From assembly GCA_963826715.1 (NCBI GenBank), contig CAWGYA010000002.1:384001-448000 (forward strand): DNA of 64,000 bases, read 5' to 3'. This document shows, piece by piece, positions 1 to 64,000 of this stretch. Source of the stretch: Candidatus Bathyarchaeota archaeon. Lineage in GTDB: Archaea; Thermoproteota; Bathyarchaeia; Bathyarchaeales; Bathycorpusculaceae. Positions within the stretch are counted from its first letter, which is position 1; each line of letters starts with the position of its first letter. The notes beneath the pieces were generated by a model. The model ran no database searches. It saw only the letters and a list, made by a program, of their open reading frames with translations, and had not been told where the DNA came from. Both the position numbers and the translations under genes were made by a program.

Positions 1-8
1 GGCTACTA

Positions 9-1100
9 ATGGAGTTCTTTGGGTTTGTCCTACGGTGCCCCGAAGGGATGGCACAACGGGTCATTTTAACAGGGGATGTTGGAACAGGGAAAACTGCTTT
101 AGCGCAAAATTTCGGCACAACTCTAACCTCTGAAGCTAACAAACGGGGCTTAAAATTCCGTTACGTTCATATTAACTGCCGAGAGTTCCGCGGAAGCCTC
201 CAGCCGATTTTGCACCGAGTAGTCACGGTTTTCCGACCCAACTACCCAGCAAGGGGATATAGCGCAGAAGAAATCCTCACAACACTAATGCAAGTTCTTG
301 ATGAAGAAGAAGTTACTCTAATACTGGCTCTTGATGAGTTCGACAGCCTTATCGAAAAAGAAGGCTCTGACGCGGTCTACAAACTTACCCGCCTTTCAGA
401 GATGCGCCAAGGCAAACCTCAAAGACTTTCATTCATATTCATCATGCGCAACCTCGAAGCCACCGAAAAACTGGACGATAGCACAAGAAGTACCCTACAA
501 CGTAGCATAATAAGCCTGCAGCGCTATGGAAAAAACCAGCTAGTTGATATCCTAATTGACCGCGTCAAAATGGCATTTGAGTTGGGATCAGTGAGCGAAG
601 ACGTGGTTGACTTGATTGCAGAATTGGCGTTTTCAGAGACCGGAAATGCTCGGTTCGGAATCGAGTTGCTTTGGCGTGCAGGCAAATACGCGGATGCGAA
701 GGACTCGGAAGTTGTTGAGCCTGAGTGTGTTCGATTGGCTGTTTCCAGCATAGTCCCGAGCTTGCGGCGTAGCGAACTGATGTCCTTGGGTCTCCATGAA
801 CAACTATTTTTGCTTGCGGTAGCAAGGTACTTTAAGGAAAACGAAGAGGTTTACGCCTCACTCTCAGAATTGGAAAAGGCTTATGCGATTATTTGTGAAG
901 AATACGACGAGACGCCGAATAACCATACCCAAATCTACAACTACAGCATCTATCTCAAAAAGCTGGGGGTACTCAAAACAGAAGTTGAATCGGTTGAGAC
1001 CCGAGGACGCACCACGAAGGTTTCGCTGCCCACAATTCCGGCTGAGGAATTAGAAAAGCAGATGGTCGCCATCATAGAAGTATCGCGGAGAGATGCATAA
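9..1100 (+). CDS. cdc6: Orc1/Cdc6 replication initiator (5' end probably outside the window)
   Basis: Walker A GDVGTGKT, YVHINC, Walker B LALDEFD, GNAR sensor, C-terminal winged helix with RGRT wing. Confidence 0.92.
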   Translation: MEFFGFVLRCPEGMAQRVILTGDVGTGKTALAQNFGTTLTSEANKRGLKFRYVHINCREFRGSLQPILHRVVTVFRPNYPARGYSAEEILTTLMQVLDEEEVTLILALDEFDSLIEKEGSDAVYKLTRLSEMRQGKPQRLSFIFIMRNLEATEKLDDSTRSTLQRSIISLQRYGKNQLVDILIDRVKMAFELGSVSEDVVDLIAELAFSETGNARFGIELLWRAGKYADAKDSEVVEPECVRLAVSSIVPSLRRSELMSLGLHEQLFLLAVARYFKENEEVYASLSELEKAYAIICEEYDETPNNHTQIYNYSIYLKKLGVLKTEVESVETRGRTTKVSLPTIPAEELEKQMVAIIEVSRRDA

Positions 1101-1370
1101 GTGGAAATTGAAGAGGTTTTCTCTTCTAAACCTCGCATGAAGATTCTAAAACTCATTTACACATTGGGGCAACTGAATGTTTCCGATGTGGCGCGCCGCA
1201 TAAAAATGAACTATTCCGCAACTGCGAAGCACCTTAAACTATTGGAGACTGAAGGCATTTTGGAACCTCGCGTATATGGTCGCGTGCATATGTACCGTTT
1301 CAGCGAATCCACAAAGGCAAAAGCGGTTGCATCTTTGATTGAAACATGGGAGCAGCATACGGACGAATGA
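1101..1370 (+). CDS. ArsR-like winged-helix transcriptional regulator
   Basis: FSSKPRMKILKL..LNVSDVARRI..HLKLLETEGIL pattern; GTG start directly after the cdc6 stop. Confidence 0.8.
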   Translation: MEIEEVFSSKPRMKILKLIYTLGQLNVSDVARRIKMNYSATAKHLKLLETEGILEPRVYGRVHMYRFSESTKAKAVASLIETWEQHTDE

Positions 1371-1414
1371 ATTTTGAGCGATACCTTACTGCTCACCAAT
1401 ATGGAACAAGAAAT

Positions 1415-2041
1415 TTAGTCGCTTTCTTCTTTTACTTTAGGTTGAGTTTCTTCCTGCTTTAATTCTTCCATTTCTGCTGTTTTCTGTTTCTCAACAAACA
1501 ATAGCAACTCGATGAGTTTTTTCTCGTCCACTTCAGCTCGCGTACGCCAATCCAGAAATAGCATACCAGGCTCATCCTGAGTAAGATAGCCACTCCGTAT
1601 ATAGCGTTCGAGGTTTAAGCTGACTTTCCAGTTTGGGATTTTCTCACTCAACATAACTTCAACGTCTTTGCGGAGAGCCTGACCTTTTTTGCTGATTATA
1701 TAGCTAATTGTTATTGCTAATCCTGCAAGGTCGTCGACCCGCCAACCCATCAGTTTATCTTTGGAGGCCACATCACGCAGCGCTATAAAGAACCGTGCCC
1801 TATCCAATTCGTTGAGGCTGGGTTTATCAGGAATTTTTTCTTCTTCAAAAACAGTCTTAACTTGGAGATCTAATGGCGCCAAATATTCCTCCAAGACATC
1901 CAGCACCTTGGGGTAGTCAGAGCCCAAGGCATTATGGAGTTCCCAGCCTTTCACACCGGGTTTAGAGTGGCGTTTATAGAAAAGCATTTGAGTTGCTTTC
2001 TTGATTTTGGTTGCATAAATACCTTTTTTTCTTGCACTCAT
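1415..2041 (-). CDS. KITE-like tandem winged-helix protein (ScpB/Nse1/Nse3-like), putative SMC partner
   Basis: Third gene of a coupled SMC operon (ATGA overlap at 2038-2041); C-terminal YIRSGYL...LDWRTRAEVD resembles the second winged helix of Nse1/Nse3. Confidence 0.55.
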   Translation of the reverse strand: MSARKKGIYATKIKKATQMLFYKRHSKPGVKGWELHNALGSDYPKVLDVLEEYLAPLDLQVKTVFEEEKIPDKPSLNELDRARFFIALRDVASKDKLMGWRVDDLAGLAITISYIISKKGQALRKDVEVMLSEKIPNWKVSLNLERYIRSGYLTQDEPGMLFLDWRTRAEVDEKKLIELLLFVEKQKTAEMEELKQEETQPKVKEESD

Positions 2042-2865
2042 TGCTTTTTGCCTTCTTTCCATTTTTTCCAATCTTCAACTGAAACAGAAATTGGGACCGA
2101 TGTTGACTGTAAAGTTAATGCTGCTTCGCGGGGTTTGTTGTAGGGTATTATGTGGATAATTTCTTCAAGGCGGTCGATTTCGAGCGTTGCATACCCATAT
2201 GTGACCAGAAATGCTGTCAGAAAGGCGCGCTGGACGGTCTCCTCGTAGGTATCGGCGCTGATGAAATCCCAATACTCAATTTTGCCTTCACTGCCCCTCT
2301 CAGCAACTTTGGTTTTGAGTTCACGCCAATAGCATTCGAGATCCTCACCGAATTCCCGCTCGCCTAGCACCCGTTGCTTAACCATTTCATCGCGGCTAAC
2401 ACTACCCATCTCTACCGCGTTCACGTTAATACTCGCCCAACGATCTCGCAATTGAGCCAGCGCTTTCCAATATATTAACCCTTGTGAGATATTGTGGAGA
2501 GTAAGCTGCTCGGATTCAACCAGCGGTGACCAAGTAGAAAGAAATATTTTAACCATATCTTCTTTGTTGATTTGGCGGATTTTCTCTTCCAGTAGAAATG
2601 GATCGGTATATAGTGATGATGAGCGTTGTTTTACCCATTCGCTCTGGAGTTTGATTACAGACGCGAGATGGTGAAGCGCTTCAGCATCGAGCCGAAGTTC
2701 GTCGGGATGCTGCCAATGAGGAAAATATTCACGAACTACTTGGATTATATCTTCTACCTGTAAGGTGAAGGGGTCAACTTGACGGTTTTCAATTGCAACG
2801 CACATTTCGATGATACGTTCTAGGCGTTCTTTACCTATTTTTTTATGGTGTATTTCCGTTGGCAT
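2038..2865 (-). CDS. Kleisin-like (ScpA-like) SMC partner
   Basis: N-terminal VDPFTLQVEDII resembles ScpA IDPWDIDI; C-terminal FLTAFLVTYGYATL winged-helix cap; TAATG overlap with the SMC gene. Confidence 0.6.
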   Translation of the reverse strand: MPTEIHHKKIGKERLERIIEMCVAIENRQVDPFTLQVEDIIQVVREYFPHWQHPDELRLDAEALHHLASVIKLQSEWVKQRSSSLYTDPFLLEEKIRQINKEDMVKIFLSTWSPLVESEQLTLHNISQGLIYWKALAQLRDRWASINVNAVEMGSVSRDEMVKQRVLGEREFGEDLECYWRELKTKVAERGSEGKIEYWDFISADTYEETVQRAFLTAFLVTYGYATLEIDRLEEIIHIIPYNKPREAALTLQSTSVPISVSVEDWKKWKEGKKQ

Positions 2866-4781
2866 TAGGCGACTTCACGCACCAAACTTTTTCCCTCCAA
2901 ATTCTGCACTGTAATGACGTTAGCGTCATGTTGGGCGAAAGTAATTTGACTTGGAGTGATCACTACATACTGTGCTGAAGCATCTTTTATCATGGAGACA
3001 AGAACTTTGGCTATCATTTCGCGGTTTTTAGGGTCCATGTGGATGTCATATTCGTCTACTGCTCTGAATGGTGAGCGAACGTGCTGCTGTAAAGCCAACA
3101 AAAAGCCCATTGTCGCAGTTGTGCGTTCGCCACCGCTCTGCGTGTATGCGTCAAGAGCAACCGGCTTACTGCCTTTAAAGCCCACATAGATATCGAGACC
3201 TGAGGTTTCGATATCCTGAGAGTTAGAAAGCGTCACTTCGCCTGTCGCCAAGGTTTGGTTCATAATTCGCTGGTACTCGATGTTCACACGGAACAACAAT
3301 TGCTCAATAACGGTTCGCCAAGCAGCCATACGAGTTTTCACTTCCTCCAGGGTCTTCTCTCGGTTGTCGGCCACGAGCTGCACCTTTTCCTTGAGCTCGA
3401 GGTAGAGCTTTGAGTATGATTCGTATTGCCGTTCAATTTCCTCCGAAACGCTCGACAAAGCAGCTAAATGTCCGTTAGTTTGCCCCATTTCCTCTTGAAT
3501 TTCACATGCACTTTTGAGCACAGCAATGCGTTCGCCAGTCTCTTGAGCTTTGATAATCGCAGTATTGAGATTCTCTTTGGCTTCCTTTAGAGTTTTCTCT
3601 AATATTTTCTTCTCGTTTAATGCACGGTCACGCTTAAAATCCAGCAGTGCAAAGCTGACGCGTTTATCGAGCAATATAGAAGAGATTTTGTCGGTGGATT
3701 CCTCAAGAGTGAGTTGTTCTTTTTGATTTAAGTTGATTTTTTGGGCAATTTTTTGAATTTGGTCCTGGGAGACATTTAACATCTCTCTAAGGGTTTCTGT
3801 GCGCAGTAACTTAAACTGGATTTTGTTTGAAAAAGATTCAAGAAGCTTCGCCTCGCCGAGTAATTGTTCAATAAGTGAAAGAGAGGATTGGTTCTGGGCA
3901 ATTTTTCGCTCTAAATCTAGGCGTTCATCAAAAACCGCTTTAGTTTGTGTTTTAAGGGTCTGCTGCAGACTCGCCTGAGTATCCAAATCGCCTATTAAAG
4001 ATTGGCGTTCATTCTCGATTTTATCAAGCCCCTGCTGGCTCTTGTAAAAAGTCGACTGTAACCCCTTCACAATGCCCTCTCGGCGTTCCACCTCCGCCCA
4101 AATCAGTTCCCGATCCAAAAACTGCCTCTTCATTTGAAGTTGCTTTTTCTCCTGGAACTTCTCATACTGCTCTCGCCAATAATTGAGGGTTTGTTCCGCT
4201 TGTTCAAGGAGTTTGCCAACGGATTCCTCTTGGCTTAATATGCGGGTTAGCTTGGTTTTAGCTTGCAAGACATTAATGCGAAAAGGTTCCAGCCCCACCG
4301 CATCTTCGACCATACGGAGCTTGTCGATGTTACTTAGAACGCTAAACTGTTCAACCATGTTTTGGTGCATTATGATTAGCATATTGTCTGGGTCAACGCC
4401 AAATTTTCCAAGTAACCTTTCTACTTCCAGTTTACTGGCAGCACGGTTTTCAAGTTCAAACCAGTATTTACCGTCCCGACGCAGAACCCTTGTCAGAAAG
4501 AGCTGATCTTTTTGATATTTTGGTTCGGGCCGACGGTTACCCATTTTAGTATTATCCAAAATTAAAGTGACGCGGGCTTGGTCTTGTCCCCAGCGGATTA
4601 AGTCACTGAGTTTCCGTGATCGCTCAGTGTAGGTTTGGCCCAGTCCTACTGAGATAGCAAGGAGTAGTGAAGATTTGCCTGCACCGTTGGGTCCTCCAAT
4701 TATGTTAACACCCTGTTTGAAGGGAACGCGGGCGTATTCGTAGCTCATAAAGTTTTCAACGATAAGTTCACGGATAAGCAT
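2865..4781 (-). CDS. Short SMC-superfamily ATPase with Smc5/6-like head
   Basis: VENFMSY, Walker A GPNGAGKS, long coiled coil, signature QSGGE, Walker B SPFRAVDEYDIHMD; 638 aa; no CxxC zinc hook. Confidence 0.88.
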   Translation of the reverse strand: MLIRELIVENFMSYEYARVPFKQGVNIIGGPNGAGKSSLLLAISVGLGQTYTERSRKLSDLIRWGQDQARVTLILDNTKMGNRRPEPKYQKDQLFLTRVLRRDGKYWFELENRAASKLEVERLLGKFGVDPDNMLIIMHQNMVEQFSVLSNIDKLRMVEDAVGLEPFRINVLQAKTKLTRILSQEESVGKLLEQAEQTLNYWREQYEKFQEKKQLQMKRQFLDRELIWAEVERREGIVKGLQSTFYKSQQGLDKIENERQSLIGDLDTQASLQQTLKTQTKAVFDERLDLERKIAQNQSSLSLIEQLLGEAKLLESFSNKIQFKLLRTETLREMLNVSQDQIQKIAQKINLNQKEQLTLEESTDKISSILLDKRVSFALLDFKRDRALNEKKILEKTLKEAKENLNTAIIKAQETGERIAVLKSACEIQEEMGQTNGHLAALSSVSEEIERQYESYSKLYLELKEKVQLVADNREKTLEEVKTRMAAWRTVIEQLLFRVNIEYQRIMNQTLATGEVTLSNSQDIETSGLDIYVGFKGSKPVALDAYTQSGGERTTATMGFLLALQQHVRSPFRAVDEYDIHMDPKNREMIAKVLVSMIKDASAQYVVITPSQITFAQHDANVITVQNLEGKSLVREVA

Positions 4782-5034
4782 GATTTACTACTTTGCCTCT
4801 ATACAGTAGAAAATAGTAGTGGATGAATCTCTTATTTAACTAAATTGGCATGTTTTTGATCAATTTAGTAGGTAATTCCAAAACAGCACATAACCTTCGT
4901 TTTAAGTAAACTTGATTAATAGTTTAACAACTTTGATGGCAAAAGAAATTAGCACTCGTACTTGACCATAATAAAAAGTAGAAGATAGACGCTTTTCAAA
5001 ACCGTAAACGCTAAACTATCTGATACATTTTCGA

Positions 5035-5823
5035 TTACTTTTCTCTCTTAAAAGAGCCTTGCCCGCCACTCTTAGTTATGTTACCAATTACAGTTTCGCT
5101 TACTTTGTCAAGAACCTCTTCAGCCCGTTTCCAACTATCAGCTGAAACCTCCAAACTATATTTTGGCGCTGCTATAACGGCAAACTCAACTTTAGCATCC
5201 TTAGCCTTCTGAGACGATTTTGCGTTGCTGAAAGCTTCTTTTATACATTTTACACCGTTCGGTTTCATACATCGAACTTCAAGGATACCCCGAACTTGCA
5301 CCAATTTGATTTTTATACGTTCTTCGGCAACCTGAGCGATGGCAGTAGCCATATCTTCGGGTATACCAATTTTTGTGAGGAATTCAGAACCTTCTTTAAC
5401 GGCTTTCTCGAAGCCCTCATATAAACCAAATTTTTCTTCGAGTGGGGCACCTGCGGTCTGGTAGACTTGCTCTATGGGTAAACCGACTTTTTCGGCCACT
5501 GCATTCAGCATTGCATCGGCTTTGCGTTCTTTTTTCCACGATTTGATTTTTTCGATGCGTTCACGTTTAGTTACACGCCTTAGCGATAAGTCTATGTGTC
5601 CTTTGTCCATGTCTATTCGGACGACTTTTAAGACTAATTTCTGGTTTTCTCTGACAAAATCACGAACATTTCGTATGCGGGCACTAGCGATTTCAGAGAT
5701 GTGAAGAAACCCTCTGCGATGATACTCGTCAAGGTTTGCGTAGGCACCATAATCCATGACGCTCTCGATGGTAGCAATGACGAGGTCACCTGACTCGGGC
5801 CATTGATTTTTATGTTCAGACAT
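5035..5823 (-). CDS. eif2a: Translation initiation factor 2 alpha subunit (aIF-2alpha)
   Basis: S1 domain WPESGDLVIAT..YGAY..GFLHISEI, KGHIDLSLRRV, APKY. Confidence 0.95.
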   Translation of the reverse strand: MSEHKNQWPESGDLVIATIESVMDYGAYANLDEYHRRGFLHISEIASARIRNVRDFVRENQKLVLKVVRIDMDKGHIDLSLRRVTKRERIEKIKSWKKERKADAMLNAVAEKVGLPIEQVYQTAGAPLEEKFGLYEGFEKAVKEGSEFLTKIGIPEDMATAIAQVAEERIKIKLVQVRGILEVRCMKPNGVKCIKEAFSNAKSSQKAKDAKVEFAVIAAPKYSLEVSADSWKRAEEVLDKVSETVIGNITKSGGQGSFKREK

Positions 5824-6028
5824 TTTAGCTTATCTCGTTTTGTGATCTTTTCTTTTAAGAGACCTAAGGATTTCCTTAATGAAGCTTTTCCGTAAAGATA
5901 AGGTTTTCCACTATAATGAACAAATGTATCGTTTCCAAAAACAAAAATATAAAAGCGGTCATTGAAAAAGAGCAAAAAAACCGAAAAATAACTAAAACCA
6001 TTTTTATTAGTACAACATATCTATTCAT

Positions 6029-6277
6029 ATGAAATTTGCAGAAATAGCGATTTTGCTCAGGGAAATCGTGGACCGATGCCCAGGGCTAGATGGAAGCACA
6101 ATTACTTTGATTCCTCAAAAAGCAATTCACCCTCATTATCAGGGATACCATGTTAACATTAAAGCTAACTTCTCCAAAGAAACAATTGGTGGACTACGTA
6201 AAATCGTAGAGGGGCACGACTTGCTTATGCAAATAAAAAGCGATGCCATTATCGTCTATGAAAGCCGACCCACATAA
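6029..6277 (+). CDS. Hypothetical protein
   Basis: 82-aa ATG ORF filling the gap, preceded by an AT-rich promoter-like sequence. Confidence 0.55.
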   Translation: MKFAEIAILLREIVDRCPGLDGSTITLIPQKAIHPHYQGYHVNIKANFSKETIGGLRKIVEGHDLLMQIKSDAIIVYESRPT

Positions 6278-6426
6278 ATCGACTTTCCTTGCTTAAACTT
6301 CTTGACTTTGCAGAATACACTCTTAGTCAAACTGCAAAAATCTAAACTAAGCTACGTTAGATTTAACTTTACCTTATGTAGCCAGCAACGTTTCATCGCC
6401 TAGCCAACCGACTCAGCGGCATAGGC

Positions 6427-6864
6427 TTAGGTGATGCTTACGTTCTGAATGTCAAAGTATCGTTTTGCCAAAAATCGCAAGCGTTCTGCGTTCTTTCCAT
6501 TTTTACCTATTGCGACGCCCTTATCTTTAGGGTTCACGGTTATGACTGCCATTTTTTTGCCGTCTGTACGTTCAGTGACTCGGATTTCTCGAACGGCAGC
6601 AGGTTTAAGGGCGTTTTTCATGAAAGTTACGGGATCTTCGCTGTACTCAATAATTTCGTGTTTTTTGCCGGTCATGCGTTCAAGCGTATGGATGTTGCGT
6701 CCGCCTTTGCCGATAGCAACACCTACTTGACCTTGGTTAACGATGAATATGGCGCGTTCCTGTTCTTCGTCGATTATGCAGTCTTTCACGCTGGCGCCGC
6801 TTATGCTTTCAAAGAGGGCAATATAGCGCATTTCGTCGCAGGTGATTTTTATGCCAGTTGTCAG
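6427..6864 (-). CDS. nusA: Archaeal NusA (KH domains); probable CTG start at 6864
   Basis: Two GxAIGKxG KH motifs; follows rpl30e; in-frame extension TTGIKITCDE-MRYIALF with GGAGG 7 nt before the CTG. Confidence 0.93.
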   Translation of the reverse strand: MTTGIKITCDEMRYIALFESISGASVKDCIIDEEQERAIFIVNQGQVGVAIGKGGRNIHTLERMTGKKHEIIEYSEDPVTFMKNALKPAAVREIRVTERTDGKKMAVITVNPKDKGVAIGKNGKNAERLRFLAKRYFDIQNVSIT

Positions 6865-6886
6865 TTTTTTTCCTCCATTTAATTTT

Positions 6887-7189
6887 TTATTGTTCGGTTA
6901 CCTTAAGAATTTCTGAGTCCCCAGCTTCGCGGATGCTCATGGCTGAAATAATAAACAATTTACTGCAAACTTCAGCTAGATCCATTGAGCCACCTTTGTA
7001 TGTAATCACGGGGATTTTAGAGATTTCTCCACAGTATTCAATTTGTTCTTTTATGTCTTTTGGACAGTTTGCGGCTAAAACAATCATTTTAGCTTTGCCT
7101 GTTTTGGCGTTTTGCAATGCAACATTGGATCCGAAGGATACCTTGCCTGTTTTCACTGCGGACGCTAATGCTTTATCTATGTCTATCAT
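6887..7189 (-). CDS. rpl30e: 50S ribosomal protein L30e
   Basis: AVKTGKVSFG..AKMIVLAANCP..GDSEIL; canonical position after rpoA. Confidence 0.95.
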   Translation of the reverse strand: MIDIDKALASAVKTGKVSFGSNVALQNAKTGKAKMIVLAANCPKDIKEQIEYCGEISKIPVITYKGGSMDLAEVCSKLFIISAMSIREAGDSEILKVTEQ

Positions 7190-10100
7190 TGTTCTGTTTT
7201 TCCTCCATCTTTACTTTGACGTTCGAAAGTTGACATATACAATTCAACTAAGCCTGTGCCGATTGGTATAGATTGCCCTACTATAACGTTTTCTGTTACT
7301 CCAGCCAAAGGATCACTTTCACCTTTAACTGCTGCTTCAACAATGTTCGGAACGGTGATTTCGAAGGCGGCGCGCGCGAGCACGCTGGCTTTTTTGCCGC
7401 TGATACCGTGTCTGCCGATTTGTTGTACATCACCGGTGGTAGTCATCATGTCTGCGACGAGCATAACGTGCCGTACGTCAACGTCTAAGCCCTGGTCTTC
7501 GAGAACGCCTTTGGCTTCATTCACCAATGCATTTCTTGAAGCTTCAACGCCTAAAGTTTTGGCGATTTCGTGGATGTTATTGGTGGTTGTTCGTGATGTG
7601 TCGACGCCTTCAACTTCCAGCACCTTTGCCAAGTTTGAGCCATCAGTCCGAATGACCCATTCGCCGCTTTCTTCTGTGACTAGGACACGTTTAATGTCAG
7701 GAACGCCCTTCACTTGGAACCCTGGAATCTTTGTGAGCATTCGTTTTATTTGTTCAGCTTTCTTTGGTTTAATTTCTACAGTGAGGTCGGTAATTGTGAC
7801 GGTTGCGTTCTGTAATTCCAATCGTTCCTTGAGTTCTTCCATGCTAATATTACGGTCATCCATCATTTGTTGGTTCAGTTCGATGATGATTTCTTCTCGA
7901 ACTGGGTCCTCGTAGATGGTAGATGCAAGATTCTCGACTGATGTATAGATGATATGGCGTGCAACTTCAACAGCGGCTTCTTTGCTTTTTGCATGTTCAC
8001 CTGTTAAGTAGATAGTCATAATGGGTGTTGAGGGTATTCTGCGGGCATCCACGATTTCGATTAGACGAGGCAAACCCAAGGTTACGTTTTGTTCTTTGAC
8101 ACCTGCATAGTGGAAAGTTCTAAGGGTCATCTGTGTACCAGGTTCACCAATTGACTGTGCAGCAACAATACCGACTGCTTCCCCTGGTTCCATCAAAGCA
8201 CGCTTGTATTGTTCGGCGGTGACAGTGGCGGCTTTTGTAACGCCCTTCTCTGAAAGTTTGTTTTTAGCAAAGTTTTGTTTAAGCTGGTTTAGCAATATAG
8301 GTGTAATTTGGCCTTCAACACTTTTTAGTTGTTTCTTAATGTATTCGGATGATGCAACTTCGCCCTTTTCTTCGCCGAGCTTTACTTGATCAATGAGTCG
8401 ACTGACGTTAACAGCTTTGCCGTGGTCACTTTTTGCAGGGTCAACACCGTCTTCACCATATCGGAACTGGATGATATCACCCGCGCTATCGCGAACTGTA
8501 CTGTCATATTCAAGACGAATGTGCTCAAGTGCGTTGATAAGTCGACGCTGCATATAACCGCTTTGTTGTGTACGGACAGCTGTGTCGACAAGCCCTTCTC
8601 TGCCTCCCATAGCATGGAAGAAGAATTCAATCGCATCTAGGCCAGTTTGATAGCTGTTATAGACGAACCCTCTTGCCCGAGGACGAGGATCATTTGGTGT
8701 AAAATGCGGCAAAGCGCGATTGGCGTACCCTCTAAGGATACGTTTACCTCGGACTGATTGTTGTCCAACACAAGCGGCCATCTGACCGATGTTGAGGCTT
8801 GATCCTCTTGCACCTGTTCGAGTCATGACGATGCCAGCGTTTTCTAAAGTGAAGTCGTCGTCGGCTATTTTGCCTGATTCGTCTCTGGCTACGGCAAGTT
8901 CATGCATTACGTAGATTTCGAAAGATTCTTCAAGGGTTTGTCCGGGTAATCTGGGGAGGGTGCCATTGCGGTAGTTTTCGATGTGCTCATCGATTTTCTT
9001 TTGGATTCGCTCCATAGTTTTCGCCATGCGGTTTCGTGCACGAGGAGAGAGAACCAATTGCTCGTATGTATAGCTGAATCCACGCATGGATATGTAGAGT
9101 TTGAGGAGATGGGTAATGTTGTTTAGGAACTGGCGTCCAGCTTGGGTACCGTAGTCTTTGATTATTCTGTGAAGCAAACTTTCGGATTGCTCAGAGCCTA
9201 TACTTCGACGGTCGATAATTCCTGAGACGAGCTGACCGTTTTTGACAACTACGTATGCATCATGTTTGCATTCTTCTTCTTCGCATTTATTGCAACCTTG
9301 GCAAATGTTGGCTTTTAATACGTAATTGAGAGTTTTCGGCAGGAAAAGGCTGAAGATTTGTTTGCCTGACCACATAGGTTGGGGTTCTTTGATTTCTGGC
9401 TCGGGTAAATCTCCCGTGTAGTTTGTAGAGGTTAGAAGTCTATCAACTTGACCGCGGGGTAGGTAGCTGCCGGTTCTTGTGAAGTAATATGCCCCTGTAA
9501 TGAAATCCCTAATTGCGCCGATGATGGGTCCACCGAATCTTGGTGATAGAATTTGGTCCTGAACCTGCATGAGCAACAAAGATTCAGTTCGAGCTTCTTC
9601 GCTTTGGGGCACGTGAAGGTTCATTTCGTCGCCATCAAAGTCTGCGTTATAGGGTGGGCAGACACAAAGATGAAGCCTAAAGGTTTTGTAAGGCAATACA
9701 CGGACGTAATGTGCCATGATAGACATGCGGTGAAGTGATGGCTGCCGGTTAAAGATTGCTATATCACCATTTTTGAGGTGACGTTCAACAATAAAGCCGA
9801 GTTCAACTGCTTCAGCGATTTTTGTGCGGTCTACCACGAATTCAAGTCTAATGCGTTTGCCATCTGGGCGGATGATGTAGAGCGCACCAGGGTAGGTTTC
9901 AGGCCCATTAATGACGAGTTTCTTCATTTCCTCAAGGTTCCATGCAGTGATTTTTTCTGGAACACTGAGGCGCATTGCTATATCTCTTGGAACACCAACT
10001 TCGTTTATATCTAAATTGGGGTCGGGTGAAATAACTGTGCGGGCACTGAAGTCAACACGTTTCCCCGATAAGTTGCTTCGGAAACGACCTTCTTTGCCTT

Positions 10101-11022
10101 TTAGGCGCTGACTAAGGGTTTTGAGTGCTCTTCCGCTCCGATGACGTGCTGGGGGAATCCCTGAGGCCTCGTTATTGAAGTAAGTTGTAACGTGATATTG
10201 CAATAGCTCTGAGAGGTCTTGTATAATGAGAGTGGGTGCTCCTGCCTCCATGTTTTCTTTGAGACGCTGGTTGATACGAATTATGTCCACGAGTTTGTGG
10301 GTTAAGTCATCTTCACTTCGGATACCTGATTCAAGAGTGATTGAAGGACGCACATAAACGGGCGGCACAGGTAAAACCTGCAGAACCATCCATTCGGGGC
10401 GCGCGACCTTTGGGTTGAAACCCAATACTTCTAAATCTTCATCCGAGACGCGTTCGAGACGTTCACGTATCATACTGGGTGTAAGAGGTTCGCTTCCTGC
10501 TTCTGTCTGCTCAATAAATTTGGTTGGTTTCTCAAATGTGATTTTGAATTGTGGCGCAGCACAGTAGGGGCATTGTTTGGCTTTAATGTCAGTCATTATT
10601 TCTTTATAAACTTCGTCGGGTATGGTACCTAAAAGTTCATTATATCGTTCTATGCGTTGTCGAGCTTTTTTAGATGCATCCTCGCTTAGCAGAATACGCC
10701 CGCAAGTGCGGCAGGTAGATTTGAGGAGGTCGAAAATGATTTTTGTAAATTCTATGTGTACAATTGGCACAGCAAGTTCGATGTGACCAAAGTGACCGGG
10801 GCAGCGAATGGCGGTGTTACCACATGTTTTACATCTTTGGCGCGGTTCTAAGGTACCTAGTCTGCCGTCCATTAAACCTGCGGTAATTGGTGCACCATCC
10901 TCATCGTATGTGTCTGGTGTTTGAACTTCTACGACGGATTGTTTTCTGAGGTCTTTAGGTGAGATTAGTCCGAACGAGATTTCATCTACAACTTTATGAA
11001 TTAATTCTTCCTGTTGTGCCAT
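7186..11022 (-). CDS. rpoA1: DNA-directed RNA polymerase largest subunit, A' and A'' fused
   Basis: Catalytic NADFDGD, CPGHFGH Zn site, and the A'' motif AAQSIGEPGTQMT in the same 1278-aa ORF. Confidence 0.97.
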   Translation of the reverse strand: MAQQEELIHKVVDEISFGLISPKDLRKQSVVEVQTPDTYDEDGAPITAGLMDGRLGTLEPRQRCKTCGNTAIRCPGHFGHIELAVPIVHIEFTKIIFDLLKSTCRTCGRILLSEDASKKARQRIERYNELLGTIPDEVYKEIMTDIKAKQCPYCAAPQFKITFEKPTKFIEQTEAGSEPLTPSMIRERLERVSDEDLEVLGFNPKVARPEWMVLQVLPVPPVYVRPSITLESGIRSEDDLTHKLVDIIRINQRLKENMEAGAPTLIIQDLSELLQYHVTTYFNNEASGIPPARHRSGRALKTLSQRLKGKEGRFRSNLSGKRVDFSARTVISPDPNLDINEVGVPRDIAMRLSVPEKITAWNLEEMKKLVINGPETYPGALYIIRPDGKRIRLEFVVDRTKIAEAVELGFIVERHLKNGDIAIFNRQPSLHRMSIMAHYVRVLPYKTFRLHLCVCPPYNADFDGDEMNLHVPQSEEARTESLLLMQVQDQILSPRFGGPIIGAIRDFITGAYYFTRTGSYLPRGQVDRLLTSTNYTGDLPEPEIKEPQPMWSGKQIFSLFLPKTLNYVLKANICQGCNKCEEEECKHDAYVVVKNGQLVSGIIDRRSIGSEQSESLLHRIIKDYGTQAGRQFLNNITHLLKLYISMRGFSYTYEQLVLSPRARNRMAKTMERIQKKIDEHIENYRNGTLPRLPGQTLEESFEIYVMHELAVARDESGKIADDDFTLENAGIVMTRTGARGSSLNIGQMAACVGQQSVRGKRILRGYANRALPHFTPNDPRPRARGFVYNSYQTGLDAIEFFFHAMGGREGLVDTAVRTQQSGYMQRRLINALEHIRLEYDSTVRDSAGDIIQFRYGEDGVDPAKSDHGKAVNVSRLIDQVKLGEEKGEVASSEYIKKQLKSVEGQITPILLNQLKQNFAKNKLSEKGVTKAATVTAEQYKRALMEPGEAVGIVAAQSIGEPGTQMTLRTFHYAGVKEQNVTLGLPRLIEIVDARRIPSTPIMTIYLTGEHAKSKEAAVEVARHIIYTSVENLASTIYEDPVREEIIIELNQQMMDDRNISMEELKERLELQNATVTITDLTVEIKPKKAEQIKRMLTKIPGFQVKGVPDIKRVLVTEESGEWVIRTDGSNLAKVLEVEGVDTSRTTTNNIHEIAKTLGVEASRNALVNEAKGVLEDQGLDVDVRHVMLVADMMTTTGDVQQIGRHGISGKKASVLARAAFEITVPNIVEAAVKGESDPLAGVTENVIVGQSIPIGTGLVELYMSTFERQSKDGGKTEQ

Positions 11023-11023
11023 G

Positions 11024-14000
11024 TTAAGCCTTCTCCTTTAGTCTGAGTTTGGGGGTAATGCATAAGCTTTGAAGCTCTTGAAGCAGAAGCTTGAAAGCGT
11101 ATGATACGATCACTGGGGCAATCTTTGCTTTTTCATCGCATATCTTGCACACATAACGCCTTTGTTTCATATCGAAGAATGCAATTTGTCCGCAGTTCTC
11201 GCAGATGTAGAGGGTGTATTTATCGGATTCCTCCAACAACCTGTCACGTAGCAGCATTGCTGCACCGTGGCCGATTAAGCAATCTCGCTCCATTTCACCG
11301 AAACGAAGACCACCACCTCGGGCGCGACCTTCAGTTGGTTGGCGCGTAAGCATCTGTACTTGTCCACGCGCTCGAGCGTGAATCTTGTCAGCGACCATAT
11401 GGTGGAGTTTCTGGTAGTAAACTACACCTATGAAGACGTCTGCTACGAATTTCTCGCCGCTTGTTCCGTTATAGAAAACTTCACCACCAGTATGGCTGAA
11501 GCCTAATTTAATGAGACTTTTACGTATTTCGTCAGGTCCTTCGTTTGAGAAAGGTGTGCCGTCTGCTGGTTTGCCTCTGGCTGCTGCTGCTTTACCTGCG
11601 AGTGATTCTATGAATTGTCCAATGGTCATTCTTGATGGGATTGCGTGCGGGTTAATTATTAGGTCTGGTACCATACCGTCGTCTGTGAAAGGTAGGTCTT
11701 CTTGTGGAACAATTAAGCCAATAACTCCTTTCTGACCATGGCGACTTGCGAATTTGTCTCCGAGTTCAGGGATGCGTTGGTCTCGGACACGAACCTTTAC
11801 AAGTTGGCTGCCTTCGCCTGATTCTGTGACAAATATTCCGTCAACTGTACCAGTTTCGGATGGGCGCATGTCAACTGATGTGTCGCGCATACTGGGACCT
11901 TTAACTTCAAATTCTTTGTATTCTTCAAGGAATCTTGGAGGGCTGATTCTTCCGATAAGCACATCTCCACCGACTACTTGGGATTCAAGACTAATTATGC
12001 CGTCCGGTTCAAGTAGGCGATAGTATTGTTCACCGCGGTATCCACGAGTTCCTGGTTCGGGGACGGTAAACTTGTCTTTTAGGCCTCCGAGATATTGGCG
12101 ACATTCTGCTTCGTAGATACGGTAAAATGTGGAACGCGCTAAGCCTCGTTCAATTGAGGCTTTGTTGAAAATGATGGCGTCTTCCATGTTGTAGCCTTCA
12201 AAACTCAACACGGCGACTATACAGTTTTGTCCTGTGGGACGCTGCTTGTAGCCCATAACATCCATGTTTTCAGTTTGAACCAATGGAACTTGGGGGTAAT
12301 GGAGGATATGAGAGCGTGAGTCTGTTCGGTTATGGAAGTTTGTGCCGTAAACACCTAGGGCTTGTTTTGCCATAGCAGCTTGGTATGAGTTACGTGGTGA
12401 CTGATTATGTTCAGGGTATGGGATTGTTGATGCACAGATGCCAAGAATTGTATATGTTGCGATTTCTGAATGGGTAGTCTGTGGAGTTATGGCATCGTAG
12501 GACAGGGCTATATACGCGTTTTCTTCTTCTTCAGCATCGAGATATTCTACTAAACCGTTTTTGATGACATCTTCCCAGGTCCATTCGCCAAGACCTATTT
12601 TTTCGAAGTGTTTGTTCTGAAGTTTTGGAACGCCGTTTTCCACGATTATTAATGGGCGTCGAACTCTACCTTCGTCACAGTTAGCGTGGACTTCTTCGGT
12701 TTCAGTTTGATCTTTTGAAAAGTATGTTACATTAACTTCTGTTGATATTTCGCCTGTGCGCCTTTTTTGCCGGAAAGACTGCACCATGTCCTGTGGATTG
12801 CTACAGTAACCAATTATGTTTCCATCCACGAAGACCTTAGCACCTGAAATACGCAGATCAATACTAGATTCGTATGCTGGGACGGTCCCCATTTCGAAAA
12901 GCATCTGTTTGATCCTGTCAGGATTTACGCCGACCGCAATGGAGGCTGAAAGTGCGAGATTCTTGACAAGACCACAATTTGAACCTTCAGGGGTTTCGTT
13001 GGGGCATAATCTTCCCCAGTGAGTTGGGTGCAAGTCTCTGGCTTCGAAGTTTGGTTGACTTCTACTTAGTGGTGACTGAAGCCTTCGAAGGTGACTCAGT
13101 GTTGAGATGTAGTTTGTTCGGTCGAGAAGTTGGGTGATTCCAACTCTTCCTCTGCCCCAGTTACCGGTTGCCAGAGCGTGCTGAAAACGTTCGGTAATTA
13201 TTCCTGGACGCACAGCGGCGGAAACAGTAATGATTGGACCTTTAACTCCGATACGTTCGAGTTGGTATTTAATGTCGCGAGTAAGGTTGCGGAATGATAC
13301 ACGAAATAGGTCTGCTAGAAGTGGACCACCTAATCGTAGACGTTTGTTTTTAAAGTGATCTTTATCGTCTGGCTGGCGTCTGCCTGTTTTAAGTTGGATA
13401 ACTCGAGTTGCCATTTCACCTAAGAATATGGCTTTGTCTTTTCGATTTTTGTCGCTTCTGCCAAGGTGTGGTAAGAAGTTTTTGTCAAGTGCAGTTTCTG
13501 CTTTTTGAAGCCTGTATTCTTCGACTTGCCCGTGGGCTACTCGGTTGCCTATAAAGAGGATAGCGTCTTGTGGTGTGTCTACACCGATAGCTTTTTCGAA
13601 TGAGGCTGCGAGTTGGCTTTGGGTGTCTGGGTCAAGCGATACTGCTTCGGCAATGTCTTTGTCTTTTTCGAGTGTTAGTGCACGCATTATTACGACAAAT
13701 GGGATTTCAGTTGGCACTCCAGGCATGGTAACATAGATTGCGTCATCTGATTTCAGCTTAAGCTCGATTCGGGCTCTAAAACCGACAGTGGTTGAAAAGA
13801 TTTTAGCCTGATAGACAGGAGAAGTACCTTTCTCATCGATGTCAACAATAACACGGTTTGGTGCAAGGTCTTCCATTGCAACTATGACACGCTCGCTCCC
13901 GTTGACAACAAAATATCCTCCAGCATCATCTGGGTCTTCGCCTGCAGAGATGAGTTCTTCGCGGCTAAGTTGGCTAAGGAAACAGAGTTTACTCTTGAGC

Positions 14001-14398
14001 ATAACTGGAATATTTCCGATATATACAAGTTCGGTATCTTGTTCTCGGCCATCAATTACAGGAGTCATTTCCAATGCGATAGGAGCAGAATATGCCAAGT
14101 TTCTAAGTCTCGCTTCCATTGGGTAAATTTCATGCTTTGTTCCGTCAACTTCGGTCGCGTAGGGTCCTGTAATGCGACTTTGCGGGTCAATGACCCAGAT
14201 TTGTCCGAGCTTGACTTTATAGGGGTTTTCGGGAACCTCTATTGGAATTTCAGCTACTTCATCCACTACTTCTTGGAGTCCATGGTCGATGAATTCATTA
14301 TAGCTATCCAGGTGCTGGCGAACAAGTCCTTTTTCGTTAAAGAATGTTTTGAGGAGGTAATGAACGTCTTCTTTTTGGATTTTTTGTATAGTTGTCAA
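11024..14398 (-). CDS. rpoB: DNA-directed RNA polymerase subunit B (unsplit)
   Basis: GYFVVNGSERV, GDKFASRHGQKG, GGLRFGEMERD, C-terminal Zn ribbon; TTG start. Confidence 0.97.
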   Translation of the reverse strand: MTTIQKIQKEDVHYLLKTFFNEKGLVRQHLDSYNEFIDHGLQEVVDEVAEIPIEVPENPYKVKLGQIWVIDPQSRITGPYATEVDGTKHEIYPMEARLRNLAYSAPIALEMTPVIDGREQDTELVYIGNIPVMLKSKLCFLSQLSREELISAGEDPDDAGGYFVVNGSERVIVAMEDLAPNRVIVDIDEKGTSPVYQAKIFSTTVGFRARIELKLKSDDAIYVTMPGVPTEIPFVVIMRALTLEKDKDIAEAVSLDPDTQSQLAASFEKAIGVDTPQDAILFIGNRVAHGQVEEYRLQKAETALDKNFLPHLGRSDKNRKDKAIFLGEMATRVIQLKTGRRQPDDKDHFKNKRLRLGGPLLADLFRVSFRNLTRDIKYQLERIGVKGPIITVSAAVRPGIITERFQHALATGNWGRGRVGITQLLDRTNYISTLSHLRRLQSPLSRSQPNFEARDLHPTHWGRLCPNETPEGSNCGLVKNLALSASIAVGVNPDRIKQMLFEMGTVPAYESSIDLRISGAKVFVDGNIIGYCSNPQDMVQSFRQKRRTGEISTEVNVTYFSKDQTETEEVHANCDEGRVRRPLIIVENGVPKLQNKHFEKIGLGEWTWEDVIKNGLVEYLDAEEEENAYIALSYDAITPQTTHSEIATYTILGICASTIPYPEHNQSPRNSYQAAMAKQALGVYGTNFHNRTDSRSHILHYPQVPLVQTENMDVMGYKQRPTGQNCIVAVLSFEGYNMEDAIIFNKASIERGLARSTFYRIYEAECRQYLGGLKDKFTVPEPGTRGYRGEQYYRLLEPDGIISLESQVVGGDVLIGRISPPRFLEEYKEFEVKGPSMRDTSVDMRPSETGTVDGIFVTESGEGSQLVKVRVRDQRIPELGDKFASRHGQKGVIGLIVPQEDLPFTDDGMVPDLIINPHAIPSRMTIGQFIESLAGKAAAARGKPADGTPFSNEGPDEIRKSLIKLGFSHTGGEVFYNGTSGEKFVADVFIGVVYYQKLHHMVADKIHARARGQVQMLTRQPTEGRARGGGLRFGEMERDCLIGHGAAMLLRDRLLEESDKYTLYICENCGQIAFFDMKQRRYVCKICDEKAKIAPVIVSYAFKLLLQELQSLCITPKLRLKEKA

Positions 14399-14949
14399 TT
14401 TTTCAGTTCTCCAATAAATTTAAAATAAGTTGATAATGATGACTGTGATTTGTGGTTTGGCATGTTTTTTTCAACCCATCAGTTCCCCCAATGCTGGAAA
14501 CATCCAACGCGAAAAAGGGTTCACTAAAGTTTTCTAAGAGCACAATCAGATGCTGCATAGCTAACTAATAAACATTTTTATAGATATTGCGGGAGAAGTT
14601 AAGTGCTTCTAAACTTTCATTGAGTTTTCTGTTGATAAAAGTTTCTGAGTTCACCCTCCAGGAAGAAAAACCTAAAAAAGCTTTCCAGAACAAATAAAAA
14701 TGAAAACGAGTGAAAATAATCTTTTTGCATAAAAACGGTCCTCATTCAACCTTTTAATTATTTTTTTGCAGACATCAACACATAGATTTTTGGCTTCTTG
14801 CAGAAAGCAAAAGGTTAGCCTTGGACCGGTTTGAACTTCCAGAATATTTTCATCCAATGATTTTATAAACTTTAATTCTACAAAAAGAACGATCACAAGA
14901 TTCGTCACTAATTTGCTTATTTCAATAAAACGCCAAGACAAAGAATCAG

Positions 14950-15336
14950 TTAGTATCTAACAATTCTATAGCGGTTTCTGCCCAACTGGCGTTTCCTCTT
15001 CAGCTGCGCCTCGGTAACCTTAGAATTACCCTTTTTAACTTCAAATACCGTCGGATCCCCATCTTTTTGACCAAAGAAATCTCTTTTCTGCACAATAAAG
15101 TCTCCGCCTTTACGGATTTTTGTACAGTCATTCCCAGCCATTGCCTGGTCGAAAGCAAATCGGTCCTTTGCGATACTGCCTTTTTGGCGTTTGGCTTGGG
15201 GAAAGCGGCGTGATGTGTTACCGAATCCGTATGGTTTATCTAAGGAATCCTTTGCACCCAAAAGGTTACAGCTCTTTTTGTTAAAAATAGGTAGGGGAAA
15301 TATTAACAATTTGTTTAGATAGATGATTTTTACCAT
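14950..15336 (-). CDS. Small PD-(D/E)xK nuclease-like protein (start uncertain)
   Basis: GGDFIV...VFEVKKG..VTEAQ matches the D...ExK...Q pattern. Confidence 0.5.
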   Translation of the reverse strand: MVKIIYLNKLLIFPLPIFNKKSCNLLGAKDSLDKPYGFGNTSRRFPQAKRQKGSIAKDRFAFDQAMAGNDCTKIRKGGDFIVQKRDFFGQKDGDPTVFEVKKGNSKVTEAQLKRKRQLGRNRYRIVRY

Positions 15337-15582
15337 AGTTTTTAGGTCTAACTGAAAAAAAGCGACAATTTTTGATTATTTCGAAAAAACCTAAAAATGG
15401 GTTTTTCAAGAAGTGTCTAAAAAGGTAAAATCATTGGTGACTTTTCGGAGTCATTAGTTGCCGATGTTTCGCGGCTTCTATAATATCAACATTTTCTTAG
15501 TAACACTGTGTAGTCTTAAATAATAAAAGACTCATGAAAATAATTATTAATCCTGTGCAAACAGGGTTTAGAAGTTATCGTT

Positions 15583-16470
15583 TTAGTGTTCTGTTATTGT
15601 AACCGCGGTGTCTATGGTTTGGGTACATTCTGCTATCTTTTTGTTGATTGTAGATATCAAGTTTTTGTCAACCTCATAACCGACACTATTGCGCCCTGTT
15701 TCTATTGCAACCTTCATTGTGGTTCCTGAACCCAAAAAAGGGTCTAAAACTGTTTCACCCTTAACACTGAACATACGAATCAGTCTCGTTGCCACCTCAT
15801 CGGGATAGGCTGCTGTGCGTCGCTCAAGCTCGGAGACTATTTGGCGTGTACCCTTAAAATCCCAAATCTGGCTAAACCATTCATCTCGCTGGGGTTTTGT
15901 GAATTTGCTCTCATAGCGAACCTTATGATGAGGTGGAAACTTACGCAAATTTCCCTTCCGAAACAGCAGAACAAACTCACAGTCTAAGGTGACATATGCG
16001 TTGGGCGGCAGGAATCCTGAACCTAGAAAAGCGCCTTTGCCTTTGTAGGTGGGTTTAGTGGTGGGTTTCTTCCAGAGAATATATGGCAACGTGGTATAGC
16101 CGATTTCTTCGCAAACTTCAATGACACGACTGTGGTTGGGAAAAAGCTGGAATTTTCCGTTTATGTTGCGGGTAGCATCGCCAATATTTATGGCTGCTAT
16201 GCCGCCTTTGTCTAGAACACGATATGTCTCCATCCAAACTTTTGTGAGGCAGTCGTGCATTGAATCATAGATTTGCCGTACCGTTTCCTCGTTATCTTTT
16301 GCACCCAGTTTTTCCCAGAGGGAAGCAATTTTTTGGTCTTCGCAAAAGAGCTTGTCCCACATTGCAATCATAGGGTAAGGCGGAGAAGTCACCATTAAAT
16401 GGATACTTTCGTCGCCAAGTTCGCTCATCTGCTGGCTGTTGCCGAGGATAATGCGGTGCTGAGTAGTCAT
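15583..16470 (-). CDS. Beta-class N4-C/N6-A DNA methyltransferase
   Basis: Motif IV TSPPY N-terminal and motif I DPFLGSGTT C-terminal. Confidence 0.9.
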   Translation of the reverse strand: MTTQHRIILGNSQQMSELGDESIHLMVTSPPYPMIAMWDKLFCEDQKIASLWEKLGAKDNEETVRQIYDSMHDCLTKVWMETYRVLDKGGIAAINIGDATRNINGKFQLFPNHSRVIEVCEEIGYTTLPYILWKKPTTKPTYKGKGAFLGSGFLPPNAYVTLDCEFVLLFRKGNLRKFPPHHKVRYESKFTKPQRDEWFSQIWDFKGTRQIVSELERRTAAYPDEVATRLIRMFSVKGETVLDPFLGSGTTMKVAIETGRNSVGYEVDKNLISTINKKIAECTQTIDTAVTITEH

Positions 16471-16565
16471 GGTGCCTTTACTATCTTTGAATACTGTTTT
16501 TACTTTTGCGGTGTCGACAAATGATTAATAAGCCAGAACCCAACCATTCTGGTACTGAAACTATC

Positions 16566-16689
16566 GCTACGGTAACCAAGCCAGGTCAAAGGTGAAGGAC
16601 TCAAGATCTCGACGCTTTGACTCAAAGGCGCCTGATGGGAAATCCTTTCCCGCAGGGGTTCGCAGGTTCGAATCCTGCCCGTAGCACCA
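16566..16689 (+). tRNA. tRNA-Leu(CAA) with a 36-nt intron at position 37/38 (16606-16641) and encoded CCA
   Basis: Acceptor GCTACGG/CCGTAGC, anticodon stem AAGGA/TCCTT, CAA at 16602-16604, long variable arm, GTTCGAATC T-loop; bulge-helix-bulge formed by CTCA/TGGG with AGA and AAA bulges. Confidence 0.93.
16671..16689 (+). repeat. attL core, AATCCTGCCCGTAGCACCA (tRNA 3' end)
   Basis: Identical 19-mer at 32845-32863. Confidence 0.9.
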
Positions 16690-16705
16690 TTCCAGATAAG
16701 CATTT

Positions 16706-18130
16706 TTACGTCTCCGCGGCTTTGCGAAGTATATCCCTAAGCTGCACCGTGAGAACCGATAACTGATGATTCTCAATATCTCCAACTGCTGATATGTTAC
16801 CCGTACAAAGAGCTTCTCTGGACAGCAGCTGCTCAGGGTTTTCGCCTAGCGCCCGTATCATTTCTTTGATGGTATCAAGTTTGCTAATCTGAGTTTTCTT
16901 TCGTATTGCCAATCCTGCAGCGGCATATATAGATCGCATTCTGTCAATGCCTAAGCTCTGAATATCGTGGTAAGTATCAACTGTGTGACCCATAAAGTAG
17001 TCAACGTAATCGGGTTGCACGCCTAATGCAAGCATTTGGGTTTTGAAAAATTTGCGAATGCTGTGAACTCTTAGGTTGTAGAGGGTTCCAGTCTTGTTAG
17101 GTTTAATGAAACCTGCCTTAACGTAAAGGTCGTGAACGGTTTTTCTTAACTGTTTTGTGCTGATGCCTTTGGGGTTTCTGTGGGTTTCATCTCGGATTAA
17201 CGGGGATTCATCGGTTATGATTTCTGGCGGTATTTTATCGGTGCCTCTGCGGCGTTGATCAAAGTACAGTTTAAGGTAGTAAGTTGCTTCAGGTCCCAGA
17301 AACGTATCGTAGTCATGGTATTTGCCCTTGGTGATCTCTGCTTCTATATGCAGATGAATTGGTGTTATGTTGTCTTCGAGGTCTTCTTTGACATGGCTAT
17401 AGGTTAGCTTGGTGAAAGTTTCTTCTCGGAAGGCGCCTAAGGCAAGGCATGAAACTATGACTTCGCCTCTCAGGTTAGTTAACTCAAGCATTTTTGCGAG
17501 TTCATCAGGCTTTGGGGCTCTATCTTTGTAGATTACGCGTCTACTAAGAGGTTCGGATAATTCTATTTTTACTCCGTTGACTCGGTAGAAGGTTTTGACT
17601 GCTTTGATGTAGTTTTCTACTGACCCAGGTTTCAATCCGTCATCTTGGAGCTGTGCTAAATAGTCGCTTAGGAACCCAGCATGATTTTGTGTACGCTGGG
17701 GGTCAGGTATGTTGCCGACTGGTTTGAGGTCAGCTATTATCAGGTCGGGTGTGTAACCCAGCCATGTCGAGTACTTGTATATGTTGACGGTGTAAACTAG
17801 GCAGCTTTTGTGTGAGGCTGAACAGTGGCGAAGCAGGTATCGGGCCATTTTTAGTAAGCTCTGGTTGTCAAAGACGAATGTCAAAAGGGTTGGGCGGTCA
17901 CTTATGAAACTCCGTATAACATAGTCAACCAACCCTTTTTCTTTAGCATCGAGAACTTTGTTAAGATTAAGATTTACTGGCTTCTGTAGTTTCCAGTCAG
18001 TTAGGCTTTTTTCAATGCGGATACCAGTATCTTCTACTTGGATTGGCAGATTGAGGCTTTTGAGATCGTCAACCGTGAGTTGTGTTTCGCGAACGATAGG
18101 CGATGCTAGTGCTAATGTGCTGTTTAGCAT
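16706..18130 (-). CDS. Tyrosine recombinase/integrase
   Basis: Catalytic set R (GAFREE), K (TKGK), HSIR, MGH and Y (DTYH); ends 17 nt from attL. Confidence 0.92.
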   Translation of the reverse strand: MLNSTLALASPIVRETQLTVDDLKSLNLPIQVEDTGIRIEKSLTDWKLQKPVNLNLNKVLDAKEKGLVDYVIRSFISDRPTLLTFVFDNQSLLKMARYLLRHCSASHKSCLVYTVNIYKYSTWLGYTPDLIIADLKPVGNIPDPQRTQNHAGFLSDYLAQLQDDGLKPGSVENYIKAVKTFYRVNGVKIELSEPLSRRVIYKDRAPKPDELAKMLELTNLRGEVIVSCLALGAFREETFTKLTYSHVKEDLEDNITPIHLHIEAEITKGKYHDYDTFLGPEATYYLKLYFDQRRRGTDKIPPEIITDESPLIRDETHRNPKGISTKQLRKTVHDLYVKAGFIKPNKTGTLYNLRVHSIRKFFKTQMLALGVQPDYVDYFMGHTVDTYHDIQSLGIDRMRSIYAAAGLAIRKKTQISKLDTIKEMIRALGENPEQLLSREALCTGNISAVGDIENHQLSVLTVQLRDILRKAAET

Positions 18131-18561
18131 TTTTCTTTCTCTCCTTTTCTTAGAGTTTTTCGCTCCGATGGTCGGAACGCGAACTCATCCTTAACTATGG
18201 GCTGAGCTGAATTTAAGACCCTATCAACACCTCCATGTGAAATCTGAGCCTCGACTTTTAGGTTTTCCAACGCAATTATGTCTGATTTTAACAAGACCAA
18301 GCCCGAAGCTTTGGGGTCGCCACCCTTTAGTGTAGGCGGCTCAGCATCTCGATCCCAAATTAAGGTAACGTAATAATCGCATTCATAAACCAACCAACCT
18401 ACAGCCTCTCTAAGCAGAGGCTTCATCGCCAAACCCGAAGTACGATTAAAGATTACATGATCAAAATAGCGAACAAAAATTAAGCCACACCACTCACCGC
18501 TGAAGCTTTGGGGATATACGGTTTTGGACCCTGCAGAATATTCTTTTTTGGCTTCATCCAT
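18124..18561 (-). CDS. Hypothetical protein (element core)
   Basis: ORF overlapping the integrase start in a tightly packed minus-strand operon. Confidence 0.6.
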   Translation of the reverse strand: MDEAKKEYSAGSKTVYPQSFSGEWCGLIFVRYFDHVIFNRTSGLAMKPLLREAVGWLVYECDYYVTLIWDRDAEPPTLKGGDPKASGLVLLKSDIIALENLKVEAQISHGGVDRVLNSAQPIVKDEFAFRPSERKTLRKGEKEKC

Positions 18562-18563
18562 AA

Positions 18564-19037
18564 TTAGCTCTCCCAGATTTTATGAGAGTCTATTCTCCAA
18601 GCTGGACTCAATTTGATGCCTTCTAGATGCTTGTTGCAGACAAAGTGTTCTTGGTCTTTAGCCTTGTAGAATGCCTTTGCAACAGCTGGCAATTTACAGT
18701 CCTGAAAGGTGCACCTTTGGGTAACTCGCTCTTTTTCTTCAACAATTTCCTCTGTATAATACCGACGGACACGCTTAACATCCCTCACCAATGTAAGGTC
18801 AATTTTGGGGCTCTGGTGTACCAGCTCAATCTTTTCTTCCACACCATACAACCAGCCAGTAAACAACCCCTCGGCAACATGACACGTACTAAGCCCCAAT
18901 TGCCTTGTCCGCTCAGTAAAAGCCTGCTTAACCTCAGGTAAAATCCTAAGCGACATAGTAGTTCTTTTGCCATGAAGACGATGGTGTACCATTGTCTTAC
19001 AATCAGAATCCGTGTCTTTAATGTCAGCAAGCATCAC
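18564..19037 (-). CDS. Putative ribbon-helix-helix protein with C-terminal Zn finger
   Basis: RTTMSLRILPEVKQAF..LGLSTCHVAE is RHH-like; CTFQDC...CNKH. Confidence 0.5.
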   Translation of the reverse strand: MMLADIKDTDSDCKTMVHHRLHGKRTTMSLRILPEVKQAFTERTRQLGLSTCHVAEGLFTGWLYGVEEKIELVHQSPKIDLTLVRDVKRVRRYYTEEIVEEKERVTQRCTFQDCKLPAVAKAFYKAKDQEHFVCNKHLEGIKLSPAWRIDSHKIWES

Positions 19038-19246
19038 GTTATCCCCGCATTTTTCTCTTGGTTAAACGCTTCATAAACTGCTATGTAGACACCTAACTCC
19101 GCCACAAATACCAAAGTCCTAACCGTAGGATTCACCGATGTATGCTCCCTTCGGCAAGCCTCCGCACGGGCAACAGCTAACAAAGAACCCACATCAACCG
19201 TACGCTCATTAGGCGTTATCACTATTGCCTTAAACATCCAGAACAC
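19034..19246 (-). CDS. Hypothetical small protein
   Basis: Overlaps both neighbours in the operon. Confidence 0.4.
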   Translation of the reverse strand: MFWMFKAIVITPNERTVDVGSLLAVARAEACRREHTSVNPTVRTLVFVAELGVYIAVYEAFNQEKNAGIT

Positions 19247-20148
19247 CTACCGCAACAAAGACTCAATTTGTTGGCGATTACTTCTTGCAATGGTTTCTTC
19301 GGGGTCTCAATCACTTCAAACCTTACTTTGCGGGAGTGGTCTTGCTCATGCACATAAATTCTTGCAAGCTCCCCACACCACATCTTAAAAGTAATGTTGA
19401 AAGCTTCGCCGCTGAACTCTTGAGCGGAGTCCTTCCCGTAGTGCCACATAACAATCTTCCAAACCTCGACAGAGGTAATACTATTGTCTGTTAGCTTTGC
19501 ATCAACAAGTCTGCATGCATTGAGCAACTGGTTTCTAATACCGCCGATAAATGCGGCCATACTTACAAAACCTATAGGGCTTGCCTCTACTGGACAATTT
19601 CCACAATCTAAAACAAATGTAACCGTCCCATTACAGTGGAGGATAACTTGAACCGAGCGGTATTTGGACCATTCAAAAGAACCAAAGCAAATATCCTTGG
19701 ACCCGACTGCAGGTTTGTATTTACCTGTGCTTAACAGAAGCTCATATAACTGGTCCGCAACAAAGGCTAACCGGACATCGTGAACCCTGCACAGTTCTTC
19801 TGCAGGCAAAGAATCTAACAACACTGTAAGGTCAATCGTGACGCGCCCAAGCCCCCTACCCCCCATACGGGAGAGTGTCACAGGTTTCTTGATTTTAGAC
19901 CTATCAATGGATTTCAGCTTATAGAATGCAAACCCAGATTTGCAGTACAACTCTACTATTTGCAGCTTCTTTAATTTGCAATTTATGTTGCGAGCGGTTC
20001 CTTTGGAGTATATTCCTGCGAACTCCATCAAATCCGCTGAACAATAAGGTCTATTTTCATCAAGCAGTATCCACCTTAGCGCTTTCCTCTCAACAGGGGA
20101 CAACAAACCCTCCCACTGCTCCAGATTGTCATTGTCATTGGCTGCCAA
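19222..20148 (-). CDS. Winged-helix-containing protein, candidate replication or regulatory protein of the element
   Basis: N-terminal LSPVERKAL..SKGTARNINCKLKKLQIVE..FYKL wHTH followed by an unknown beta-rich domain. Confidence 0.5.
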   Translation of the reverse strand: MAANDNDNLEQWEGLLSPVERKALRWILLDENRPYCSADLMEFAGIYSKGTARNINCKLKKLQIVELYCKSGFAFYKLKSIDRSKIKKPVTLSRMGGRGLGRVTIDLTVLLDSLPAEELCRVHDVRLAFVADQLYELLLSTGKYKPAVGSKDICFGSFEWSKYRSVQVILHCNGTVTFVLDCGNCPVEASPIGFVSMAAFIGGIRNQLLNACRLVDAKLTDNSITSVEVWKIVMWHYGKDSAQEFSGEAFNITFKMWCGELARIYVHEQDHSRKVRFEVIETPKKPLQEVIANKLSLCCGRCSGCLRQ

Positions 20149-20323
20149 GGGGTGTCACCTTCTTTATGGGCTCAAGAATTATCCGTTGTTTCTCATCCAA
20201 TTTTACTATGAAAAGGTCTGTGTTTTCTTCGCCCAGATAGCGTCGTAACTTTATGGGTATGACGACTGCTTTGGAGTTGTCTGTGTGGTATGCTTTTGCT
20301 GTTGTTATTATTTGTTCAACCAA
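20135..20323 (-). CDS. AbrB/SpoVT-like DNA-binding protein
   Basis: SKAVVIPIKLRRYLG...RIILEPI pattern. Confidence 0.7.
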   Translation of the reverse strand: MVEQIITTAKAYHTDNSKAVVIPIKLRRYLGEENTDLFIVKLDEKQRIILEPIKKVTPLGSQ

Positions 20324-20384
20324 TTAGCTTATACACCTCTATCTTCGATATTAGAAATATAATCTACTACCCCCTAGGGGTGTT

Positions 20385-21539
20385 TTGGTAATGAGTAAAT
20401 CAATGGAAGACAAGCCAAAGGTGGGTGACTACATTGCCCTAACTTGGAAGAACTTTGACAATTCTATCTGGGAGGGAACTGAAGGTTTAGTTGTAGGAAC
20501 TTTCGAAGATAATAAGCGGTCAAAATATCTTCTTATCGATAGAAGTGCCTATTCGGATTCATTGAAATCGGTTTTTTACTCCTTGGGTCTCATGGACCTC
20601 TTTATGGTTGATACCTCTGAAATTGAGTCAATTCTCAACCTTCCGCAACGCGACAGACCCCCAGGAATAAAGGAGGATATGCGGTTTAAGATGGAGATTG
20701 ATTATAAGTCAAATGTCGACTACGAAGCCACCCGGTCTAAACTGGCTAAAAAAAGAGATGACTATTTTGTCGATGTCAATCAACCAGTCCAAACTGATGG
20801 GGCTGCTAATTTTTCAATTAAGGAAATAGATTCAGTTAAAGACGCCTCTATCAGTTTTTCGCCTTTAGGTAATGTACAGATACATTGTTTGCCAAAGCAG
20901 TTGAACCAGTGCGTTGAATGGTTGAAAGCAAATGTTGAAATTCTACCAGGGCACAAGCATCTGGTTTTAATTCCCACTCATTTTATGCTTAATATTCACG
21001 ATAATTTTAAAGAAAATGCTGAACCTACTGATGAGTTAATTGAAAAATTAGCGATGATTAAGCAAAAAGAAGAAATAATTTTCCCGCTTGGATGGGTTAA
21101 CCATTTTTTTAATGACCTGGATGATAATGCCTTAAAGCTTCTTTTCCCTGAATGCAACAACATCGAGGAAATGGTCTTAAAGACTAAAAAAGGAAAATCG
21201 GATAGCTGCAAGGCAGAGAAAAAGTCTCTTGATAAGACGTATCTATACATTAACTTTGGTTTCCCATCGAGTTCGGTTACTTCACTTAAGCAGCCGTTGT
21301 CTGCTGAACCACCCGTTTTGTCTCTTGGTGGTCTGATTCTGAAGGATGAAGAGGCAGACGGGATGAAAAATATGTGGTTCCGTTCTAGATTTGATCAATG
21401 GGTAAATCTCAACACTGGTTCTCCATTAGTCCGGCTCAATGAGAAAGTTCTGATTAGAAACGTAATAATAAATCGAATGACTGGAAAATATGAGGTCAAC
21501 TTCAGAAAATACTATGGAACAAATTTTGAGACTTGGTAG
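20385..21539 (+). CDS. Hypothetical protein (384 aa)
   Basis: Long ORF divergent from the AbrB-like gene; no motif recognised. Confidence 0.65.
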   Translation: MVMSKSMEDKPKVGDYIALTWKNFDNSIWEGTEGLVVGTFEDNKRSKYLLIDRSAYSDSLKSVFYSLGLMDLFMVDTSEIESILNLPQRDRPPGIKEDMRFKMEIDYKSNVDYEATRSKLAKKRDDYFVDVNQPVQTDGAANFSIKEIDSVKDASISFSPLGNVQIHCLPKQLNQCVEWLKANVEILPGHKHLVLIPTHFMLNIHDNFKENAEPTDELIEKLAMIKQKEEIIFPLGWVNHFFNDLDDNALKLLFPECNNIEEMVLKTKKGKSDSCKAEKKSLDKTYLYINFGFPSSSVTSLKQPLSAEPPVLSLGGLILKDEEADGMKNMWFRSRFDQWVNLNTGSPLVRLNEKVLIRNVIINRMTGKYEVNFRKYYGTNFETW

Positions 21540-21584
21540 ATTTAGGTAATTATTTTATATTAAAGCAAAGAGTAACTTGCCTTT

Positions 21585-21854
21585 ATGCTTGACATTAAGA
21601 CGCTTGAGGGTTGGCTCTGGGACGCAGCCTGCAAAATCCGCGACCCCGTCGACGCCCCAAAATACAAAGACCACATCCTACCACTAATCTTCCTAAAACG
21701 CCTCTCCGACGTCTTTGATGAAGAAATCGAAAAACTCGCAGCTCAATACGGTGATTTTAGACCTTTTTCGTGTGCTTCGATTGCATGCACTAACCTTGCT
21801 TCCCGTGATTCTAAACGTGACATTCTCCACTGTAACAACGCTGACAATGTTTGA
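21585..21854 (+). pseudogene. hsdM: Truncated type I restriction-modification M subunit (N-terminal fragment)
   Basis: [38 protein letters not shown] is the HsdM N-terminus; similarity ends after about 57 aa. Confidence 0.8.
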
Positions 21855-22159
21855 GGTTTTTTCTCTTTTTGTTTAAGTTTTTCAGGTACTTTTTTTACAT
21901 TTTGACTTGTACTTGGACTTGACATTCATATCACCAACTTGTTTAACCGTCAATCGATACTTAACTGGTCGGTGACAGAACGGTTCAATATTTATGAAGA
22001 ATTGACTGATTGTTTGGGTTTTGCCCAAATAGAGCGTAGCACTCGCTATCTTGGTCACTTCTCTAATATAAAAAACGCTCAAACCCTTGGGAAACATTCA
22101 TGCTTTAACGCTTATATTCCAAAGACCCCTAAATAGAAGCGCTGTAGCGAGAAACTGAT

Positions 22160-22786
22160 ATGCAATCTAAGGATAAAATTCTGCAAAGACTAGAAAACTC
22201 GATATCGGAATTAGACCTTAATTTTGCGGCTCTTAAGCAAGCAGAGATAGAAGTATGGATGCCTAAATATCCAGCCGATTTTACTATGGAATACGCTAAT
22301 AAGAGTATGACCAAAGCGCTTAAAATTTACTCACTCTGTTTGCATAATTACTTAGGTTCTTTCTTTTCCTTATTGCAGCATATTAGAAAAGCAAAAAGTA
22401 ACATAGATAATCCACAAATTGCGACTGAGTATGATAACGAAAAAAAGAAATACGCCATTATCGAGCTTCACTTTTTACAAGACTTGTCAGACTACTCGCG
22501 ACACAATGAATTACCAATGTCTGGTCAAAACACCGGATTATTCTATGGCACTCATGATCAGCCAAAAGACAGTAGCATACCTTCAATGATATCGTTATGT
22601 CCCCCCAGTCTATTAATCCCCAAACTCTTGGAAGACAAAAAACTTTCTGCCAAGTCAAATGCTTACTTAAACCATTACATTGAACAACAGGGAGCTGAGT
22701 TGATATTACCTCAAATAATAGATAAGGGACATAGTTCATTAAGACAATCAGCGCTTCTTTTATACAAAAAAATTGTTGAGTTCTAA
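22160..22786 (+). CDS. Hypothetical helical protein, possibly HEPN-like
   Basis: LHNYLGSFFSLLQH...FLQDLSDYSRHNELP resembles a degenerate HEPN Rx4-6H region. Confidence 0.45.
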   Translation: MQSKDKILQRLENSISELDLNFAALKQAEIEVWMPKYPADFTMEYANKSMTKALKIYSLCLHNYLGSFFSLLQHIRKAKSNIDNPQIATEYDNEKKKYAIIELHFLQDLSDYSRHNELPMSGQNTGLFYGTHDQPKDSSIPSMISLCPPSLLIPKLLEDKKLSAKSNAYLNHYIEQQGAELILPQIIDKGHSSLRQSALLLYKKIVEF

Positions 22787-23260
22787 AAGGAGCAGCGCGC
22801 GCTCTCGGGCTGGCTACTTTATTTCAGGGAATGGGAGGCTGACTGTTACTTGAATCGGGTAGAGTAAACCGTAGTCATAACGGGGCTAACTATTTAGCTG
22901 AGAGAAATTTGGCAAAATCTAAATACACTTTATGTCAAATTAACGTGCATGTCCACCATAGACTTTGTTGTAAGCAACGGTTGAGCTATTGTTACCGCGA
23001 TTCTTACAGGGGGTATATCTTTCATTTTTGGTGAACTATTATGGGCTTACTGGAAGAAGCCTAAGTTTGTAATTGAATGTTCCAATATCAAGCGCGGAAA
23101 GTTACCCCATTATTGGTTGAGGCAACGTCATTATTACTCTAAACTGTTGCTCACCGGGTCTTGTTGGTCTATATCTTATGTCTTTATCTTGAAAATCGCC
23201 CACCACACCCTCTTGTGCGCTGATTTTCTGCTATAGGCGGGGGACTACTATTTTGGTGGT

Positions 23261-23473
23261 TCAAACAGTCCGCCGCACATGGGGCATAATAGAGGTTGTG
23301 CTTTTGAGGTTTTTGGTTATTTGTTTATAGCATAAGTCCATGTAGCAGATGGGGCAGAGGCTGATTTTGCATTTTGGACACCACTTAAGCCCCGCGTTAA
23401 CGCCGCCGCATGCATCACAGGGCTTAGTTAAATCGTACTTTTCAAAGAAACCCATAACCACACATTCACCCAA
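23261..23473 (-). CDS. Small Cys-rich Zn-finger protein
   Basis: CDAC...CPKC...CPIC. Confidence 0.4.
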   Translation of the reverse strand: MGECVVMGFFEKYDLTKPCDACGGVNAGLKWCPKCKISLCPICYMDLCYKQITKNLKSTTSIMPHVRRTV

Positions 23474-23709
23474 GAGGATAAAAGGCGTTAACCTAAAGTA
23501 CCTGCCTAAACCTTAGAGGCTCAAGTGAAAGTAGAGTTTAGCACTTAAGGCAAATAAACTCTATCATTGCGGTATAACTCATGAAGAACTGCTTGACACT
23601 GCCTATCGCTCTTCTCGTTTATTTTTCAAAGACTATACAACGCGCCATGTGCTAATAACTTAAATTTAATATACAGCTTGTATGAATATGCCTAACTAGA
23701 GGCGCTATC

Positions 23710-24423
23710 TTGGTTAAAGTAAACAAGAAATTTGCGGTTAGTATCATTCTTATCTCAGCTATTCTCTTGGTAGTGGTTTTTATTTGGTTTGACTTAAGAC
23801 CCAGTGATTTTGCACCTGAAAGTAGCAAGTTTGAGGTTACTAACATAAGACTAGAGCCTTCTTCTGATTGGACAAGCTCCACTCTTCTTCTATCAGTCAC
23901 TAACATCTACAATTCGCCTGTGAATGTGATAGGGTCGAATGTAAATGGAAAGAGCTTTGGATATTCCACTTTTGAGGTTCCGCCAGGGCAAACAAAAGAC
24001 ATCAGTTTACAACTTCATGATTTGCCTATTACTAACTCTACGAGTTATGATGCCAAGTTGACCTTTACTTTTGAAGATGGAGTGTACCAAGTTTATGAGC
24101 AAACAGTTACACCTAAGAAATATAGCCCTGGCTTTATCATTAAGGATTCTGACCTTACCCCAACCTCTTCAAACTCTATCATGTATAATGTGACATTGCA
24201 GAATACCGGTAATATACCGATGGTAGATGCAAAAGTCATAGTAAATGGTGCTTATCAGACACCGCTACATGTGGCAGATAGGTTGGAACCGAAAGAAACT
24301 GTATCTTTTAGTGCAGAGATTTCTTTACCATTCAAAATTGGTGATAAGTGGACGGTTGAGATAGAGGCTGTCTTCATAGAGGGAAGCACCTTCTCGGCTG
24401 AATCCTCTTTTTCATTCAAGTAG
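23710..24423 (+). CDS. Membrane-anchored surface protein with two Ig/CARDB-like domains
   Basis: N-terminal hydrophobic helix; VTNIYNSP and VTLQNTGNIP beta-sandwich repeats. Confidence 0.65.
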   Translation: MVKVNKKFAVSIILISAILLVVVFIWFDLRPSDFAPESSKFEVTNIRLEPSSDWTSSTLLLSVTNIYNSPVNVIGSNVNGKSFGYSTFEVPPGQTKDISLQLHDLPITNSTSYDAKLTFTFEDGVYQVYEQTVTPKKYSPGFIIKDSDLTPTSSNSIMYNVTLQNTGNIPMVDAKVIVNGAYQTPLHVADRLEPKETVSFSAEISLPFKIGDKWTVEIEAVFIEGSTFSAESSFSFK

Positions 24424-24601
24424 AATCGACCTATTCCTTAAATTAGCTGGCCTCTAATGGGTTTGGGCGAGAAAACGCTTCACCTCCTTAAGCCGATGTT
24501 TCTGGCCTTAAATCATAAAAGCTCTCGAATTAACTGTATGATAGCAAGAACAGCTAATCGAAAAATACTGAACTGATTTTTTGTATGAGGTGAATAGTGA
24601 T

Positions 24602-24733
24602 ATGGGTAAGAAAGGAGAGACAAGAGAACAAGACAGGGAAAAACCTCAGCCTCAAAAGCAGAAGGATAGAGCTGCTAAACGTAAGGATAAAAAGTCTGCC
24701 CGACTGGAAAGACAAAAATCAAGACAGACTTAA
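24602..24733 (+). CDS. 43-aa highly charged basic protein (below the ORF-track cutoff)
   Basis: GAGGTGA Shine-Dalgarno 8 nt upstream; MGKKGETREQDREKPQPQKQKDRAAKRKDKKSARLERQKSRQT. Confidence 0.5.
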   Translation: MGKKGETREQDREKPQPQKQKDRAAKRKDKKSARLERQKSRQT

Positions 24734-24995
24734 GCAGAATACCACTTAGTGCAGAGACATAGCCGTTTTGAGTTTTTTCTTTAAGCGTAAACCCCGAGGT
24801 ACGGTAGGGAAACGGTTACGCGTTTTCGGCTTAGGTTGTCACGTATTTTATTGTTTATTTTTTGTGTTGCCGCTTTGCTTGAGTGTCCCTGACCGGTTAT
24901 TTTCCAGTTTTTCATATCGATTAAGCAGTAGGTTATTTGTAGGTCGCTGAACTAATCACATTAGGGAACGCACACTTACCATATATGATACGAAG

Positions 24996-26132
24996 TTGGA
25001 ATCAATGGCTGAAAAAAAGAATTACTACGAGAATTTAGGCATTCCAAAGGACGCATCCAAAGACGCGATAAAAGACGCCTACAGAAAACTAGCCATGCAA
25101 TATCATCCAGACAGAAACAAGTCTCCGGAAGCTGAAGAGAAGTTCAAAGAAATATCGGAAGCCTACGCAGTGCTGTCGAATGATGAGAAACGCCAACAAT
25201 ATGACAACTTAGGTAGCAATGGATTTGATCAAAGGTATAGTCGAGAGGACATTTTCCGAGGGGCCGACTTTGACTCGATATTTCGCGACATGGGTGTCAG
25301 TTCCGGCTTTGATGATCTTTTCAGTGTTTTCTTTGGGGGACGAGGCTTTGAAGGAAGACAAAGAGCAATCCGTGGACGAGATTTGGGCTACGAAGTATAC
25401 ATAACCCTTGAAGAAGCAGAGCGCGGTGTTGAAAAAGAAATTGAGGTCCCAAGAATTGAGCGTTGCCCAGTTTGTGGGGGTTCTGGAGCTACTCCAGGTT
25501 CTTCAGTGCAAACTTGCCCAGTATGCAAAGGTTCTGGAAAAGTCCAAAACACAATAAGAAAACGCTCTGGCACGTTTATACAAATCGCGCAATGCTCTGC
25601 TTGCAACGGCACAGGACAAAAAATTATTTCCCCATGCAGAAACTGCAACGGAAAAGGCCTCATAAAAAGGGAAAGAAAAATCACGGTTAAGATACCAGTT
25701 GGAATAAATGAAGGAAACCAGCTTAGGCTTGAAGGACAAGGAGACGCAGCCCAGGACGGAGGTCCCTCAGGAGATTTATACATAATGATTCACCTGATGC
25801 CTCATCAATACTTCAAAAGAGAAGGCGACGATCTCTTGTACAATCTATACATCAGCATTACGCAAGCATCATTAGGTGCGGAAGTCACCCTACCTGCAAT
25901 CCAAGGAAAAGCTACACTGAAAATTCATCCTGGAACACAACCTGGACAGATTCTAATAGTCAGAGGCAGGGGCATGCCGAGAATGGGCGGATATGGCAAA
26001 GGCGATCTACGCGTCCGTGTGAATGTGGTTGTTCCCAAAAAGCTAACTCAGCGCCAAAGTGCCCTTCTGGAAGAGCTGGCCAAAGAACTAGACCAAAATC
26101 TCGATAAAAGAGCGAAAGCCAATGTACTATAA
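24996..26132 (+). CDS. dnaJ: Chaperone DnaJ (full-length, type I)
   Basis: J-domain HPD, G/F-rich region, four CxxCxGxG repeats, C-terminal domain. Confidence 0.95.
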
Positions 26133-26165
26133 ACGCATTGATAGGATAGTTGCCTTAAATTATTT

Positions 26166-26570
26166 TTAAGGTTTGTATTGAAGAGAAACCGTTATTCGTT
26201 TACGACTTAAACTAGTTTTAATTTCTGAGTTAATTTTCGAGTTTTCTTTTCCTTTGCTTGCGTGACCAAAACGGGTAATCTTCCAATTTTTGAGATTGCC
26301 TCTGATTAACTGTGGGTTGCTTGTTAGAATGTAGAAGGGCGTTTTTGTTTGGGAAGAGTAGAGTTCAGCGATAAAGTTTAGGAACCGTTTGCCAACTCCG
26401 ACTCCTTGATAGTCCGGTAGCACAACTAGTCGGCTTACTCTGTAGTATTTTGCTTTCATTCTTACGCATGCGACAGCTATGAATGCTATGGGTTTCTCTT
26501 TATAGACTGCCGCGTAACACCGAACACCGGCACCCAAAGAACCGTTTAGATAATGATGCTGCCGAAACAT
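26166..26570 (-). CDS. GNAT acetyltransferase domain (probably the C-terminal part of a frameshifted fusion)
   Basis: HHYL, RVSRLVVLPDYQGVGVG acetyl-CoA-binding motif. Confidence 0.8.
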   Translation of the reverse strand: MFRQHHYLNGSLGAGVRCYAAVYKEKPIAFIAVACVRMKAKYYRVSRLVVLPDYQGVGVGKRFLNFIAELYSSQTKTPFYILTSNPQLIRGNLKNWKITRFGHASKGKENSKINSEIKTSLSRKRITVSLQYKP

Positions 26571-27226
26571 CTTCCAAAGGGATGCGCCGCACCGATAAAC
26601 GCTGAGGTTAACGGGCGGCCGACTTCTTTTTTTTTGCTAAACTCCATTGTATCGGTGGAGAAAACCCAGTCAGGATCTAACCAATCAACCACATCATAGT
26701 GACAAGTAACAGCAATGAATTTCTTTGCGCTTCTGCGAACTGCCTTGCTGATGGCAAAGGCGCTGACTTTAGCTATTTCTCGATCGACAACGCTTGTGAA
26801 CTCATCAAAAACGATCAAAGGCTGCTCAAGACACAATGCTCTTGCGATGTCTACCCGCATCTTTTCTCCCTGACTCAAACAATCATAACCTTTTAGCCAG
26901 TCCGGTGGACTAGCAAACCCGACACTACAAAGTATCTTTGTAATCTCACCAGTTTCAAGCTCTTGGGGAAAATCATCAAGAACACACTTACCGTTGTAAT
27001 CAAATTCTCGGATGTAGGCTTCCGGGAAAAGCTGCTTAGCTATGCTGGTTTTGCCTGAACCGCTGCGCCCAACAATGACGCCGATTTGCCAATCAAAAGT
27101 TTCCAGTGGCAAATTGCCCTTAAACCGTTTCTCCAACTTTACGTCGTTTAGGGTGTAGCTGCCCACGACGCTCTGGGCTCGGAAGCTGTCGGATTCTTCC
27201 CATTTTTTTACTATGTCAAAATCCAT
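26546..27226 (-). CDS. Soluble ABC-type ATPase
   Basis: Walker A GRSGSGKT, signature LSQGE, Walker B IVFDEF, H-loop VTCH. Confidence 0.85.
   Translation of the reverse strand: MDFDIVKKWEESDSFRAQSVVGSYTLNDVKLEKRFKGNLPLETFDWQIGVIVGRSGSGKTSIAKQLFPEAYIREFDYNGKCVLDDFPQELETGEITKILCSVGFASPPDWLKGYDCLSQGEKMRVDIARALCLEQPLIVFDEFTSVVDREIAKVSAFAISKAVRRSAKKFIAVTCHYDVVDWLDPDWVFSTDTMEFSKKKEVGRPLTSAFIGAAHPFGRCFGSIII
26586..26635 (-). other. Candidate -1 frameshift signal: A9 run, 7-nt spacer, stem-loop
   Basis: T9 at 26627-26635 on the + strand; imperfect hairpin GCCGC-CCG.../...CGG-T-GCGGC at 26586-26619; the -1 frame is open into the GNAT ORF. Confidence 0.65.
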
Positions 27227-27240
27227 TCTTGTCAGCTCCG

Positions 27241-27816
27241 CTAAAGTGTTAGGATTCTTAGTTTGAACCCCTGGGCTTTTAACTTCTCAAAATATTCTTT
27301 TTGTTGTGCCTCTGATTTACATTCAATTATGAGCTCGTAGGTTTCAGGAACCGAAAAAGAGACCTCTCGATCATCTACCTCTATAGGAAGCTTTTCGCCT
27401 ACGGATTGAAGGAATAACTTTAATTCCTCTTTCTCTCCCTCGTCAATTATGCGCAGGTACTCGGCACTATCCATCTCCCTGTTATGTTTGCCCCGTAGCT
27501 TGTTTAGCACCTGCCGAAGCAAACGGCGATCAACATCCTTAACTGGCAAGCGAATGACGCTGCACTCAGTCATACCAAGCTCCTTCATAGCCGTAACACG
27601 CTGCTGACCATCAGCCACCAAAAGCTCACTGTTAGTGACGACTGGAACGATGTCGCCCCATCGCTTAATTGAAGATTTTAAGCGGTCAAGCTGCATAAGA
27701 GTTAATCTGTTAGGGTTGTCTTGGTCAAACTTGAGCTCGCTGATTCTTACTCGCTCCGACATTGGAATTGGAATTTCTTTTTCATTTTCCACTGATTCTC
27801 TGCTAAGTACGCTCAT
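27241..27816 (-). CDS. ParB/Srx-like N-terminal domain protein (virus-type)
   Basis: ISELK..NPN..LKSSIKRWG..PVV..VADGQQR. Confidence 0.8.
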   Translation of the reverse strand: MSVLSRESVENEKEIPIPMSERVRISELKFDQDNPNRLTLMQLDRLKSSIKRWGDIVPVVTNSELLVADGQQRVTAMKELGMTECSVIRLPVKDVDRRLLRQVLNKLRGKHNREMDSAEYLRIIDEGEKEELKLFLQSVGEKLPIEVDDREVSFSVPETYELIIECKSEAQQKEYFEKLKAQGFKLRILTL

Positions 27817-28595
27817 ATTTTCAAACTCTCCCTAAATGTTAATTGACAAATTTGGTCATTTTCCGATTTTTTCATAAACCAGCCGCACTTTTCAGCACAT
27901 GTTGGACATTTCTCTTTAAGGTAACGTGCATTACGTGCGTCACACTCCGCGTTCTCCGCTTGTTCTTGCTGTTCTTCTAATTCTTCCACCCTTGCTTGCT
28001 CAGCTGTCCTGTTAGCAGTTAACTGTTGAATATTCTGGGTTGTTTTGAAAACGTTATGTGCTTCACAGAAGCGATTAAAACTCTCAGGAGTAAATAAGTC
28101 ATGGTTCCAAGCCGCATAGACGGGGGCTAAGAGTCTTTCTTGTTCACCTTCACATAGTTTCCAATATCCAGGGGTTTTAAAGACTGCTATTTCTGCGTCG
28201 AATTGTTTTTTGAATTTGCGGGTTTCTTCTATTAGCCAATAGAATCGTGTGTAGAAGACCCAGTTGGCCATGGGGTCTTTTAGCGTAACAAAAGCATCTG
28301 TGAAGACTTGAAAAATCTCATATACTCTAGCCATAAACCGGCGGTTAGCTGCATCTACGATTGCTTGATCATCTGGTGACAGGGGGGTACAGGTGGTTTC
28401 TCCCCGATCGGCTGCTTGCTGCAATTCTTCTCCATAAGCCTCCAAGATATGGCTCGCTCGTCTATGTAACTCGTTTTCAGCTCGATCTAACTCTATGTCA
28501 CCGTTGTCCCATGTTATCTTTGTAGTGCCTTCGTGGGGAAGTTCAGGTAGGACATTTTTTTCTAATGCATGGAGTTTCCGGCTTAGGATATTCAT
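27813..28595 (-). CDS. Hypothetical protein
   Basis: ATGA overlaps at both ends; helical, with a C-terminal CPTC..C. Confidence 0.65.
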   Translation of the reverse strand: MNILSRKLHALEKNVLPELPHEGTTKITWDNGDIELDRAENELHRRASHILEAYGEELQQAADRGETTCTPLSPDDQAIVDAANRRFMARVYEIFQVFTDAFVTLKDPMANWVFYTRFYWLIEETRKFKKQFDAEIAVFKTPGYWKLCEGEQERLLAPVYAAWNHDLFTPESFNRFCEAHNVFKTTQNIQQLTANRTAEQARVEELEEQQEQAENAECDARNARYLKEKCPTCAEKCGWFMKKSENDQICQLTFRESLKI

Positions 28596-28876
28596 TTCTT
28601 TTTATCCTCCGGTTTGGGTATTAATATGCTGTTTTTGAGCTTCTCCTCTAAAGTTATCACCCGAAGCTCCAACTCCTCATCCTTTAGCAAGGGACCATAG
28701 GCTGAAACTGCTGAAACCAAAACCCGTGCCCAACCCTGCTTTGCTTTATCGCTGTTTCCCTCGGAATGAATTTTTTTATGAGATAAACCTAATACACCGT
28801 CTAAAACACGAAACAACGTATTTCTACGCTCCTTTGTAGAACGGTTTGATGTTGGTTTCTTGGCGGTTTCAGCCAT
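28592..28876 (-). CDS. Hypothetical protein
   Basis: First gene of the coupled operon, with a purine-rich RBS upstream. Confidence 0.6.
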   Translation of the reverse strand: MAETAKKPTSNRSTKERRNTLFRVLDGVLGLSHKKIHSEGNSDKAKQGWARVLVSAVSAYGPLLKDEELELRVITLEEKLKNSILIPKPEDKKK

Positions 28877-29427
28877 AGCTCATGCCTTCTTCTCTCCCTC
28901 GTGCTCTTTGCTTACGCGTCTTTAAACGCCAAATAGTTACGCAACTCAGTCGAATGCTTGAAGCCTTTACAGTTGTCCATGACATTGGTTGTTTTAGTTC
29001 AACCATTTAAAAACAGAATAATAATTGTAAGAATACCGGGTCAGAGGTAGGGTGAGAGGGCAAGTTACAACAAAAAACATAAAGTCTTTTTCCCTACCGT
29101 TTACCGCTTTATCTAGAACTACCTGCACAAAATAGCCCCACCATCGAGTCACTTTATAAAAATTAACATATAGTCACGCCCAAGTTGAAGACGGAAATAA
29201 TGAAATTTGATTGCCCCCTGCAACGACTAACTAACATTCAGGGGTTTTCCTCAAACTGTTTATAGCTAACTCAAATAAAAAGGCTTTTGATTAGTCGCAG
29301 ATCAATGAAAGAGACAGGCCCTCACCATGCATCATTGATTACTTCAATAGGAGAATTGACTGAAGAAGCACCGGATTATGTTAATTTAGACAAAAAAGAG
29401 TGGAGTTAAAAAAAATTTGAGCGTCTA

Positions 29428-30153
29428 TTATGAATATTTTTCAAGTAATTCTTTGACTGCTTTGAGCAACTCTGCAGGGTTTTCTTTAAACCGTTCGTCT
29501 AATCTGAAATGCGCTGGTTCCATCACTTCGGGTCGGACTACCCGTATTTTATCTCTGATGGTGCTTATGCGAGAGGCAAGGTTCAATTCGGGATATATTT
29601 CATCGATGACAGCAATAACTACTGAGTCTTCAGGTTGCAGGACTACTTGAGGGTCAAACCAGTGAGCCGGTTCCATGACTTCAGGTCTCACAGCTATTGC
29701 CTTACCGTGGGTTACAGTAGTCAATGTTGGAATCGTAAGCGTTGGTTTTCTGAAATGCGCTGGTTCCATCCAATCCGTCTTAAGTTTGAGTTTTAATGCA
29801 TCAAACCAAATGGCATACAAACAATATTTGCCAACGGACGCTTTGATAGGAGTCTCTTTTAGGTTGCTAAGTGCATGATTTAGTTCGCTTTCAAAAAGGG
29901 TTCCTCGTAGATTATCGCCGCCAATGGTGAGTTTGTTTACATTTCCTTTTTCACCGATTTCAACAACGATAGGAATAGTTGTTGTTACGACGAAACCAAT
30001 TTTTCTTGAAACACTATCAAAAGCATTATCGATAGCTTTTTGGTATTTTTCCTTGATTATTTTGTAAATTGCAAGCAGGTCTTCGTATTGTTTTATGATT
30101 CCGGGGTGTGCAGGTTCCATCCAGTCTCTAAGTCTAAGATTTTTTTCAGCCAA
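29428..30153 (-). CDS. Protein with four (W/V)MEPAH repeats; putative radical SAM substrate
   Basis: DWMEPAHP, DWMEPAHF, RPEVMEPAHW, RPEVMEPAHF; TTG start with a GGAGGTGA RBS that contains the upstream stop codon. Confidence 0.75.
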   Translation of the reverse strand: MAEKNLRLRDWMEPAHPGIIKQYEDLLAIYKIIKEKYQKAIDNAFDSVSRKIGFVVTTTIPIVVEIGEKGNVNKLTIGGDNLRGTLFESELNHALSNLKETPIKASVGKYCLYAIWFDALKLKLKTDWMEPAHFRKPTLTIPTLTTVTHGKAIAVRPEVMEPAHWFDPQVVLQPEDSVVIAVIDEIYPELNLASRISTIRDKIRVVRPEVMEPAHFRLDERFKENPAELLKAVKELLEKYS

Positions 30154-30157
30154 TTTC

Positions 30158-31906
30158 TCACCTCCTTTGGTCTTCTTCTAATTGTTTTTTGAAGAAGTTA
30201 TATGGAATTACATATGGAGAAAGCCCCATCAAATCAAGTATGCCCGCTTGGGGACCAAGAGATTGACTTTGGAAGCTAGATTTGTCATTGATTGAAAGTA
30301 CCGAGCTTTCTAAGCCGCCATTGGCATAAATTGCGGGCATCATTTTTATCGCGTTATCCCTGTTTTTGTAAGCTTCTTCCATCCAGTCAATGATAGCTTG
30401 ACCCTGCAACCGCAGCACACTACTTTTCTTATCGATTTGTGTACGCATTTGCTGAGTAAAGTTGGCGATGGCTGCTTCATCATGATTTTCTCCAGAAATG
30501 AAATCGTAAATCACACTTAGCCAATGATATGTATCAAGATTTGTCTGTTTTATGAAATTCTTAACTTCACTTCTCAGAGTTTCAGACAATAGGTTAGGGT
30601 AGAAACGCCTTAGCAGTTGGAAGTAGAAATCCACCTGCATGTTGAAGTAATGCAATCCATAGTCACTGAAATTGCGGTCAAAGAACGCATAATTAGCGAT
30701 TTGATGGAATAATTCGCATTTTGAATCTGCAAGACGATAATCGAAGCCGAAATAACTCCCTAACAGACGGTTTTCGGCAGTTAGTTTTGCTTCTAAACCT
30801 GTGCCTGCATAAGCTTCTGCTCGGCAAAAGTTAAACGGATTGTCAAGGTGCCTTTCCATGAAACGAATATTAAGCAGCAAATCTGCCATGGATGCGTCCG
30901 GCTCAAACATCAGAAAATTATAAGCAACATGGATATTGAAATCGTTGAGTACGGTGAGTGCGTTGAGAGTTTGCTCAAGGGTTTGTATTCGGTTTAAATT
31001 ATTTAGTCCATTAGCCGAAGCGTTTTCAACTCCCAAGAAAACCCTAAATAAGCCCAACTCATCAAGGATTTTTATGGATTCTCGATCTATGCTTTCAGGC
31101 CTTGCTTTGATAGCAATAGCGATTCCTTCAACTTTCTCTTGCTTTAAACGGTCTCGAAGAAGTCTAAAACGCTCAATTGCTTGCTGCTGATTGGGCAGGA
31201 AGAAATTATCATCCTGAAAATTAAAAATTCTTATTCCGTGCTCAAAGTACAGTTGCTTCATCTCTGCAACGATGTTTTCTACGCTGCGATAGCGGAATTT
31301 CTTACCTCCAGCCTGATTATACCAAGCGTTAATGCTGCAAAAAGCGCAGTTCCGCCAGCAACCGCGGCTGCTTAGAATGCTGCCGATTTTTTTCCCGAAA
31401 TACTCATGGAAATGCTCCCTTTTTGGGAAAGGCAAAGAATCCAAGTTTTCCCTGTTCCCATTTCCTTTGTTTGTGGAGATTTTGCCATCTGTATTTCGAT
31501 AACATAAAGCTGGAACCGATGCGAGTTTGTCGAGATTATTTGCCAGTGAGACCATAAGGTCTTCACCTTCACCTAAAGCAACCGAGTTTATAGCGGGGTA
31601 ATCAGTAAGTAGCTGTTCGCTGTTGAAAGACGCGAAATGTCCCCCGGCAACTATGTGGCCCTCGTAACCCGACTCTCGAATGCTTTTGGCTAAGTTGAGA
31701 AACTCTCTGGCCCGGCTGGTGAACACCATAGATAAACCTATGATTTGGGGGGTAAAGTTGAGGATGTCTTGAACTACTTTTGCTTGGTCGTAGTTTGAAT
31801 TGAAAGGAATTACTTGTGTTTGATGTTTATGCGCTTCAAGTGAGGCGGCTATGTAGCGTAGCCCCAGATTTTCTTCAAGTTCAGCTCCTACAAGTGCTAT
31901 TTTCAT
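30158..31906 (-). CDS. Cobalamin-binding radical SAM enzyme (class B methyltransferase-like)
   Basis: N-terminal B12-binding domain (LGLRYIAA, IVAGGHF), SRGCWRNCAFC, FQDDNF, LGVEN; long C-terminal extension. Confidence 0.9.
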   Translation of the reverse strand: MKIALVGAELEENLGLRYIAASLEAHKHQTQVIPFNSNYDQAKVVQDILNFTPQIIGLSMVFTSRAREFLNLAKSIRESGYEGHIVAGGHFASFNSEQLLTDYPAINSVALGEGEDLMVSLANNLDKLASVPALCYRNTDGKISTNKGNGNRENLDSLPFPKREHFHEYFGKKIGSILSSRGCWRNCAFCSINAWYNQAGGKKFRYRSVENIVAEMKQLYFEHGIRIFNFQDDNFFLPNQQQAIERFRLLRDRLKQEKVEGIAIAIKARPESIDRESIKILDELGLFRVFLGVENASANGLNNLNRIQTLEQTLNALTVLNDFNIHVAYNFLMFEPDASMADLLLNIRFMERHLDNPFNFCRAEAYAGTGLEAKLTAENRLLGSYFGFDYRLADSKCELFHQIANYAFFDRNFSDYGLHYFNMQVDFYFQLLRRFYPNLLSETLRSEVKNFIKQTNLDTYHWLSVIYDFISGENHDEAAIANFTQQMRTQIDKKSSVLRLQGQAIIDWMEEAYKNRDNAIKMMPAIYANGGLESSVLSINDKSSFQSQSLGPQAGILDLMGLSPYVIPYNFFKKQLEEDQRR

Positions 31907-32844
31907 TTTGTTTTTCTCCCAAAGTCTTAAATAGGCAGATGTCTGCTTTCAGCCGACTTATCTATTGTTTCTTAAAGTTCCCTGCTTGCTTTACCTAACT
32001 TATGCTCTATCATATTTAATAATATGTGACTGTATAGAGATACCTACAAATCACCACCATTTTCTGCCACCAACTCTACGTTCGTCCTCAACTTTTTAAG
32101 TGGGAAGTGATGGGTCAAAGCCAGAATTGCTGATGTCAAATCTGTGAAGTTCTTTGCAGTTTGGGCATCTGAAAAGGAGTTTTGTGCCAACCCCCGCATA
32201 GAATAGTTTAGGGCTCTTGGTTAATACTGGATATGTTCAAATCAAAAATGTACTCGATTCAACGCTCGACTATGAATCTAGTATATGATGCATCGCCTTT
32301 ATTCTGCGTTAATGGGTTATGTTTTAATAGGCTCAATTAAAACTGCCGACTAAATTCAACTATTTTTTTAAGCGTTATCGCTTGACCACATACAAAAACG
32401 GCTTCTATTCGACTGCAAGAGGCAAACTATACCGCAAAGCATCAGTCGCATTGTCGTTCTCTGACGTCTTACCGATACTCCAACAACTTATGATAAGGTT
32501 ATAAGATAAGAAAAATTGCTTGGAAGAATGTTGAAGCTTAATTTGGCTATTGATTTTTTGACTCGTTAACCGCTTTTTCTAAATCAGTCAAGTCCAAAAT
32601 AATACGGTTAGTAATAGAGTTAAATTTCTCAGGTTGCCGTTTCCTAAATTGAGTAAACCGATAACGGTAACGCATGAGGCTATTCCAACTTTTCTTTTCT
32701 GTTGTGCTGCCATCTACAAGTAAGCTTGGAAGCTTGCGCTTAACCCTATCAGCACTTACCAAAAAAGAAAACCTCCTTAATAGTAATGGCAGATGGAAGA
32801 GAAAAAAGGGGAAAGTGTAGTAAAAATACTTGTCTGGGGGGGCA

Positions 32845-32863
32845 AATCCTGCCCGTAGCACCA
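32845..32863 (+). repeat. attR core, AATCCTGCCCGTAGCACCA
   Basis: Identical to 16671-16689. Confidence 0.9.
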
Positions 32864-32937
32864 ATAAATCCCAATCCATGGGGAAATTTTTATACAACTT
32901 AGACCTTTTAGGATATAAGTCTCGCTGGGTGGCTTGG

Positions 32938-33177
32938 TTGATTAAATATATCGTAACAGAGGAAGACAAAAGAAGCCTTAAGGCGTTAGCCATAGAGCTC
33001 CATGAAATCCGCAAGCTAATCGAACAACTCGCCGAAACCGCAGTAAATCTAAGCGACAAACAATTTTTGAAGTGTTTTAATGCAAGCCAAAACGCCCTTA
33101 AAGAGAAACAGGTTGACCGCTATTGGGAAACGCTGGAAAAAGAGATAGACATTGTTGAAAAGGAATTTCAAGCCTAA
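32938..33177 (+). CDS. Hypothetical protein, antitoxin-like (start uncertain)
   Basis: LAETAVNLSDKQFLKCF resembles the L-ET-xx-LSD segment of Phd/YefM-type antitoxin C-termini. Confidence 0.4.
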   Translation: MIKYIVTEEDKRSLKALAIELHEIRKLIEQLAETAVNLSDKQFLKCFNASQNALKEKQVDRYWETLEKEIDIVEKEFQA

Positions 33178-33493
33178 ATGAAAGCGCCTTTTGAGCCAAT
33201 AGTTTTGGGTCACCTTCCTCTTTGGACTCGGTCTTAATTACTTGGGGTAATTGCTCTTTTTAAATATTGATGCTAAGACTCAATAGTTTTAACCAGGCTT
33301 TTCAGGACTATAAAGCAAGCCAAGCCCACCCATTGCGTGATTAGTCATGTGGGCTTGTTGCAAATGCGGTACTTATAGATCGCAATATGCACACACACCA
33401 AATAGTGCAAACATTTAGCCGATACGGATAGAAAGGTTAATACCATAGACAGCGCGTTTGTAAATCCGTTACAAATAAGCTGTTTCTATATAG

Positions 33494-33745
33494 TTGCTAA
33501 TAACTACAGTCAAACGCTTAATTGGATACCATAAACCCAAATTGTCAGGAGGAAAAAAATTGAAGAAGAAAACCAATACAGCATCGATGCTGTTCACTTG
33601 CCCACAATGCAACTCAAACTTTGAATTTGACGCAATAGGCGAATATGAACTGGTTGCCTGCCCCGTATGTGGAACCCCGTGCGTCACAGTCAAAGCAGAA
33701 AACAAACAAGTACTACAGCACTTTGAGCAAGCTCTAATATGTTAA
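33494..33745 (+). CDS. Small Zn-ribbon protein, LysW-like fold
   Basis: FTCPQC...ELVACPVCGT; lacks the EDWGE tail. Confidence 0.55.
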   Translation: MLITTVKRLIGYHKPKLSGGKKLKKKTNTASMLFTCPQCNSNFEFDAIGEYELVACPVCGTPCVTVKAENKQVLQHFEQALIC

Positions 33746-34042
33746 GAACCAGTATGTGGGTTTAATCATATATTCGCTTTGAGCTCTCCTTATTTTTTGT
33801 TTTTTTAATTTCTGAATCTTACCTTAAAAAAATCTGGAATTCCTGCATTCATACTAGATACATGATTTTTGCAATTACATAGATGCATAAATTTTTCTTA
33901 GGCAGTAAATACTGATGACTCCCACCTCACGTCTACTTCTATAAATGCTCATACCTTCAAGCGTAATTAAAACCCACAACCTCTATCAACTATTTACAGC
34001 ATAATACAAAATAACCAAGACGATATTTACCTACGAGAGGAA

Positions 34043-35830
34043 TTGACATTGGATGCTCCGCAAGTCATTTGGGACTTGACTGAACTTTTCAGTTGCATAG
34101 AAGACCCTAAAATCCAAAAGGGCGTTACGCAAATCATCGTATCAGCGGACGCTTTTGAGCAAAAATACCGTGGAAAAATCGCATCCCTATCAGCTAATGG
34201 GTTGTTGGAGTGCCTGCGAGAAGTGGAAAACTTTAACATCGTATTCAGTGACTTAACCCTTTACTCGAGTCTTTGCTTTGCAGCTGATATGACTCAGCCC
34301 AATTCTCAGGCATTAAATGACAGAATCAACAAGCTAGAAGCAAAAATAGCCAAGCAACTTGCCTTTTACTCCCTGGAGCTAGGTACATTACTTAAAAATA
34401 AGCCAGAAATTGTAAAAGCCTCTGAACTTGCTAACTATAAGCATATGCTAGAACGTATGCAACGTCGCATACCCCATCAACTTTCAGAAGTTGAGGAACA
34501 ACTAATTATTGAGAAAGACCAGTTTGGTGTATACGCGTGGGAAGAACTGCAGAGTAAATGGTTAAACACCCGATTATTTGAAGTAAGCGTTTTGGGTGAG
34601 AAGAAAACATTAAGCTATAGCGAAGCAAGTGGATTGCTCTCGAATCCTGATCGCGCTACCCGCGAATCCGCGAACCGAGTAATCTATGGGTTACTATGTA
34701 AAGACGGCGAAATTTTTTCATCATCTTTGCGAAGCATCTGCAATGACTGGGTTACAGTATGTAAACGACGAAAATATTCGTCGCCAATGGAACCCAGCTT
34801 GATAAGTAACGATACTTCGCAAGACATAATTGAGAATCTGCTACGGACTGTGGAGAAAGGCGCTGTATCATATAGGCGCTACCTCAAATTGAAAGCAAAA
34901 CTGATGGGTTTGCCAGTGCTTGCTAATTATGACATTGTGGCTCCCCTACCGGAAGTGAAAGAATCTAAGATCACTTTTTCACAAGCCCAGGATATCCTAA
35001 CTCAAGCGTATAGCCGGTTTGATATCAATTACTCTTTAGCTGTTAAAGAAATGTTTGAGAAGCGACATATCGATGCGGAACCAAGGTTTGGAAAACGCAA
35101 TGGTGCCTTCTGCGCAAGTTACTGCAGTGGTAAATCAGCATATATTTTGCAGAGCTTTAATGGTACCCTAAGCGACGTATTTACGTTGGCACATGAATTA
35201 GGGCATGCCACCCATGACTGGTTCATGGCAAGAAACCAGACTTTCATGAACATCCATGTGCCCTCCATCGTTGCGGAAACCGCCTCTATCTTTGGCGAGT
35301 TGCTATTAACGGATTTAATGCTGGATAGAACTAAATCCAACACAGAACGCAAGGCGTTACTCTGCTTGGTTTTGGATGAAGTAGGTATGACTGCTTTTCA
35401 GGTAACGGCGCGGGTGTGGTTCGAACAGCAACTCTACTCATCAATTGAGAATGGCGAATTTCTCGATTACCCTACTATCTGCCGACACTGGACGGAAGCG
35501 CGGGACCGGATTTTTGGCGACGCTGTTAGATGGCTCCCCGAAATGTCAGCGGAATGGACAATGAAGCCACATTACTATATGGCCAACTATCGCTTCTACA
35601 ATTACCCCTATGTTTACGCACAGATGTTCGTCTATAGCCTTTACGAACGCTATCTTAAGGAGGGCAAGTCTTTTGTGCCTAAATTGGTAGAGTTGCTTTC
35701 AACTGGCAGCAGTAAATCACCACGAGAACTCGGCGAAGTTGTAGGTTTGAATATATCTGACCCCGATTTTTGGCTAGGAGGCTTAAGGGTGTTTGAAGGT
35801 TTCATCGGCAGCTTAGAAGAAACCCTTTAG
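34043..35830 (+). CDS. pepF: Oligoendopeptidase F (M3B family)
   Basis: WDLTELF N-terminus, GKRNGAFC, HELGH, AETAS, HYY..FYNYPY. Confidence 0.92.
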   Translation: MTLDAPQVIWDLTELFSCIEDPKIQKGVTQIIVSADAFEQKYRGKIASLSANGLLECLREVENFNIVFSDLTLYSSLCFAADMTQPNSQALNDRINKLEAKIAKQLAFYSLELGTLLKNKPEIVKASELANYKHMLERMQRRIPHQLSEVEEQLIIEKDQFGVYAWEELQSKWLNTRLFEVSVLGEKKTLSYSEASGLLSNPDRATRESANRVIYGLLCKDGEIFSSSLRSICNDWVTVCKRRKYSSPMEPSLISNDTSQDIIENLLRTVEKGAVSYRRYLKLKAKLMGLPVLANYDIVAPLPEVKESKITFSQAQDILTQAYSRFDINYSLAVKEMFEKRHIDAEPRFGKRNGAFCASYCSGKSAYILQSFNGTLSDVFTLAHELGHATHDWFMARNQTFMNIHVPSIVAETASIFGELLLTDLMLDRTKSNTERKALLCLVLDEVGMTAFQVTARVWFEQQLYSSIENGEFLDYPTICRHWTEARDRIFGDAVRWLPEMSAEWTMKPHYYMANYRFYNYPYVYAQMFVYSLYERYLKEGKSFVPKLVELLSTGSSKSPRELGEVVGLNISDPDFWLGGLRVFEGFIGSLEETL

Positions 35831-36012
35831 AGATGCCATAAAGCGTTTCCACTTTTGTCATGCCTATGTGGAAATATGGTTAACTGGGTATAGGAAGTTT
35901 ATAGCGTTACCATAAAGGTGAAAAGGGGTTAAAAGGAAAAGACCCATAAAACGGGGAGCAATAGCCGTTAAAGCTTTTGTTCTTGCAAACTGTAGCTAAT
36001 ATGTGAAGGAAG

Positions 36013-36348
36013 TTGGAAAAAGCAAAACATACCACTAAAGCAATTCATGAGTTAACAGAAACTTACGCTGAGACCTGCCGCGCAATAAAAAACACTGCTA
36101 AAGATACCGCGCAGACAAAAAAGCTTTGGCGAGAAGGCAACAAATCCAATCTGATAAAAATCGGTGTAGCATGCATAGTTTTCCCAGACCCTTCGCCAGT
36201 TGGCGAAATAATAGGTGCCGGTTTTTTGGTGGCAGGTGCAGTACAGAAAGGCATTCAAAACCGAGCGGCTTACATAGGGGACATCAAAAAGAGCTTAGAG
36301 AGTACCCTTCGGGATCTTAGTCGAACTCAAAGTGAAATTCGCATTTAG
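36013..36348 (+). CDS. Hypothetical protein
   Basis: ORF with a central hydrophobic hairpin (FPDPSPVGEIIGAG). Confidence 0.55.
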   Translation: MEKAKHTTKAIHELTETYAETCRAIKNTAKDTAQTKKLWREGNKSNLIKIGVACIVFPDPSPVGEIIGAGFLVAGAVQKGIQNRAAYIGDIKKSLESTLRDLSRTQSEIRI

Positions 36349-36652
36349 CCGAAAATTCCAAAAGACGGTTCTTTTCAACACCAACTTTTTGTTCGGTTAC
36401 GAAACTTGGTTTTCTTATAAATCCAAATTAGCTTTTTTGGTAATACCTCCTCATTCAAAAAAATTGACCTGTTTGGAACTAACAAATAAGGTACCCACAC
36501 TCGAAGTGTTATGTGAGGAACAATTAAGAAATACGCTAAAGATGACTTAAAAATGGGAAAACAGAGAAAATGTAGCATAAATTATAGAAGAATTCCTATG
36601 AAAGTAAGAGAATAAGAGAGAGGTCTTGGAAAAGAAGACCTTGGATTTACAG

Positions 36653-37153
36653 TTACTTTGCCTCTTCTTTTTCTTGGAAGAGCTTTTTGATTGCACTGAT
36701 TCGAGCTTTTTGCGCCAAAACATCGCTTGTTACAACAGTAAGTGCTTCTTCGGGGCACCATTTGACGCATTGCGGACCTTCAGCTTTGTCTTTACATAAA
36801 TCGCACACGTAGACCACTTTGGTTTCTGGATGCAACATCATGGCACCATAATCACATGCTTCAATACACCAGCCGCAACCGTTGCATTTGTCTTTGTCCA
36901 GTACAATGTTGCCGGTGTCTTCTGCCTGTGAGAGAGCATCTCTTGGGCAGGCTGCTACACATGCAGGGTCCTCACAAAGTCTGCAGGTAACTGCCATGTT
37001 GGCTGTTTGGTTAACCCGAACTAAGCGAATGCGAGATTTCAACGGATTAAAGGCTTTCTCTTTATTCATAGAGCAAGCGTACTCACAGATTTGACAACCC
37101 ACGCATTTTTCGGGGTCGGCAGAAATGAATTTTCTTTGGTGAAGTTTAACCAT
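36653..37153 (-). CDS. 4Fe-4S multicluster electron-transfer subunit associated with AOR
   Basis: Multiple CxxCxxCxxxC motifs; coupled to aor. Confidence 0.9.
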   Translation of the reverse strand: MVKLHQRKFISADPEKCVGCQICEYACSMNKEKAFNPLKSRIRLVRVNQTANMAVTCRLCEDPACVAACPRDALSQAEDTGNIVLDKDKCNGCGWCIEACDYGAMMLHPETKVVYVCDLCKDKAEGPQCVKWCPEEALTVVTSDVLAQKARISAIKKLFQEKEEAK

Positions 37154-37155
37154 TT

Positions 37156-39012
37156 TTATGCCTCTTTCCCCTTTGTTAAACTTGAAAATTCTTGTAACCC
37201 TAATTCTTGAAGCTTCGCTTTAGGTGGAGTACCCTCTACTGTCCAACCACGAGCTTGATAGTAGTCGTCAAGCATCAAATCCAATTCCTCCTGAGTTACA
37301 ACAGAGCCCTTTGCGATCCCATCATCGGGTACTGGTTGATTCATGACTTTCCAGGGAAGTGTGTCATCACTTCTTGTAAAGCCCTCACGTAGATTGATAA
37401 GTTTAGCTAATGTGTTAATGCGTTCGCCTGCTATGCTGAGTTCTTCAGGGGTTATTTCAATACCAGTAGTGGCAGTGTAGAGTTTTGCCATGTCAGCGAG
37501 TTCCTTATAGAATGTGCCTTTCGCATTTTTGCACACAATAAGCGAGTCAATTATTGCAAAAATATCCTCATTATCTTTGACTAATTGACCTCTACCTTTT
37601 TCAGCCTTGAAGCGATCAACCTTGCCTTTGATATCAAGCGCGTATACACCACTTCGATTATGATCAGCTCCGCGGAATGAAACCGCTGCGGCCAACGCGG
37701 CTGTTTTGAGGCACCTTAGGTCGTAACCAGTAACTTCCAAGCCTTTGATTTGCTGGGCGAGTGAACCTGAGTTCTTACCGATTTTTTCTGCAGCCACCTT
37801 CACGCCGTCTGCCAGCATTTCACCAATACCTTCGCGTTTGCCGATTTGATCTATTAGTTGGATAAGTGCTTCGCTGTTGCCGAAGTGAGCGTCGATTCCG
37901 CCAAGATCTTCATGCGTTAAAATACCTTTTTCGTGGCAGTCCATAAGGAAGCTTATGGTCACACCAGTGCTTTGCGCATCCAAGCCATAGTAGTTACAGA
38001 GTTCAGAAGCTTTGATGATTGCGTCGAGTTTGTCTACGCCGACGTTTGGTCCAAGCGCCCAAAGGTTATCATACTCCATCCGAGCTATAACGCCTTTGTA
38101 CGGACCTTCCCGGACAACAGCCTCATGTTCACAGCGCATAGCACATGAGTTACAAGCGATAATTTTGGCGATGAAACGTTCGTTTAGGACCTCGCCGCTA
38201 ACTTTTTCTGCTTCATCAAAATGCGAATAAGTATAGTTGTTTGTGGGCATACAGAAAAGTGCATTATTAACCATGACATTTTCCACTGACCCCAGTGTAC
38301 GATATTTCTGTGCTGCGGGTCCCTTCATACGTTCATGAAATTCTTTAACCATATCCATGAATTCATCAGGTTTGGCAACAGCTATATCGCGGGTTCCTCG
38401 CACAGCAATGGCTTTAAGATTTTTGCTGCCCATAACAGCGCCAAGACCGCTTCTGCCTGCCGCTCGAGTTTTTTCGTTGATAATACATGCAATTTTGGAT
38501 TGTTTTTCACCTGCTAAACCGATTGATGCAACGCGAACATAATAATCGCCTATTTCGTCTTTGATTGCATCTTCGGTTTCGCTTGGGGATTTGCCCCAGA
38601 TGTGAGCTGCATCAAGTATTTGGATGGAGTCATCATCTATCCAGAGATAAACTGGTTTTTCAGCTATGCCGGTTAACACAATTGCGTCGTAACCTGCGCG
38701 TTTGAGTTCGGCTCCGAAGGTTCCGTGACTGACTGCTTCGCCAACACCGCCTGTTTCGGGTGATTTCGAAATGAAGGCGTGTCCGTTGCCGCCTGTAGGA
38801 AACATTGTTCCTGAAACTGGTCCGAGAGCTAACACAAGCGGGTTTTCAGCGCTCAGCGGGTTAATGCCTGCTTTTGAATTGGATAAGTAGAGTTTCATTC
38901 CTAAGCCGATTCCGCCAATATATTTTTTAGCGGTTTCCTCGCTTAGTTTTTCTATGCGGGTTTTGCCTGTCTTTAAATCGACAAATAGAACTCTTCCTGC
39001 GTAACCGAGCAA
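37156..39012 (-). CDS. aor: Tungsten-dependent aldehyde:ferredoxin oxidoreductase family enzyme
   Basis: GYAGRVLFVDL, KSPETG, AAGRSGLGAVMGSKNLKAI, CNSCAMRC, DDYYQARGW. Confidence 0.93.
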   Translation of the reverse strand: MLGYAGRVLFVDLKTGKTRIEKLSEETAKKYIGGIGLGMKLYLSNSKAGINPLSAENPLVLALGPVSGTMFPTGGNGHAFISKSPETGGVGEAVSHGTFGAELKRAGYDAIVLTGIAEKPVYLWIDDDSIQILDAAHIWGKSPSETEDAIKDEIGDYYVRVASIGLAGEKQSKIACIINEKTRAAGRSGLGAVMGSKNLKAIAVRGTRDIAVAKPDEFMDMVKEFHERMKGPAAQKYRTLGSVENVMVNNALFCMPTNNYTYSHFDEAEKVSGEVLNERFIAKIIACNSCAMRCEHEAVVREGPYKGVIARMEYDNLWALGPNVGVDKLDAIIKASELCNYYGLDAQSTGVTISFLMDCHEKGILTHEDLGGIDAHFGNSEALIQLIDQIGKREGIGEMLADGVKVAAEKIGKNSGSLAQQIKGLEVTGYDLRCLKTAALAAAVSFRGADHNRSGVYALDIKGKVDRFKAEKGRGQLVKDNEDIFAIIDSLIVCKNAKGTFYKELADMAKLYTATTGIEITPEELSIAGERINTLAKLINLREGFTRSDDTLPWKVMNQPVPDDGIAKGSVVTQEELDLMLDDYYQARGWTVEGTPPKAKLQELGLQEFSSLTKGKEA

Positions 39013-39135
39013 ACCTTGTTCTCTCCAAGAGTTTTTAAGGAGTATTTAGGACCGTGAACAGTATATTAAGCTAATGGGTTATAAGACTGAAAATTCATGG
39101 CTTTTTATGCATAAGTTACGGTCACATTTTATAGT

Positions 39136-40317
39136 TTGTCATGCAGAAAGCCGAATCCGGAAGAAGGCAAAAGAGTAAATATTTTAAAAAAAATAAAAAA
39201 TAGAAGCCAAAGAAGCGAAAACTTAAACCAACCCAACCCTTCAGGCTCATTAGGCGAACAATCTTTGATGCGAGTTGACAAACTAAAACAACTAGCTACC
39301 ATACAGCATAAACCAGACACATTCGCAGTCTTCAACCCAACCAATATCATCTACTTAACAGGTTTCCAAGGTGCAACGGCACTTTTAATCCCGCCTGAGG
39401 GAGAGGGAGTACTATTTGTTTCAGGAGTTAACTATCTGCAAGCAAAGGCAGAAGTTAAGGGTTTTAAGATAGAACTTTTGGATCATGGGGAGAGCGTTAT
39501 TAAAAAAATAGCGTTACATACCCAAGACAAAAAACTCGCGGTAGATACATTGCCAATAGAAAGTTGGCAAGCGCTATCCAAAGCCGTGGGCGGAGAAGAA
39601 AAACTTGAGGCTGCAAACCGCCTAATACATGAATTGCGTGCGGTCAAAGATAATGAAGAAATCAAGTTCATTCGGGAAGCCTGCAAAATGGCAGACCTCG
39701 GTATTGAAGCCGCTTCCCAAGTCATCCGAGCTGGTTCAACTACCAAACAAATCGCTGCAGAAGCCGAGTATGCAATGCGGAGCGCAGGTTCGGAAGGCGT
39801 TGCATTTGAAACCATCGTATCCTGCGGCGTCTGTTGCTCTTATCCGCATGGGTCAATGGCTGAAAAAACTGTTGGAGAGGGAGACTTTGTAATGGTTGAT
39901 TTAGGCGCAACCCACCATTTCTATCATTCCGACATCACCCGCACTTTTATTGCAGGAAAACCAACAGAAAAACAAAGACTTATTTACGAAACTGTGAAGC
40001 GGGCACAAGAAAAGGTTTTGGAAGCCATCAAGCCAGAAGTTTTAGCTTCAGAATTGGACTACACAGCTAGAAGTTTGATTGAGGAATCAAGGTTCGGAGA
40101 GTTTTTCGTTCACAACCTGGGGCATGGAGTGGGCTTGGAGGTTCATGAAGCGCCAATTTTGGGCCCTAAAAGCAAAGATGTGTTAACCCCAGGAAATATA
40201 GTGACGGTTGAACCAGGAATTTATGTACCAGATTTCGGAGGGGTGCGCATCGAAGATACTGTGCTTGTGACAGCAACAGGAGCAGAAAAACTCACTAAGG
40301 CACATTATTTGCTATAG
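39136..40317 (+). CDS. pepQ: Xaa-Pro peptidase (M24B); true start probably near 39268
   Basis: VDLGA..YHSDITRT, HNLGHGVGLEVHE, EPGIY, GVRIED. Confidence 0.9.
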   Translation: MSCRKPNPEEGKRVNILKKIKNRSQRSENLNQPNPSGSLGEQSLMRVDKLKQLATIQHKPDTFAVFNPTNIIYLTGFQGATALLIPPEGEGVLFVSGVNYLQAKAEVKGFKIELLDHGESVIKKIALHTQDKKLAVDTLPIESWQALSKAVGGEEKLEAANRLIHELRAVKDNEEIKFIREACKMADLGIEAASQVIRAGSTTKQIAAEAEYAMRSAGSEGVAFETIVSCGVCCSYPHGSMAEKTVGEGDFVMVDLGATHHFYHSDITRTFIAGKPTEKQRLIYETVKRAQEKVLEAIKPEVLASELDYTARSLIEESRFGEFFVHNLGHGVGLEVHEAPILGPKSKDVLTPGNIVTVEPGIYVPDFGGVRIEDTVLVTATGAEKLTKAHYLL

Positions 40318-40646
40318 GTAAAACCTAGAAGGTAGTACCAGTTTTTTTCTAAGTGAGGAGAATTTTTTGTTAGTTAATCCCGCATTGATTTTGGTTGATA
40401 CAAAGGAACTTCGTTACAGGGGCCTTAAAATCAGACGTGACCTAAATATCATCGAGCCCCTACAGAAGATGCTTGTTGCAGCTCGCATAAACTAAGGCCA
40501 TATCATCTAAACCATTATGCAAATTACCCAAAACGTTGAAGTAGTGCAGAATGGGGTATCCACGCCGTAAAAGCAGCGCATGGATGTTAATTAAAAAAGG
40601 GGATAAATAGCTTTTGTTAATCTTTCTAACCTGAGTTAGAAGGGTG

Positions 40647-40823
40647 CTATGAGACCAGTTCTGCATCTGCGGACCCGCAGACTAATGCAGTTATCCGGAT
40701 TTTCACGTGCTCGTTGAGTTTTGCGTTTTTTATAAAGACAGGAAACCCTTTGATTTTGGCGACACCTTCCCCATTTGGGGCTACATCAAAAATGTCTACT
40801 TCGAATTCTTCACCAATTTCCAT
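40647..40823 (-). CDS. Single-TRAM-domain RNA-binding protein (missed by the ORF track)
   Basis: MEIGEEFEVDIFDVAPNGEGVAKIKGFPVFIKNAKLNEHVKIRITALVCGSADAELVS. Confidence 0.85.
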   Translation of the reverse strand: MEIGEEFEVDIFDVAPNGEGVAKIKGFPVFIKNAKLNEHVKIRITALVCGSADAELVS

Positions 40824-40975
40824 TGGGTAACTTACGCCTCTACCTCTGTTTTTTGCGTTTCTTGGAGCTCGTTTTTTTGGGCTAACGACACATCATCCTC
40901 TTTCGAAGATAACAATATCTTCTGAGGCTTAAGGCTTTTGTTTTTTTAACTAAGAAAAGTATAAAAAATATAATG

Positions 40976-41049
40976 TGGGCCCGGCCGGATTTGAACCAGC
41001 GACCAACAGATTATGAGTCTGGCGCTCCACCGAGCTGAGCTACGGGCCC
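40976..41049 (-). tRNA. tRNA with CAT anticodon, probably tRNA-Ile2 (agmatidine type)
   Basis: GGGCCCG/CGGGCCC acceptor typical of archaeal tRNA-Ile, CTCATAA loop, GGTTCAAATCC T arm; no encoded CCA. Confidence 0.88.
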
Positions 41050-41147
41050 AAAGCACATATACCCTAATATTGCTATTCCAAAACAGATTTAAACATTTTC
41101 TGCGGGAGAACAGGGAAATATACGATTACTTAAAATTTAGAGAGATA

Positions 41148-41396
41148 TCAGTTTCCAAACCACTTCGCATACCAAGCATTAAACATACAGACACATTCTT
41201 TTTCATATTCTGCTATGTTTTCCTCACGAAGGCAACTGGCAAGCTCTAAATTTTTCTTGAGTTCCATTTTTGCCTCCATTAAAGCTGCAGCAACATCGTC
41301 GAGCATGTCGTTGCCGCCAGCGCGGTAATCGCTCAAGGCTTGTCTTAGGAAACCTCTTTTTTGTTTGATTAACTCTTCAAGTTTGCCTTCACTCAT
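41148..41396 (-). CDS. Hypothetical protein
   Basis: 82-aa helical ORF downstream of ogg1. Confidence 0.5.
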   Translation of the reverse strand: MSEGKLEELIKQKRGFLRQALSDYRAGGNDMLDDVAAALMEAKMELKKNLELASCLREENIAEYEKECVCMFNAWYAKWFGN

Positions 41397-41433
41397 AGAT
41401 TAAACCCGAAAGGAAATGTTGACCAAAAGCATT

Positions 41434-42294
41434 TTAACGTTGTGTTCGTTCAAAATGAAAGAGATACTCCTGCGCGTAGCCTGCATAAACCCCGAAGTAA
41501 GTGCGGGCGAAATCTCCGATTTTGAGGTATTCACTATTGGTTAAGGAGTTGTGGCTCCGCATTTTCGTAACCAACTCATTAGGAAAGTAGTTCGCATAGT
41601 GGTTTAAAATCACGCGTTTAATCCATACATCCACGGGAAAAGCTTCAGTTTTCTCGAGCGAGAATAGTAACACACAATCCGCAACTTTCAAACCCACACC
41701 CATAAAGTCAAGAAGTCTCTTTCTGGCATCCAAATAAGGCACCGCGCTCAAGCCATCGAGATCGAAGGTTTTCTCTCGGATCATCTCTGCAGTTGCCTGC
41801 ACATACTTAGCGCGATAACCCAAGCCACATTCTCGAAGCCCATTTTCACTTGCTGCCGCCAACTGCTCAACAGATGGAAAAAGATAGAAGTCCAATCCAT
41901 CAAAAACTCGTTTTTCTCCAAACTTCTCTGAAATTTTCTTTAGCATCAATTCAATGGCGGTTATACTTTTGTATGTAGCACAGATGAAGCCAATTAGGCA
42001 CTCCCATGGCAACTGATGCACTATCCTCAATCCCTCAAAAGTACGTAATACTTCTTGGATATACCTATCTTTGCTGATGCGCCGTTTGATTTGCTTTAGA
42101 TCGTCGTCTAACCCAAAATATTTCCTCACAAACTCTTCATTCACTCCCTCAAATTCAAGCTCAGAATCGCTCTGGCGAATTTTGATAATTTTTTCACCAA
42201 CGACGCCGTACCACCAGCTACCCTTTTTATTCCAGCGGAAAACTTGCCCGCAGCATAGTGAGAAATCCAAGTCAAACGGCACATCAAGATGCAT
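41434..42294 (-). CDS. ogg1: 8-oxoguanine DNA glycosylase (Ogg1 family)
   Basis: SLCCGQVFRW, LGYRAKY, HhH GVGLKVADC, FPVDVW, AGYAQEYLF. Confidence 0.9.
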   Translation of the reverse strand: MHLDVPFDLDFSLCCGQVFRWNKKGSWWYGVVGEKIIKIRQSDSELEFEGVNEEFVRKYFGLDDDLKQIKRRISKDRYIQEVLRTFEGLRIVHQLPWECLIGFICATYKSITAIELMLKKISEKFGEKRVFDGLDFYLFPSVEQLAAASENGLRECGLGYRAKYVQATAEMIREKTFDLDGLSAVPYLDARKRLLDFMGVGLKVADCVLLFSLEKTEAFPVDVWIKRVILNHYANYFPNELVTKMRSHNSLTNSEYLKIGDFARTYFGVYAGYAQEYLFHFERTQR

Positions 42295-42296
42295 AA

Positions 42297-44420
42297 TTAG
42301 GTCTCCATGAATTTTTCTGGTTTTGGAACCTCCGGAACATAGCCTCTGCGTTCACGAAGCTGAGCAATGACTTCAGTGGCCTGTTTTGGTGGAAGCCGCG
42401 CCCAATGGTCAAAAAGCAATTGCCAGATGGCTTTTCCTGAGGTTGCAGAACGGAGTTCTTTGGAAAAACCGAAGGTTTCGGATACAGGAATAAAGCCAGT
42501 AATTTGAGTTTGGAGCCCTTTCTGCTCGAACTGGGTGACTTTGCCACGACGAGTACTAAGCATACGGATTGATTCACTTACGAGTTCCGTTGCCACGGTT
42601 AGTATGATTTTGTAGACAGGTTCTTGCAGGGTTGGGTTGGCAGTTAGGAAACTTGCGAACAATGCTTTGCCGACACCGTGCATTACTTCGGAGCTGCTGG
42701 GTTCGCCACTATCGAGTTCTAAATCAATAATATTAACTTTTAAGTGGCGTATGGGCTCGCCGCATAATGGACCAGCTTTACAGGCGTATTCAAAACCAGC
42801 GATCATGGCTTCCAAAACCTCTTGAGAAATCGTGTTGGTTTTGCAGTTGTAATCCACAAGCAAATTGCGATATTCATCAAAAGAAAGAATGGTACCTGAG
42901 TTTTCCTCCAAGGAGACGCCGTGTTCCATTTCAGGCTCAACCTCTATCCATAAGCGGGTATGCTTGTCAGGGCTCTTAGCGAATGCCACAATCCCATCTT
43001 TCTGAGCGCATTCCAAGTAGACGACTCGCGGAGACGAAACCGACAAATCTAATCCAGTTTTTTTAAGTTGCTTGAGGGCGATTTCCAGATGCAACTCACC
43101 CATGCCACTAAGCAGCACTTCGCCTGTTTGCTTATCCACTGATGCTTTAAGGTTAGGGTCTTCTAAAGCCAGCCGCGCAAGGTTCGTCTGCAGTACCTCT
43201 AAGTTCTGCGGGTTTTTGGGTTCAATCGCAAATGTTACCACCGGTTCGGAAACGTAACTTATTCTTTCAAATGGAACCATGTTGTCTTTATGGATGGCGT
43301 CGATAAGGGTCTCACCCGATATTATAGTCCCAGATAGTTTCAGGGTTGCTAGGTTACCCGCGGAAACTTCAAGCACCTCCTCACTTAATGCACCCATATC
43401 CACATAAACGGCTTTAACCTCTGATTCCCCGAGGGCATCTACCTGATGCAGCAATTGTGATTTTTGGATTTTCCCTGAAAAAACCCTGCCTGTCGCAAAC
43501 GTATCCCCGCTTTCTAAATCAGCACGAATATGAGTAATGAACATAATTGCTGGAGCATCGTCTGCGCAATCAAGCAGAATCTTGCCAATGGAGGAGTTTA
43601 TTTGCCCTTCCCATATTTTTTGGATACGATACGCCTGAGCCTGCCGAGGGTTTGGAATAGCTTTTATTGCCATCTCAAAAATAGCTTCGTAGACAGGCAA
43701 GGTTTTTTGCAGTTTTATGACTTCCCCGTTTAGGTGGGCGCGTATGATTTCGGAAAATTTGATATCATTCTTCATGGCCATCTCAAGTGTGAAGCCCCAG
43801 CCATGTAATGCGGAACCGAAAGCTACAGTAGCCGTTGAAGCGCTAACTTTCCATTGGCTCCGGAATGGTTTTTCAGCATAAAGCTCAATTTGGTCGTTAA
43901 AAGTGCTTATTATATGGTTCAGTTTCTTTTGAATTTGCTCTTCGTTTAGCTGAAGCTCTGTTATTAATCGATCCACCTTATTAATGAACAGGACAGGGCG
44001 AACGCGTTCTTCCAACGCTTGGCGAGTAAGGATTTCAGTTTGGGCCATAATCCCCTCAACAGCGTCCACCACTACTACGGCGCCATCAATTACACGGAGA
44101 GCACGCGTCACTTTACCAGTGAAATCGACATGTCCAGGAGTATCAACCAAGTTGATGATAAAAGGCTCAGCATTTTTGCTGTAAAGCAGAGTTATGTTGG
44201 CAGTTTTAATTGTGATTTTGCGTTTCTGCTCCTCAGCAAGGTAATCTAGGACTCTCGCTGTGCCGGCTGCCTGAAGGGAAAGCAACCCAGCGCCTGCTAA
44301 AAGGGAATCAGCCAAGGTGGTTTTGCCGTGATCTATATGCGCGATTATTCCTATGTTACGAATACACTCTTTGATACCCATGAGTGCCTGTATTTGGGGG
44401 ATTTGTTTAAACCGCGGCAT
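42297..44420 (-). CDS. Elongation factor 2 paralog lacking the diphthamide loop
   Basis: AHIDHGKTT, DTPGH, NKVD, GMGELHL, GPLCGEP; no HRG motif in domain IV. Confidence 0.88.
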   Translation of the reverse strand: MPRFKQIPQIQALMGIKECIRNIGIIAHIDHGKTTLADSLLAGAGLLSLQAAGTARVLDYLAEEQKRKITIKTANITLLYSKNAEPFIINLVDTPGHVDFTGKVTRALRVIDGAVVVVDAVEGIMAQTEILTRQALEERVRPVLFINKVDRLITELQLNEEQIQKKLNHIISTFNDQIELYAEKPFRSQWKVSASTATVAFGSALHGWGFTLEMAMKNDIKFSEIIRAHLNGEVIKLQKTLPVYEAIFEMAIKAIPNPRQAQAYRIQKIWEGQINSSIGKILLDCADDAPAIMFITHIRADLESGDTFATGRVFSGKIQKSQLLHQVDALGESEVKAVYVDMGALSEEVLEVSAGNLATLKLSGTIISGETLIDAIHKDNMVPFERISYVSEPVVTFAIEPKNPQNLEVLQTNLARLALEDPNLKASVDKQTGEVLLSGMGELHLEIALKQLKKTGLDLSVSSPRVVYLECAQKDGIVAFAKSPDKHTRLWIEVEPEMEHGVSLEENSGTILSFDEYRNLLVDYNCKTNTISQEVLEAMIAGFEYACKAGPLCGEPIRHLKVNIIDLELDSGEPSSSEVMHGVGKALFASFLTANPTLQEPVYKIILTVATELVSESIRMLSTRRGKVTQFEQKGLQTQITGFIPVSETFGFSKELRSATSGKAIWQLLFDHWARLPPKQATEVIAQLRERRGYVPEVPKPEKFMET

Positions 44421-44655
44421 ATATGACCCTGCTGAACAGGATTATGTGGCTATCTTGTGACTTTTATCTTTTTAATCTGAAAGGTAGTCTTTTCAAACCT
44501 ACAGGGAAATAATGGTCTATTTGGTTGGTATCGTCTGCTTCAAGCGAACCAGTCTTAAATTATCGAATACGTAAACCATCAATGCCTTTGAGGTAAAAGT
44601 TTTACCTTAACTTAAGCGGTTTAAGTTCCAGAATAATTTAGGACAATATGTTGGG

Positions 44656-45501
44656 TTGGGAATGAAATCTTTGGATAAAAAAGCCTTGATTTCATCGAAA
44701 AAGCTTTCTCTAATTAAAACTATGATTGACCCGAATAGCATGCCAAAATTCGCACAAATACATATAGAGGAGCTAAAGAAGGAACCCTATGCCTCAGTTG
44801 TTTGCTACCCCAAAGCCAGTCCCTATGAAATTCAGAGTCGTATTGAAGAACTGAAAAAACTTGGTGTTGAAGCGGTAGAGTTCTCTGGCAAGGCATCTGC
44901 TTTTACCCTTTCTGTACTTGGAAAAGGCTATGTGGGCATTGTTATTGTGGCACTTTTAGATGGGATGCGTTTTGCGCTCAAGATGCAGAGGGCGGATTCG
45001 GACCGCGAGAGTCTCGAGCGTGAAGCCGAACTGCTGAGTTTAGCTAACAGTGTTGGAGTTGGACCAAAGTTTGTGGCGGTTACTAAGAATTTTTTGTTAA
45101 TGCAACTAATTGATGGCGGTTTGTTTGAGCAATGGCTACAAACTAAAAGTGATCCCGAAGGGCTCCGCAGAGTTTTATTGGACATACTTGAGCAGTGTTG
45201 GCGCTTAGACGAAATCAGCCTTGATCATGGCGAACTAAGTAAAGCCCCCAAACACCTCCTCATGGATGTGGCGGATAATCCGTTTATTGTTGACTTTGAA
45301 ACCGCTAGCACAAATCGCAACGCCTCAAACGTTACATCGGTGTGCCAATTCCTGTTTCAGGGGAACAGCGAAGCCTGCCGGGCTATAGCACAAGTCATTG
45401 GGAAAAGAAACAGAACAGAATTTATTGCCGCATTGAGAAAATACCGAAAAGAGAGGAACCGTGCCGGATTTGACGAAATAGTGAGGCTGTGCCTTGAATA
45501 G
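44656..45501 (+). CDS. Archaeal Ser/Thr protein kinase (RIO/Bud32-like)
   Basis: LGKGYVGIV, ALK, HGELS, IVDFE. Confidence 0.8.
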   Translation: MGMKSLDKKALISSKKLSLIKTMIDPNSMPKFAQIHIEELKKEPYASVVCYPKASPYEIQSRIEELKKLGVEAVEFSGKASAFTLSVLGKGYVGIVIVALLDGMRFALKMQRADSDRESLEREAELLSLANSVGVGPKFVAVTKNFLLMQLIDGGLFEQWLQTKSDPEGLRRVLLDILEQCWRLDEISLDHGELSKAPKHLLMDVADNPFIVDFETASTNRNASNVTSVCQFLFQGNSEACRAIAQVIGKRNRTEFIAALRKYRKERNRAGFDEIVRLCLE

Positions 45502-45510
45502 AAAGGTTTG

Positions 45511-46596
45511 TTAGGCTACTACATCCTGTAACCGCTTTAGCTTGATTGCCTCTTTCAGCTCCAATGCGATGCGTCTACCCATGTACATGTTTTCGCCGTA
45601 CCGTAAATAAGCGTAGGGTGAAGTCCCTATTCCTACGTTGGTACCTGCCACAATGCGCGCGCTAATTTCAAATGTGAAAATTTTTGTTTCGTCCGTGATA
45701 ACTGTTTCGAGGCAGAATGGACCGATAATGCCAGGGGGAGATAGCTCACGGGCTTTTTTGTGTACGTTATCGCCCATTCGCATCATTTCTGGCAGAAGCG
45801 ACTCTCTAAGCACAATAGGGAAGTTACCAACGACCGTATAGGTGGGGTTGATGTCAATTTCGAGTTGTTGACTAGCGGGTATTTTGCCTATGCTATCCAC
45901 GGCGGATTCGTAGCGACGGTCCATAGCCAAAAGTTCTACGTCTTCACGTATAATGCTACTGAAGTAGCTTGGATACACATTAACCCCCAAAGCATACTCT
46001 TGTAAATGAACTGATTCGAGGTCAGCTTTGGAAAGTAAGCCACGTTTTATCATTTCATCTGCTTTCTTGTAAAATCCTGAGGGTGAATTAGCAAGGAAGT
46101 AACCTCTGCCACCCTTGGCGCCTTGAAGCTTAACAATTACGAGGCGATCGATATCTTCTGGCGACTTAAAGGTAATGGGTAGGAGCAGCCCAGATTGCCG
46201 GAGCCATTCTTCTTGGCTTTTGCGATTGGCCTCCCAATGGAGCAGCTGCCGGTTGCCGAACATAGGAACGTTTAGATTATCGGTTAATTGCTCTGTACTC
46301 AGATACGCTGTAAAACTGCCGTGAGGAATCAAAACAACGTTAAGTTCACGGAGACGCTTTTGCAGTTTTTCATTCATTAATTCAGTGAAGTCTTTAACTA
46401 TGATTAACTCATCCACCAACGGATACTTCTGGTACATGATGGCGTCCTTCTCTTTACAGATACACACTGTACGGAAACCTTCTTCCCTGGCGCCCTTGAA
46501 AATATTAAGTGAACTGTGCGAGCCCAAAGTGCCTATTGCAAGTTTTTGCTGGTCATATTTCTCGACTATTTTTCCAATATCTGAGTTGTCAATCAT
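45511..46596 (-). CDS. purP: PurP family ATP-grasp enzyme (FAICAR synthetase)
   Basis: GSHSSLNI, PHGSF, GAKGGRGYF, FEISARIVAGTN. Confidence 0.9.
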   Translation of the reverse strand: MIDNSDIGKIVEKYDQQKLAIGTLGSHSSLNIFKGAREEGFRTVCICKEKDAIMYQKYPLVDELIIVKDFTELMNEKLQKRLRELNVVLIPHGSFTAYLSTEQLTDNLNVPMFGNRQLLHWEANRKSQEEWLRQSGLLLPITFKSPEDIDRLVIVKLQGAKGGRGYFLANSPSGFYKKADEMIKRGLLSKADLESVHLQEYALGVNVYPSYFSSIIREDVELLAMDRRYESAVDSIGKIPASQQLEIDINPTYTVVGNFPIVLRESLLPEMMRMGDNVHKKARELSPPGIIGPFCLETVITDETKIFTFEISARIVAGTNVGIGTSPYAYLRYGENMYMGRRIALELKEAIKLKRLQDVVA

Positions 46597-47697
46597 TTAG
46601 GTAACCACTTCAGCCAATCGGCGTTTACGAATTGCCCGTTTAATCTCCATAGCTACGCGTTTTCCAGGCCCAACCTCGATGCCGTACTTGTATTTCATGT
46701 AAGGTGAAGTGGGCTCTACACATGGGCAACCTGGCACTCGGGGGCTTACATCAAAGATGCGGAACTGCAAATCCTTCGTCACCGCACCTTGGAGAGCGAA
46801 AAGACCAATCATACCCGGCGGGAACTCTTTGCGGCAAATCTGCACCCAGCGTTCACCAGCTTCAAAGACTTTTTCAAGCTGACTTTCGCGCATGGTGACT
46901 CCCATATGTCCGATTTCAATGTTTTGGGTGGAAACATTGAGTTCCAGCTGTTCACGTGCGGGCAAATCCAGAACTCCGTCCAGATCGGTTTGTATGCGTC
47001 TATCAAATCCTAAAAGATCAATATCGTCGTTTAAAGGTGAATAGAAATAGTTAGCGTTGAATTTCGCACCCAACACATATTCTTCAATCACGGATTCTTC
47101 AAGCGCCTCACGGGTAATGATACCTGTTTTGATTCGTTTCTCTGCTTCCTTTTCGAATTCTTCGGGACTTGAAGCATAGAAGAATGCACGTTCAATTGTT
47201 CGTCCTGCTTCCGCAACCTTAACGATTACCGGGCAATCAATTTCTTGGGGAGATTTGAAGGCACGGGGGATAGCAATACCTGCCTCTTTTAAGAGCCAAA
47301 GCTGGTTTTTTGGTGCAGTGCGTTCTTCAGTTTTAAGAAGCCAACGGTTCCCCATAAGCGGTACTGTAAACTTCTGCTCAATTGCCTCGTAGCCCGTATA
47401 AACACTGAAGCTACGATTAGGCACAAAAATCGTGTTCAAATCCGTTAACGCTTTTATGGTTTCGGGGTTTGCGATGTCAGAGAATTTGTCGAGAAAAATG
47501 AATTTATCAAAGATGTTTGGGTAGTAACGAGCGTATGTTTTTTCGCGTCCATTCTGGCAGACAACGACGGTTTTGAAGCCTTCCTGTTTGGCACCTGAAG
47601 CAATCTCTAGAGCAGAATGTGAGCCTAATACACCTACATGTATTTTCTCTGGGTCATAATCCATCAGGACCTGTTTTATTTTATCTTGCATAATCAT
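46597..47697 (-). CDS. PurP-like paralog
   Basis: GSHSALEI, PNRSF, ERAFF, FDVSPRVPG. Confidence 0.85.
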   Translation of the reverse strand: MIMQDKIKQVLMDYDPEKIHVGVLGSHSALEIASGAKQEGFKTVVVCQNGREKTYARYYPNIFDKFIFLDKFSDIANPETIKALTDLNTIFVPNRSFSVYTGYEAIEQKFTVPLMGNRWLLKTEERTAPKNQLWLLKEAGIAIPRAFKSPQEIDCPVIVKVAEAGRTIERAFFYASSPEEFEKEAEKRIKTGIITREALEESVIEEYVLGAKFNANYFYSPLNDDIDLLGFDRRIQTDLDGVLDLPAREQLELNVSTQNIEIGHMGVTMRESQLEKVFEAGERWVQICRKEFPPGMIGLFALQGAVTKDLQFRIFDVSPRVPGCPCVEPTSPYMKYKYGIEVGPGKRVAMEIKRAIRKRRLAEVVT

Positions 47698-48752
47698 GGT
47701 TTTTCACCTATAAACTCCTGGTAATCATCAATCACTTTCGCAAGCATCGACACAGTAAAGATTTTTTTTCCACTCATTTCGTTTGCCACTGCCATGTACA
47801 TTTCACCTATTATTCTTTTAAGTTTGGGGTCAAGGGGGGGCGGCTGAGACTTACAAAGCAACTTCCAGTCCTGCACGCCTTTATCCTCCGCTTCCTTCTT
47901 AGCCTGCTCTAAATCACTATACCACATTGTTTTTTTGTAGAATTGCCTTGCCACTTCCTTGCTAACATGCACGCCAGCGAAGGTGAAACGACACTCATCC
48001 AGCGTACCCAAAACGTCAACAAGCATCAGTTGTCTTTTTTCGTCGAAAGCCAACTCGATTTTGCCGTCCTCGTTCTTAAGTTTAGCATTAGCTGCAGCTT
48101 CGGTAATGACTCCATCTGCCTTCAGGAGGATCGATTTAACATCTGCAAGCTCTTCTTTGGTTAATCCAGAGATTTTCTGCGCTTCTGCCCAAGTGACGTA
48201 CCTGTCTGTTTCTTCAAGTTTTGTACTTACATCAAAGATGGGTTTGTCTAAAGTTTCGCCTGGCTGTGGCTGATGGTCAAGCTCAAGATCAGCTAAGGTA
48301 ACTTTCCCCTGTGCAAGCCGCCTAAATACGGAGGATCCTTCAGGTAAACCGTTACGGTAAATAACTTCTAGTGGAATGAGGCAGTTTTTAACTGCTGACG
48401 TATAAATACTATAATCATGGAAAACTTTGCCGGCTTCGACGCTGGTTTTGGGTTTATACACATTAACTAAATCCACCTCCATTATGCTGGAGGGCTCATT
48501 TAGTTTGGAGAGTTTGACGGTTTTGCCTTGTGATGTTACTAAGCCGCGGTAATGGGTTTTCACACCCATTTTTTCCAGTTGTTCAAAACAATATGCACCC
48601 ATTAAGCAAAGCGCGGCACCCTTACCTTCGATGTGGTCGGGCATTTCCCCCCAGTCAAAAACACTGTAGCGGTCAGAAAAAAGGAATCTACCTTCGCCCA
48701 TGACGGTTTGGGTTGGTTTCTGGATTACTTGAAGATCTTTTACGCTGCCCAT
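47694..48752 (-). CDS. purC: SAICAR synthetase
   Basis: MGSVKD, FSDRYSVFDWG, DGKIELA, DVLGTLDECRF. Confidence 0.92.
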   Translation of the reverse strand: MGSVKDLQVIQKPTQTVMGEGRFLFSDRYSVFDWGEMPDHIEGKGAALCLMGAYCFEQLEKMGVKTHYRGLVTSQGKTVKLSKLNEPSSIMEVDLVNVYKPKTSVEAGKVFHDYSIYTSAVKNCLIPLEVIYRNGLPEGSSVFRRLAQGKVTLADLELDHQPQPGETLDKPIFDVSTKLEETDRYVTWAEAQKISGLTKEELADVKSILLKADGVITEAAANAKLKNEDGKIELAFDEKRQLMLVDVLGTLDECRFTFAGVHVSKEVARQFYKKTMWYSDLEQAKKEAEDKGVQDWKLLCKSQPPPLDPKLKRIIGEMYMAVANEMSGKKIFTVSMLAKVIDDYQEFIGEKP

Positions 48753-48908
48753 CTCTGTTGCCTCAGTGTTCTGTTTATCTGTTTTTGCCTTTATATCACT
48801 TTATCTGACCAAAAAAAGGGAAATAAACGCGGGAGCACACAAAAGTATTTATCCCCAATATTGTGGAATGAGCTAATACATTCAGGGGAGTACTAGGAGA
48901 GTGGAAAA

Positions 48909-50093
48909 ATGGATGCGCAAGAACAGTTAGCGATGACACAGACAAGGTTTACAACTTCTGTTTCGGCTCCATTAGAGGTACTTCCTAAAAGATGGTTTTG
49001 CACCGGAATTGAGGCTTCAGGTCGCACGGTTAGACAGGAAGCTGAGACGCCCGCCAACTTTTCCGAGATAATAAATCGATCAATCGTCGCTTGGGTTGAC
49101 TATATCACGGATGATCCAATCAAAGATTTGCCTCTTGCGGCTTCTCAATTAGGTTTCAGTGAGTCCTTCATCGCTAACCTATCATCATGTGACCAACTAA
49201 ATTACTCGGATTTTGACAATGAGATGTGGTTAACTTTTCCCGCTATTCAAATCCGAGGAACTGATGTCAAAACACATCCACTTGCTGTTTTGATTAGAAA
49301 GAATTTGATTTTCACTTTCCATATGCGTCTCGTAGATAAACGATTTCTTAGACTGAGAAGATATTCAGAGTCGATTCTAAGAAAAATACCAACAGACAGC
49401 AAATCAGAGGATCGACTGACAGTTCTATTATACCGAATCTTAGAGGCAAACAACGATAGCAACTTCAGGCATCTGCGGATGATCGAGGAGTTCGGCGACG
49501 AAATAAATCGTGAATTAATGGATCAAAATTTGGATAAAACCACTTTGGGACCAAAAATTTACGAAATGAAGCATGCACTAATTATATATATGAACGCGCT
49601 GTGGGAAAGCGTTGATGTTCTGCAAGGAATCCGTTATGGCGACGCTGAACTCTTAACCGACGACCCTAAAATAGTAAACCTTTTCGCTGGAATGGTGGAA
49701 CAAGTTAAGAGTCAAATAGGCTTATCCGAGCACATGTCCGAAGTTTTAGCCTCAGGCATAGAGGCGACTCAGACAATTTATAATAATCAGTTAACTATCG
49801 CAAACAATCAGCTAACCGTATCCAACAACAAATTAACATTGCTTAACAACCGTTTATCAAAAATAGTCGCCTATCTAACCATAATTGGAACAGCGATACT
49901 GATACCTAACACAATCGCAACGGTCCTTGGTAACTCAGTTTGGGTTTTGGGACCTGACTTCCTACCTTCATACATAGCACTTATGATTAGCGCCACAACA
50001 ATCGGTAGCATCCTAATGTGGATCTGGATTAAAAAATCAGGTTTAGTAATTGATGAACAAGAACACGAGGGAGAATGCAAACCATTAAATTAA
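48909..50093 (+). CDS. CorA-family divalent cation transporter (atypical)
   Basis: Large soluble domain, long stalk helix and two C-terminal TM helices; the GMN position reads GNS. Confidence 0.75.
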   Translation: MDAQEQLAMTQTRFTTSVSAPLEVLPKRWFCTGIEASGRTVRQEAETPANFSEIINRSIVAWVDYITDDPIKDLPLAASQLGFSESFIANLSSCDQLNYSDFDNEMWLTFPAIQIRGTDVKTHPLAVLIRKNLIFTFHMRLVDKRFLRLRRYSESILRKIPTDSKSEDRLTVLLYRILEANNDSNFRHLRMIEEFGDEINRELMDQNLDKTTLGPKIYEMKHALIIYMNALWESVDVLQGIRYGDAELLTDDPKIVNLFAGMVEQVKSQIGLSEHMSEVLASGIEATQTIYNNQLTIANNQLTVSNNKLTLLNNRLSKIVAYLTIIGTAILIPNTIATVLGNSVWVLGPDFLPSYIALMISATTIGSILMWIWIKKSGLVIDEQEHEGECKPLN

Positions 50094-50145
50094 GCTCTCA
50101 ATAAGCGAGCAGTAGAAAAAAAAATCAGAACTGCATTTTTGCAAG

Positions 50146-50625
50146 TTACTTTATGTTTTTAACGGATTCGTTAGCCTTCTCGAGTTCGCGCTTCTTAGAG
50201 TCCTGATAACAAGAAACATTTTCCAATAGAGCCTTATCATACAAACCAAAAATCTTTGCTGTTGCAATGGCTGCGCCCTCAGGCTCAATCGTTACCACCG
50301 AGCCAATGCCGCTTGGCACTCGAAGCGAAGAGTAAATGTCGGCTCCACCATATTTGTCACTGTAAGGTGGACAGGCAATTACGGGTTTTGTGGTGTTGCC
50401 ATCGATGAAAGCGCTCAAAGCGTTTGAACGTCCGGCAACAGTTATGTAAACAACTTTTTGTATCTCAAATTCCTTGATGACCTCCAGCACTGTTTGGGGA
50501 GTTTTATGTGCGGAAGCCACGCGGAACTCAAAATCAACTCCTAAAAGCTTTAGATACTTGGCGATTTCACTGCAGAAATCCATGTCCCTTTCAGACCCCA
50601 TAACGATTACTGCTTTGCCGACCAT
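50146..50625 (-). CDS. purE: AIR carboxylase / N5-CAIR mutase
   Basis: VMGSERD, VASAHKTP, VAGRSNAL, PVIACPP. Confidence 0.92.
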   Translation of the reverse strand: MVGKAVIVMGSERDMDFCSEIAKYLKLLGVDFEFRVASAHKTPQTVLEVIKEFEIQKVVYITVAGRSNALSAFIDGNTTKPVIACPPYSDKYGGADIYSSLRVPSGIGSVVTIEPEGAAIATAKIFGLYDKALLENVSCYQDSKKRELEKANESVKNIK

Positions 50626-50677
50626 TTCAATTCACATCTTAACGTAAACTATTATCAGGCTAATTAATTTATACAAG

Positions 50678-51238
50678 TTAAGGTTCACCAAAGAACCTTT
50701 GCTCAAAGCGCCTCATCCACGAAGGAGCCCTAACTAAAGAATATAACAACACACCAATTACACATACGGCAATAATAATTAAAACAGGCAAAAGCACAAA
50801 GACAACAGTTGGTGCACCCTCCAATAAGGATATGTAACCAATGTAAATCCATAAAGCCAAAAAAACTACCATCATAGCGATACTGATCAGAAGAAATGCT
50901 TTGATTATTGGCTGAAGACTGTACTTCTGAGATAAAACAGCAATTTTTACGTATTTTTCATCTTCAGGAGTTGATCTCTGCTCAACAAGATTAAGGTGCT
51001 CAACTGTTTTTTTCCCAAAAGGTGACAAAACATAGTAACCAGAATTAGTTTTCTCCAGAACGCCCTTAAGCTGGTCTAAATGGTAGTTTAATTTTCCAGT
51101 GGACAAACCAAGCCCTGTAATAAGCTCAGTGTAGGAAACTCCCCCACTTTTGGACTGCACAATCCGAATTATCAAACGACGAGTCGGATGCGCCAACCCC
51201 TGAAAAACTATAGATTCAATCTGCTCATTTTTACTCAA
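50678..51238 (-). CDS. Winged-helix regulator with two C-terminal TM helices
   Basis: LAHPTRRLII..STGKLNYHL plus two hydrophobic segments. Confidence 0.75.
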   Translation of the reverse strand: MSKNEQIESIVFQGLAHPTRRLIIRIVQSKSGGVSYTELITGLGLSTGKLNYHLDQLKGVLEKTNSGYYVLSPFGKKTVEHLNLVEQRSTPEDEKYVKIAVLSQKYSLQPIIKAFLLISIAMMVVFLALWIYIGYISLLEGAPTVVFVLLPVLIIIAVCVIGVLLYSLVRAPSWMRRFEQRFFGEP

Positions 51239-51533
51239 TTACTGCACCGCAAAACTCATTTCGCTTCAATCGTTTAAAACCTTTTTAACAATTTTTACTT
51301 GACAAATTTCCTGCGATATTGGCACCGCAATTTATGCGCAATATATATTTTCCAAAAAGTGATGTAGAAATATCGTTTAATGTGAAGTTTAAAATCAACC
51401 CAGATATTGAAAAAGTTAGGGCAGGACAAGTATTATCAACAACTGAAGCTTAAAGTCGGAAACCCTGAGGCAAAGACCTTTAAAACTCAACAGAGTCAAT
51501 TCAGAAAAGACAACTTGCTGCTGACTACGTTCT

Positions 51534-52019
51534 CTAATCCAAAAGATCCAGAAGAATCGCTGTTAACTTATCCGTCACCAACTGCAAAACATCACTTAAG
51601 CCTTCGCCAAAATTCGTGATCTTTGGCTCAATGAGTAGCAACGAAATTTTGGCACCAGTTGTTGCCTTTACATATTCGCAAAAGACCCTCAGGGGCAATA
51701 CATGTGAAGAAACTGGGGAGAAAATTGAGATCTTATCAGCGTCAAACAGGTTTACTTCTCCTGCAGCGAAGCCCAAAAGGGCAGAATCAATTAGCAGCAC
51801 ATGAGATGGTTGGAATTGCTCTATTTCTAATAGGTGACTTTCTGGAACAGTTTCGCATTCCAAAATACAAACGTTTTTGCGGACTTTTCCCGTCAAGTTT
51901 TCTGCAATTTTAAGTCCCACATAATCGTCGGTTCGAATGGGGTTACCGATTCCAGCTACAACAATTTTTTTCGCTTCCACTAACCATTCTTGAAGTTCTT
52001 GCTTCAGGTTATTAGCCAT
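51534..52019 (-). CDS. hycI: Hydrogenase maturation protease (HycI-like)
   Basis: GIGNPIRTDD, ETVPE, LIDSA, SSHVLPL. Confidence 0.88.
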   Translation of the reverse strand: MANNLKQELQEWLVEAKKIVVAGIGNPIRTDDYVGLKIAENLTGKVRKNVCILECETVPESHLLEIEQFQPSHVLLIDSALLGFAAGEVNLFDADKISIFSPVSSHVLPLRVFCEYVKATTGAKISLLLIEPKITNFGEGLSDVLQLVTDKLTAILLDLLD

Positions 52020-52060
52020 TTATGCACCCGTATAGAAACTGAACCCTAAACCAAAAAAGC

Positions 52061-52426
52061 TTATCCTTGAGCCTTTTTTTCCAATTGAGGTGGCTTTCTA
52101 TGTGCATCCCAAACATGATGTAAAGCTAAACTAGGATGATGTAAAAGCATCCTTGGACCAGCATAACGCATAACGATTTTTGCTTTTTGTTTCATATCAG
52201 CACGGTAGCAGTGGACGATGCATTTTCCGCATGTACTCTTTTTTTCTTGGAAAGGGCACTTGTCGAGACGCAAAAAAGCATATTCTTTAAACTGTTCACA
52301 CTCTGGACATAACTCGCCTTTGTTGACACTATGGTGGTTTTTGCAATAAATTTCAACCATGTAGCCTATGGTTTTTTTTTCGCGTTTCATCCGTTTGTGG
52401 GTGGGGTTTGGTGGTTGCGGCTGCAT
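52061..52426 (-). CDS. YgbA-like (nitrous-oxide-stimulated promoter family) Cys-rich protein
   Basis: REKKTI..YC..H, RLDKCPF, CGKCIVHCY, MRYAGPRMLLHHP. Confidence 0.8.
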   Translation of the reverse strand: MQPQPPNPTHKRMKREKKTIGYMVEIYCKNHHSVNKGELCPECEQFKEYAFLRLDKCPFQEKKSTCGKCIVHCYRADMKQKAKIVMRYAGPRMLLHHPSLALHHVWDAHRKPPQLEKKAQG

Positions 52427-52516
52427 ATCAATCGATACATAAAAGTGGTCCGTTTTACATAAGCATTAGCCCTAACTAATCAGGGTTTTCTAATTAGAAA
52501 AAAGAAAATAGTTAAT

Positions 52517-53968
52517 TTATCGGCTAACATAGTCAATTAGCTGCTTGTTGGCATTGTAGACTTCCACTGTCAAAGGCATCTGACCAATTGCGCTATGGGT
52601 TGCACATCCAAAGCAAGGGTCATAAGCGCGAAATGCCATCTCGACCATGTTTAGAATTCCCTGGTCGACTTTTCCATTGTGGATTAAGCCTTTTGCAGCA
52701 TCACGAATGCTCATACATATTGCAGGGTAATTGTTAGTAGTCGCTACAACTAGGTTCACGTCTTTAAGCAACGCATCTCGGTCAAGTGTATAGTGGTGAA
52801 TAAGGGTACCTCGAGCAGCTTCAACTATTCCAACACCCTCTGTGGGGGCTCCGGGTTTGTTACGTATGTCTGTGCTTGTGATTTCTGGATCACGGATGAG
52901 CTCCAGTGCACGTTCAGTTGCATACATAAGCTCGATTACTCGAGCCCAATGGAAAGCCAAAGTGTTGTGAACGGGTTTACCCAATGTCTTTTTCATTTCT
53001 TCGTATTCAGCCTGAGCCCGTGGAGTTGCCATACCATCTGAAACATTGAGTCTGCCAAGTGGTCCGACACGATAGATGCCACTGTCTGCACCTGCGATTT
53101 GCCCTTTCCAGCCAACTGCCTTAAGGAACGGAAATTTGCTATATGTCCATTCTTCTACATGTTCGGAAATATGACTAAGGTAATCCTGAGCACCGAATTT
53201 GACAAATTCGTTTCCTTTGGGGTCAACTACTCGGATTTTTCCATCGTAAAAATTGACTTTGTTGTGATCATCCACTGTACCCATATAATATGTTTGCATA
53301 TTGTAGGCTTGACTTTTGATTAAATCTACGTATTTTGCGTTACTTAAGATCACGTCGTGGAAAAGTTTTAATGTAAATTGAGCAAAGTCTCGGCAGGAAA
53401 CTACCATTTGTTCAATTTCAGCACGGTTTTCTTCGCTTAATGCCTTGGACATTCCGCCTGGTAATCCACAGGTGGGGTGTGTGGCTTTGCCCCCTATAAT
53501 TTCGGTGATTTTTTGTCCGTAAGCACGGTGTTTTATGACATCTCGCGCGACATCTATTCCTGCTTTCTCGATTACACCTATGATGTTGCGTTTTTCTGGA
53601 GGGGCATCTATACCTACGATAAAGTCTGGACCACCAAGGTAATAAAAGTGCAACGTGTGGTCATAAATGACGTATGCTGCATACATGAGTTCTCTGAGTT
53701 TCTTGGCTGTTGGAGTGGGTTCAACGTTGAAAGCTACATCGAGAGCTTTTGTTGCTGCGAAATGATGTGCCACTGGACAGACCCCGCAGATACGAGAGGT
53801 AAGCTGGGGCATAAGTTCAGCTCGTCTACCTATACAGAATTTTTCGAAGCCGCGGAGCTCAGGAATTTTTAGGTAAGCATTGTCCACTTCGCCATTATCA
53901 TTTAGAAAGATTGATACGTTACCATGACCTTCAAGCCGAGTTATAGGATCAATTATTATTTCTTTCAT
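52517..53968 (-). CDS. mvhA: Group 3c [NiFe]-hydrogenase large subunit
   Basis: ITRLEGHG, L1 RICGVC, L2 RAYDPCFGCATH plus a cleavable tail. Confidence 0.9.
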   Translation of the reverse strand: MKEIIIDPITRLEGHGNVSIFLNDNGEVDNAYLKIPELRGFEKFCIGRRAELMPQLTSRICGVCPVAHHFAATKALDVAFNVEPTPTAKKLRELMYAAYVIYDHTLHFYYLGGPDFIVGIDAPPEKRNIIGVIEKAGIDVARDVIKHRAYGQKITEIIGGKATHPTCGLPGGMSKALSEENRAEIEQMVVSCRDFAQFTLKLFHDVILSNAKYVDLIKSQAYNMQTYYMGTVDDHNKVNFYDGKIRVVDPKGNEFVKFGAQDYLSHISEHVEEWTYSKFPFLKAVGWKGQIAGADSGIYRVGPLGRLNVSDGMATPRAQAEYEEMKKTLGKPVHNTLAFHWARVIELMYATERALELIRDPEITSTDIRNKPGAPTEGVGIVEAARGTLIHHYTLDRDALLKDVNLVVATTNNYPAICMSIRDAAKGLIHNGKVDQGILNMVEMAFRAYDPCFGCATHSAIGQMPLTVEVYNANKQLIDYVSR

Positions 53969-54954
53969 TTCTTGATCACCTTACGTTTAAGGATTGATGC
54001 TGGCAAACTATACATGTAAAAAGTGCCAGTTGGATCCTTGATTTGGTTTATTAAATCCTCAATTTCGTTTTCGGTATAACTATTTTTACCTTCTACGCCA
54101 TCATAGCCTAAAATTGAGGCTAAAGCAGTTATCATGGCTGCACCTTGTTCAGGAACGTTAGGCGCTCTTCCTCCGCAACCAGTACAAGGCATGTCAACCG
54201 CTAGACATTTTGCACCGCAGCCACTTCTTGTTGCGATTCCCATGCAAAGAATCCCTTGTTCAAGGAGACATTTTTCAGGTTCAGGCTCTTTCTCGTAGAC
54301 ACGGTAGATTTTGTCAATTTTTTTGTTATCACGCTTGCGTGGGCATTCATCGCAAACTGGTTTTGGCGGTGCAAGCACGGAACCTTTTGGGGGGAGAGTG
54401 TTACCTGCAATGGCATCAATTGCTGCAGCAGTTAATTTAACTGGGGGAGGACAACCTGGAAGATAATAATCCACATCGACTGTTTGAGCCAAAGTTCTCA
54501 CAGTATCGTAAAACTCGGGGATTTTCAGCGTACCCTCATTGACTTTGGTTTCAGGTTGTGGTGTTACACCTTGAGGGTTGACGTTAGTTTTGTCTTTTAA
54601 GTAAACTTGCTCGAAAACTTCGGCTTTAGTATTCAAATTAGCTAAGCCAGGGACACTTCCTTCATGGGCACATGAACCAAAAGCGATCAATGCCTTGGTT
54701 TTTTGCCGTAACACCTTTGCCATGTGTTCTTGTTCACTGTTACGTATGGAACCGTTGAAAAAAGTTATATCAATGTATTTGTCCGGGAGTTCTTCTAAGT
54801 CTTTGTATTTGATGTCCATGGCGGCAGGCCAAAATACTATTTCTGCTATCTTCAGCACATCTAAGATTTTTTCGTTTATGTCTAAGACGGCAACTTCACA
54901 ACCGCCGCAACTTGCAGCCCAGTAAAAGGCTATTTTTAGTTTGCTCTTACTCAT
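53965..54954 (-). CDS. mvhG: [NiFe]-hydrogenase small subunit
   Basis: ASCGGC, FGSCA, PGCPP, VCDEC, CLLEQG..CMG..C..PCTGC. Confidence 0.9.
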   Translation of the reverse strand: MSKSKLKIAFYWAASCGGCEVAVLDINEKILDVLKIAEIVFWPAAMDIKYKDLEELPDKYIDITFFNGSIRNSEQEHMAKVLRQKTKALIAFGSCAHEGSVPGLANLNTKAEVFEQVYLKDKTNVNPQGVTPQPETKVNEGTLKIPEFYDTVRTLAQTVDVDYYLPGCPPPVKLTAAAIDAIAGNTLPPKGSVLAPPKPVCDECPRKRDNKKIDKIYRVYEKEPEPEKCLLEQGILCMGIATRSGCGAKCLAVDMPCTGCGGRAPNVPEQGAAMITALASILGYDGVEGKNSYTENEIEDLINQIKDPTGTFYMYSLPASILKRKVIKK

Positions 54955-55844
54955 GGTTTATTTGCTCCTTGAGCGAATTGGTTCGTAATTTTTTGCGCGT
55001 TTACCCGAAGATCCCCGAAAGCTAATTCTTCGGGGGTCATGCCCATAGCGAGTCCGAGTAGTTGCGGATAATGTAGAATGGGAATGCCGTAGACTTCGTT
55101 AAAAGTTTTTTCTATGCGAAGCTCGTTTGTATCGTACATTATGTGGCAGAACGGACATATTGTGATTAAAGCTTGAGCATCGACCATTTTTATGTGGTTT
55201 AGTTTATCTCGTGCAAGCGCCAATGCAACCTTGTCGCTAACTCCAACGCTGGGTGCGCCACAGCATTCAGTTTCGTCTATGTAATCAAGGCAAGTTGCTC
55301 CTGTAGCTTCAATAAGCATCTTGAGAGTTTGGGGGTCTTCAGGGTCGTCAAAGCCGATGTACTCTTTAGGACGTAGAATATGGCAGCCATTGTGCTCAGC
55401 AACGTTGAGACCTGTCAAAGAGTTAGTGACTTCGTTTTTGATTTTGTCAATACCCACATCCTCTTTTAGGAATTGGAGAAGATGTTTAGTTTCAACTGTT
55501 GCTTTGTATTCTAAGCCTGCCTCTTTGAGATGTATATTGACGTCATCCAGCTGCATTTTGTCTTCTTTTAGGGTTTTATTGACTTTCTTTAGCGTACCTG
55601 CACAGCCGGGGCATAAAGTGAGGATATTCAAACCCTGCCCCTCTGCCAGTGCCAAGTTTTTCGCGGCTAAAATCATCATAGTTTCGTGACTAACAGGATC
55701 AAAGGGCAAGCCGCAACAGTTGAATTCAGGCATCTCGACAAGTTCCACACCTAGCTTATCTAGAACCCTGCGCGAGCTTATTTCGTATGAGGATACTCGG
55801 TAGGGAACAGCGCAGCCGAGGAATATAAGATATTTATTGCTCAT
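54951..55844 (-). CDS. hdrB: Heterodisulfide reductase subunit B
   Basis: Two CCG domains (FLGC..NCCG..CPGC; GCH..ECCG..CPFC). Confidence 0.9.
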   Translation of the reverse strand: MSNKYLIFLGCAVPYRVSSYEISSRRVLDKLGVELVEMPEFNCCGLPFDPVSHETMMILAAKNLALAEGQGLNILTLCPGCAGTLKKVNKTLKEDKMQLDDVNIHLKEAGLEYKATVETKHLLQFLKEDVGIDKIKNEVTNSLTGLNVAEHNGCHILRPKEYIGFDDPEDPQTLKMLIEATGATCLDYIDETECCGAPSVGVSDKVALALARDKLNHIKMVDAQALITICPFCHIMYDTNELRIEKTFNEVYGIPILHYPQLLGLAMGMTPEELAFGDLRVNAQKITNQFAQGANKP

Positions 55845-56397
55845 CTGTTTTTTCACTCTGTGGTTTTTGAATACGGTCAAAAAACTTTACGCCTTTAAGC
55901 GTTTTTTTAACAATATCGGGGTTGCCTTTGGGGAGCGGAGGTAAACCTTGGCTTTCCCTCTTTTTGATTCGTAAATCTGGAATTTTATATGCGTAACCTG
56001 TTTCGATAAGGCTATGGGCTTGGTCTTTAAAGACCTGCGGAATGCATCCTTTTTCTGCAGCGAGGTTGCGGAAGGCGCGGATTACGTTGGCTACTTCAAT
56101 ATTTTGGGGACATCTGTCAGTGCATGTAAAGCAAGCAGCACACAGCCAGAGTGTGCCACTATTTAGAACTCTATCCTTTAGACCCAGCTGTGCCAAGTGA
56201 ATTAGGGTACGTGGACGATAGTCATCACTGAACCGTGCAACTGGGCAGTCTGAGGTGCAGGTTCCGCATTGGAAGCATTTGAGAATTTTTTCGCTCCCAT
56301 GGATTTTTTGGAGGTCATACTTGAATTTTGGATCAATTTCAGAAGCTTTGATTGGGTGCTCCTTACCCTGCGGAGTTGGTGGGGCTACTTCACTCAT
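55834..56397 (-). CDS. hdrC: Heterodisulfide reductase subunit C
   Basis: CFQCGTCTSDCP and WLCAACFTCTDRCP. Confidence 0.9.
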   Translation of the reverse strand: MSEVAPPTPQGKEHPIKASEIDPKFKYDLQKIHGSEKILKCFQCGTCTSDCPVARFSDDYRPRTLIHLAQLGLKDRVLNSGTLWLCAACFTCTDRCPQNIEVANVIRAFRNLAAEKGCIPQVFKDQAHSLIETGYAYKIPDLRIKKRESQGLPPLPKGNPDIVKKTLKGVKFFDRIQKPQSEKTDEQ

Positions 56398-56616
56398 AAA
56401 CTGTTTAACTCCTCTGGATTAGTTGGAACAGCACATGGTGCTTTGAAGGTGAAATGGTTATGTCGAGTAGATAAAGTTTGAGCACGGGAATTTGATTCTT
56501 ACATGTTGAAAAATAAAATTCAGTGTGTTTTTTGTTCATCAATGCTCCATCTGTGTTTAGAAGAATGCACATACTTCTATGCATAGTTCATGTTTAGATG
56601 TTCATGTTTGTTGCCT

Positions 56617-57612
56617 TCAGGTAGCCGTTTGTTGCCCAACAGCAGCGGTTGGCACAACGACTTTTTTCTCAAAAAGCATCGGTAACCCAAGCAGCGGCAA
56701 CGATAGCATCCACAAATCCATGTTATGCCCCAAAAACCACGCATACCAATAGTTCCATGTGTCGCCTGCAAGTATTACCCAGCTAAGATAATTCCATAGG
56801 AAATACAACCCCACCAAGGTAACAATGATTCCGATGGCGCCCCTGTTGAGGTCTGATATTGACTCGACTTGCCCCGATTTTTTGGCCAGATACCCCGCGT
56901 AGATTGCCAGCACCAACAAAAGGGTTGTTGTGATGAAACTAACCATGTGCTCGGGGTGATAAATCACGGTTTCTGCGCCGTTGATTAGGGTGGTCTCCAT
57001 CCAGAGGTAACTCGTGCCCTTACTTGCCAAAACCCCCAGCCAATTCGCTGTGTTAGTCAACCAGAAAACCACAATTGTGAGGACACCGACTATGAATCCC
57101 CACTTAATTGGTGTTTTAAGAGGCTTGTCGGGTTTGAGTTTAGCAGCAAATATTAAGAAGACTATGGGCAGAACCACCGCCTCCATAACTGTTGGAATCA
57201 CACCTGTGAACATTGAATTTAACAGGCTATCCAAACTACTTTGTCGTGTGAGAAGACCCAAAAAAGCCTGTACGCTATAGCCTGCGGTTGCAACTAATCC
57301 CAGCCAGTATATGGCTTCAAAAGCCAAAACCAGCCTTACCGCCCGATACACCACAGACTTGGACAGGTTACCTTTGGCTATGTAGGCTATGACGGCAGCT
57401 AGAGCTATGATGCCTGCGGCGAAGCGAAACGCCAGGCAAGTTGTGGCGCTGATGTCCTCAACAAATATTACGGTTCGAATCGGCTCACGCAGTGGTTCCC
57501 ACTCGCCAATCCATGACAAAGTAAACATCGCGTGCAATGTGAAGAGGAAGTATGATGCGGCTACGGCGAGCAAGCCGATTTTTAGGGGGGTGAAGGTTTT
57601 TTTCGCTGTCAT
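56617..57612 (-). CDS. Multi-pass membrane protein
   Basis: About 8 hydrophobic segments. Confidence 0.7.
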   Translation of the reverse strand: MTAKKTFTPLKIGLLAVAASYFLFTLHAMFTLSWIGEWEPLREPIRTVIFVEDISATTCLAFRFAAGIIALAAVIAYIAKGNLSKSVVYRAVRLVLAFEAIYWLGLVATAGYSVQAFLGLLTRQSSLDSLLNSMFTGVIPTVMEAVVLPIVFLIFAAKLKPDKPLKTPIKWGFIVGVLTIVVFWLTNTANWLGVLASKGTSYLWMETTLINGAETVIYHPEHMVSFITTTLLLVLAIYAGYLAKKSGQVESISDLNRGAIGIIVTLVGLYFLWNYLSWVILAGDTWNYWYAWFLGHNMDLWMLSLPLLGLPMLFEKKVVVPTAAVGQQTAT

Positions 57613-57737
57613 AGAATCAACCGTGTTTAAGCTGAAAAGTAATCGGTCAAGTTGCTATATTATACTTGCGGTGTAGAAGGCTCCGGATGCGGTTAGTGTT
57701 AAATACCTAAAACACACAGGGTATAGGTGGAGAGCTC

Positions 57738-57974
57738 TTGAAGTTGACTCGTCAGCCCGTTACCGTTTTCCTCTACGCCACTCAGACAGTGGGCGTGGTG
57801 TTTGTTGGTTTGTTTTTGGCGGCGTACCTCGCAGGGTTGCCCACGACTGCAGTTCTACACTCTGACCCCGCCGTACGTTTGGCGTTGACGATTTTGGGTG
57901 TGGTCTATTTATCGTTGACGCTTGTCGCAGGGGTTTTGGCGTTTCTAAGACGGAAAACAGCTGCCCGAACCTAA
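57738..57974 (+). CDS. Small two-TM membrane protein
   Basis: Two hydrophobic helices; GGTGG RBS upstream of the TTG. Confidence 0.6.
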   Translation: MKLTRQPVTVFLYATQTVGVVFVGLFLAAYLAGLPTTAVLHSDPAVRLALTILGVVYLSLTLVAGVLAFLRRKTAART

Positions 57975-58035
57975 TTGTTCAACTTGTCTGTAACACCTTA
58001 AATTTTATATTTGGTGTTAATTCATTTTCCATCCT

Positions 58036-58806
58036 ATGGCTAACCGCAGATTTGGTGGCATCACATGGCGACAACCCATCGTCTTTGTAGTTGCTACTGT
58101 AATTTGCACTGTACTGGCGATTTGGGCAGTCATAACGACACCTGTTGGCTCAGACCTCGTTGCAATCCCAGGCGTCTCCGGACTCTACATATCCGCCGCT
58201 GTTTATGTGCCGCTGGCGATGTGGTTTGGCATCTGGGGGTGCCTTGCAGGCTACCTTAGCTGCGTCTTTTTAGGTGTGTATCTGATGGCGCTAGGTGTCC
58301 CAGGCTACACGCTGGAGTTTGTTCTGGTTTGGTCGCTATCAGATTTCTTTGAGGGGTTTGTGCCCCTGATGATTTATCGGTCCCTTAAAACCCGGCCTAA
58401 ACTGGATTTAAAACGTCCAAGAGTCACTTATGGAATAAATGCGCTTCTCGCGGCAGTTTTGGTCTGCTCAGCTTTAGCATTGATTAACTCTTACACTTAC
58501 GCTTTCATCGCAACCTTCGCATTGAGCATCCTGTTGGTGTTTGCTCTATCTTTTATGGAGGACAACAAAACCTGGCTCACATGGCTACCTGTCGGCGTAT
58601 TTGTCGCTGCCCTAACGTCAGGCTTGTTCGGCGTGGGGGCTTTGGCGGCTTTCGGCAACATACCCTTGGAGGCGTTTGGCACAGTTCTCTTCGGCTGGGT
58701 CTTTGGCGACATAATCGTCCTCGCCACTTTGGGCACGTTGCTCATGGTTGCGTTGACACCCTACATTATCCGCTCAAAAATCTACGTCAAACGATACTTC
58801 TCATAA
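58036..58806 (+). CDS. Multi-pass membrane protein (ECF S-component/MASE1-like)
   Basis: VPLAMWFGIWGCLAGY and GWVFGDII motifs; about 8 TM segments. Confidence 0.6.
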   Translation: MANRRFGGITWRQPIVFVVATVICTVLAIWAVITTPVGSDLVAIPGVSGLYISAAVYVPLAMWFGIWGCLAGYLSCVFLGVYLMALGVPGYTLEFVLVWSLSDFFEGFVPLMIYRSLKTRPKLDLKRPRVTYGINALLAAVLVCSALALINSYTYAFIATFALSILLVFALSFMEDNKTWLTWLPVGVFVAALTSGLFGVGALAAFGNIPLEAFGTVLFGWVFGDIIVLATLGTLLMVALTPYIIRSKIYVKRYFS

Positions 58807-58888
58807 CACAAACCAAAAATTCCATTCTGTCTATGGAAAACGTCGAAATCACTCAAAGAGAAAAATAAACGCGGCTAAAAATTTTTGC

Positions 58889-59518
58889 CTACTTGTATAG
58901 GATGCGTTCGCCGCCGTTAAACACATAAACCTCGCCTAAAGCTGACAGTTTGCCCTCATCGCAGACAAGCGCCGAACCCTGCGGAACAGCGTAAATGGTT
59001 TCCTTAAGAGAAAACCGCTTGAGCACTTCGTCTTTAGCGGGCGTATAATGTGCCTTTAAGGTAATTTCCACCAAGTCTAAGCCGTCCATTATCCGAACTT
59101 TGCCGTTACTGCGGCATGTCGTGACGCATCTCCTGCACAGCGCCAGTGCCCCCGCGCTTCTGCCCACAATAACCCCGCGGAAACTTCTCAGCAGCGACTC
59201 AAGATTCATGTTTTTGATTCTCTCAATAAGTATGCTGGTTTGTCCACCGGTTAAATACAACATGTTAGACTTCGCGATTTTCTCGGCTACACCCTCCAGT
59301 TGGGCATACTCTATATATTCCACTGAGGAAGCACCCAGAACTGAAAAATAGTCCGTTAGAAGCTTGCGTTTCCGGTATTCATTATCGAAGGATGCCCGCG
59401 CCCAAGGAAACACCAAAACGCTGGGGTGTCCACCTGCATCTTGGAAGGCTTGCTCGTTGATTTCTTTGGCGCTTCGTCGGTAGACGTTTTCTCCGCCTAA
59501 AAGATACAGCTTAGGCAT
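58889..59518 (-). CDS. Peptidase S51 / class I glutamine amidotransferase-like protein
   Basis: YLTGGQT, GRSAGA nucleophile elbow, AHY. Confidence 0.8.
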   Translation of the reverse strand: MPKLYLLGGENVYRRSAKEINEQAFQDAGGHPSVLVFPWARASFDNEYRKRKLLTDYFSVLGASSVEYIEYAQLEGVAEKIAKSNMLYLTGGQTSILIERIKNMNLESLLRSFRGVIVGRSAGALALCRRCVTTCRSNGKVRIMDGLDLVEITLKAHYTPAKDEVLKRFSLKETIYAVPQGSALVCDEGKLSALGEVYVFNGGERILYK

Positions 59519-59656
59519 ATCTTCTAATGAAACAGCAGAACTTAAAAAGCAAGCTACTTCACTAAACGATAAGCGAGTTTTTGGAAATAAAATATCAATT
59601 ATACCAAATTAATAATTAATTATAGCTAATATTTAATCCTTCAAAAGTGAACTAAT

Positions 59657-60340
59657 TTACAATTTCTTATGACAGCCAAATCGTAAACCATTTTTTCCAT
59701 CAAAAAAATTATTACATGAAGCTTGTTCTATTGATTTATAGCCGATATTTAATAGAAGATAATATTCTTTAAGAACACTTGCTCGATTGTGAGCAATAAT
59801 GTTGTAAATATGTGCGTTATCCTGTGTTTCTAAATGTTTTTTCCAGAGATTTCCAGCTTGACTATCGTCACTGCGGAAGGGATCATCAAAATTACTTATC
59901 CCTAAATTTTTCACCTGTATTTCTTTAGTCTCCTTCTCCACCTTGATTTCTCTGTCAAAGACAATTTCGTCTCGCAATAGGTCACTTAATATTGCCATAT
60001 CAAACTCAGCATTAAAAGCATAGTATGGGCGATTTCGCGCTCCCAAAGATTTTTCAATAGTTATTGCAAACTGCTCAGCGGTAGTTTGAAATGTTTTGGC
60101 TATTACTTCAATATTATCTTCATCCATTATTCCAACGCTTAAGGCTTGATGTTTTGAGTATCGATAAGCCCCATCTAAATAGTTTAAGAAAGGGCCTCCA
60201 TCACTTTTCAAGTCGATAATGGTTCCTTCAAAATTTCGGTAATCTATTTGATAATTATTCATTAATTTAGGGATTTCCAACTTGTATTTCAAGATGCCTG
60301 AACAGTAAGCGGTATCTGAGGTTATCGAATAGTTGCTCAT
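59657..60340 (-). CDS. Hypothetical protein with degenerate RNase H-like/DEDD fold
   Basis: IIDLKSDG, YAFNAEFD, IIAHNRASV. Confidence 0.5.
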   Translation of the reverse strand: MSNYSITSDTAYCSGILKYKLEIPKLMNNYQIDYRNFEGTIIDLKSDGGPFLNYLDGAYRYSKHQALSVGIMDEDNIEVIAKTFQTTAEQFAITIEKSLGARNRPYYAFNAEFDMAILSDLLRDEIVFDREIKVEKETKEIQVKNLGISNFDDPFRSDDSQAGNLWKKHLETQDNAHIYNIIAHNRASVLKEYYLLLNIGYKSIEQASCNNFFDGKNGLRFGCHKKL

Positions 60341-60524
60341 TAGTATCTATTGATCTATGCAACTTAACACAATATATAGTTTATTACGACACGATATATC
60401 ATCTCGAGTGAATTATGTTTCAAGCAAAAGAGTCTCAGTAGCCCCATTGAGAGCTTAATTAAGCCATTTGAAAGGATAAAGTTAATTATTTCAACAACCA
60501 AAACCTTCATTCGGAGAAATATTT

Positions 60525-61322
60525 ATGGAATGGGGAATGAAAAACCGCTTAAGTAAGCTCATACAAAGAGACGGCAAAGCCCTCTTTTTACCTATAGACC
60601 ACGGTTACTTCCAAGGACCGACACACTGCCTCGAAAAACCGGCAGAAACAATCAAGCCGATTTATCAGTATGCGGACGCATTAATGCTAACACGGGGAAT
60701 TCTACGTAATAGCATCGACCCTGCCATCGAAAAACCAATTATAATGCGTGTTAGCGGAGGAGTGTCAGTAGTAGGGGAAGATTTGGCTAACGAGAGCGTA
60801 GTCACCTCCATAGAGGAAATCATTCGACTCAACGCATCCGCTGTTTCCATGTCAGTATTCGTTGGAAGCAAATACGAAAACAAAAGCCTAACCAACCTCT
60901 CAAAGCTTGTTGACGAATGTGAGGAATATGGAGTACCTGTCATGGCGGTCTGCGCCGTCGGCAAAGAACTAGAGAAGAGAGAAGCTAGGTACCTTGCATT
61001 ATCAGCCAGAATAGCAGCTGAAATTGGCGCACGAGTAGTCAAAACCTATTACTGCAAAGAAAATTTCGAGAAGGTTGTGGATGGTTGTCCTGTACCTATC
61101 GTAATTGCAGGTGGACCCAAAACAGAAACCCAGAGGGAAGTTTTCGACTTCGTCTATGACGGCTTACAGAAAGGTGCCGTTGGAGTTAACCTAGGACGCA
61201 ATATCTGGCAAACCCAGTACCCAGTCGCGTCTATTAGAGCTATTCGCGCCATCATACATGAAGGTTACACCGTTGCTGAAGCCGACGACCTTTATAAGCA
61301 GATAATCGCAGGCATAGCCTAA
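60525..61322 (+). CDS. lsrF: LsrF-like class I aldolase/thiolase
   Basis: MEWGMKNRL, DHGYFQGP, AAEIGARVVKTYY, IAGGPK, GRNIWQ. Confidence 0.85.
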   Translation: MEWGMKNRLSKLIQRDGKALFLPIDHGYFQGPTHCLEKPAETIKPIYQYADALMLTRGILRNSIDPAIEKPIIMRVSGGVSVVGEDLANESVVTSIEEIIRLNASAVSMSVFVGSKYENKSLTNLSKLVDECEEYGVPVMAVCAVGKELEKREARYLALSARIAAEIGARVVKTYYCKENFEKVVDGCPVPIVIAGGPKTETQREVFDFVYDGLQKGAVGVNLGRNIWQTQYPVASIRAIRAIIHEGYTVAEADDLYKQIIAGIA

Positions 61323-61335
61323 CCCAAATCTTCCT

Positions 61336-62376
61336 TTGGTGACTTTGATGCTTGCCGCCTTCTATTATAACAACCACGACGTTCGGATCCAAGAAATTCC
61401 AAAGCCCTCTATTAATGATGAAGAAGTATTGCTCAAAGTGATGGCAAGCGGTATCTGCGGTAGTGACGTCATCGAGTGGTATCGTGTTCCTAAGGCCCCA
61501 CGTGTTTTAGGCCATGAAGCCACAGGGATCCTAGAAGAAGTAGGGAACAAAGTCAAATCTGTTGCTATTGGCGACCGCGTCTTTGTCAGCCATCATGTTC
61601 CCTGCTTTAGTTGCCGTCATTGCCAACGCGGCAACCATACCGCCTGCAACACATTACACACCACCAACTACTATCCCGGCGGCTTCAGCCAATACATCAA
61701 AGTTCCTAAAATTAACGTGGAACACGGCATTTACAAACTACCCGAAGACATGAGTTTTGAGGAAGGCACTTTCATTGAGCCGCTGGCATGTGTATCTCGT
61801 GGTCAACGCCTCTCAGGACTAAAAAGCAGCGACACAGCACTCATAATAGGCAGCGGCATTTCAGGCATCCTCCATGTACTGCTAGCGAAGTTCAAGGATG
61901 TGGAACGTATTATAGTCGCTGACATCAACCCTTATCGACTCGAACTTGCCAAAAAATTCGGTGCGCACGAAGCTTTGGATGCAAAAACAAACTTGCCCGA
62001 AAAACTCAAAGAAATCAATGATGGTCATTTAGCTGATCAGGTTATCGTTTGCACAGGCGCCACATCCGCAGCAATTTCAGCAATGGATTGTGTAGAAAAC
62101 GGTGGAACAATTGTTTTCTTTGCAGTACCTGACCCATCTGTAAAGCTGCCCGTTCCTATTAACCAGTTTTGGCGCAACGAAATAACTATGCGCACCAGCT
62201 ATGGCGCCGCTCCCAACGACATTGAAGACTCCATAGGACTGTTGTCGACGGGTCGGTTGGATGTAAAAAATATGATTACGCATCGGCTAGACATTCGCGA
62301 GGCGCAGGAGGGCTTTTGTTTGATGGCAGAGGCGGGAAACTCACTCAAGGTTATTTTGGAACCTAACCGTCCCTAA
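61336..62376 (+). CDS. Zn-dependent alcohol/polyol dehydrogenase
   Basis: GICGSD, GHE, structural Zn CxxCxxC..C, GSGISG. Confidence 0.9.
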   Translation: MVTLMLAAFYYNNHDVRIQEIPKPSINDEEVLLKVMASGICGSDVIEWYRVPKAPRVLGHEATGILEEVGNKVKSVAIGDRVFVSHHVPCFSCRHCQRGNHTACNTLHTTNYYPGGFSQYIKVPKINVEHGIYKLPEDMSFEEGTFIEPLACVSRGQRLSGLKSSDTALIIGSGISGILHVLLAKFKDVERIIVADINPYRLELAKKFGAHEALDAKTNLPEKLKEINDGHLADQVIVCTGATSAAISAMDCVENGGTIVFFAVPDPSVKLPVPINQFWRNEITMRTSYGAAPNDIEDSIGLLSTGRLDVKNMITHRLDIREAQEGFCLMAEAGNSLKVILEPNRP

Positions 62377-62593
62377 TTCGCCCTTTCACTTTGTTTTCGC
62401 TGCAATAATCCAAATGATTACACCAAACTACAGGCTGATGAATTCCAAACTCATTTACTGATTCTGTTTAAGATAAAATCATTGGGGTCACTGTTGAATT
62501 CAAAATGAAACAGAATGCAAAGGTTTTTGACTTTGTCTAGGATCAGCACAATTAACCATAGGGATAAAAAACCTACGGAACATAGAAGATTAT

Positions 62594-63208
62594 ATGTTTC
62601 TCAAAGAATCCATAAGAAACCGCCGAAGCATCCGCAAATACCAACTGAAGGAAGTCCCCTGCGAATTAATATTAGAGATTTTAGAAGCCACAAGTTGGGC
62701 CCCTTCTCCCCATAACTGCCAACCATGGCGTTTTATTGTTATACAAGATACCAAAACTAAGGAGGAATTGGCTGAGGCTATGGCAGAGGCGTGGGCTGTT
62801 GATTTAATACGCGATGGTGCAACAGTGGAAAAGGCTATGCGTATGGAGCGGGTGAAACGCTTCGCCAATGCGCCAGCACTGATTCTCGCTTGTTTAACAA
62901 TGGAAGGGCTCAGAAAATTCTCTGACGCCGAGCGGCAGAACTTTGAGCGGGATTTGGCTGTAGAAAGTTTGGGGGCGACTATAGAGAACATGCTATTGGT
63001 TGCACATTCCATTGGGCTGGGAGCTTGCTGGTTCTGTTCACCAGCGTTCTGTAAGCAAACTGTGCGGGAAAAATTGAAGATCCCGCTTGACGTGGAGCCT
63101 TCGGCTTTGATTATTTTGGGTTACCCAAATGAGAAGCCACCTACTCCAGCCAAAAAGCCTCTGAGGGAAGTCTGCTATCTCGATGTCTGGGGAAGGGAGT
63201 TAAGTTGA
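62594..63208 (+). CDS. Nitroreductase family protein (FbiB C-terminal-like)
   Basis: RRSIRKY, APSPHNCQPWRF, GLGACW, LGYP. Confidence 0.88.
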   Translation: MFLKESIRNRRSIRKYQLKEVPCELILEILEATSWAPSPHNCQPWRFIVIQDTKTKEELAEAMAEAWAVDLIRDGATVEKAMRMERVKRFANAPALILACLTMEGLRKFSDAERQNFERDLAVESLGATIENMLLVAHSIGLGACWFCSPAFCKQTVREKLKIPLDVEPSALIILGYPNEKPPTPAKKPLREVCYLDVWGRELS

Positions 63209-63529
63209 TTTTATCATTACAAGCAACATCTTGAAGCGGTTCTTCGCCGCCACTGCATGCGGTTGGTTCGCAGGCATGATAGTGGTTTCACCTGCTTTCA
63301 GATTCAGGGTATTGCCGGCAATCGTAACTTGAGCTTGACCATCTAAAATGTAGACCATAGCATCATAGGGTGCAGTATGCTCGCTCAAACCCTGGCCAGC
63401 ATCAAATGCAAACAACGTAACTGTCCCCGCGGACTTATCGATTAGAGTGCGGCTCACCAAAGAGCCATCCTGATATGCAATCAAGTCCATGAGAGTAGAC
63501 ACTTTTGAGGTTAGATTATCCTTAGACAT
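63200..63529 (-). CDS. Cupin domain protein
   Basis: FDAGQGLSEHTAP..MPANQPHAV. Confidence 0.88.
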   Translation of the reverse strand: MSKDNLTSKVSTLMDLIAYQDGSLVSRTLIDKSAGTVTLFAFDAGQGLSEHTAPYDAMVYILDGQAQVTIAGNTLNLKAGETTIMPANQPHAVAAKNRFKMLLVMIKST

Positions 63530-63562
63530 CCTGTATCATCACTATATTGTAGCTGTTGACAG

Positions 63563-63973
63563 TTATTTCTTTAGCTGTTCTTGTTCGTCTGGAATGAAAT
63601 TCATCGAAATTGAGTTAACACAGTGCCGGGTATTATTTGACGTAAAATGTTCCCCTGTGAAAACATGACCGAGGTGAGCGCCACAGTTCACACACTGGAT
63701 TTCTGTGCGGACACCATCGGGGTCGAGCAATCTCTTCACCGCACCAGGGATTTCCTCATCGAAGCTGGGCCAGCCACAGTTTGCCTCAAATTTATTTTCA
63801 GAGCGGTAAAGTTTTGCCCCACAGCGTTTACAAACATAGGTACCTTTTTCCCAGAATGCAAAGTATTTTCCTGTAAAGGGCATCTCGGTGCCTTTATTCA
63901 TTATAACATGTTCCTCTTCAGGACTAAGTTTTTTGAGTTTAGACTGATGTGGGATTGAAGACAAAATATTCAC
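63563..63973 (-). CDS. msrB: Methionine-R-sulfoxide reductase
   Basis: GTEMPFTG, CGWPSF, HLGHVF, RHCVNS. Confidence 0.95.
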   Translation of the reverse strand: MNILSSIPHQSKLKKLSPEEEHVIMNKGTEMPFTGKYFAFWEKGTYVCKRCGAKLYRSENKFEANCGWPSFDEEIPGAVKRLLDPDGVRTEIQCVNCGAHLGHVFTGEHFTSNNTRHCVNSISMNFIPDEQEQLKK

Positions 63974-64000
63974 CGCTATAATTAGCGTAATGCTTGGTAA

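Follow-up and report, generated by a model that had tools for sequence, protein, structure and literature searches.

Pairs of a radical SAM enzyme and its cognate peptide or protein have repeatedly yielded new chemistry and biology, among them cofactors, antibiotics and defence effectors. In a stretch of 64,000 nucleotides from a Bathyarchaeota genome (the whole of which is called the window here), a gene for a B12-binding radical SAM enzyme is followed by a gene for a protein that contains the pentapeptide MEPAH four times. This raised the question of whether the smaller protein is the substrate of the enzyme, and what would become of it after modification. A reading of the sequence alone had proposed that each MEPAH site is modified, giving either a multi-core RiPP or a Met/His metal-binding protein. 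The pair of enzyme and four-MEPAH partner itself was confirmed. It is covered neither by Pfam, by NCBIfam nor by any paper that was found, and a mention in supplementary tables is possible. The interpretation that is favoured in the following, with a chance somewhat better than even, is that of an enzyme with a dedicated substrate protein, which together give rise to a multiply modified cytoplasmic protein.

Organization and genomic setting of the gene pair

The junction of the two genes reads CCAAAGGAGGTGAGAAATTG on the minus strand. The TGA stop codon of the enzyme gene (30160-30158) forms the last letters of the Shine-Dalgarno-like site GGAGGTGA of the partner gene (30165-30158), whose TTG start codon follows at 30153, 4 nt past the stop. 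The long stretches that border the cassette, of 551 nt on the downstream side (28877-29427) and of about 640 nt on the upstream side (31907-32546), contain only ORFs of 51-52 aa. Both the two-gene unit with the enzyme stop inside the ribosome binding site of the next gene and the long non-coding flanks had been reported from the sequence alone, and both were seen again when the sequence was re-read.

In the region 28600-34100, a search of Rfam at E ≤ 1 gave no family and hence no riboswitch for the flanks. A scan for sigma-70 promoters and terminators, with a model unsuited to an archaeon, gave sites not above the shuffled count. Terminal repeats around the cassette were looked for and none were seen; the repeat search revealed one 18-nt inverted pair, located within the downstream flank, and the matches from one flank to the other were of 9 nt and attributable to chance. 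Nucleotide homology to another Bathyarchaeota locus (L001) runs from 32034 to 29428, with 80.6% identity over 2617 nt, and ends there; for locus L048 the same upstream limit was obtained.

Metatranscriptome contigs from four salt-marsh runs cover 29513-31975, mostly at 95-97% identity, and thereby reach into the conserved upstream region, while none were found in the examined flanks. One contig of 743 nt spans the gene junction. These contigs hint at transcription of the cassette in a relative of the organism studied here, given that RNA libraries may include DNA and that the flanks of the covered organism are possibly different. The stretches devoid of RNA cover (28600-29370 and 31984-32800) are not evidence for transcript ends, and the higher contig depth over the partner gene (40 versus about 5 in X5) is unusable for ranking expression.

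The cassette of 2.6 kb is the cargo of a decayed head-tailed provirus. Upstream it is bracketed by a remnant of a TerL gene and downstream by a short element. The remnant matches the end of the 444-aa TerL (phrog_2, E 3e-29) that is encoded by a provirus elsewhere in the genome, on contig 5, and the element matches a stretch that lies just before the head-maturation protease gene in that provirus. In locus L129, the same two elements bracket a different cargo. This family of Bathyarchaeia proviruses has a variable cargo slot, which in other cases is occupied by sensor kinases or metabolic genes and in one remnant by the cassette; with this comparison and the TerL remnant, the mobile-element setting that had been proposed for the pair was borne out.

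Table. Features of the cassette and its surroundings, in window coordinates
Feature	Position	Strand	Basis
B12-binding (class B) radical SAM enzyme (P0121), 582 aa	30158..31906	minus	ORF and Pfam
EPAH-repeat protein (P0001), 241 aa, TTG start	29428..30153	minus	ORF and family definition by homologue searches
GGAGGTGA, Shine-Dalgarno-like site of partner gene, enzyme TGA stop inside	30158..30165	minus	direct sequence reading
Motif copy 1, M12-E-P-A-H16, RDWMEPAHP	30106..30120	minus	sequence
Motif copy 2, residues 129-133, TDWMEPAHF	29755..29769	minus	sequence
Motif copy 3, residues 160-164, RPEVMEPAHW	29662..29676	minus	sequence
Motif copy 4, residues 211-215, RPEVMEPAHF	29509..29523	minus	sequence
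Conserved 128-nt upstream region, likely promoter and 5' leader	31907..32034	minus	nucleotide homology limit
TerL 3' end remnant, last 28 codons	32372..32500	minus	83% over 132 nt, 82% over 28 aa
Element upstream of head-maturation protease gene in contig-5 provirus	29101..29198	minus	80% over 101 nt, L129 6040-6140

The EPAH motif and the protein that carries it

The sequence-only reading had placed MEPAH at Met12, Met129, Met160 and Met211 of the partner, in two flavours and with codons that differ among the copies, and all of this was found in the sequence. With uniform residue frequencies, a given 5-mer is expected to recur exactly about 7e-5 times in 241 aa, so the three extra copies are not due to chance. 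The EPAH residues are encoded by GAA CCT GCA CAC, GAA CCA GCG CAT, GAA CCG GCT CAC and GAA CCA GCG CAT in copies 1 to 4, and copies 2 and 4 have a common 22-nt string, GATGGAACCAGCGCATTTCAGA, as had also been noticed. Within the family, every synonymous codon occurs at the motif positions (505 instances from 114 loci). DNA-level repeats or a recent duplication were rejected as the source of the motif, given the differing codons of the copies and the family-wide use of every synonym.

The partner belongs to a large unannotated family with a wide host range, for which 536 matches were obtained at E ≤ 0.01 and 152 clusters at 50% identity. The alignment of homologues revised the motif. Its core is [DE][WV]xEP[AV]H followed by an aromatic residue, and the Met of MEPAH is not conserved, position -1 being occupied by M in 31%, R in 16% and V in 14% of 921 instances. 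Variants with EPAQ (17), EPVQ (7) and EPSQ (3) were found next to 823 copies of EPAH; this replacement of His by Gln in some copies speaks against His as the universal target, without pointing to another residue. Among 98 homologues with 34-89% identity to the protein from the window, E13 and P14 of copy 1, E130 and P131 of copy 2, and E161 and P162 of copy 3 are invariant, while A15 and H16 of copy 1 and E212, P213 and H215 of copy 4 are conserved to at least 90%. Outside the motif, G53, W116, A119 and L120 are invariant in the same set. In 103 loci, copy 1 is preceded by the first in-frame start codon.

The number of motif copies ranges from 0 to 12 across the family. In the 194 family proteins of at least 200 aa, four copies are present in 100, five in 34, six in 15, seven in 3, eight in 3, twelve in one, and three or fewer in 38. 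Additional copies are tandem units of the linker and the tail: in the linker they are inserted directly after copy 2, and in the tail the copy 4 unit is multiplied in tandem together with the next helix. That the repeat is a conserved and modular feature of the partner was thus corroborated by both the alignment and the copy-number counts.

No described family was found to contain the motif, as had been suspected, neither as a Pfam or NCBIfam model nor in a paper. The two databases gave for the partner only sub-threshold matches to DUF1128 and chance matches, and no signal peptide, leader-peptide family, RRE, TonB/TolA or known cofactor-binding family was matched in them. DUF1128/YfkK (UPF0435, PF06569), a name that some sources give to members of the family, was rejected: its score of 22.9 bits stays below the cut-off of 27 and comes from residues 191-219 only, and just 6 of the 98 members match it at E ≤ 0.01. 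Against the sequences of the PDB, the profile of the partner found nothing beyond a chance match to haemagglutinin (E 0.74).

The AF2 model of the partner has a pLDDT of 80.7 overall and of 94-98 over residues 21-120. It consists of an N-domain that may resemble the C-terminal domains of TolA and TonB (about residues 17-126), a disordered linker (133-159), a small helical region (174-204) and a C-terminal helix (226-240). All four motifs fall into blocks with a pLDDT of 46-77, beside domains above 90: the blocks around copy 1 have 52 (residues 1-10) and 77 (11-20), copies 2 and 3 lie at the edge and at the end of the linker segment, which is below 50, and the block of copy 4 has 56-68. In a wide structure search with VIA-align, the top eight matches were all TolA/TonB C-terminal domains, with a best Z of 7.0, where a Z of 7-8 is typical without a true match. 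This best superposition is that of residues 13-117 on domain III of TolA (Z 7.0, rmsd 3.3 A, 91 of 102 residues), and the identities in the search were 6-13%. Foldseek with the partner model gave nothing at E ≤ 0.001, and its top rows (E 0.11-0.6) pointed in the same direction; so did language-model features from the ESM Atlas (0.89-0.91, few shared features), which are leads at most. The C-terminal domains of TolA and TonB take up peptides of their partners by strand addition. By its model, the N-domain may be similar to them in fold, but the partner is devoid of a membrane anchor or periplasmic signal.

The enzyme and its linkage to the partner

By sequence and model, the enzyme is a member of the class B radical SAM superfamily, and it is predicted to use cobalamin. 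Pfam identified the B12-binding domain PF02310 at residues 12-121 (63.5 bits, cut-off 32.1) and Radical_SAM, PF04055 (68.4 bits, cut-off 29.5). The CxxxCxxC motif is C183-W-R-N-C187-A-F-C190, and its three cysteines are invariant among 58 homologues from many phyla, for which the mean column identity is 66%. The AF2 model (pLDDT 84.7) shows an N-terminal B12-binding Rossmann domain, the radical SAM barrel and a helical C-terminal domain, followed by a disordered tail (526-571, pLDDT below 50) with conserved P568, Y569 and F572 at its end. In fold, the enzyme is most similar to OxsB (E 1.2e-21), TsrM, MgmA, CysS and TokK, with the model aligning to cobalamin-bound structures of OxsB, TsrM and TokK; identity to any solved class B enzyme is 13-18% in these matches. 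The host genome encodes CobS twice and 14 B12-binding domains.

None of the NCBIfam models reached its curated cut-off for the enzyme. The best score was that of HpnR (102.8 bits versus 650), with ApyD (89.7 versus 750), BchE (87.9 versus 481), rSAM_ocin_1 (87.2 versus 282) and the MCR glutamine C-methyltransferase (59 versus 360) also listed; HpnJ, which is among the best, and the ladderane B12 radical SAM model likewise remained below their cut-offs. Neither protein was matched in PHROGs.

OxsB is closest to the enzyme both by sequence profile (PDB 5ul2/5ul3/5ul4, E 6.6e-18) and by fold (TM 0.64 on the query), at 16-18% identity. Its substrate is a nucleotide of the oxetanocin pathway; it is not known to be a methylase or to have a partner of the EPAH-protein kind. 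MgmA, the glutamine methylase of methyl-coenzyme M reductase (PDB 9ccb), is the second-best PDB match by sequence (E 1.7e-8; fold E 2.6e-17) and shares the B12-binding Rossmann domain, the radical SAM barrel, the CxxxCxxC motif and the helical C-terminus. Mmp10 and PoyC are other class B radical SAM enzymes that act on proteins or peptides. The presumed substrate sets the present enzyme apart from these: it would be a small dedicated protein with repeated sites that is encoded next door, and neither a precursor of a natural product nor a large enzyme of metabolism.

The two genes form a fixed, undescribed pair in many anaerobic bacteria and archaea. Starting from the partner, a full-length enzyme orthologue (54-85% identity) was found to adjoin it in 43 of 47 genome loci; of the other four loci, two are no more than 260 nt away from the start of their contig and two are truncated orphan copies. 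Starting from the enzyme, for which one metagenome scan gave 258 relatives, the partner was identified directly downstream on the same strand, with a gap of 8-157 nt, in 76 of 80 metagenome loci; in the remaining four, the sequence runs on for no more than 180 nt. The linkage on which the sequence-only reading had staked the idea of a dedicated pair therefore held in both directions. A fusion of the two proteins was rejected, since the best 150 of 152 matches in a HMMER search without length restriction contained none above 525 aa. No third gene belongs to the unit: apart from shadow ORFs, with example coordinates inside the two genes, the further ORF clusters each occur in at most 4 of the set made up of the 47 genome loci and the window locus. 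By Pfam, the 78 flanking ORFs are a mixed set, and neighbours elsewhere are mostly housekeeping genes.

The hosts of the pair include Acidobacteriota, relatives of Geobacter, anammox Brocadia, Methanoperedens, ANME-2 and Bathyarchaeia, and the cassette is passed on by horizontal transfer, also from one domain of life to the other. The partner was not present in any of 200 other genomes sampled from the class of the organism studied here, 11 of which belong to its genus. Among the 2.9 million viral contigs of IMG/VR, the pattern of the partner alignment was found at 15 stretches, none of which encodes a relative.

A predicted complex of the enzyme and its partner weakly supports their binding, with a score of 0.48 (0.51, 0.44 and 0.48 in the single runs) against 0.00 for the best of three controls. 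Of 80 solved complexes, 58 attain the mark used for this score, as do 2 of 110 mismatched pairs; with scores of at most 0.60, only 7 of the 80 complexes attain it, together with both mismatched pairs. The runs had a contact agreement of at least 31% and a pLDDT of the partner of at least 63. Because the score is weak and contacts are absent from the output, no motif is placed in the active site by this prediction.

Proposed role of the partner protein

The enzyme most likely modifies its partner chemically at each motif. It would dock on the cytoplasmic protein of about 240 aa and thread each exposed [DE]-[WV]-x-E-P-[AV]-H-aromatic site, presented by flexible segments around and after the TolA/TonB-C-like domain, into its active site. 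The identical modification would be placed on all copies, of which this protein has four and related ones have as many as twelve, and the product would be kept inside the cell as a modified protein instead of being cut into exported peptides. The chemistry is probably a C-methylation, by analogy: most characterised class B radical SAM enzymes methylate unactivated carbons, and in the present case the carbon may be one of the invariant Glu-Pro-Ala/Val-His core. Non-methylating reactions are also catalysed in this class: OxsB, the best structural match, is one such case, and BchE and HpnJ count among the best NCBIfam matches. The substrate role of the partner, the motif as the site, the chemistry and the fate of the product are all inferred. 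The partner, being mostly folded and conserved, could have another or an additional role than that of a substrate.

A radical SAM gene beside a repeat-motif substrate is also known from TvgA and TvgB. The publication (PMC9062424) describes TvgA as a substrate built of repeating TVGG, each repeat of which is modified by TvgB to give a poly-cyclopropylglycine peptide, and places TvgB in a subfamily binding up to three [4Fe-4S] clusters. As far as described there, TvgB is not B12-binding and TvgA is a precursor peptide made of repeats, whereas the partner studied here is a 241-aa protein with modelled, conserved domains.

That the partner is instead an accessory subunit, such as a scaffold, a chaperone or a carrier of a cofactor or metal, for an enzyme whose substrate is a small molecule or protein elsewhere, is regarded as unlikely. 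A corrinoid or metal could be held by Glu and His of the repeats, both of which are classical metal ligands, or the enzyme could be tethered by the TolA/TonB-like domain, for which its disordered tail with the conserved end could be the ligand. The strict linkage and the weak binding score would fit any obligate partner, and the possible likeness of the N-domain, weakly seen by the other structure searches also, would suit such a tether. However, the copies vary from 3 to 12 by tandem expansion while the enzyme is about 60% identical throughout, which is typical of multi-site substrates and hard to reconcile with a stoichiometric subunit. The motifs lie in disordered segments and not in a preformed site, and neither a cofactor-binding family in the partner nor a further conserved gene as the source of another substrate pathway was identified. 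For the Met/His metal-binding protein of the sequence-only reading, the variable Met is decisive: a copper-type Met/His site was rejected on the residue frequencies at position -1, and this product is unlikely.

The other product proposed in that reading, a multi-core RiPP, would require proteases, either unlinked or variable, that excise the modified xEPAH units and thereby set free small peptides or a peptide-derived cofactor. Short repeated cores in variable number agree with this, and peptidase genes adjoin the pair at some loci: S9 prolyl oligopeptidases at L021, L023 and L026, caspase-like C14 peptidases at L025 and L034, and an M20 peptidase at L035. In the window, the distance from the cassette is 2.1 kb for an M3 oligopeptidase F and 7 kb for an M24 Xaa-Pro peptidase, and ApyD and rSAM_ocin_1, among the best NCBIfam matches of the enzyme, are RiPP C-methyltransferase models, both far below their cut-offs. 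Nevertheless, such a precursor is quite improbable. Peptidases are neighbours in only 6 of 45 scanned loci, with the three S9 loci being close relatives, and the M3 gene of the window belongs to the syntenic chromosomal side that is shared with genomes lacking the cassette. In agreement with the absence of a protease or exporter noted earlier from the element, no conserved one is present among the 47 genome loci and the window locus. The regions between the motifs are conserved and confidently folded (pLDDT 94-98), unlike spacers, and a leader family, an RRE or a signal peptide was not matched.

In the HXS defence system, the His-Xaa-Ser repeat effector HxsA is matured by the radical SAM enzymes HxsB and HxsC, as described in PMC13128918. 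Like the partner here, the effector has the size of a protein and repeats a short motif with His several times, and it functions as the protein itself and not as a small peptide. With that precedent, the same relation of enzyme and substrate might serve in a module of anti-virus defence or conflict, for which the patchy occurrence, the transfer between domains, the self-contained cassette with its own upstream region and the cargo slot of a provirus speak. We consider this role very unlikely, as the partner matches no PADLOC family (0 families), the enzyme gave one generic match to the candidate family PDC-M51A at 48.7 bits, and both proteins never match one defence system. The neighbours elsewhere, for the most part housekeeping genes, do not form defence islands, the viral contigs hold no relatives, and the provirus slot otherwise carries other kinds of cargo. 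As far as the source describes it, HXS comprises four genes (two for radical SAM enzymes, HxsD and HxsA) versus two here, where one B12-type enzyme occurs with another motif and without a SPASM-type pair, a signal sequence or a third or fourth conserved gene. No Hxs model was among the best 25 of the 35 NCBIfam matches of the enzyme, and none was found for the partner.

Within the favoured substrate reading, a further-reaching proposal is doubtful and put forward tentatively: a previously undescribed post-translational modification on the Glu-Pro-Ala/Val-His core, which a dedicated carrier protein of the cytoplasm would bear at 3-12 sites, in a module spread horizontally among anaerobic bacteria and archaea from soils and sediments and also as cargo of archaeal viruses. 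If true, proteins would carry a modified residue of a new kind, which might serve, for instance, as a cofactor derived from the protein, as a redox or metal site or as a sacrificial donor, and the enzyme may be a class B enzyme modifying a folded, dedicated protein at many sites. The target site is short and sharply defined and can be synthesized as a peptide. Two cultured, non-pathogenic bacteria were identified as carriers of the pair, Geobacter hydrogenophilus DSM 13691 (L033) and Geomobilimonas luticola JCM 17780 (L036).

The gene pair and its linkage

The window contains a cassette of two genes coding for a B12-binding (class B) radical SAM enzyme and an EPAH-repeat protein, its partner. 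The junction of the genes reads CCAAAGGAGGTGAGAAATTG on the minus strand, where the final triplet of GGAGGTGA is the TGA stop of the enzyme gene and the partner starts 4 nt further on. This layout, with the enzyme stop lying inside the upstream site of the partner gene, had been described in the sequence-only reading and was borne out by direct reading of the DNA. The same holds for the long non-coding flanks, in which the largest ORFs code for 51-52 aa and no Rfam families were identified. In the partner, MEPAH is present at residues 12-16, 129-133, 160-164 and 211-215 (copies 1 to 4), in the two flavours DWMEPAH and RPEVMEPAH; the motif codons vary from copy to copy, and 22 identical bases are common to copies 2 and 4, all in agreement with the earlier description. 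Motif 1 has the first start codon in frame ahead of it at 103 loci (ATG in 75), which supports the TTG start chosen for the window partner.

Coordinates of the gene pair, the recurring flank pieces and the neighbouring features in the window
Feature	Position	Strand	Remark
DNA methylase (N6/N4)	15583-16470	-
Block of methylase and integrase-like ORF	15583-18130	-
ORFs without family	18124-24423		in a region of low G+C (0.37-0.41)
Five-gene block	26166-28876	-	overlapping gene ends
Flank piece, head protease side	29101-29198
Partner ORF	29428-30153	-	241 aa, TTG start
Enzyme ORF	30158-31906	-	582 aa
Flank piece, terminase side	32372-32500
M3 oligopeptidase F	34043-35830	+	also in same-genus genomes without the cassette
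Aldehyde:ferredoxin oxidoreductase with 4Fe-4S ferredoxin	36653-39012	-	also in same-genus genomes without the cassette

A scan seeded with the partner, using one genome per prokaryote species, resulted in 47 loci. A full-length enzyme orthologue (54-85% identity) was identified at 43 of these, its gene lying immediately upstream of the partner in 41 loci; at L036 a DUF900 hydrolase gene is found between the two genes, and at L031 their order is reversed. The four loci devoid of the enzyme are two which start no more than 260 nt from the partner gene (L024, L047) and two truncated orphan copies (L020, L041). In the opposite direction, an enzyme-seeded metagenome scan gave 258 relatives, and among the best 80, which were examined, the partner is encoded directly downstream on the same strand at 76, with a gap of 8-157 nt, the contig ending 64-180 nt on at the remaining four. 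The linkage, on which the sequence-only reading had made its proposal depend, was thus upheld both ways.

ORF clustering over the 47 genome loci and the window revealed no third conserved gene. The remaining ORF clusters that occur in more than 4 loci lie, by their example coordinates, within the two genes and therefore represent shadow frames. The Pfam domains of 78 flanking ORFs are mixed (DnaX, RsgA, MurB, ribonucleotide reductase, regulators, peptidases), with no shared theme. The pairing of enzyme and partner is obligate, with no other gene conserved alongside.

At some loci particular neighbours recur. An S9 prolyl oligopeptidase is encoded upstream of the cassette at three closely related acidobacterial loci (L021, L023, L026), a caspase-like C14 peptidase adjoins it at L025 and L034, and a LuxR/GerE regulator lies upstream at three Geobacter-type loci (L018, L030, L036). 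None of these is general; a prolyl peptidase beside a protein with an E-P motif is perhaps worth noting.

Contigs from four salt-marsh metatranscriptome runs match the cassette, mostly with 95-97% identity. They cover 29513-31975, which includes both genes and part of the upstream region, and none was found in the flanks compared; one contig of 743 nt (29516-30258) spans the gene junction. Because they stem from RNA libraries and from a relative, these contigs give no more than a hint that the pair is transcribed in nature.

The enzyme, the partner family and the motif

The enzyme scores 63.5 bits for a B12-binding domain, against a cut-off of 32.1, and 68.4 bits for a radical SAM domain, whose cut-off is 29.5. 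None of the curated NCBIfam cut-offs is reached, the top model being HpnR with 102.8 bits against the 650 required. From 7999 candidates scored, 897 relatives were obtained at E <= 1e-20, the best 120 all being at least 58% identical, and an alignment of 58 sequences has a mean column identity of 66% with C183, C187 and C190 invariant. The AF2 model (pLDDT 84.7) consists of a Rossmann domain, a barrel and a long helical C-terminal domain. Its best Foldseek matches are OxsB (E 1.2e-21), TsrM, MgmA (the glutamine methylase of methyl-coenzyme M reductase), CysS, TokK and AprD4, at 13-18% identity; when solved proteins are compared by sequence, OxsB (E 6.6e-18) and 9ccb (E 1.7e-8) come closest. 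The enzyme is a class B radical SAM protein which forms a family of its own.

For the partner, a word-seeded search identified 536 relatives at E <= 0.01 among 1406 candidates, with a precomputed Pfam domain on none of the relatives listed. HMMER searches of 1.84 billion cluster representatives gave 152 relatives at E <= 0.001, including 60 at E <= 1e-30; among the matches listed, of which the longest has 525 aa, no fusion to the enzyme was present. Neither Pfam nor NCBIfam, PADLOC or PHROGs has a model for the partner, and no description of the pair was found in the literature searched, supplements aside; the sequence-only reading had likewise recognised no described family for the motif. The partners form a large family that lacks annotation and has the motif as its hallmark. 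The name 'YfkK (UPF0435)', given to members by some sources, was rejected: DUF1128 stays below its cut-off and matches just 6 of 98 members.

Across 98 aligned members with 34-89% identity to the window protein, no variation occurs at E13-P14, E130-P131 and E161-P162, and the other Ala and His positions and motif 4 are at least 90% conserved. From 921 instances in 268 proteins, the consensus [RP]-[DEG]-[WV]-x-E-P-[AV]-H-[FPWY] was derived, in which the residue preceding the Glu is Met in 31% only and the His is replaced by Gln in rare variants. Each motif position uses all synonymous codons (505 instances, 114 loci), so that it is the peptide on which selection acts.

The copy number of the motif varies. 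For 194 proteins of at least 200 aa, four copies were counted in 100, five in 34, six in 15, seven in 3, eight in 3 and twelve in one, with three or fewer in 38, many of which are fragments or diverged forms. The additional copies are located directly behind motif 2 or in C-terminal tandem repeats, where the unit consists of 'RPEVxEPAHF' and an amphipathic helix with an RRYGY end. Among the unusual members, P0158 is 386 aa long and carries 12 copies, P0177 and P0250 have long tails in which PGVREPAH units alternate with 'SRYG'-type helices, and in P0220 (525 aa) a long hydrophobic N-terminal region is fused to the C-terminal half of the partner; P0146 is also listed among them.

Predicted structures and the proposed role of the pair

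The AF2 model of the partner (pLDDT 80.7) contains one confident domain, residues 17-126 (block pLDDT 94-98), with its elements in the order long helix, strand, strand, helix, strand, helix. Residues 133-159 are disordered and residues 174-204 and 226-240 helical in this model. All four motifs are located at the edges of these elements with block pLDDT of 46-77, and form exposed, flexible segments in this model. Foldseek gave no significant match to the model. In an exhaustive VIA-align search, the top eight matches were TolA/TonB C-terminal domains (best Z 7.0, rmsd 3.3 A, 91 residues aligned), and language-model features of the partner lean in the same direction; these matches are a lead and do not assign the N-terminal domain to that fold family.

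In the enzyme model, the tail is disordered over residues 526-571 and closes with a short stretch of conserved residues (P568, Y569, F572). The segment 526-582 (window 30158-30330) is made up of this variable tail, with pLDDT of 31-53, and then a PxPYxxF segment, which could be a putative tether for the TolA/TonB-like domain.

Complex prediction of the enzyme and the partner, with SAM and a [4Fe-4S] cluster included and using purpose-made alignments, resulted in a score of 0.48 (runs 0.51, 0.44 and 0.48), compared to 0.00 for the best of three controls. It was graded as 'weak support', on a scale where 58 of 80 solved complexes attain the mark, as do 2 of 110 mismatched pairs, and where scores at the mark but not above 0.60 comprise just 7 of the 80 solved complexes and both mismatches. 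The contact agreement between runs was at least 31% and the partner pLDDT at least 63; no interface was reported and the position of the motif was not given. Given the strong prior from the linkage, the prediction is mildly positive for binding.

The strict two-way linkage, the short, invariant and exposed motif, its modular expansion beside a constant enzyme and the lack of a third gene together are the signature of a maturase and its dedicated multi-site substrate. Judged from the enzyme class alone, the chemistry would be methylation at an sp3 carbon, which class B radical SAM enzymes most often carry out, but OxsB, the best structural match, is not known to be a methylase. Within the motif, the most invariant part is E-P. 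The interchange of Ala and Val and the rare His to Gln changes weakly suggest that the His may be a recognition residue rather than a universal target. Both the conserved, folded N-terminal domain and the missing protease or exporter speak for a product that acts as a protein.

Systems in which a radical SAM maturase is matched with a repeat-bearing substrate are known in kind. Published precedents of radical SAM enzymes that act on repeats are TvgB, with the TVGG repeats of TvgA (PMC9062424), and HxsB and HxsC, with the HxS-repeat effector HxsA (PMC13128918). MgmA, by the title of PDB entry 9ccb, is a class B enzyme methylating a protein. Not described in the literature searched are the present family, its motif, and a class B enzyme paired with a folded multi-site protein.

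Distribution and genomic setting

By record title, the carriers include Bathyarchaeota, many Acidobacteriota, Geobacterales, other Desulfobacterota, Brocadia, Nitrospinae, Anaerolinea, Methanoperedens, ANME-2 and Methanosarcinales. Carriers available in culture are Geobacter hydrogenophilus DSM 13691 (L033) and Geomobilimonas luticola JCM 17780 (L036). A tree built from 44 enzyme sequences by a quick search, with midpoint rooting only, joins the window sequence and that of the other Bathyarchaeota locus to an acidobacterial sister at full support, and has archaeal sequences in three places. The genome of the window (2.64 Mb, 96% complete) contains one copy of the cassette; the partner was identified in none of 200 other sampled genomes of the class, among them 11 from the same genus. 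Five same-genus genomes lack DNA matching 29428-31906, and the side from about 32843 on is common to them and the window; on it are a zinc-ribbon gene and the oligopeptidase F and aldehyde:ferredoxin oxidoreductase genes, the latter two being ordinary chromosomal genes. Nucleotide homology to the other Bathyarchaeota locus extends exactly from 32034 to 29428, and the mobile unit therefore consists of the two genes and 128 nt upstream.

Two short flank pieces have counterparts that occur together on contig 5 of this genome. The terminase-side piece corresponds to the final 28 codons of a gene for a terminase large subunit (phrog_2, E 3e-29), and the other matches the stretch immediately ahead of the head-maturation protease gene, after which the contig-5 region runs on into scaffold and major head proteins; before this region come genes for ParB-like, ATPase and GNAT proteins, which have 44-64% identity to window 26166-27816. 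Between terminase and protease, the contig-5 provirus (L129, 156000-166000) carries a PocR/PAS histidine kinase. In L132, a locus syntenic with the window in another genome of the genus (G157, contig 9, 340000-353000), the slot is occupied by an ArsR-type regulator, a CDP-alcohol phosphatidyltransferase, a PNPOx-like protein and a PAS kinase. The window has the rSAM-EPAH cassette at this position. The terminase body and all head genes are absent from the window, so the element there is a decayed remnant. No partner relative was identified among 2.9 million viral contigs, and carriage by a virus is thus not the usual state of the cassette.

In the head-tailed provirus family of this archaeal genus (L129, L132), the order is ParB-like, ATPase (phrog_11143), GNAT, small ORF and terminase large subunit, then the variable cargo slot, head protease, scaffold and major head protein. 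The five-gene block of the window codes for a GNAT protein, an ABC-type ATPase (phrog_11143, E 2e-59), a ParB/GmrSD_N-like protein and two ORFs of 260 and 94 aa without family; it occurs twice elsewhere in one same-genus genome with 77-79% identity, and has the appearance of the replication/partition end of these proviruses. Beside the methylase gene, a 474-aa ORF has weak integrase matches (phrog_5127, E 2e-6), and several ORFs without family lie in the low G+C region; together these may be the rest of the integrated element. On contig 8 of the same genome, at about 865-910 kb, 8 of 14 B12-binding domain matches were located within 45 kb, mostly in frames of about 470-505 aa, and may represent a corrinoid methyltransferase or radical SAM gene cluster.
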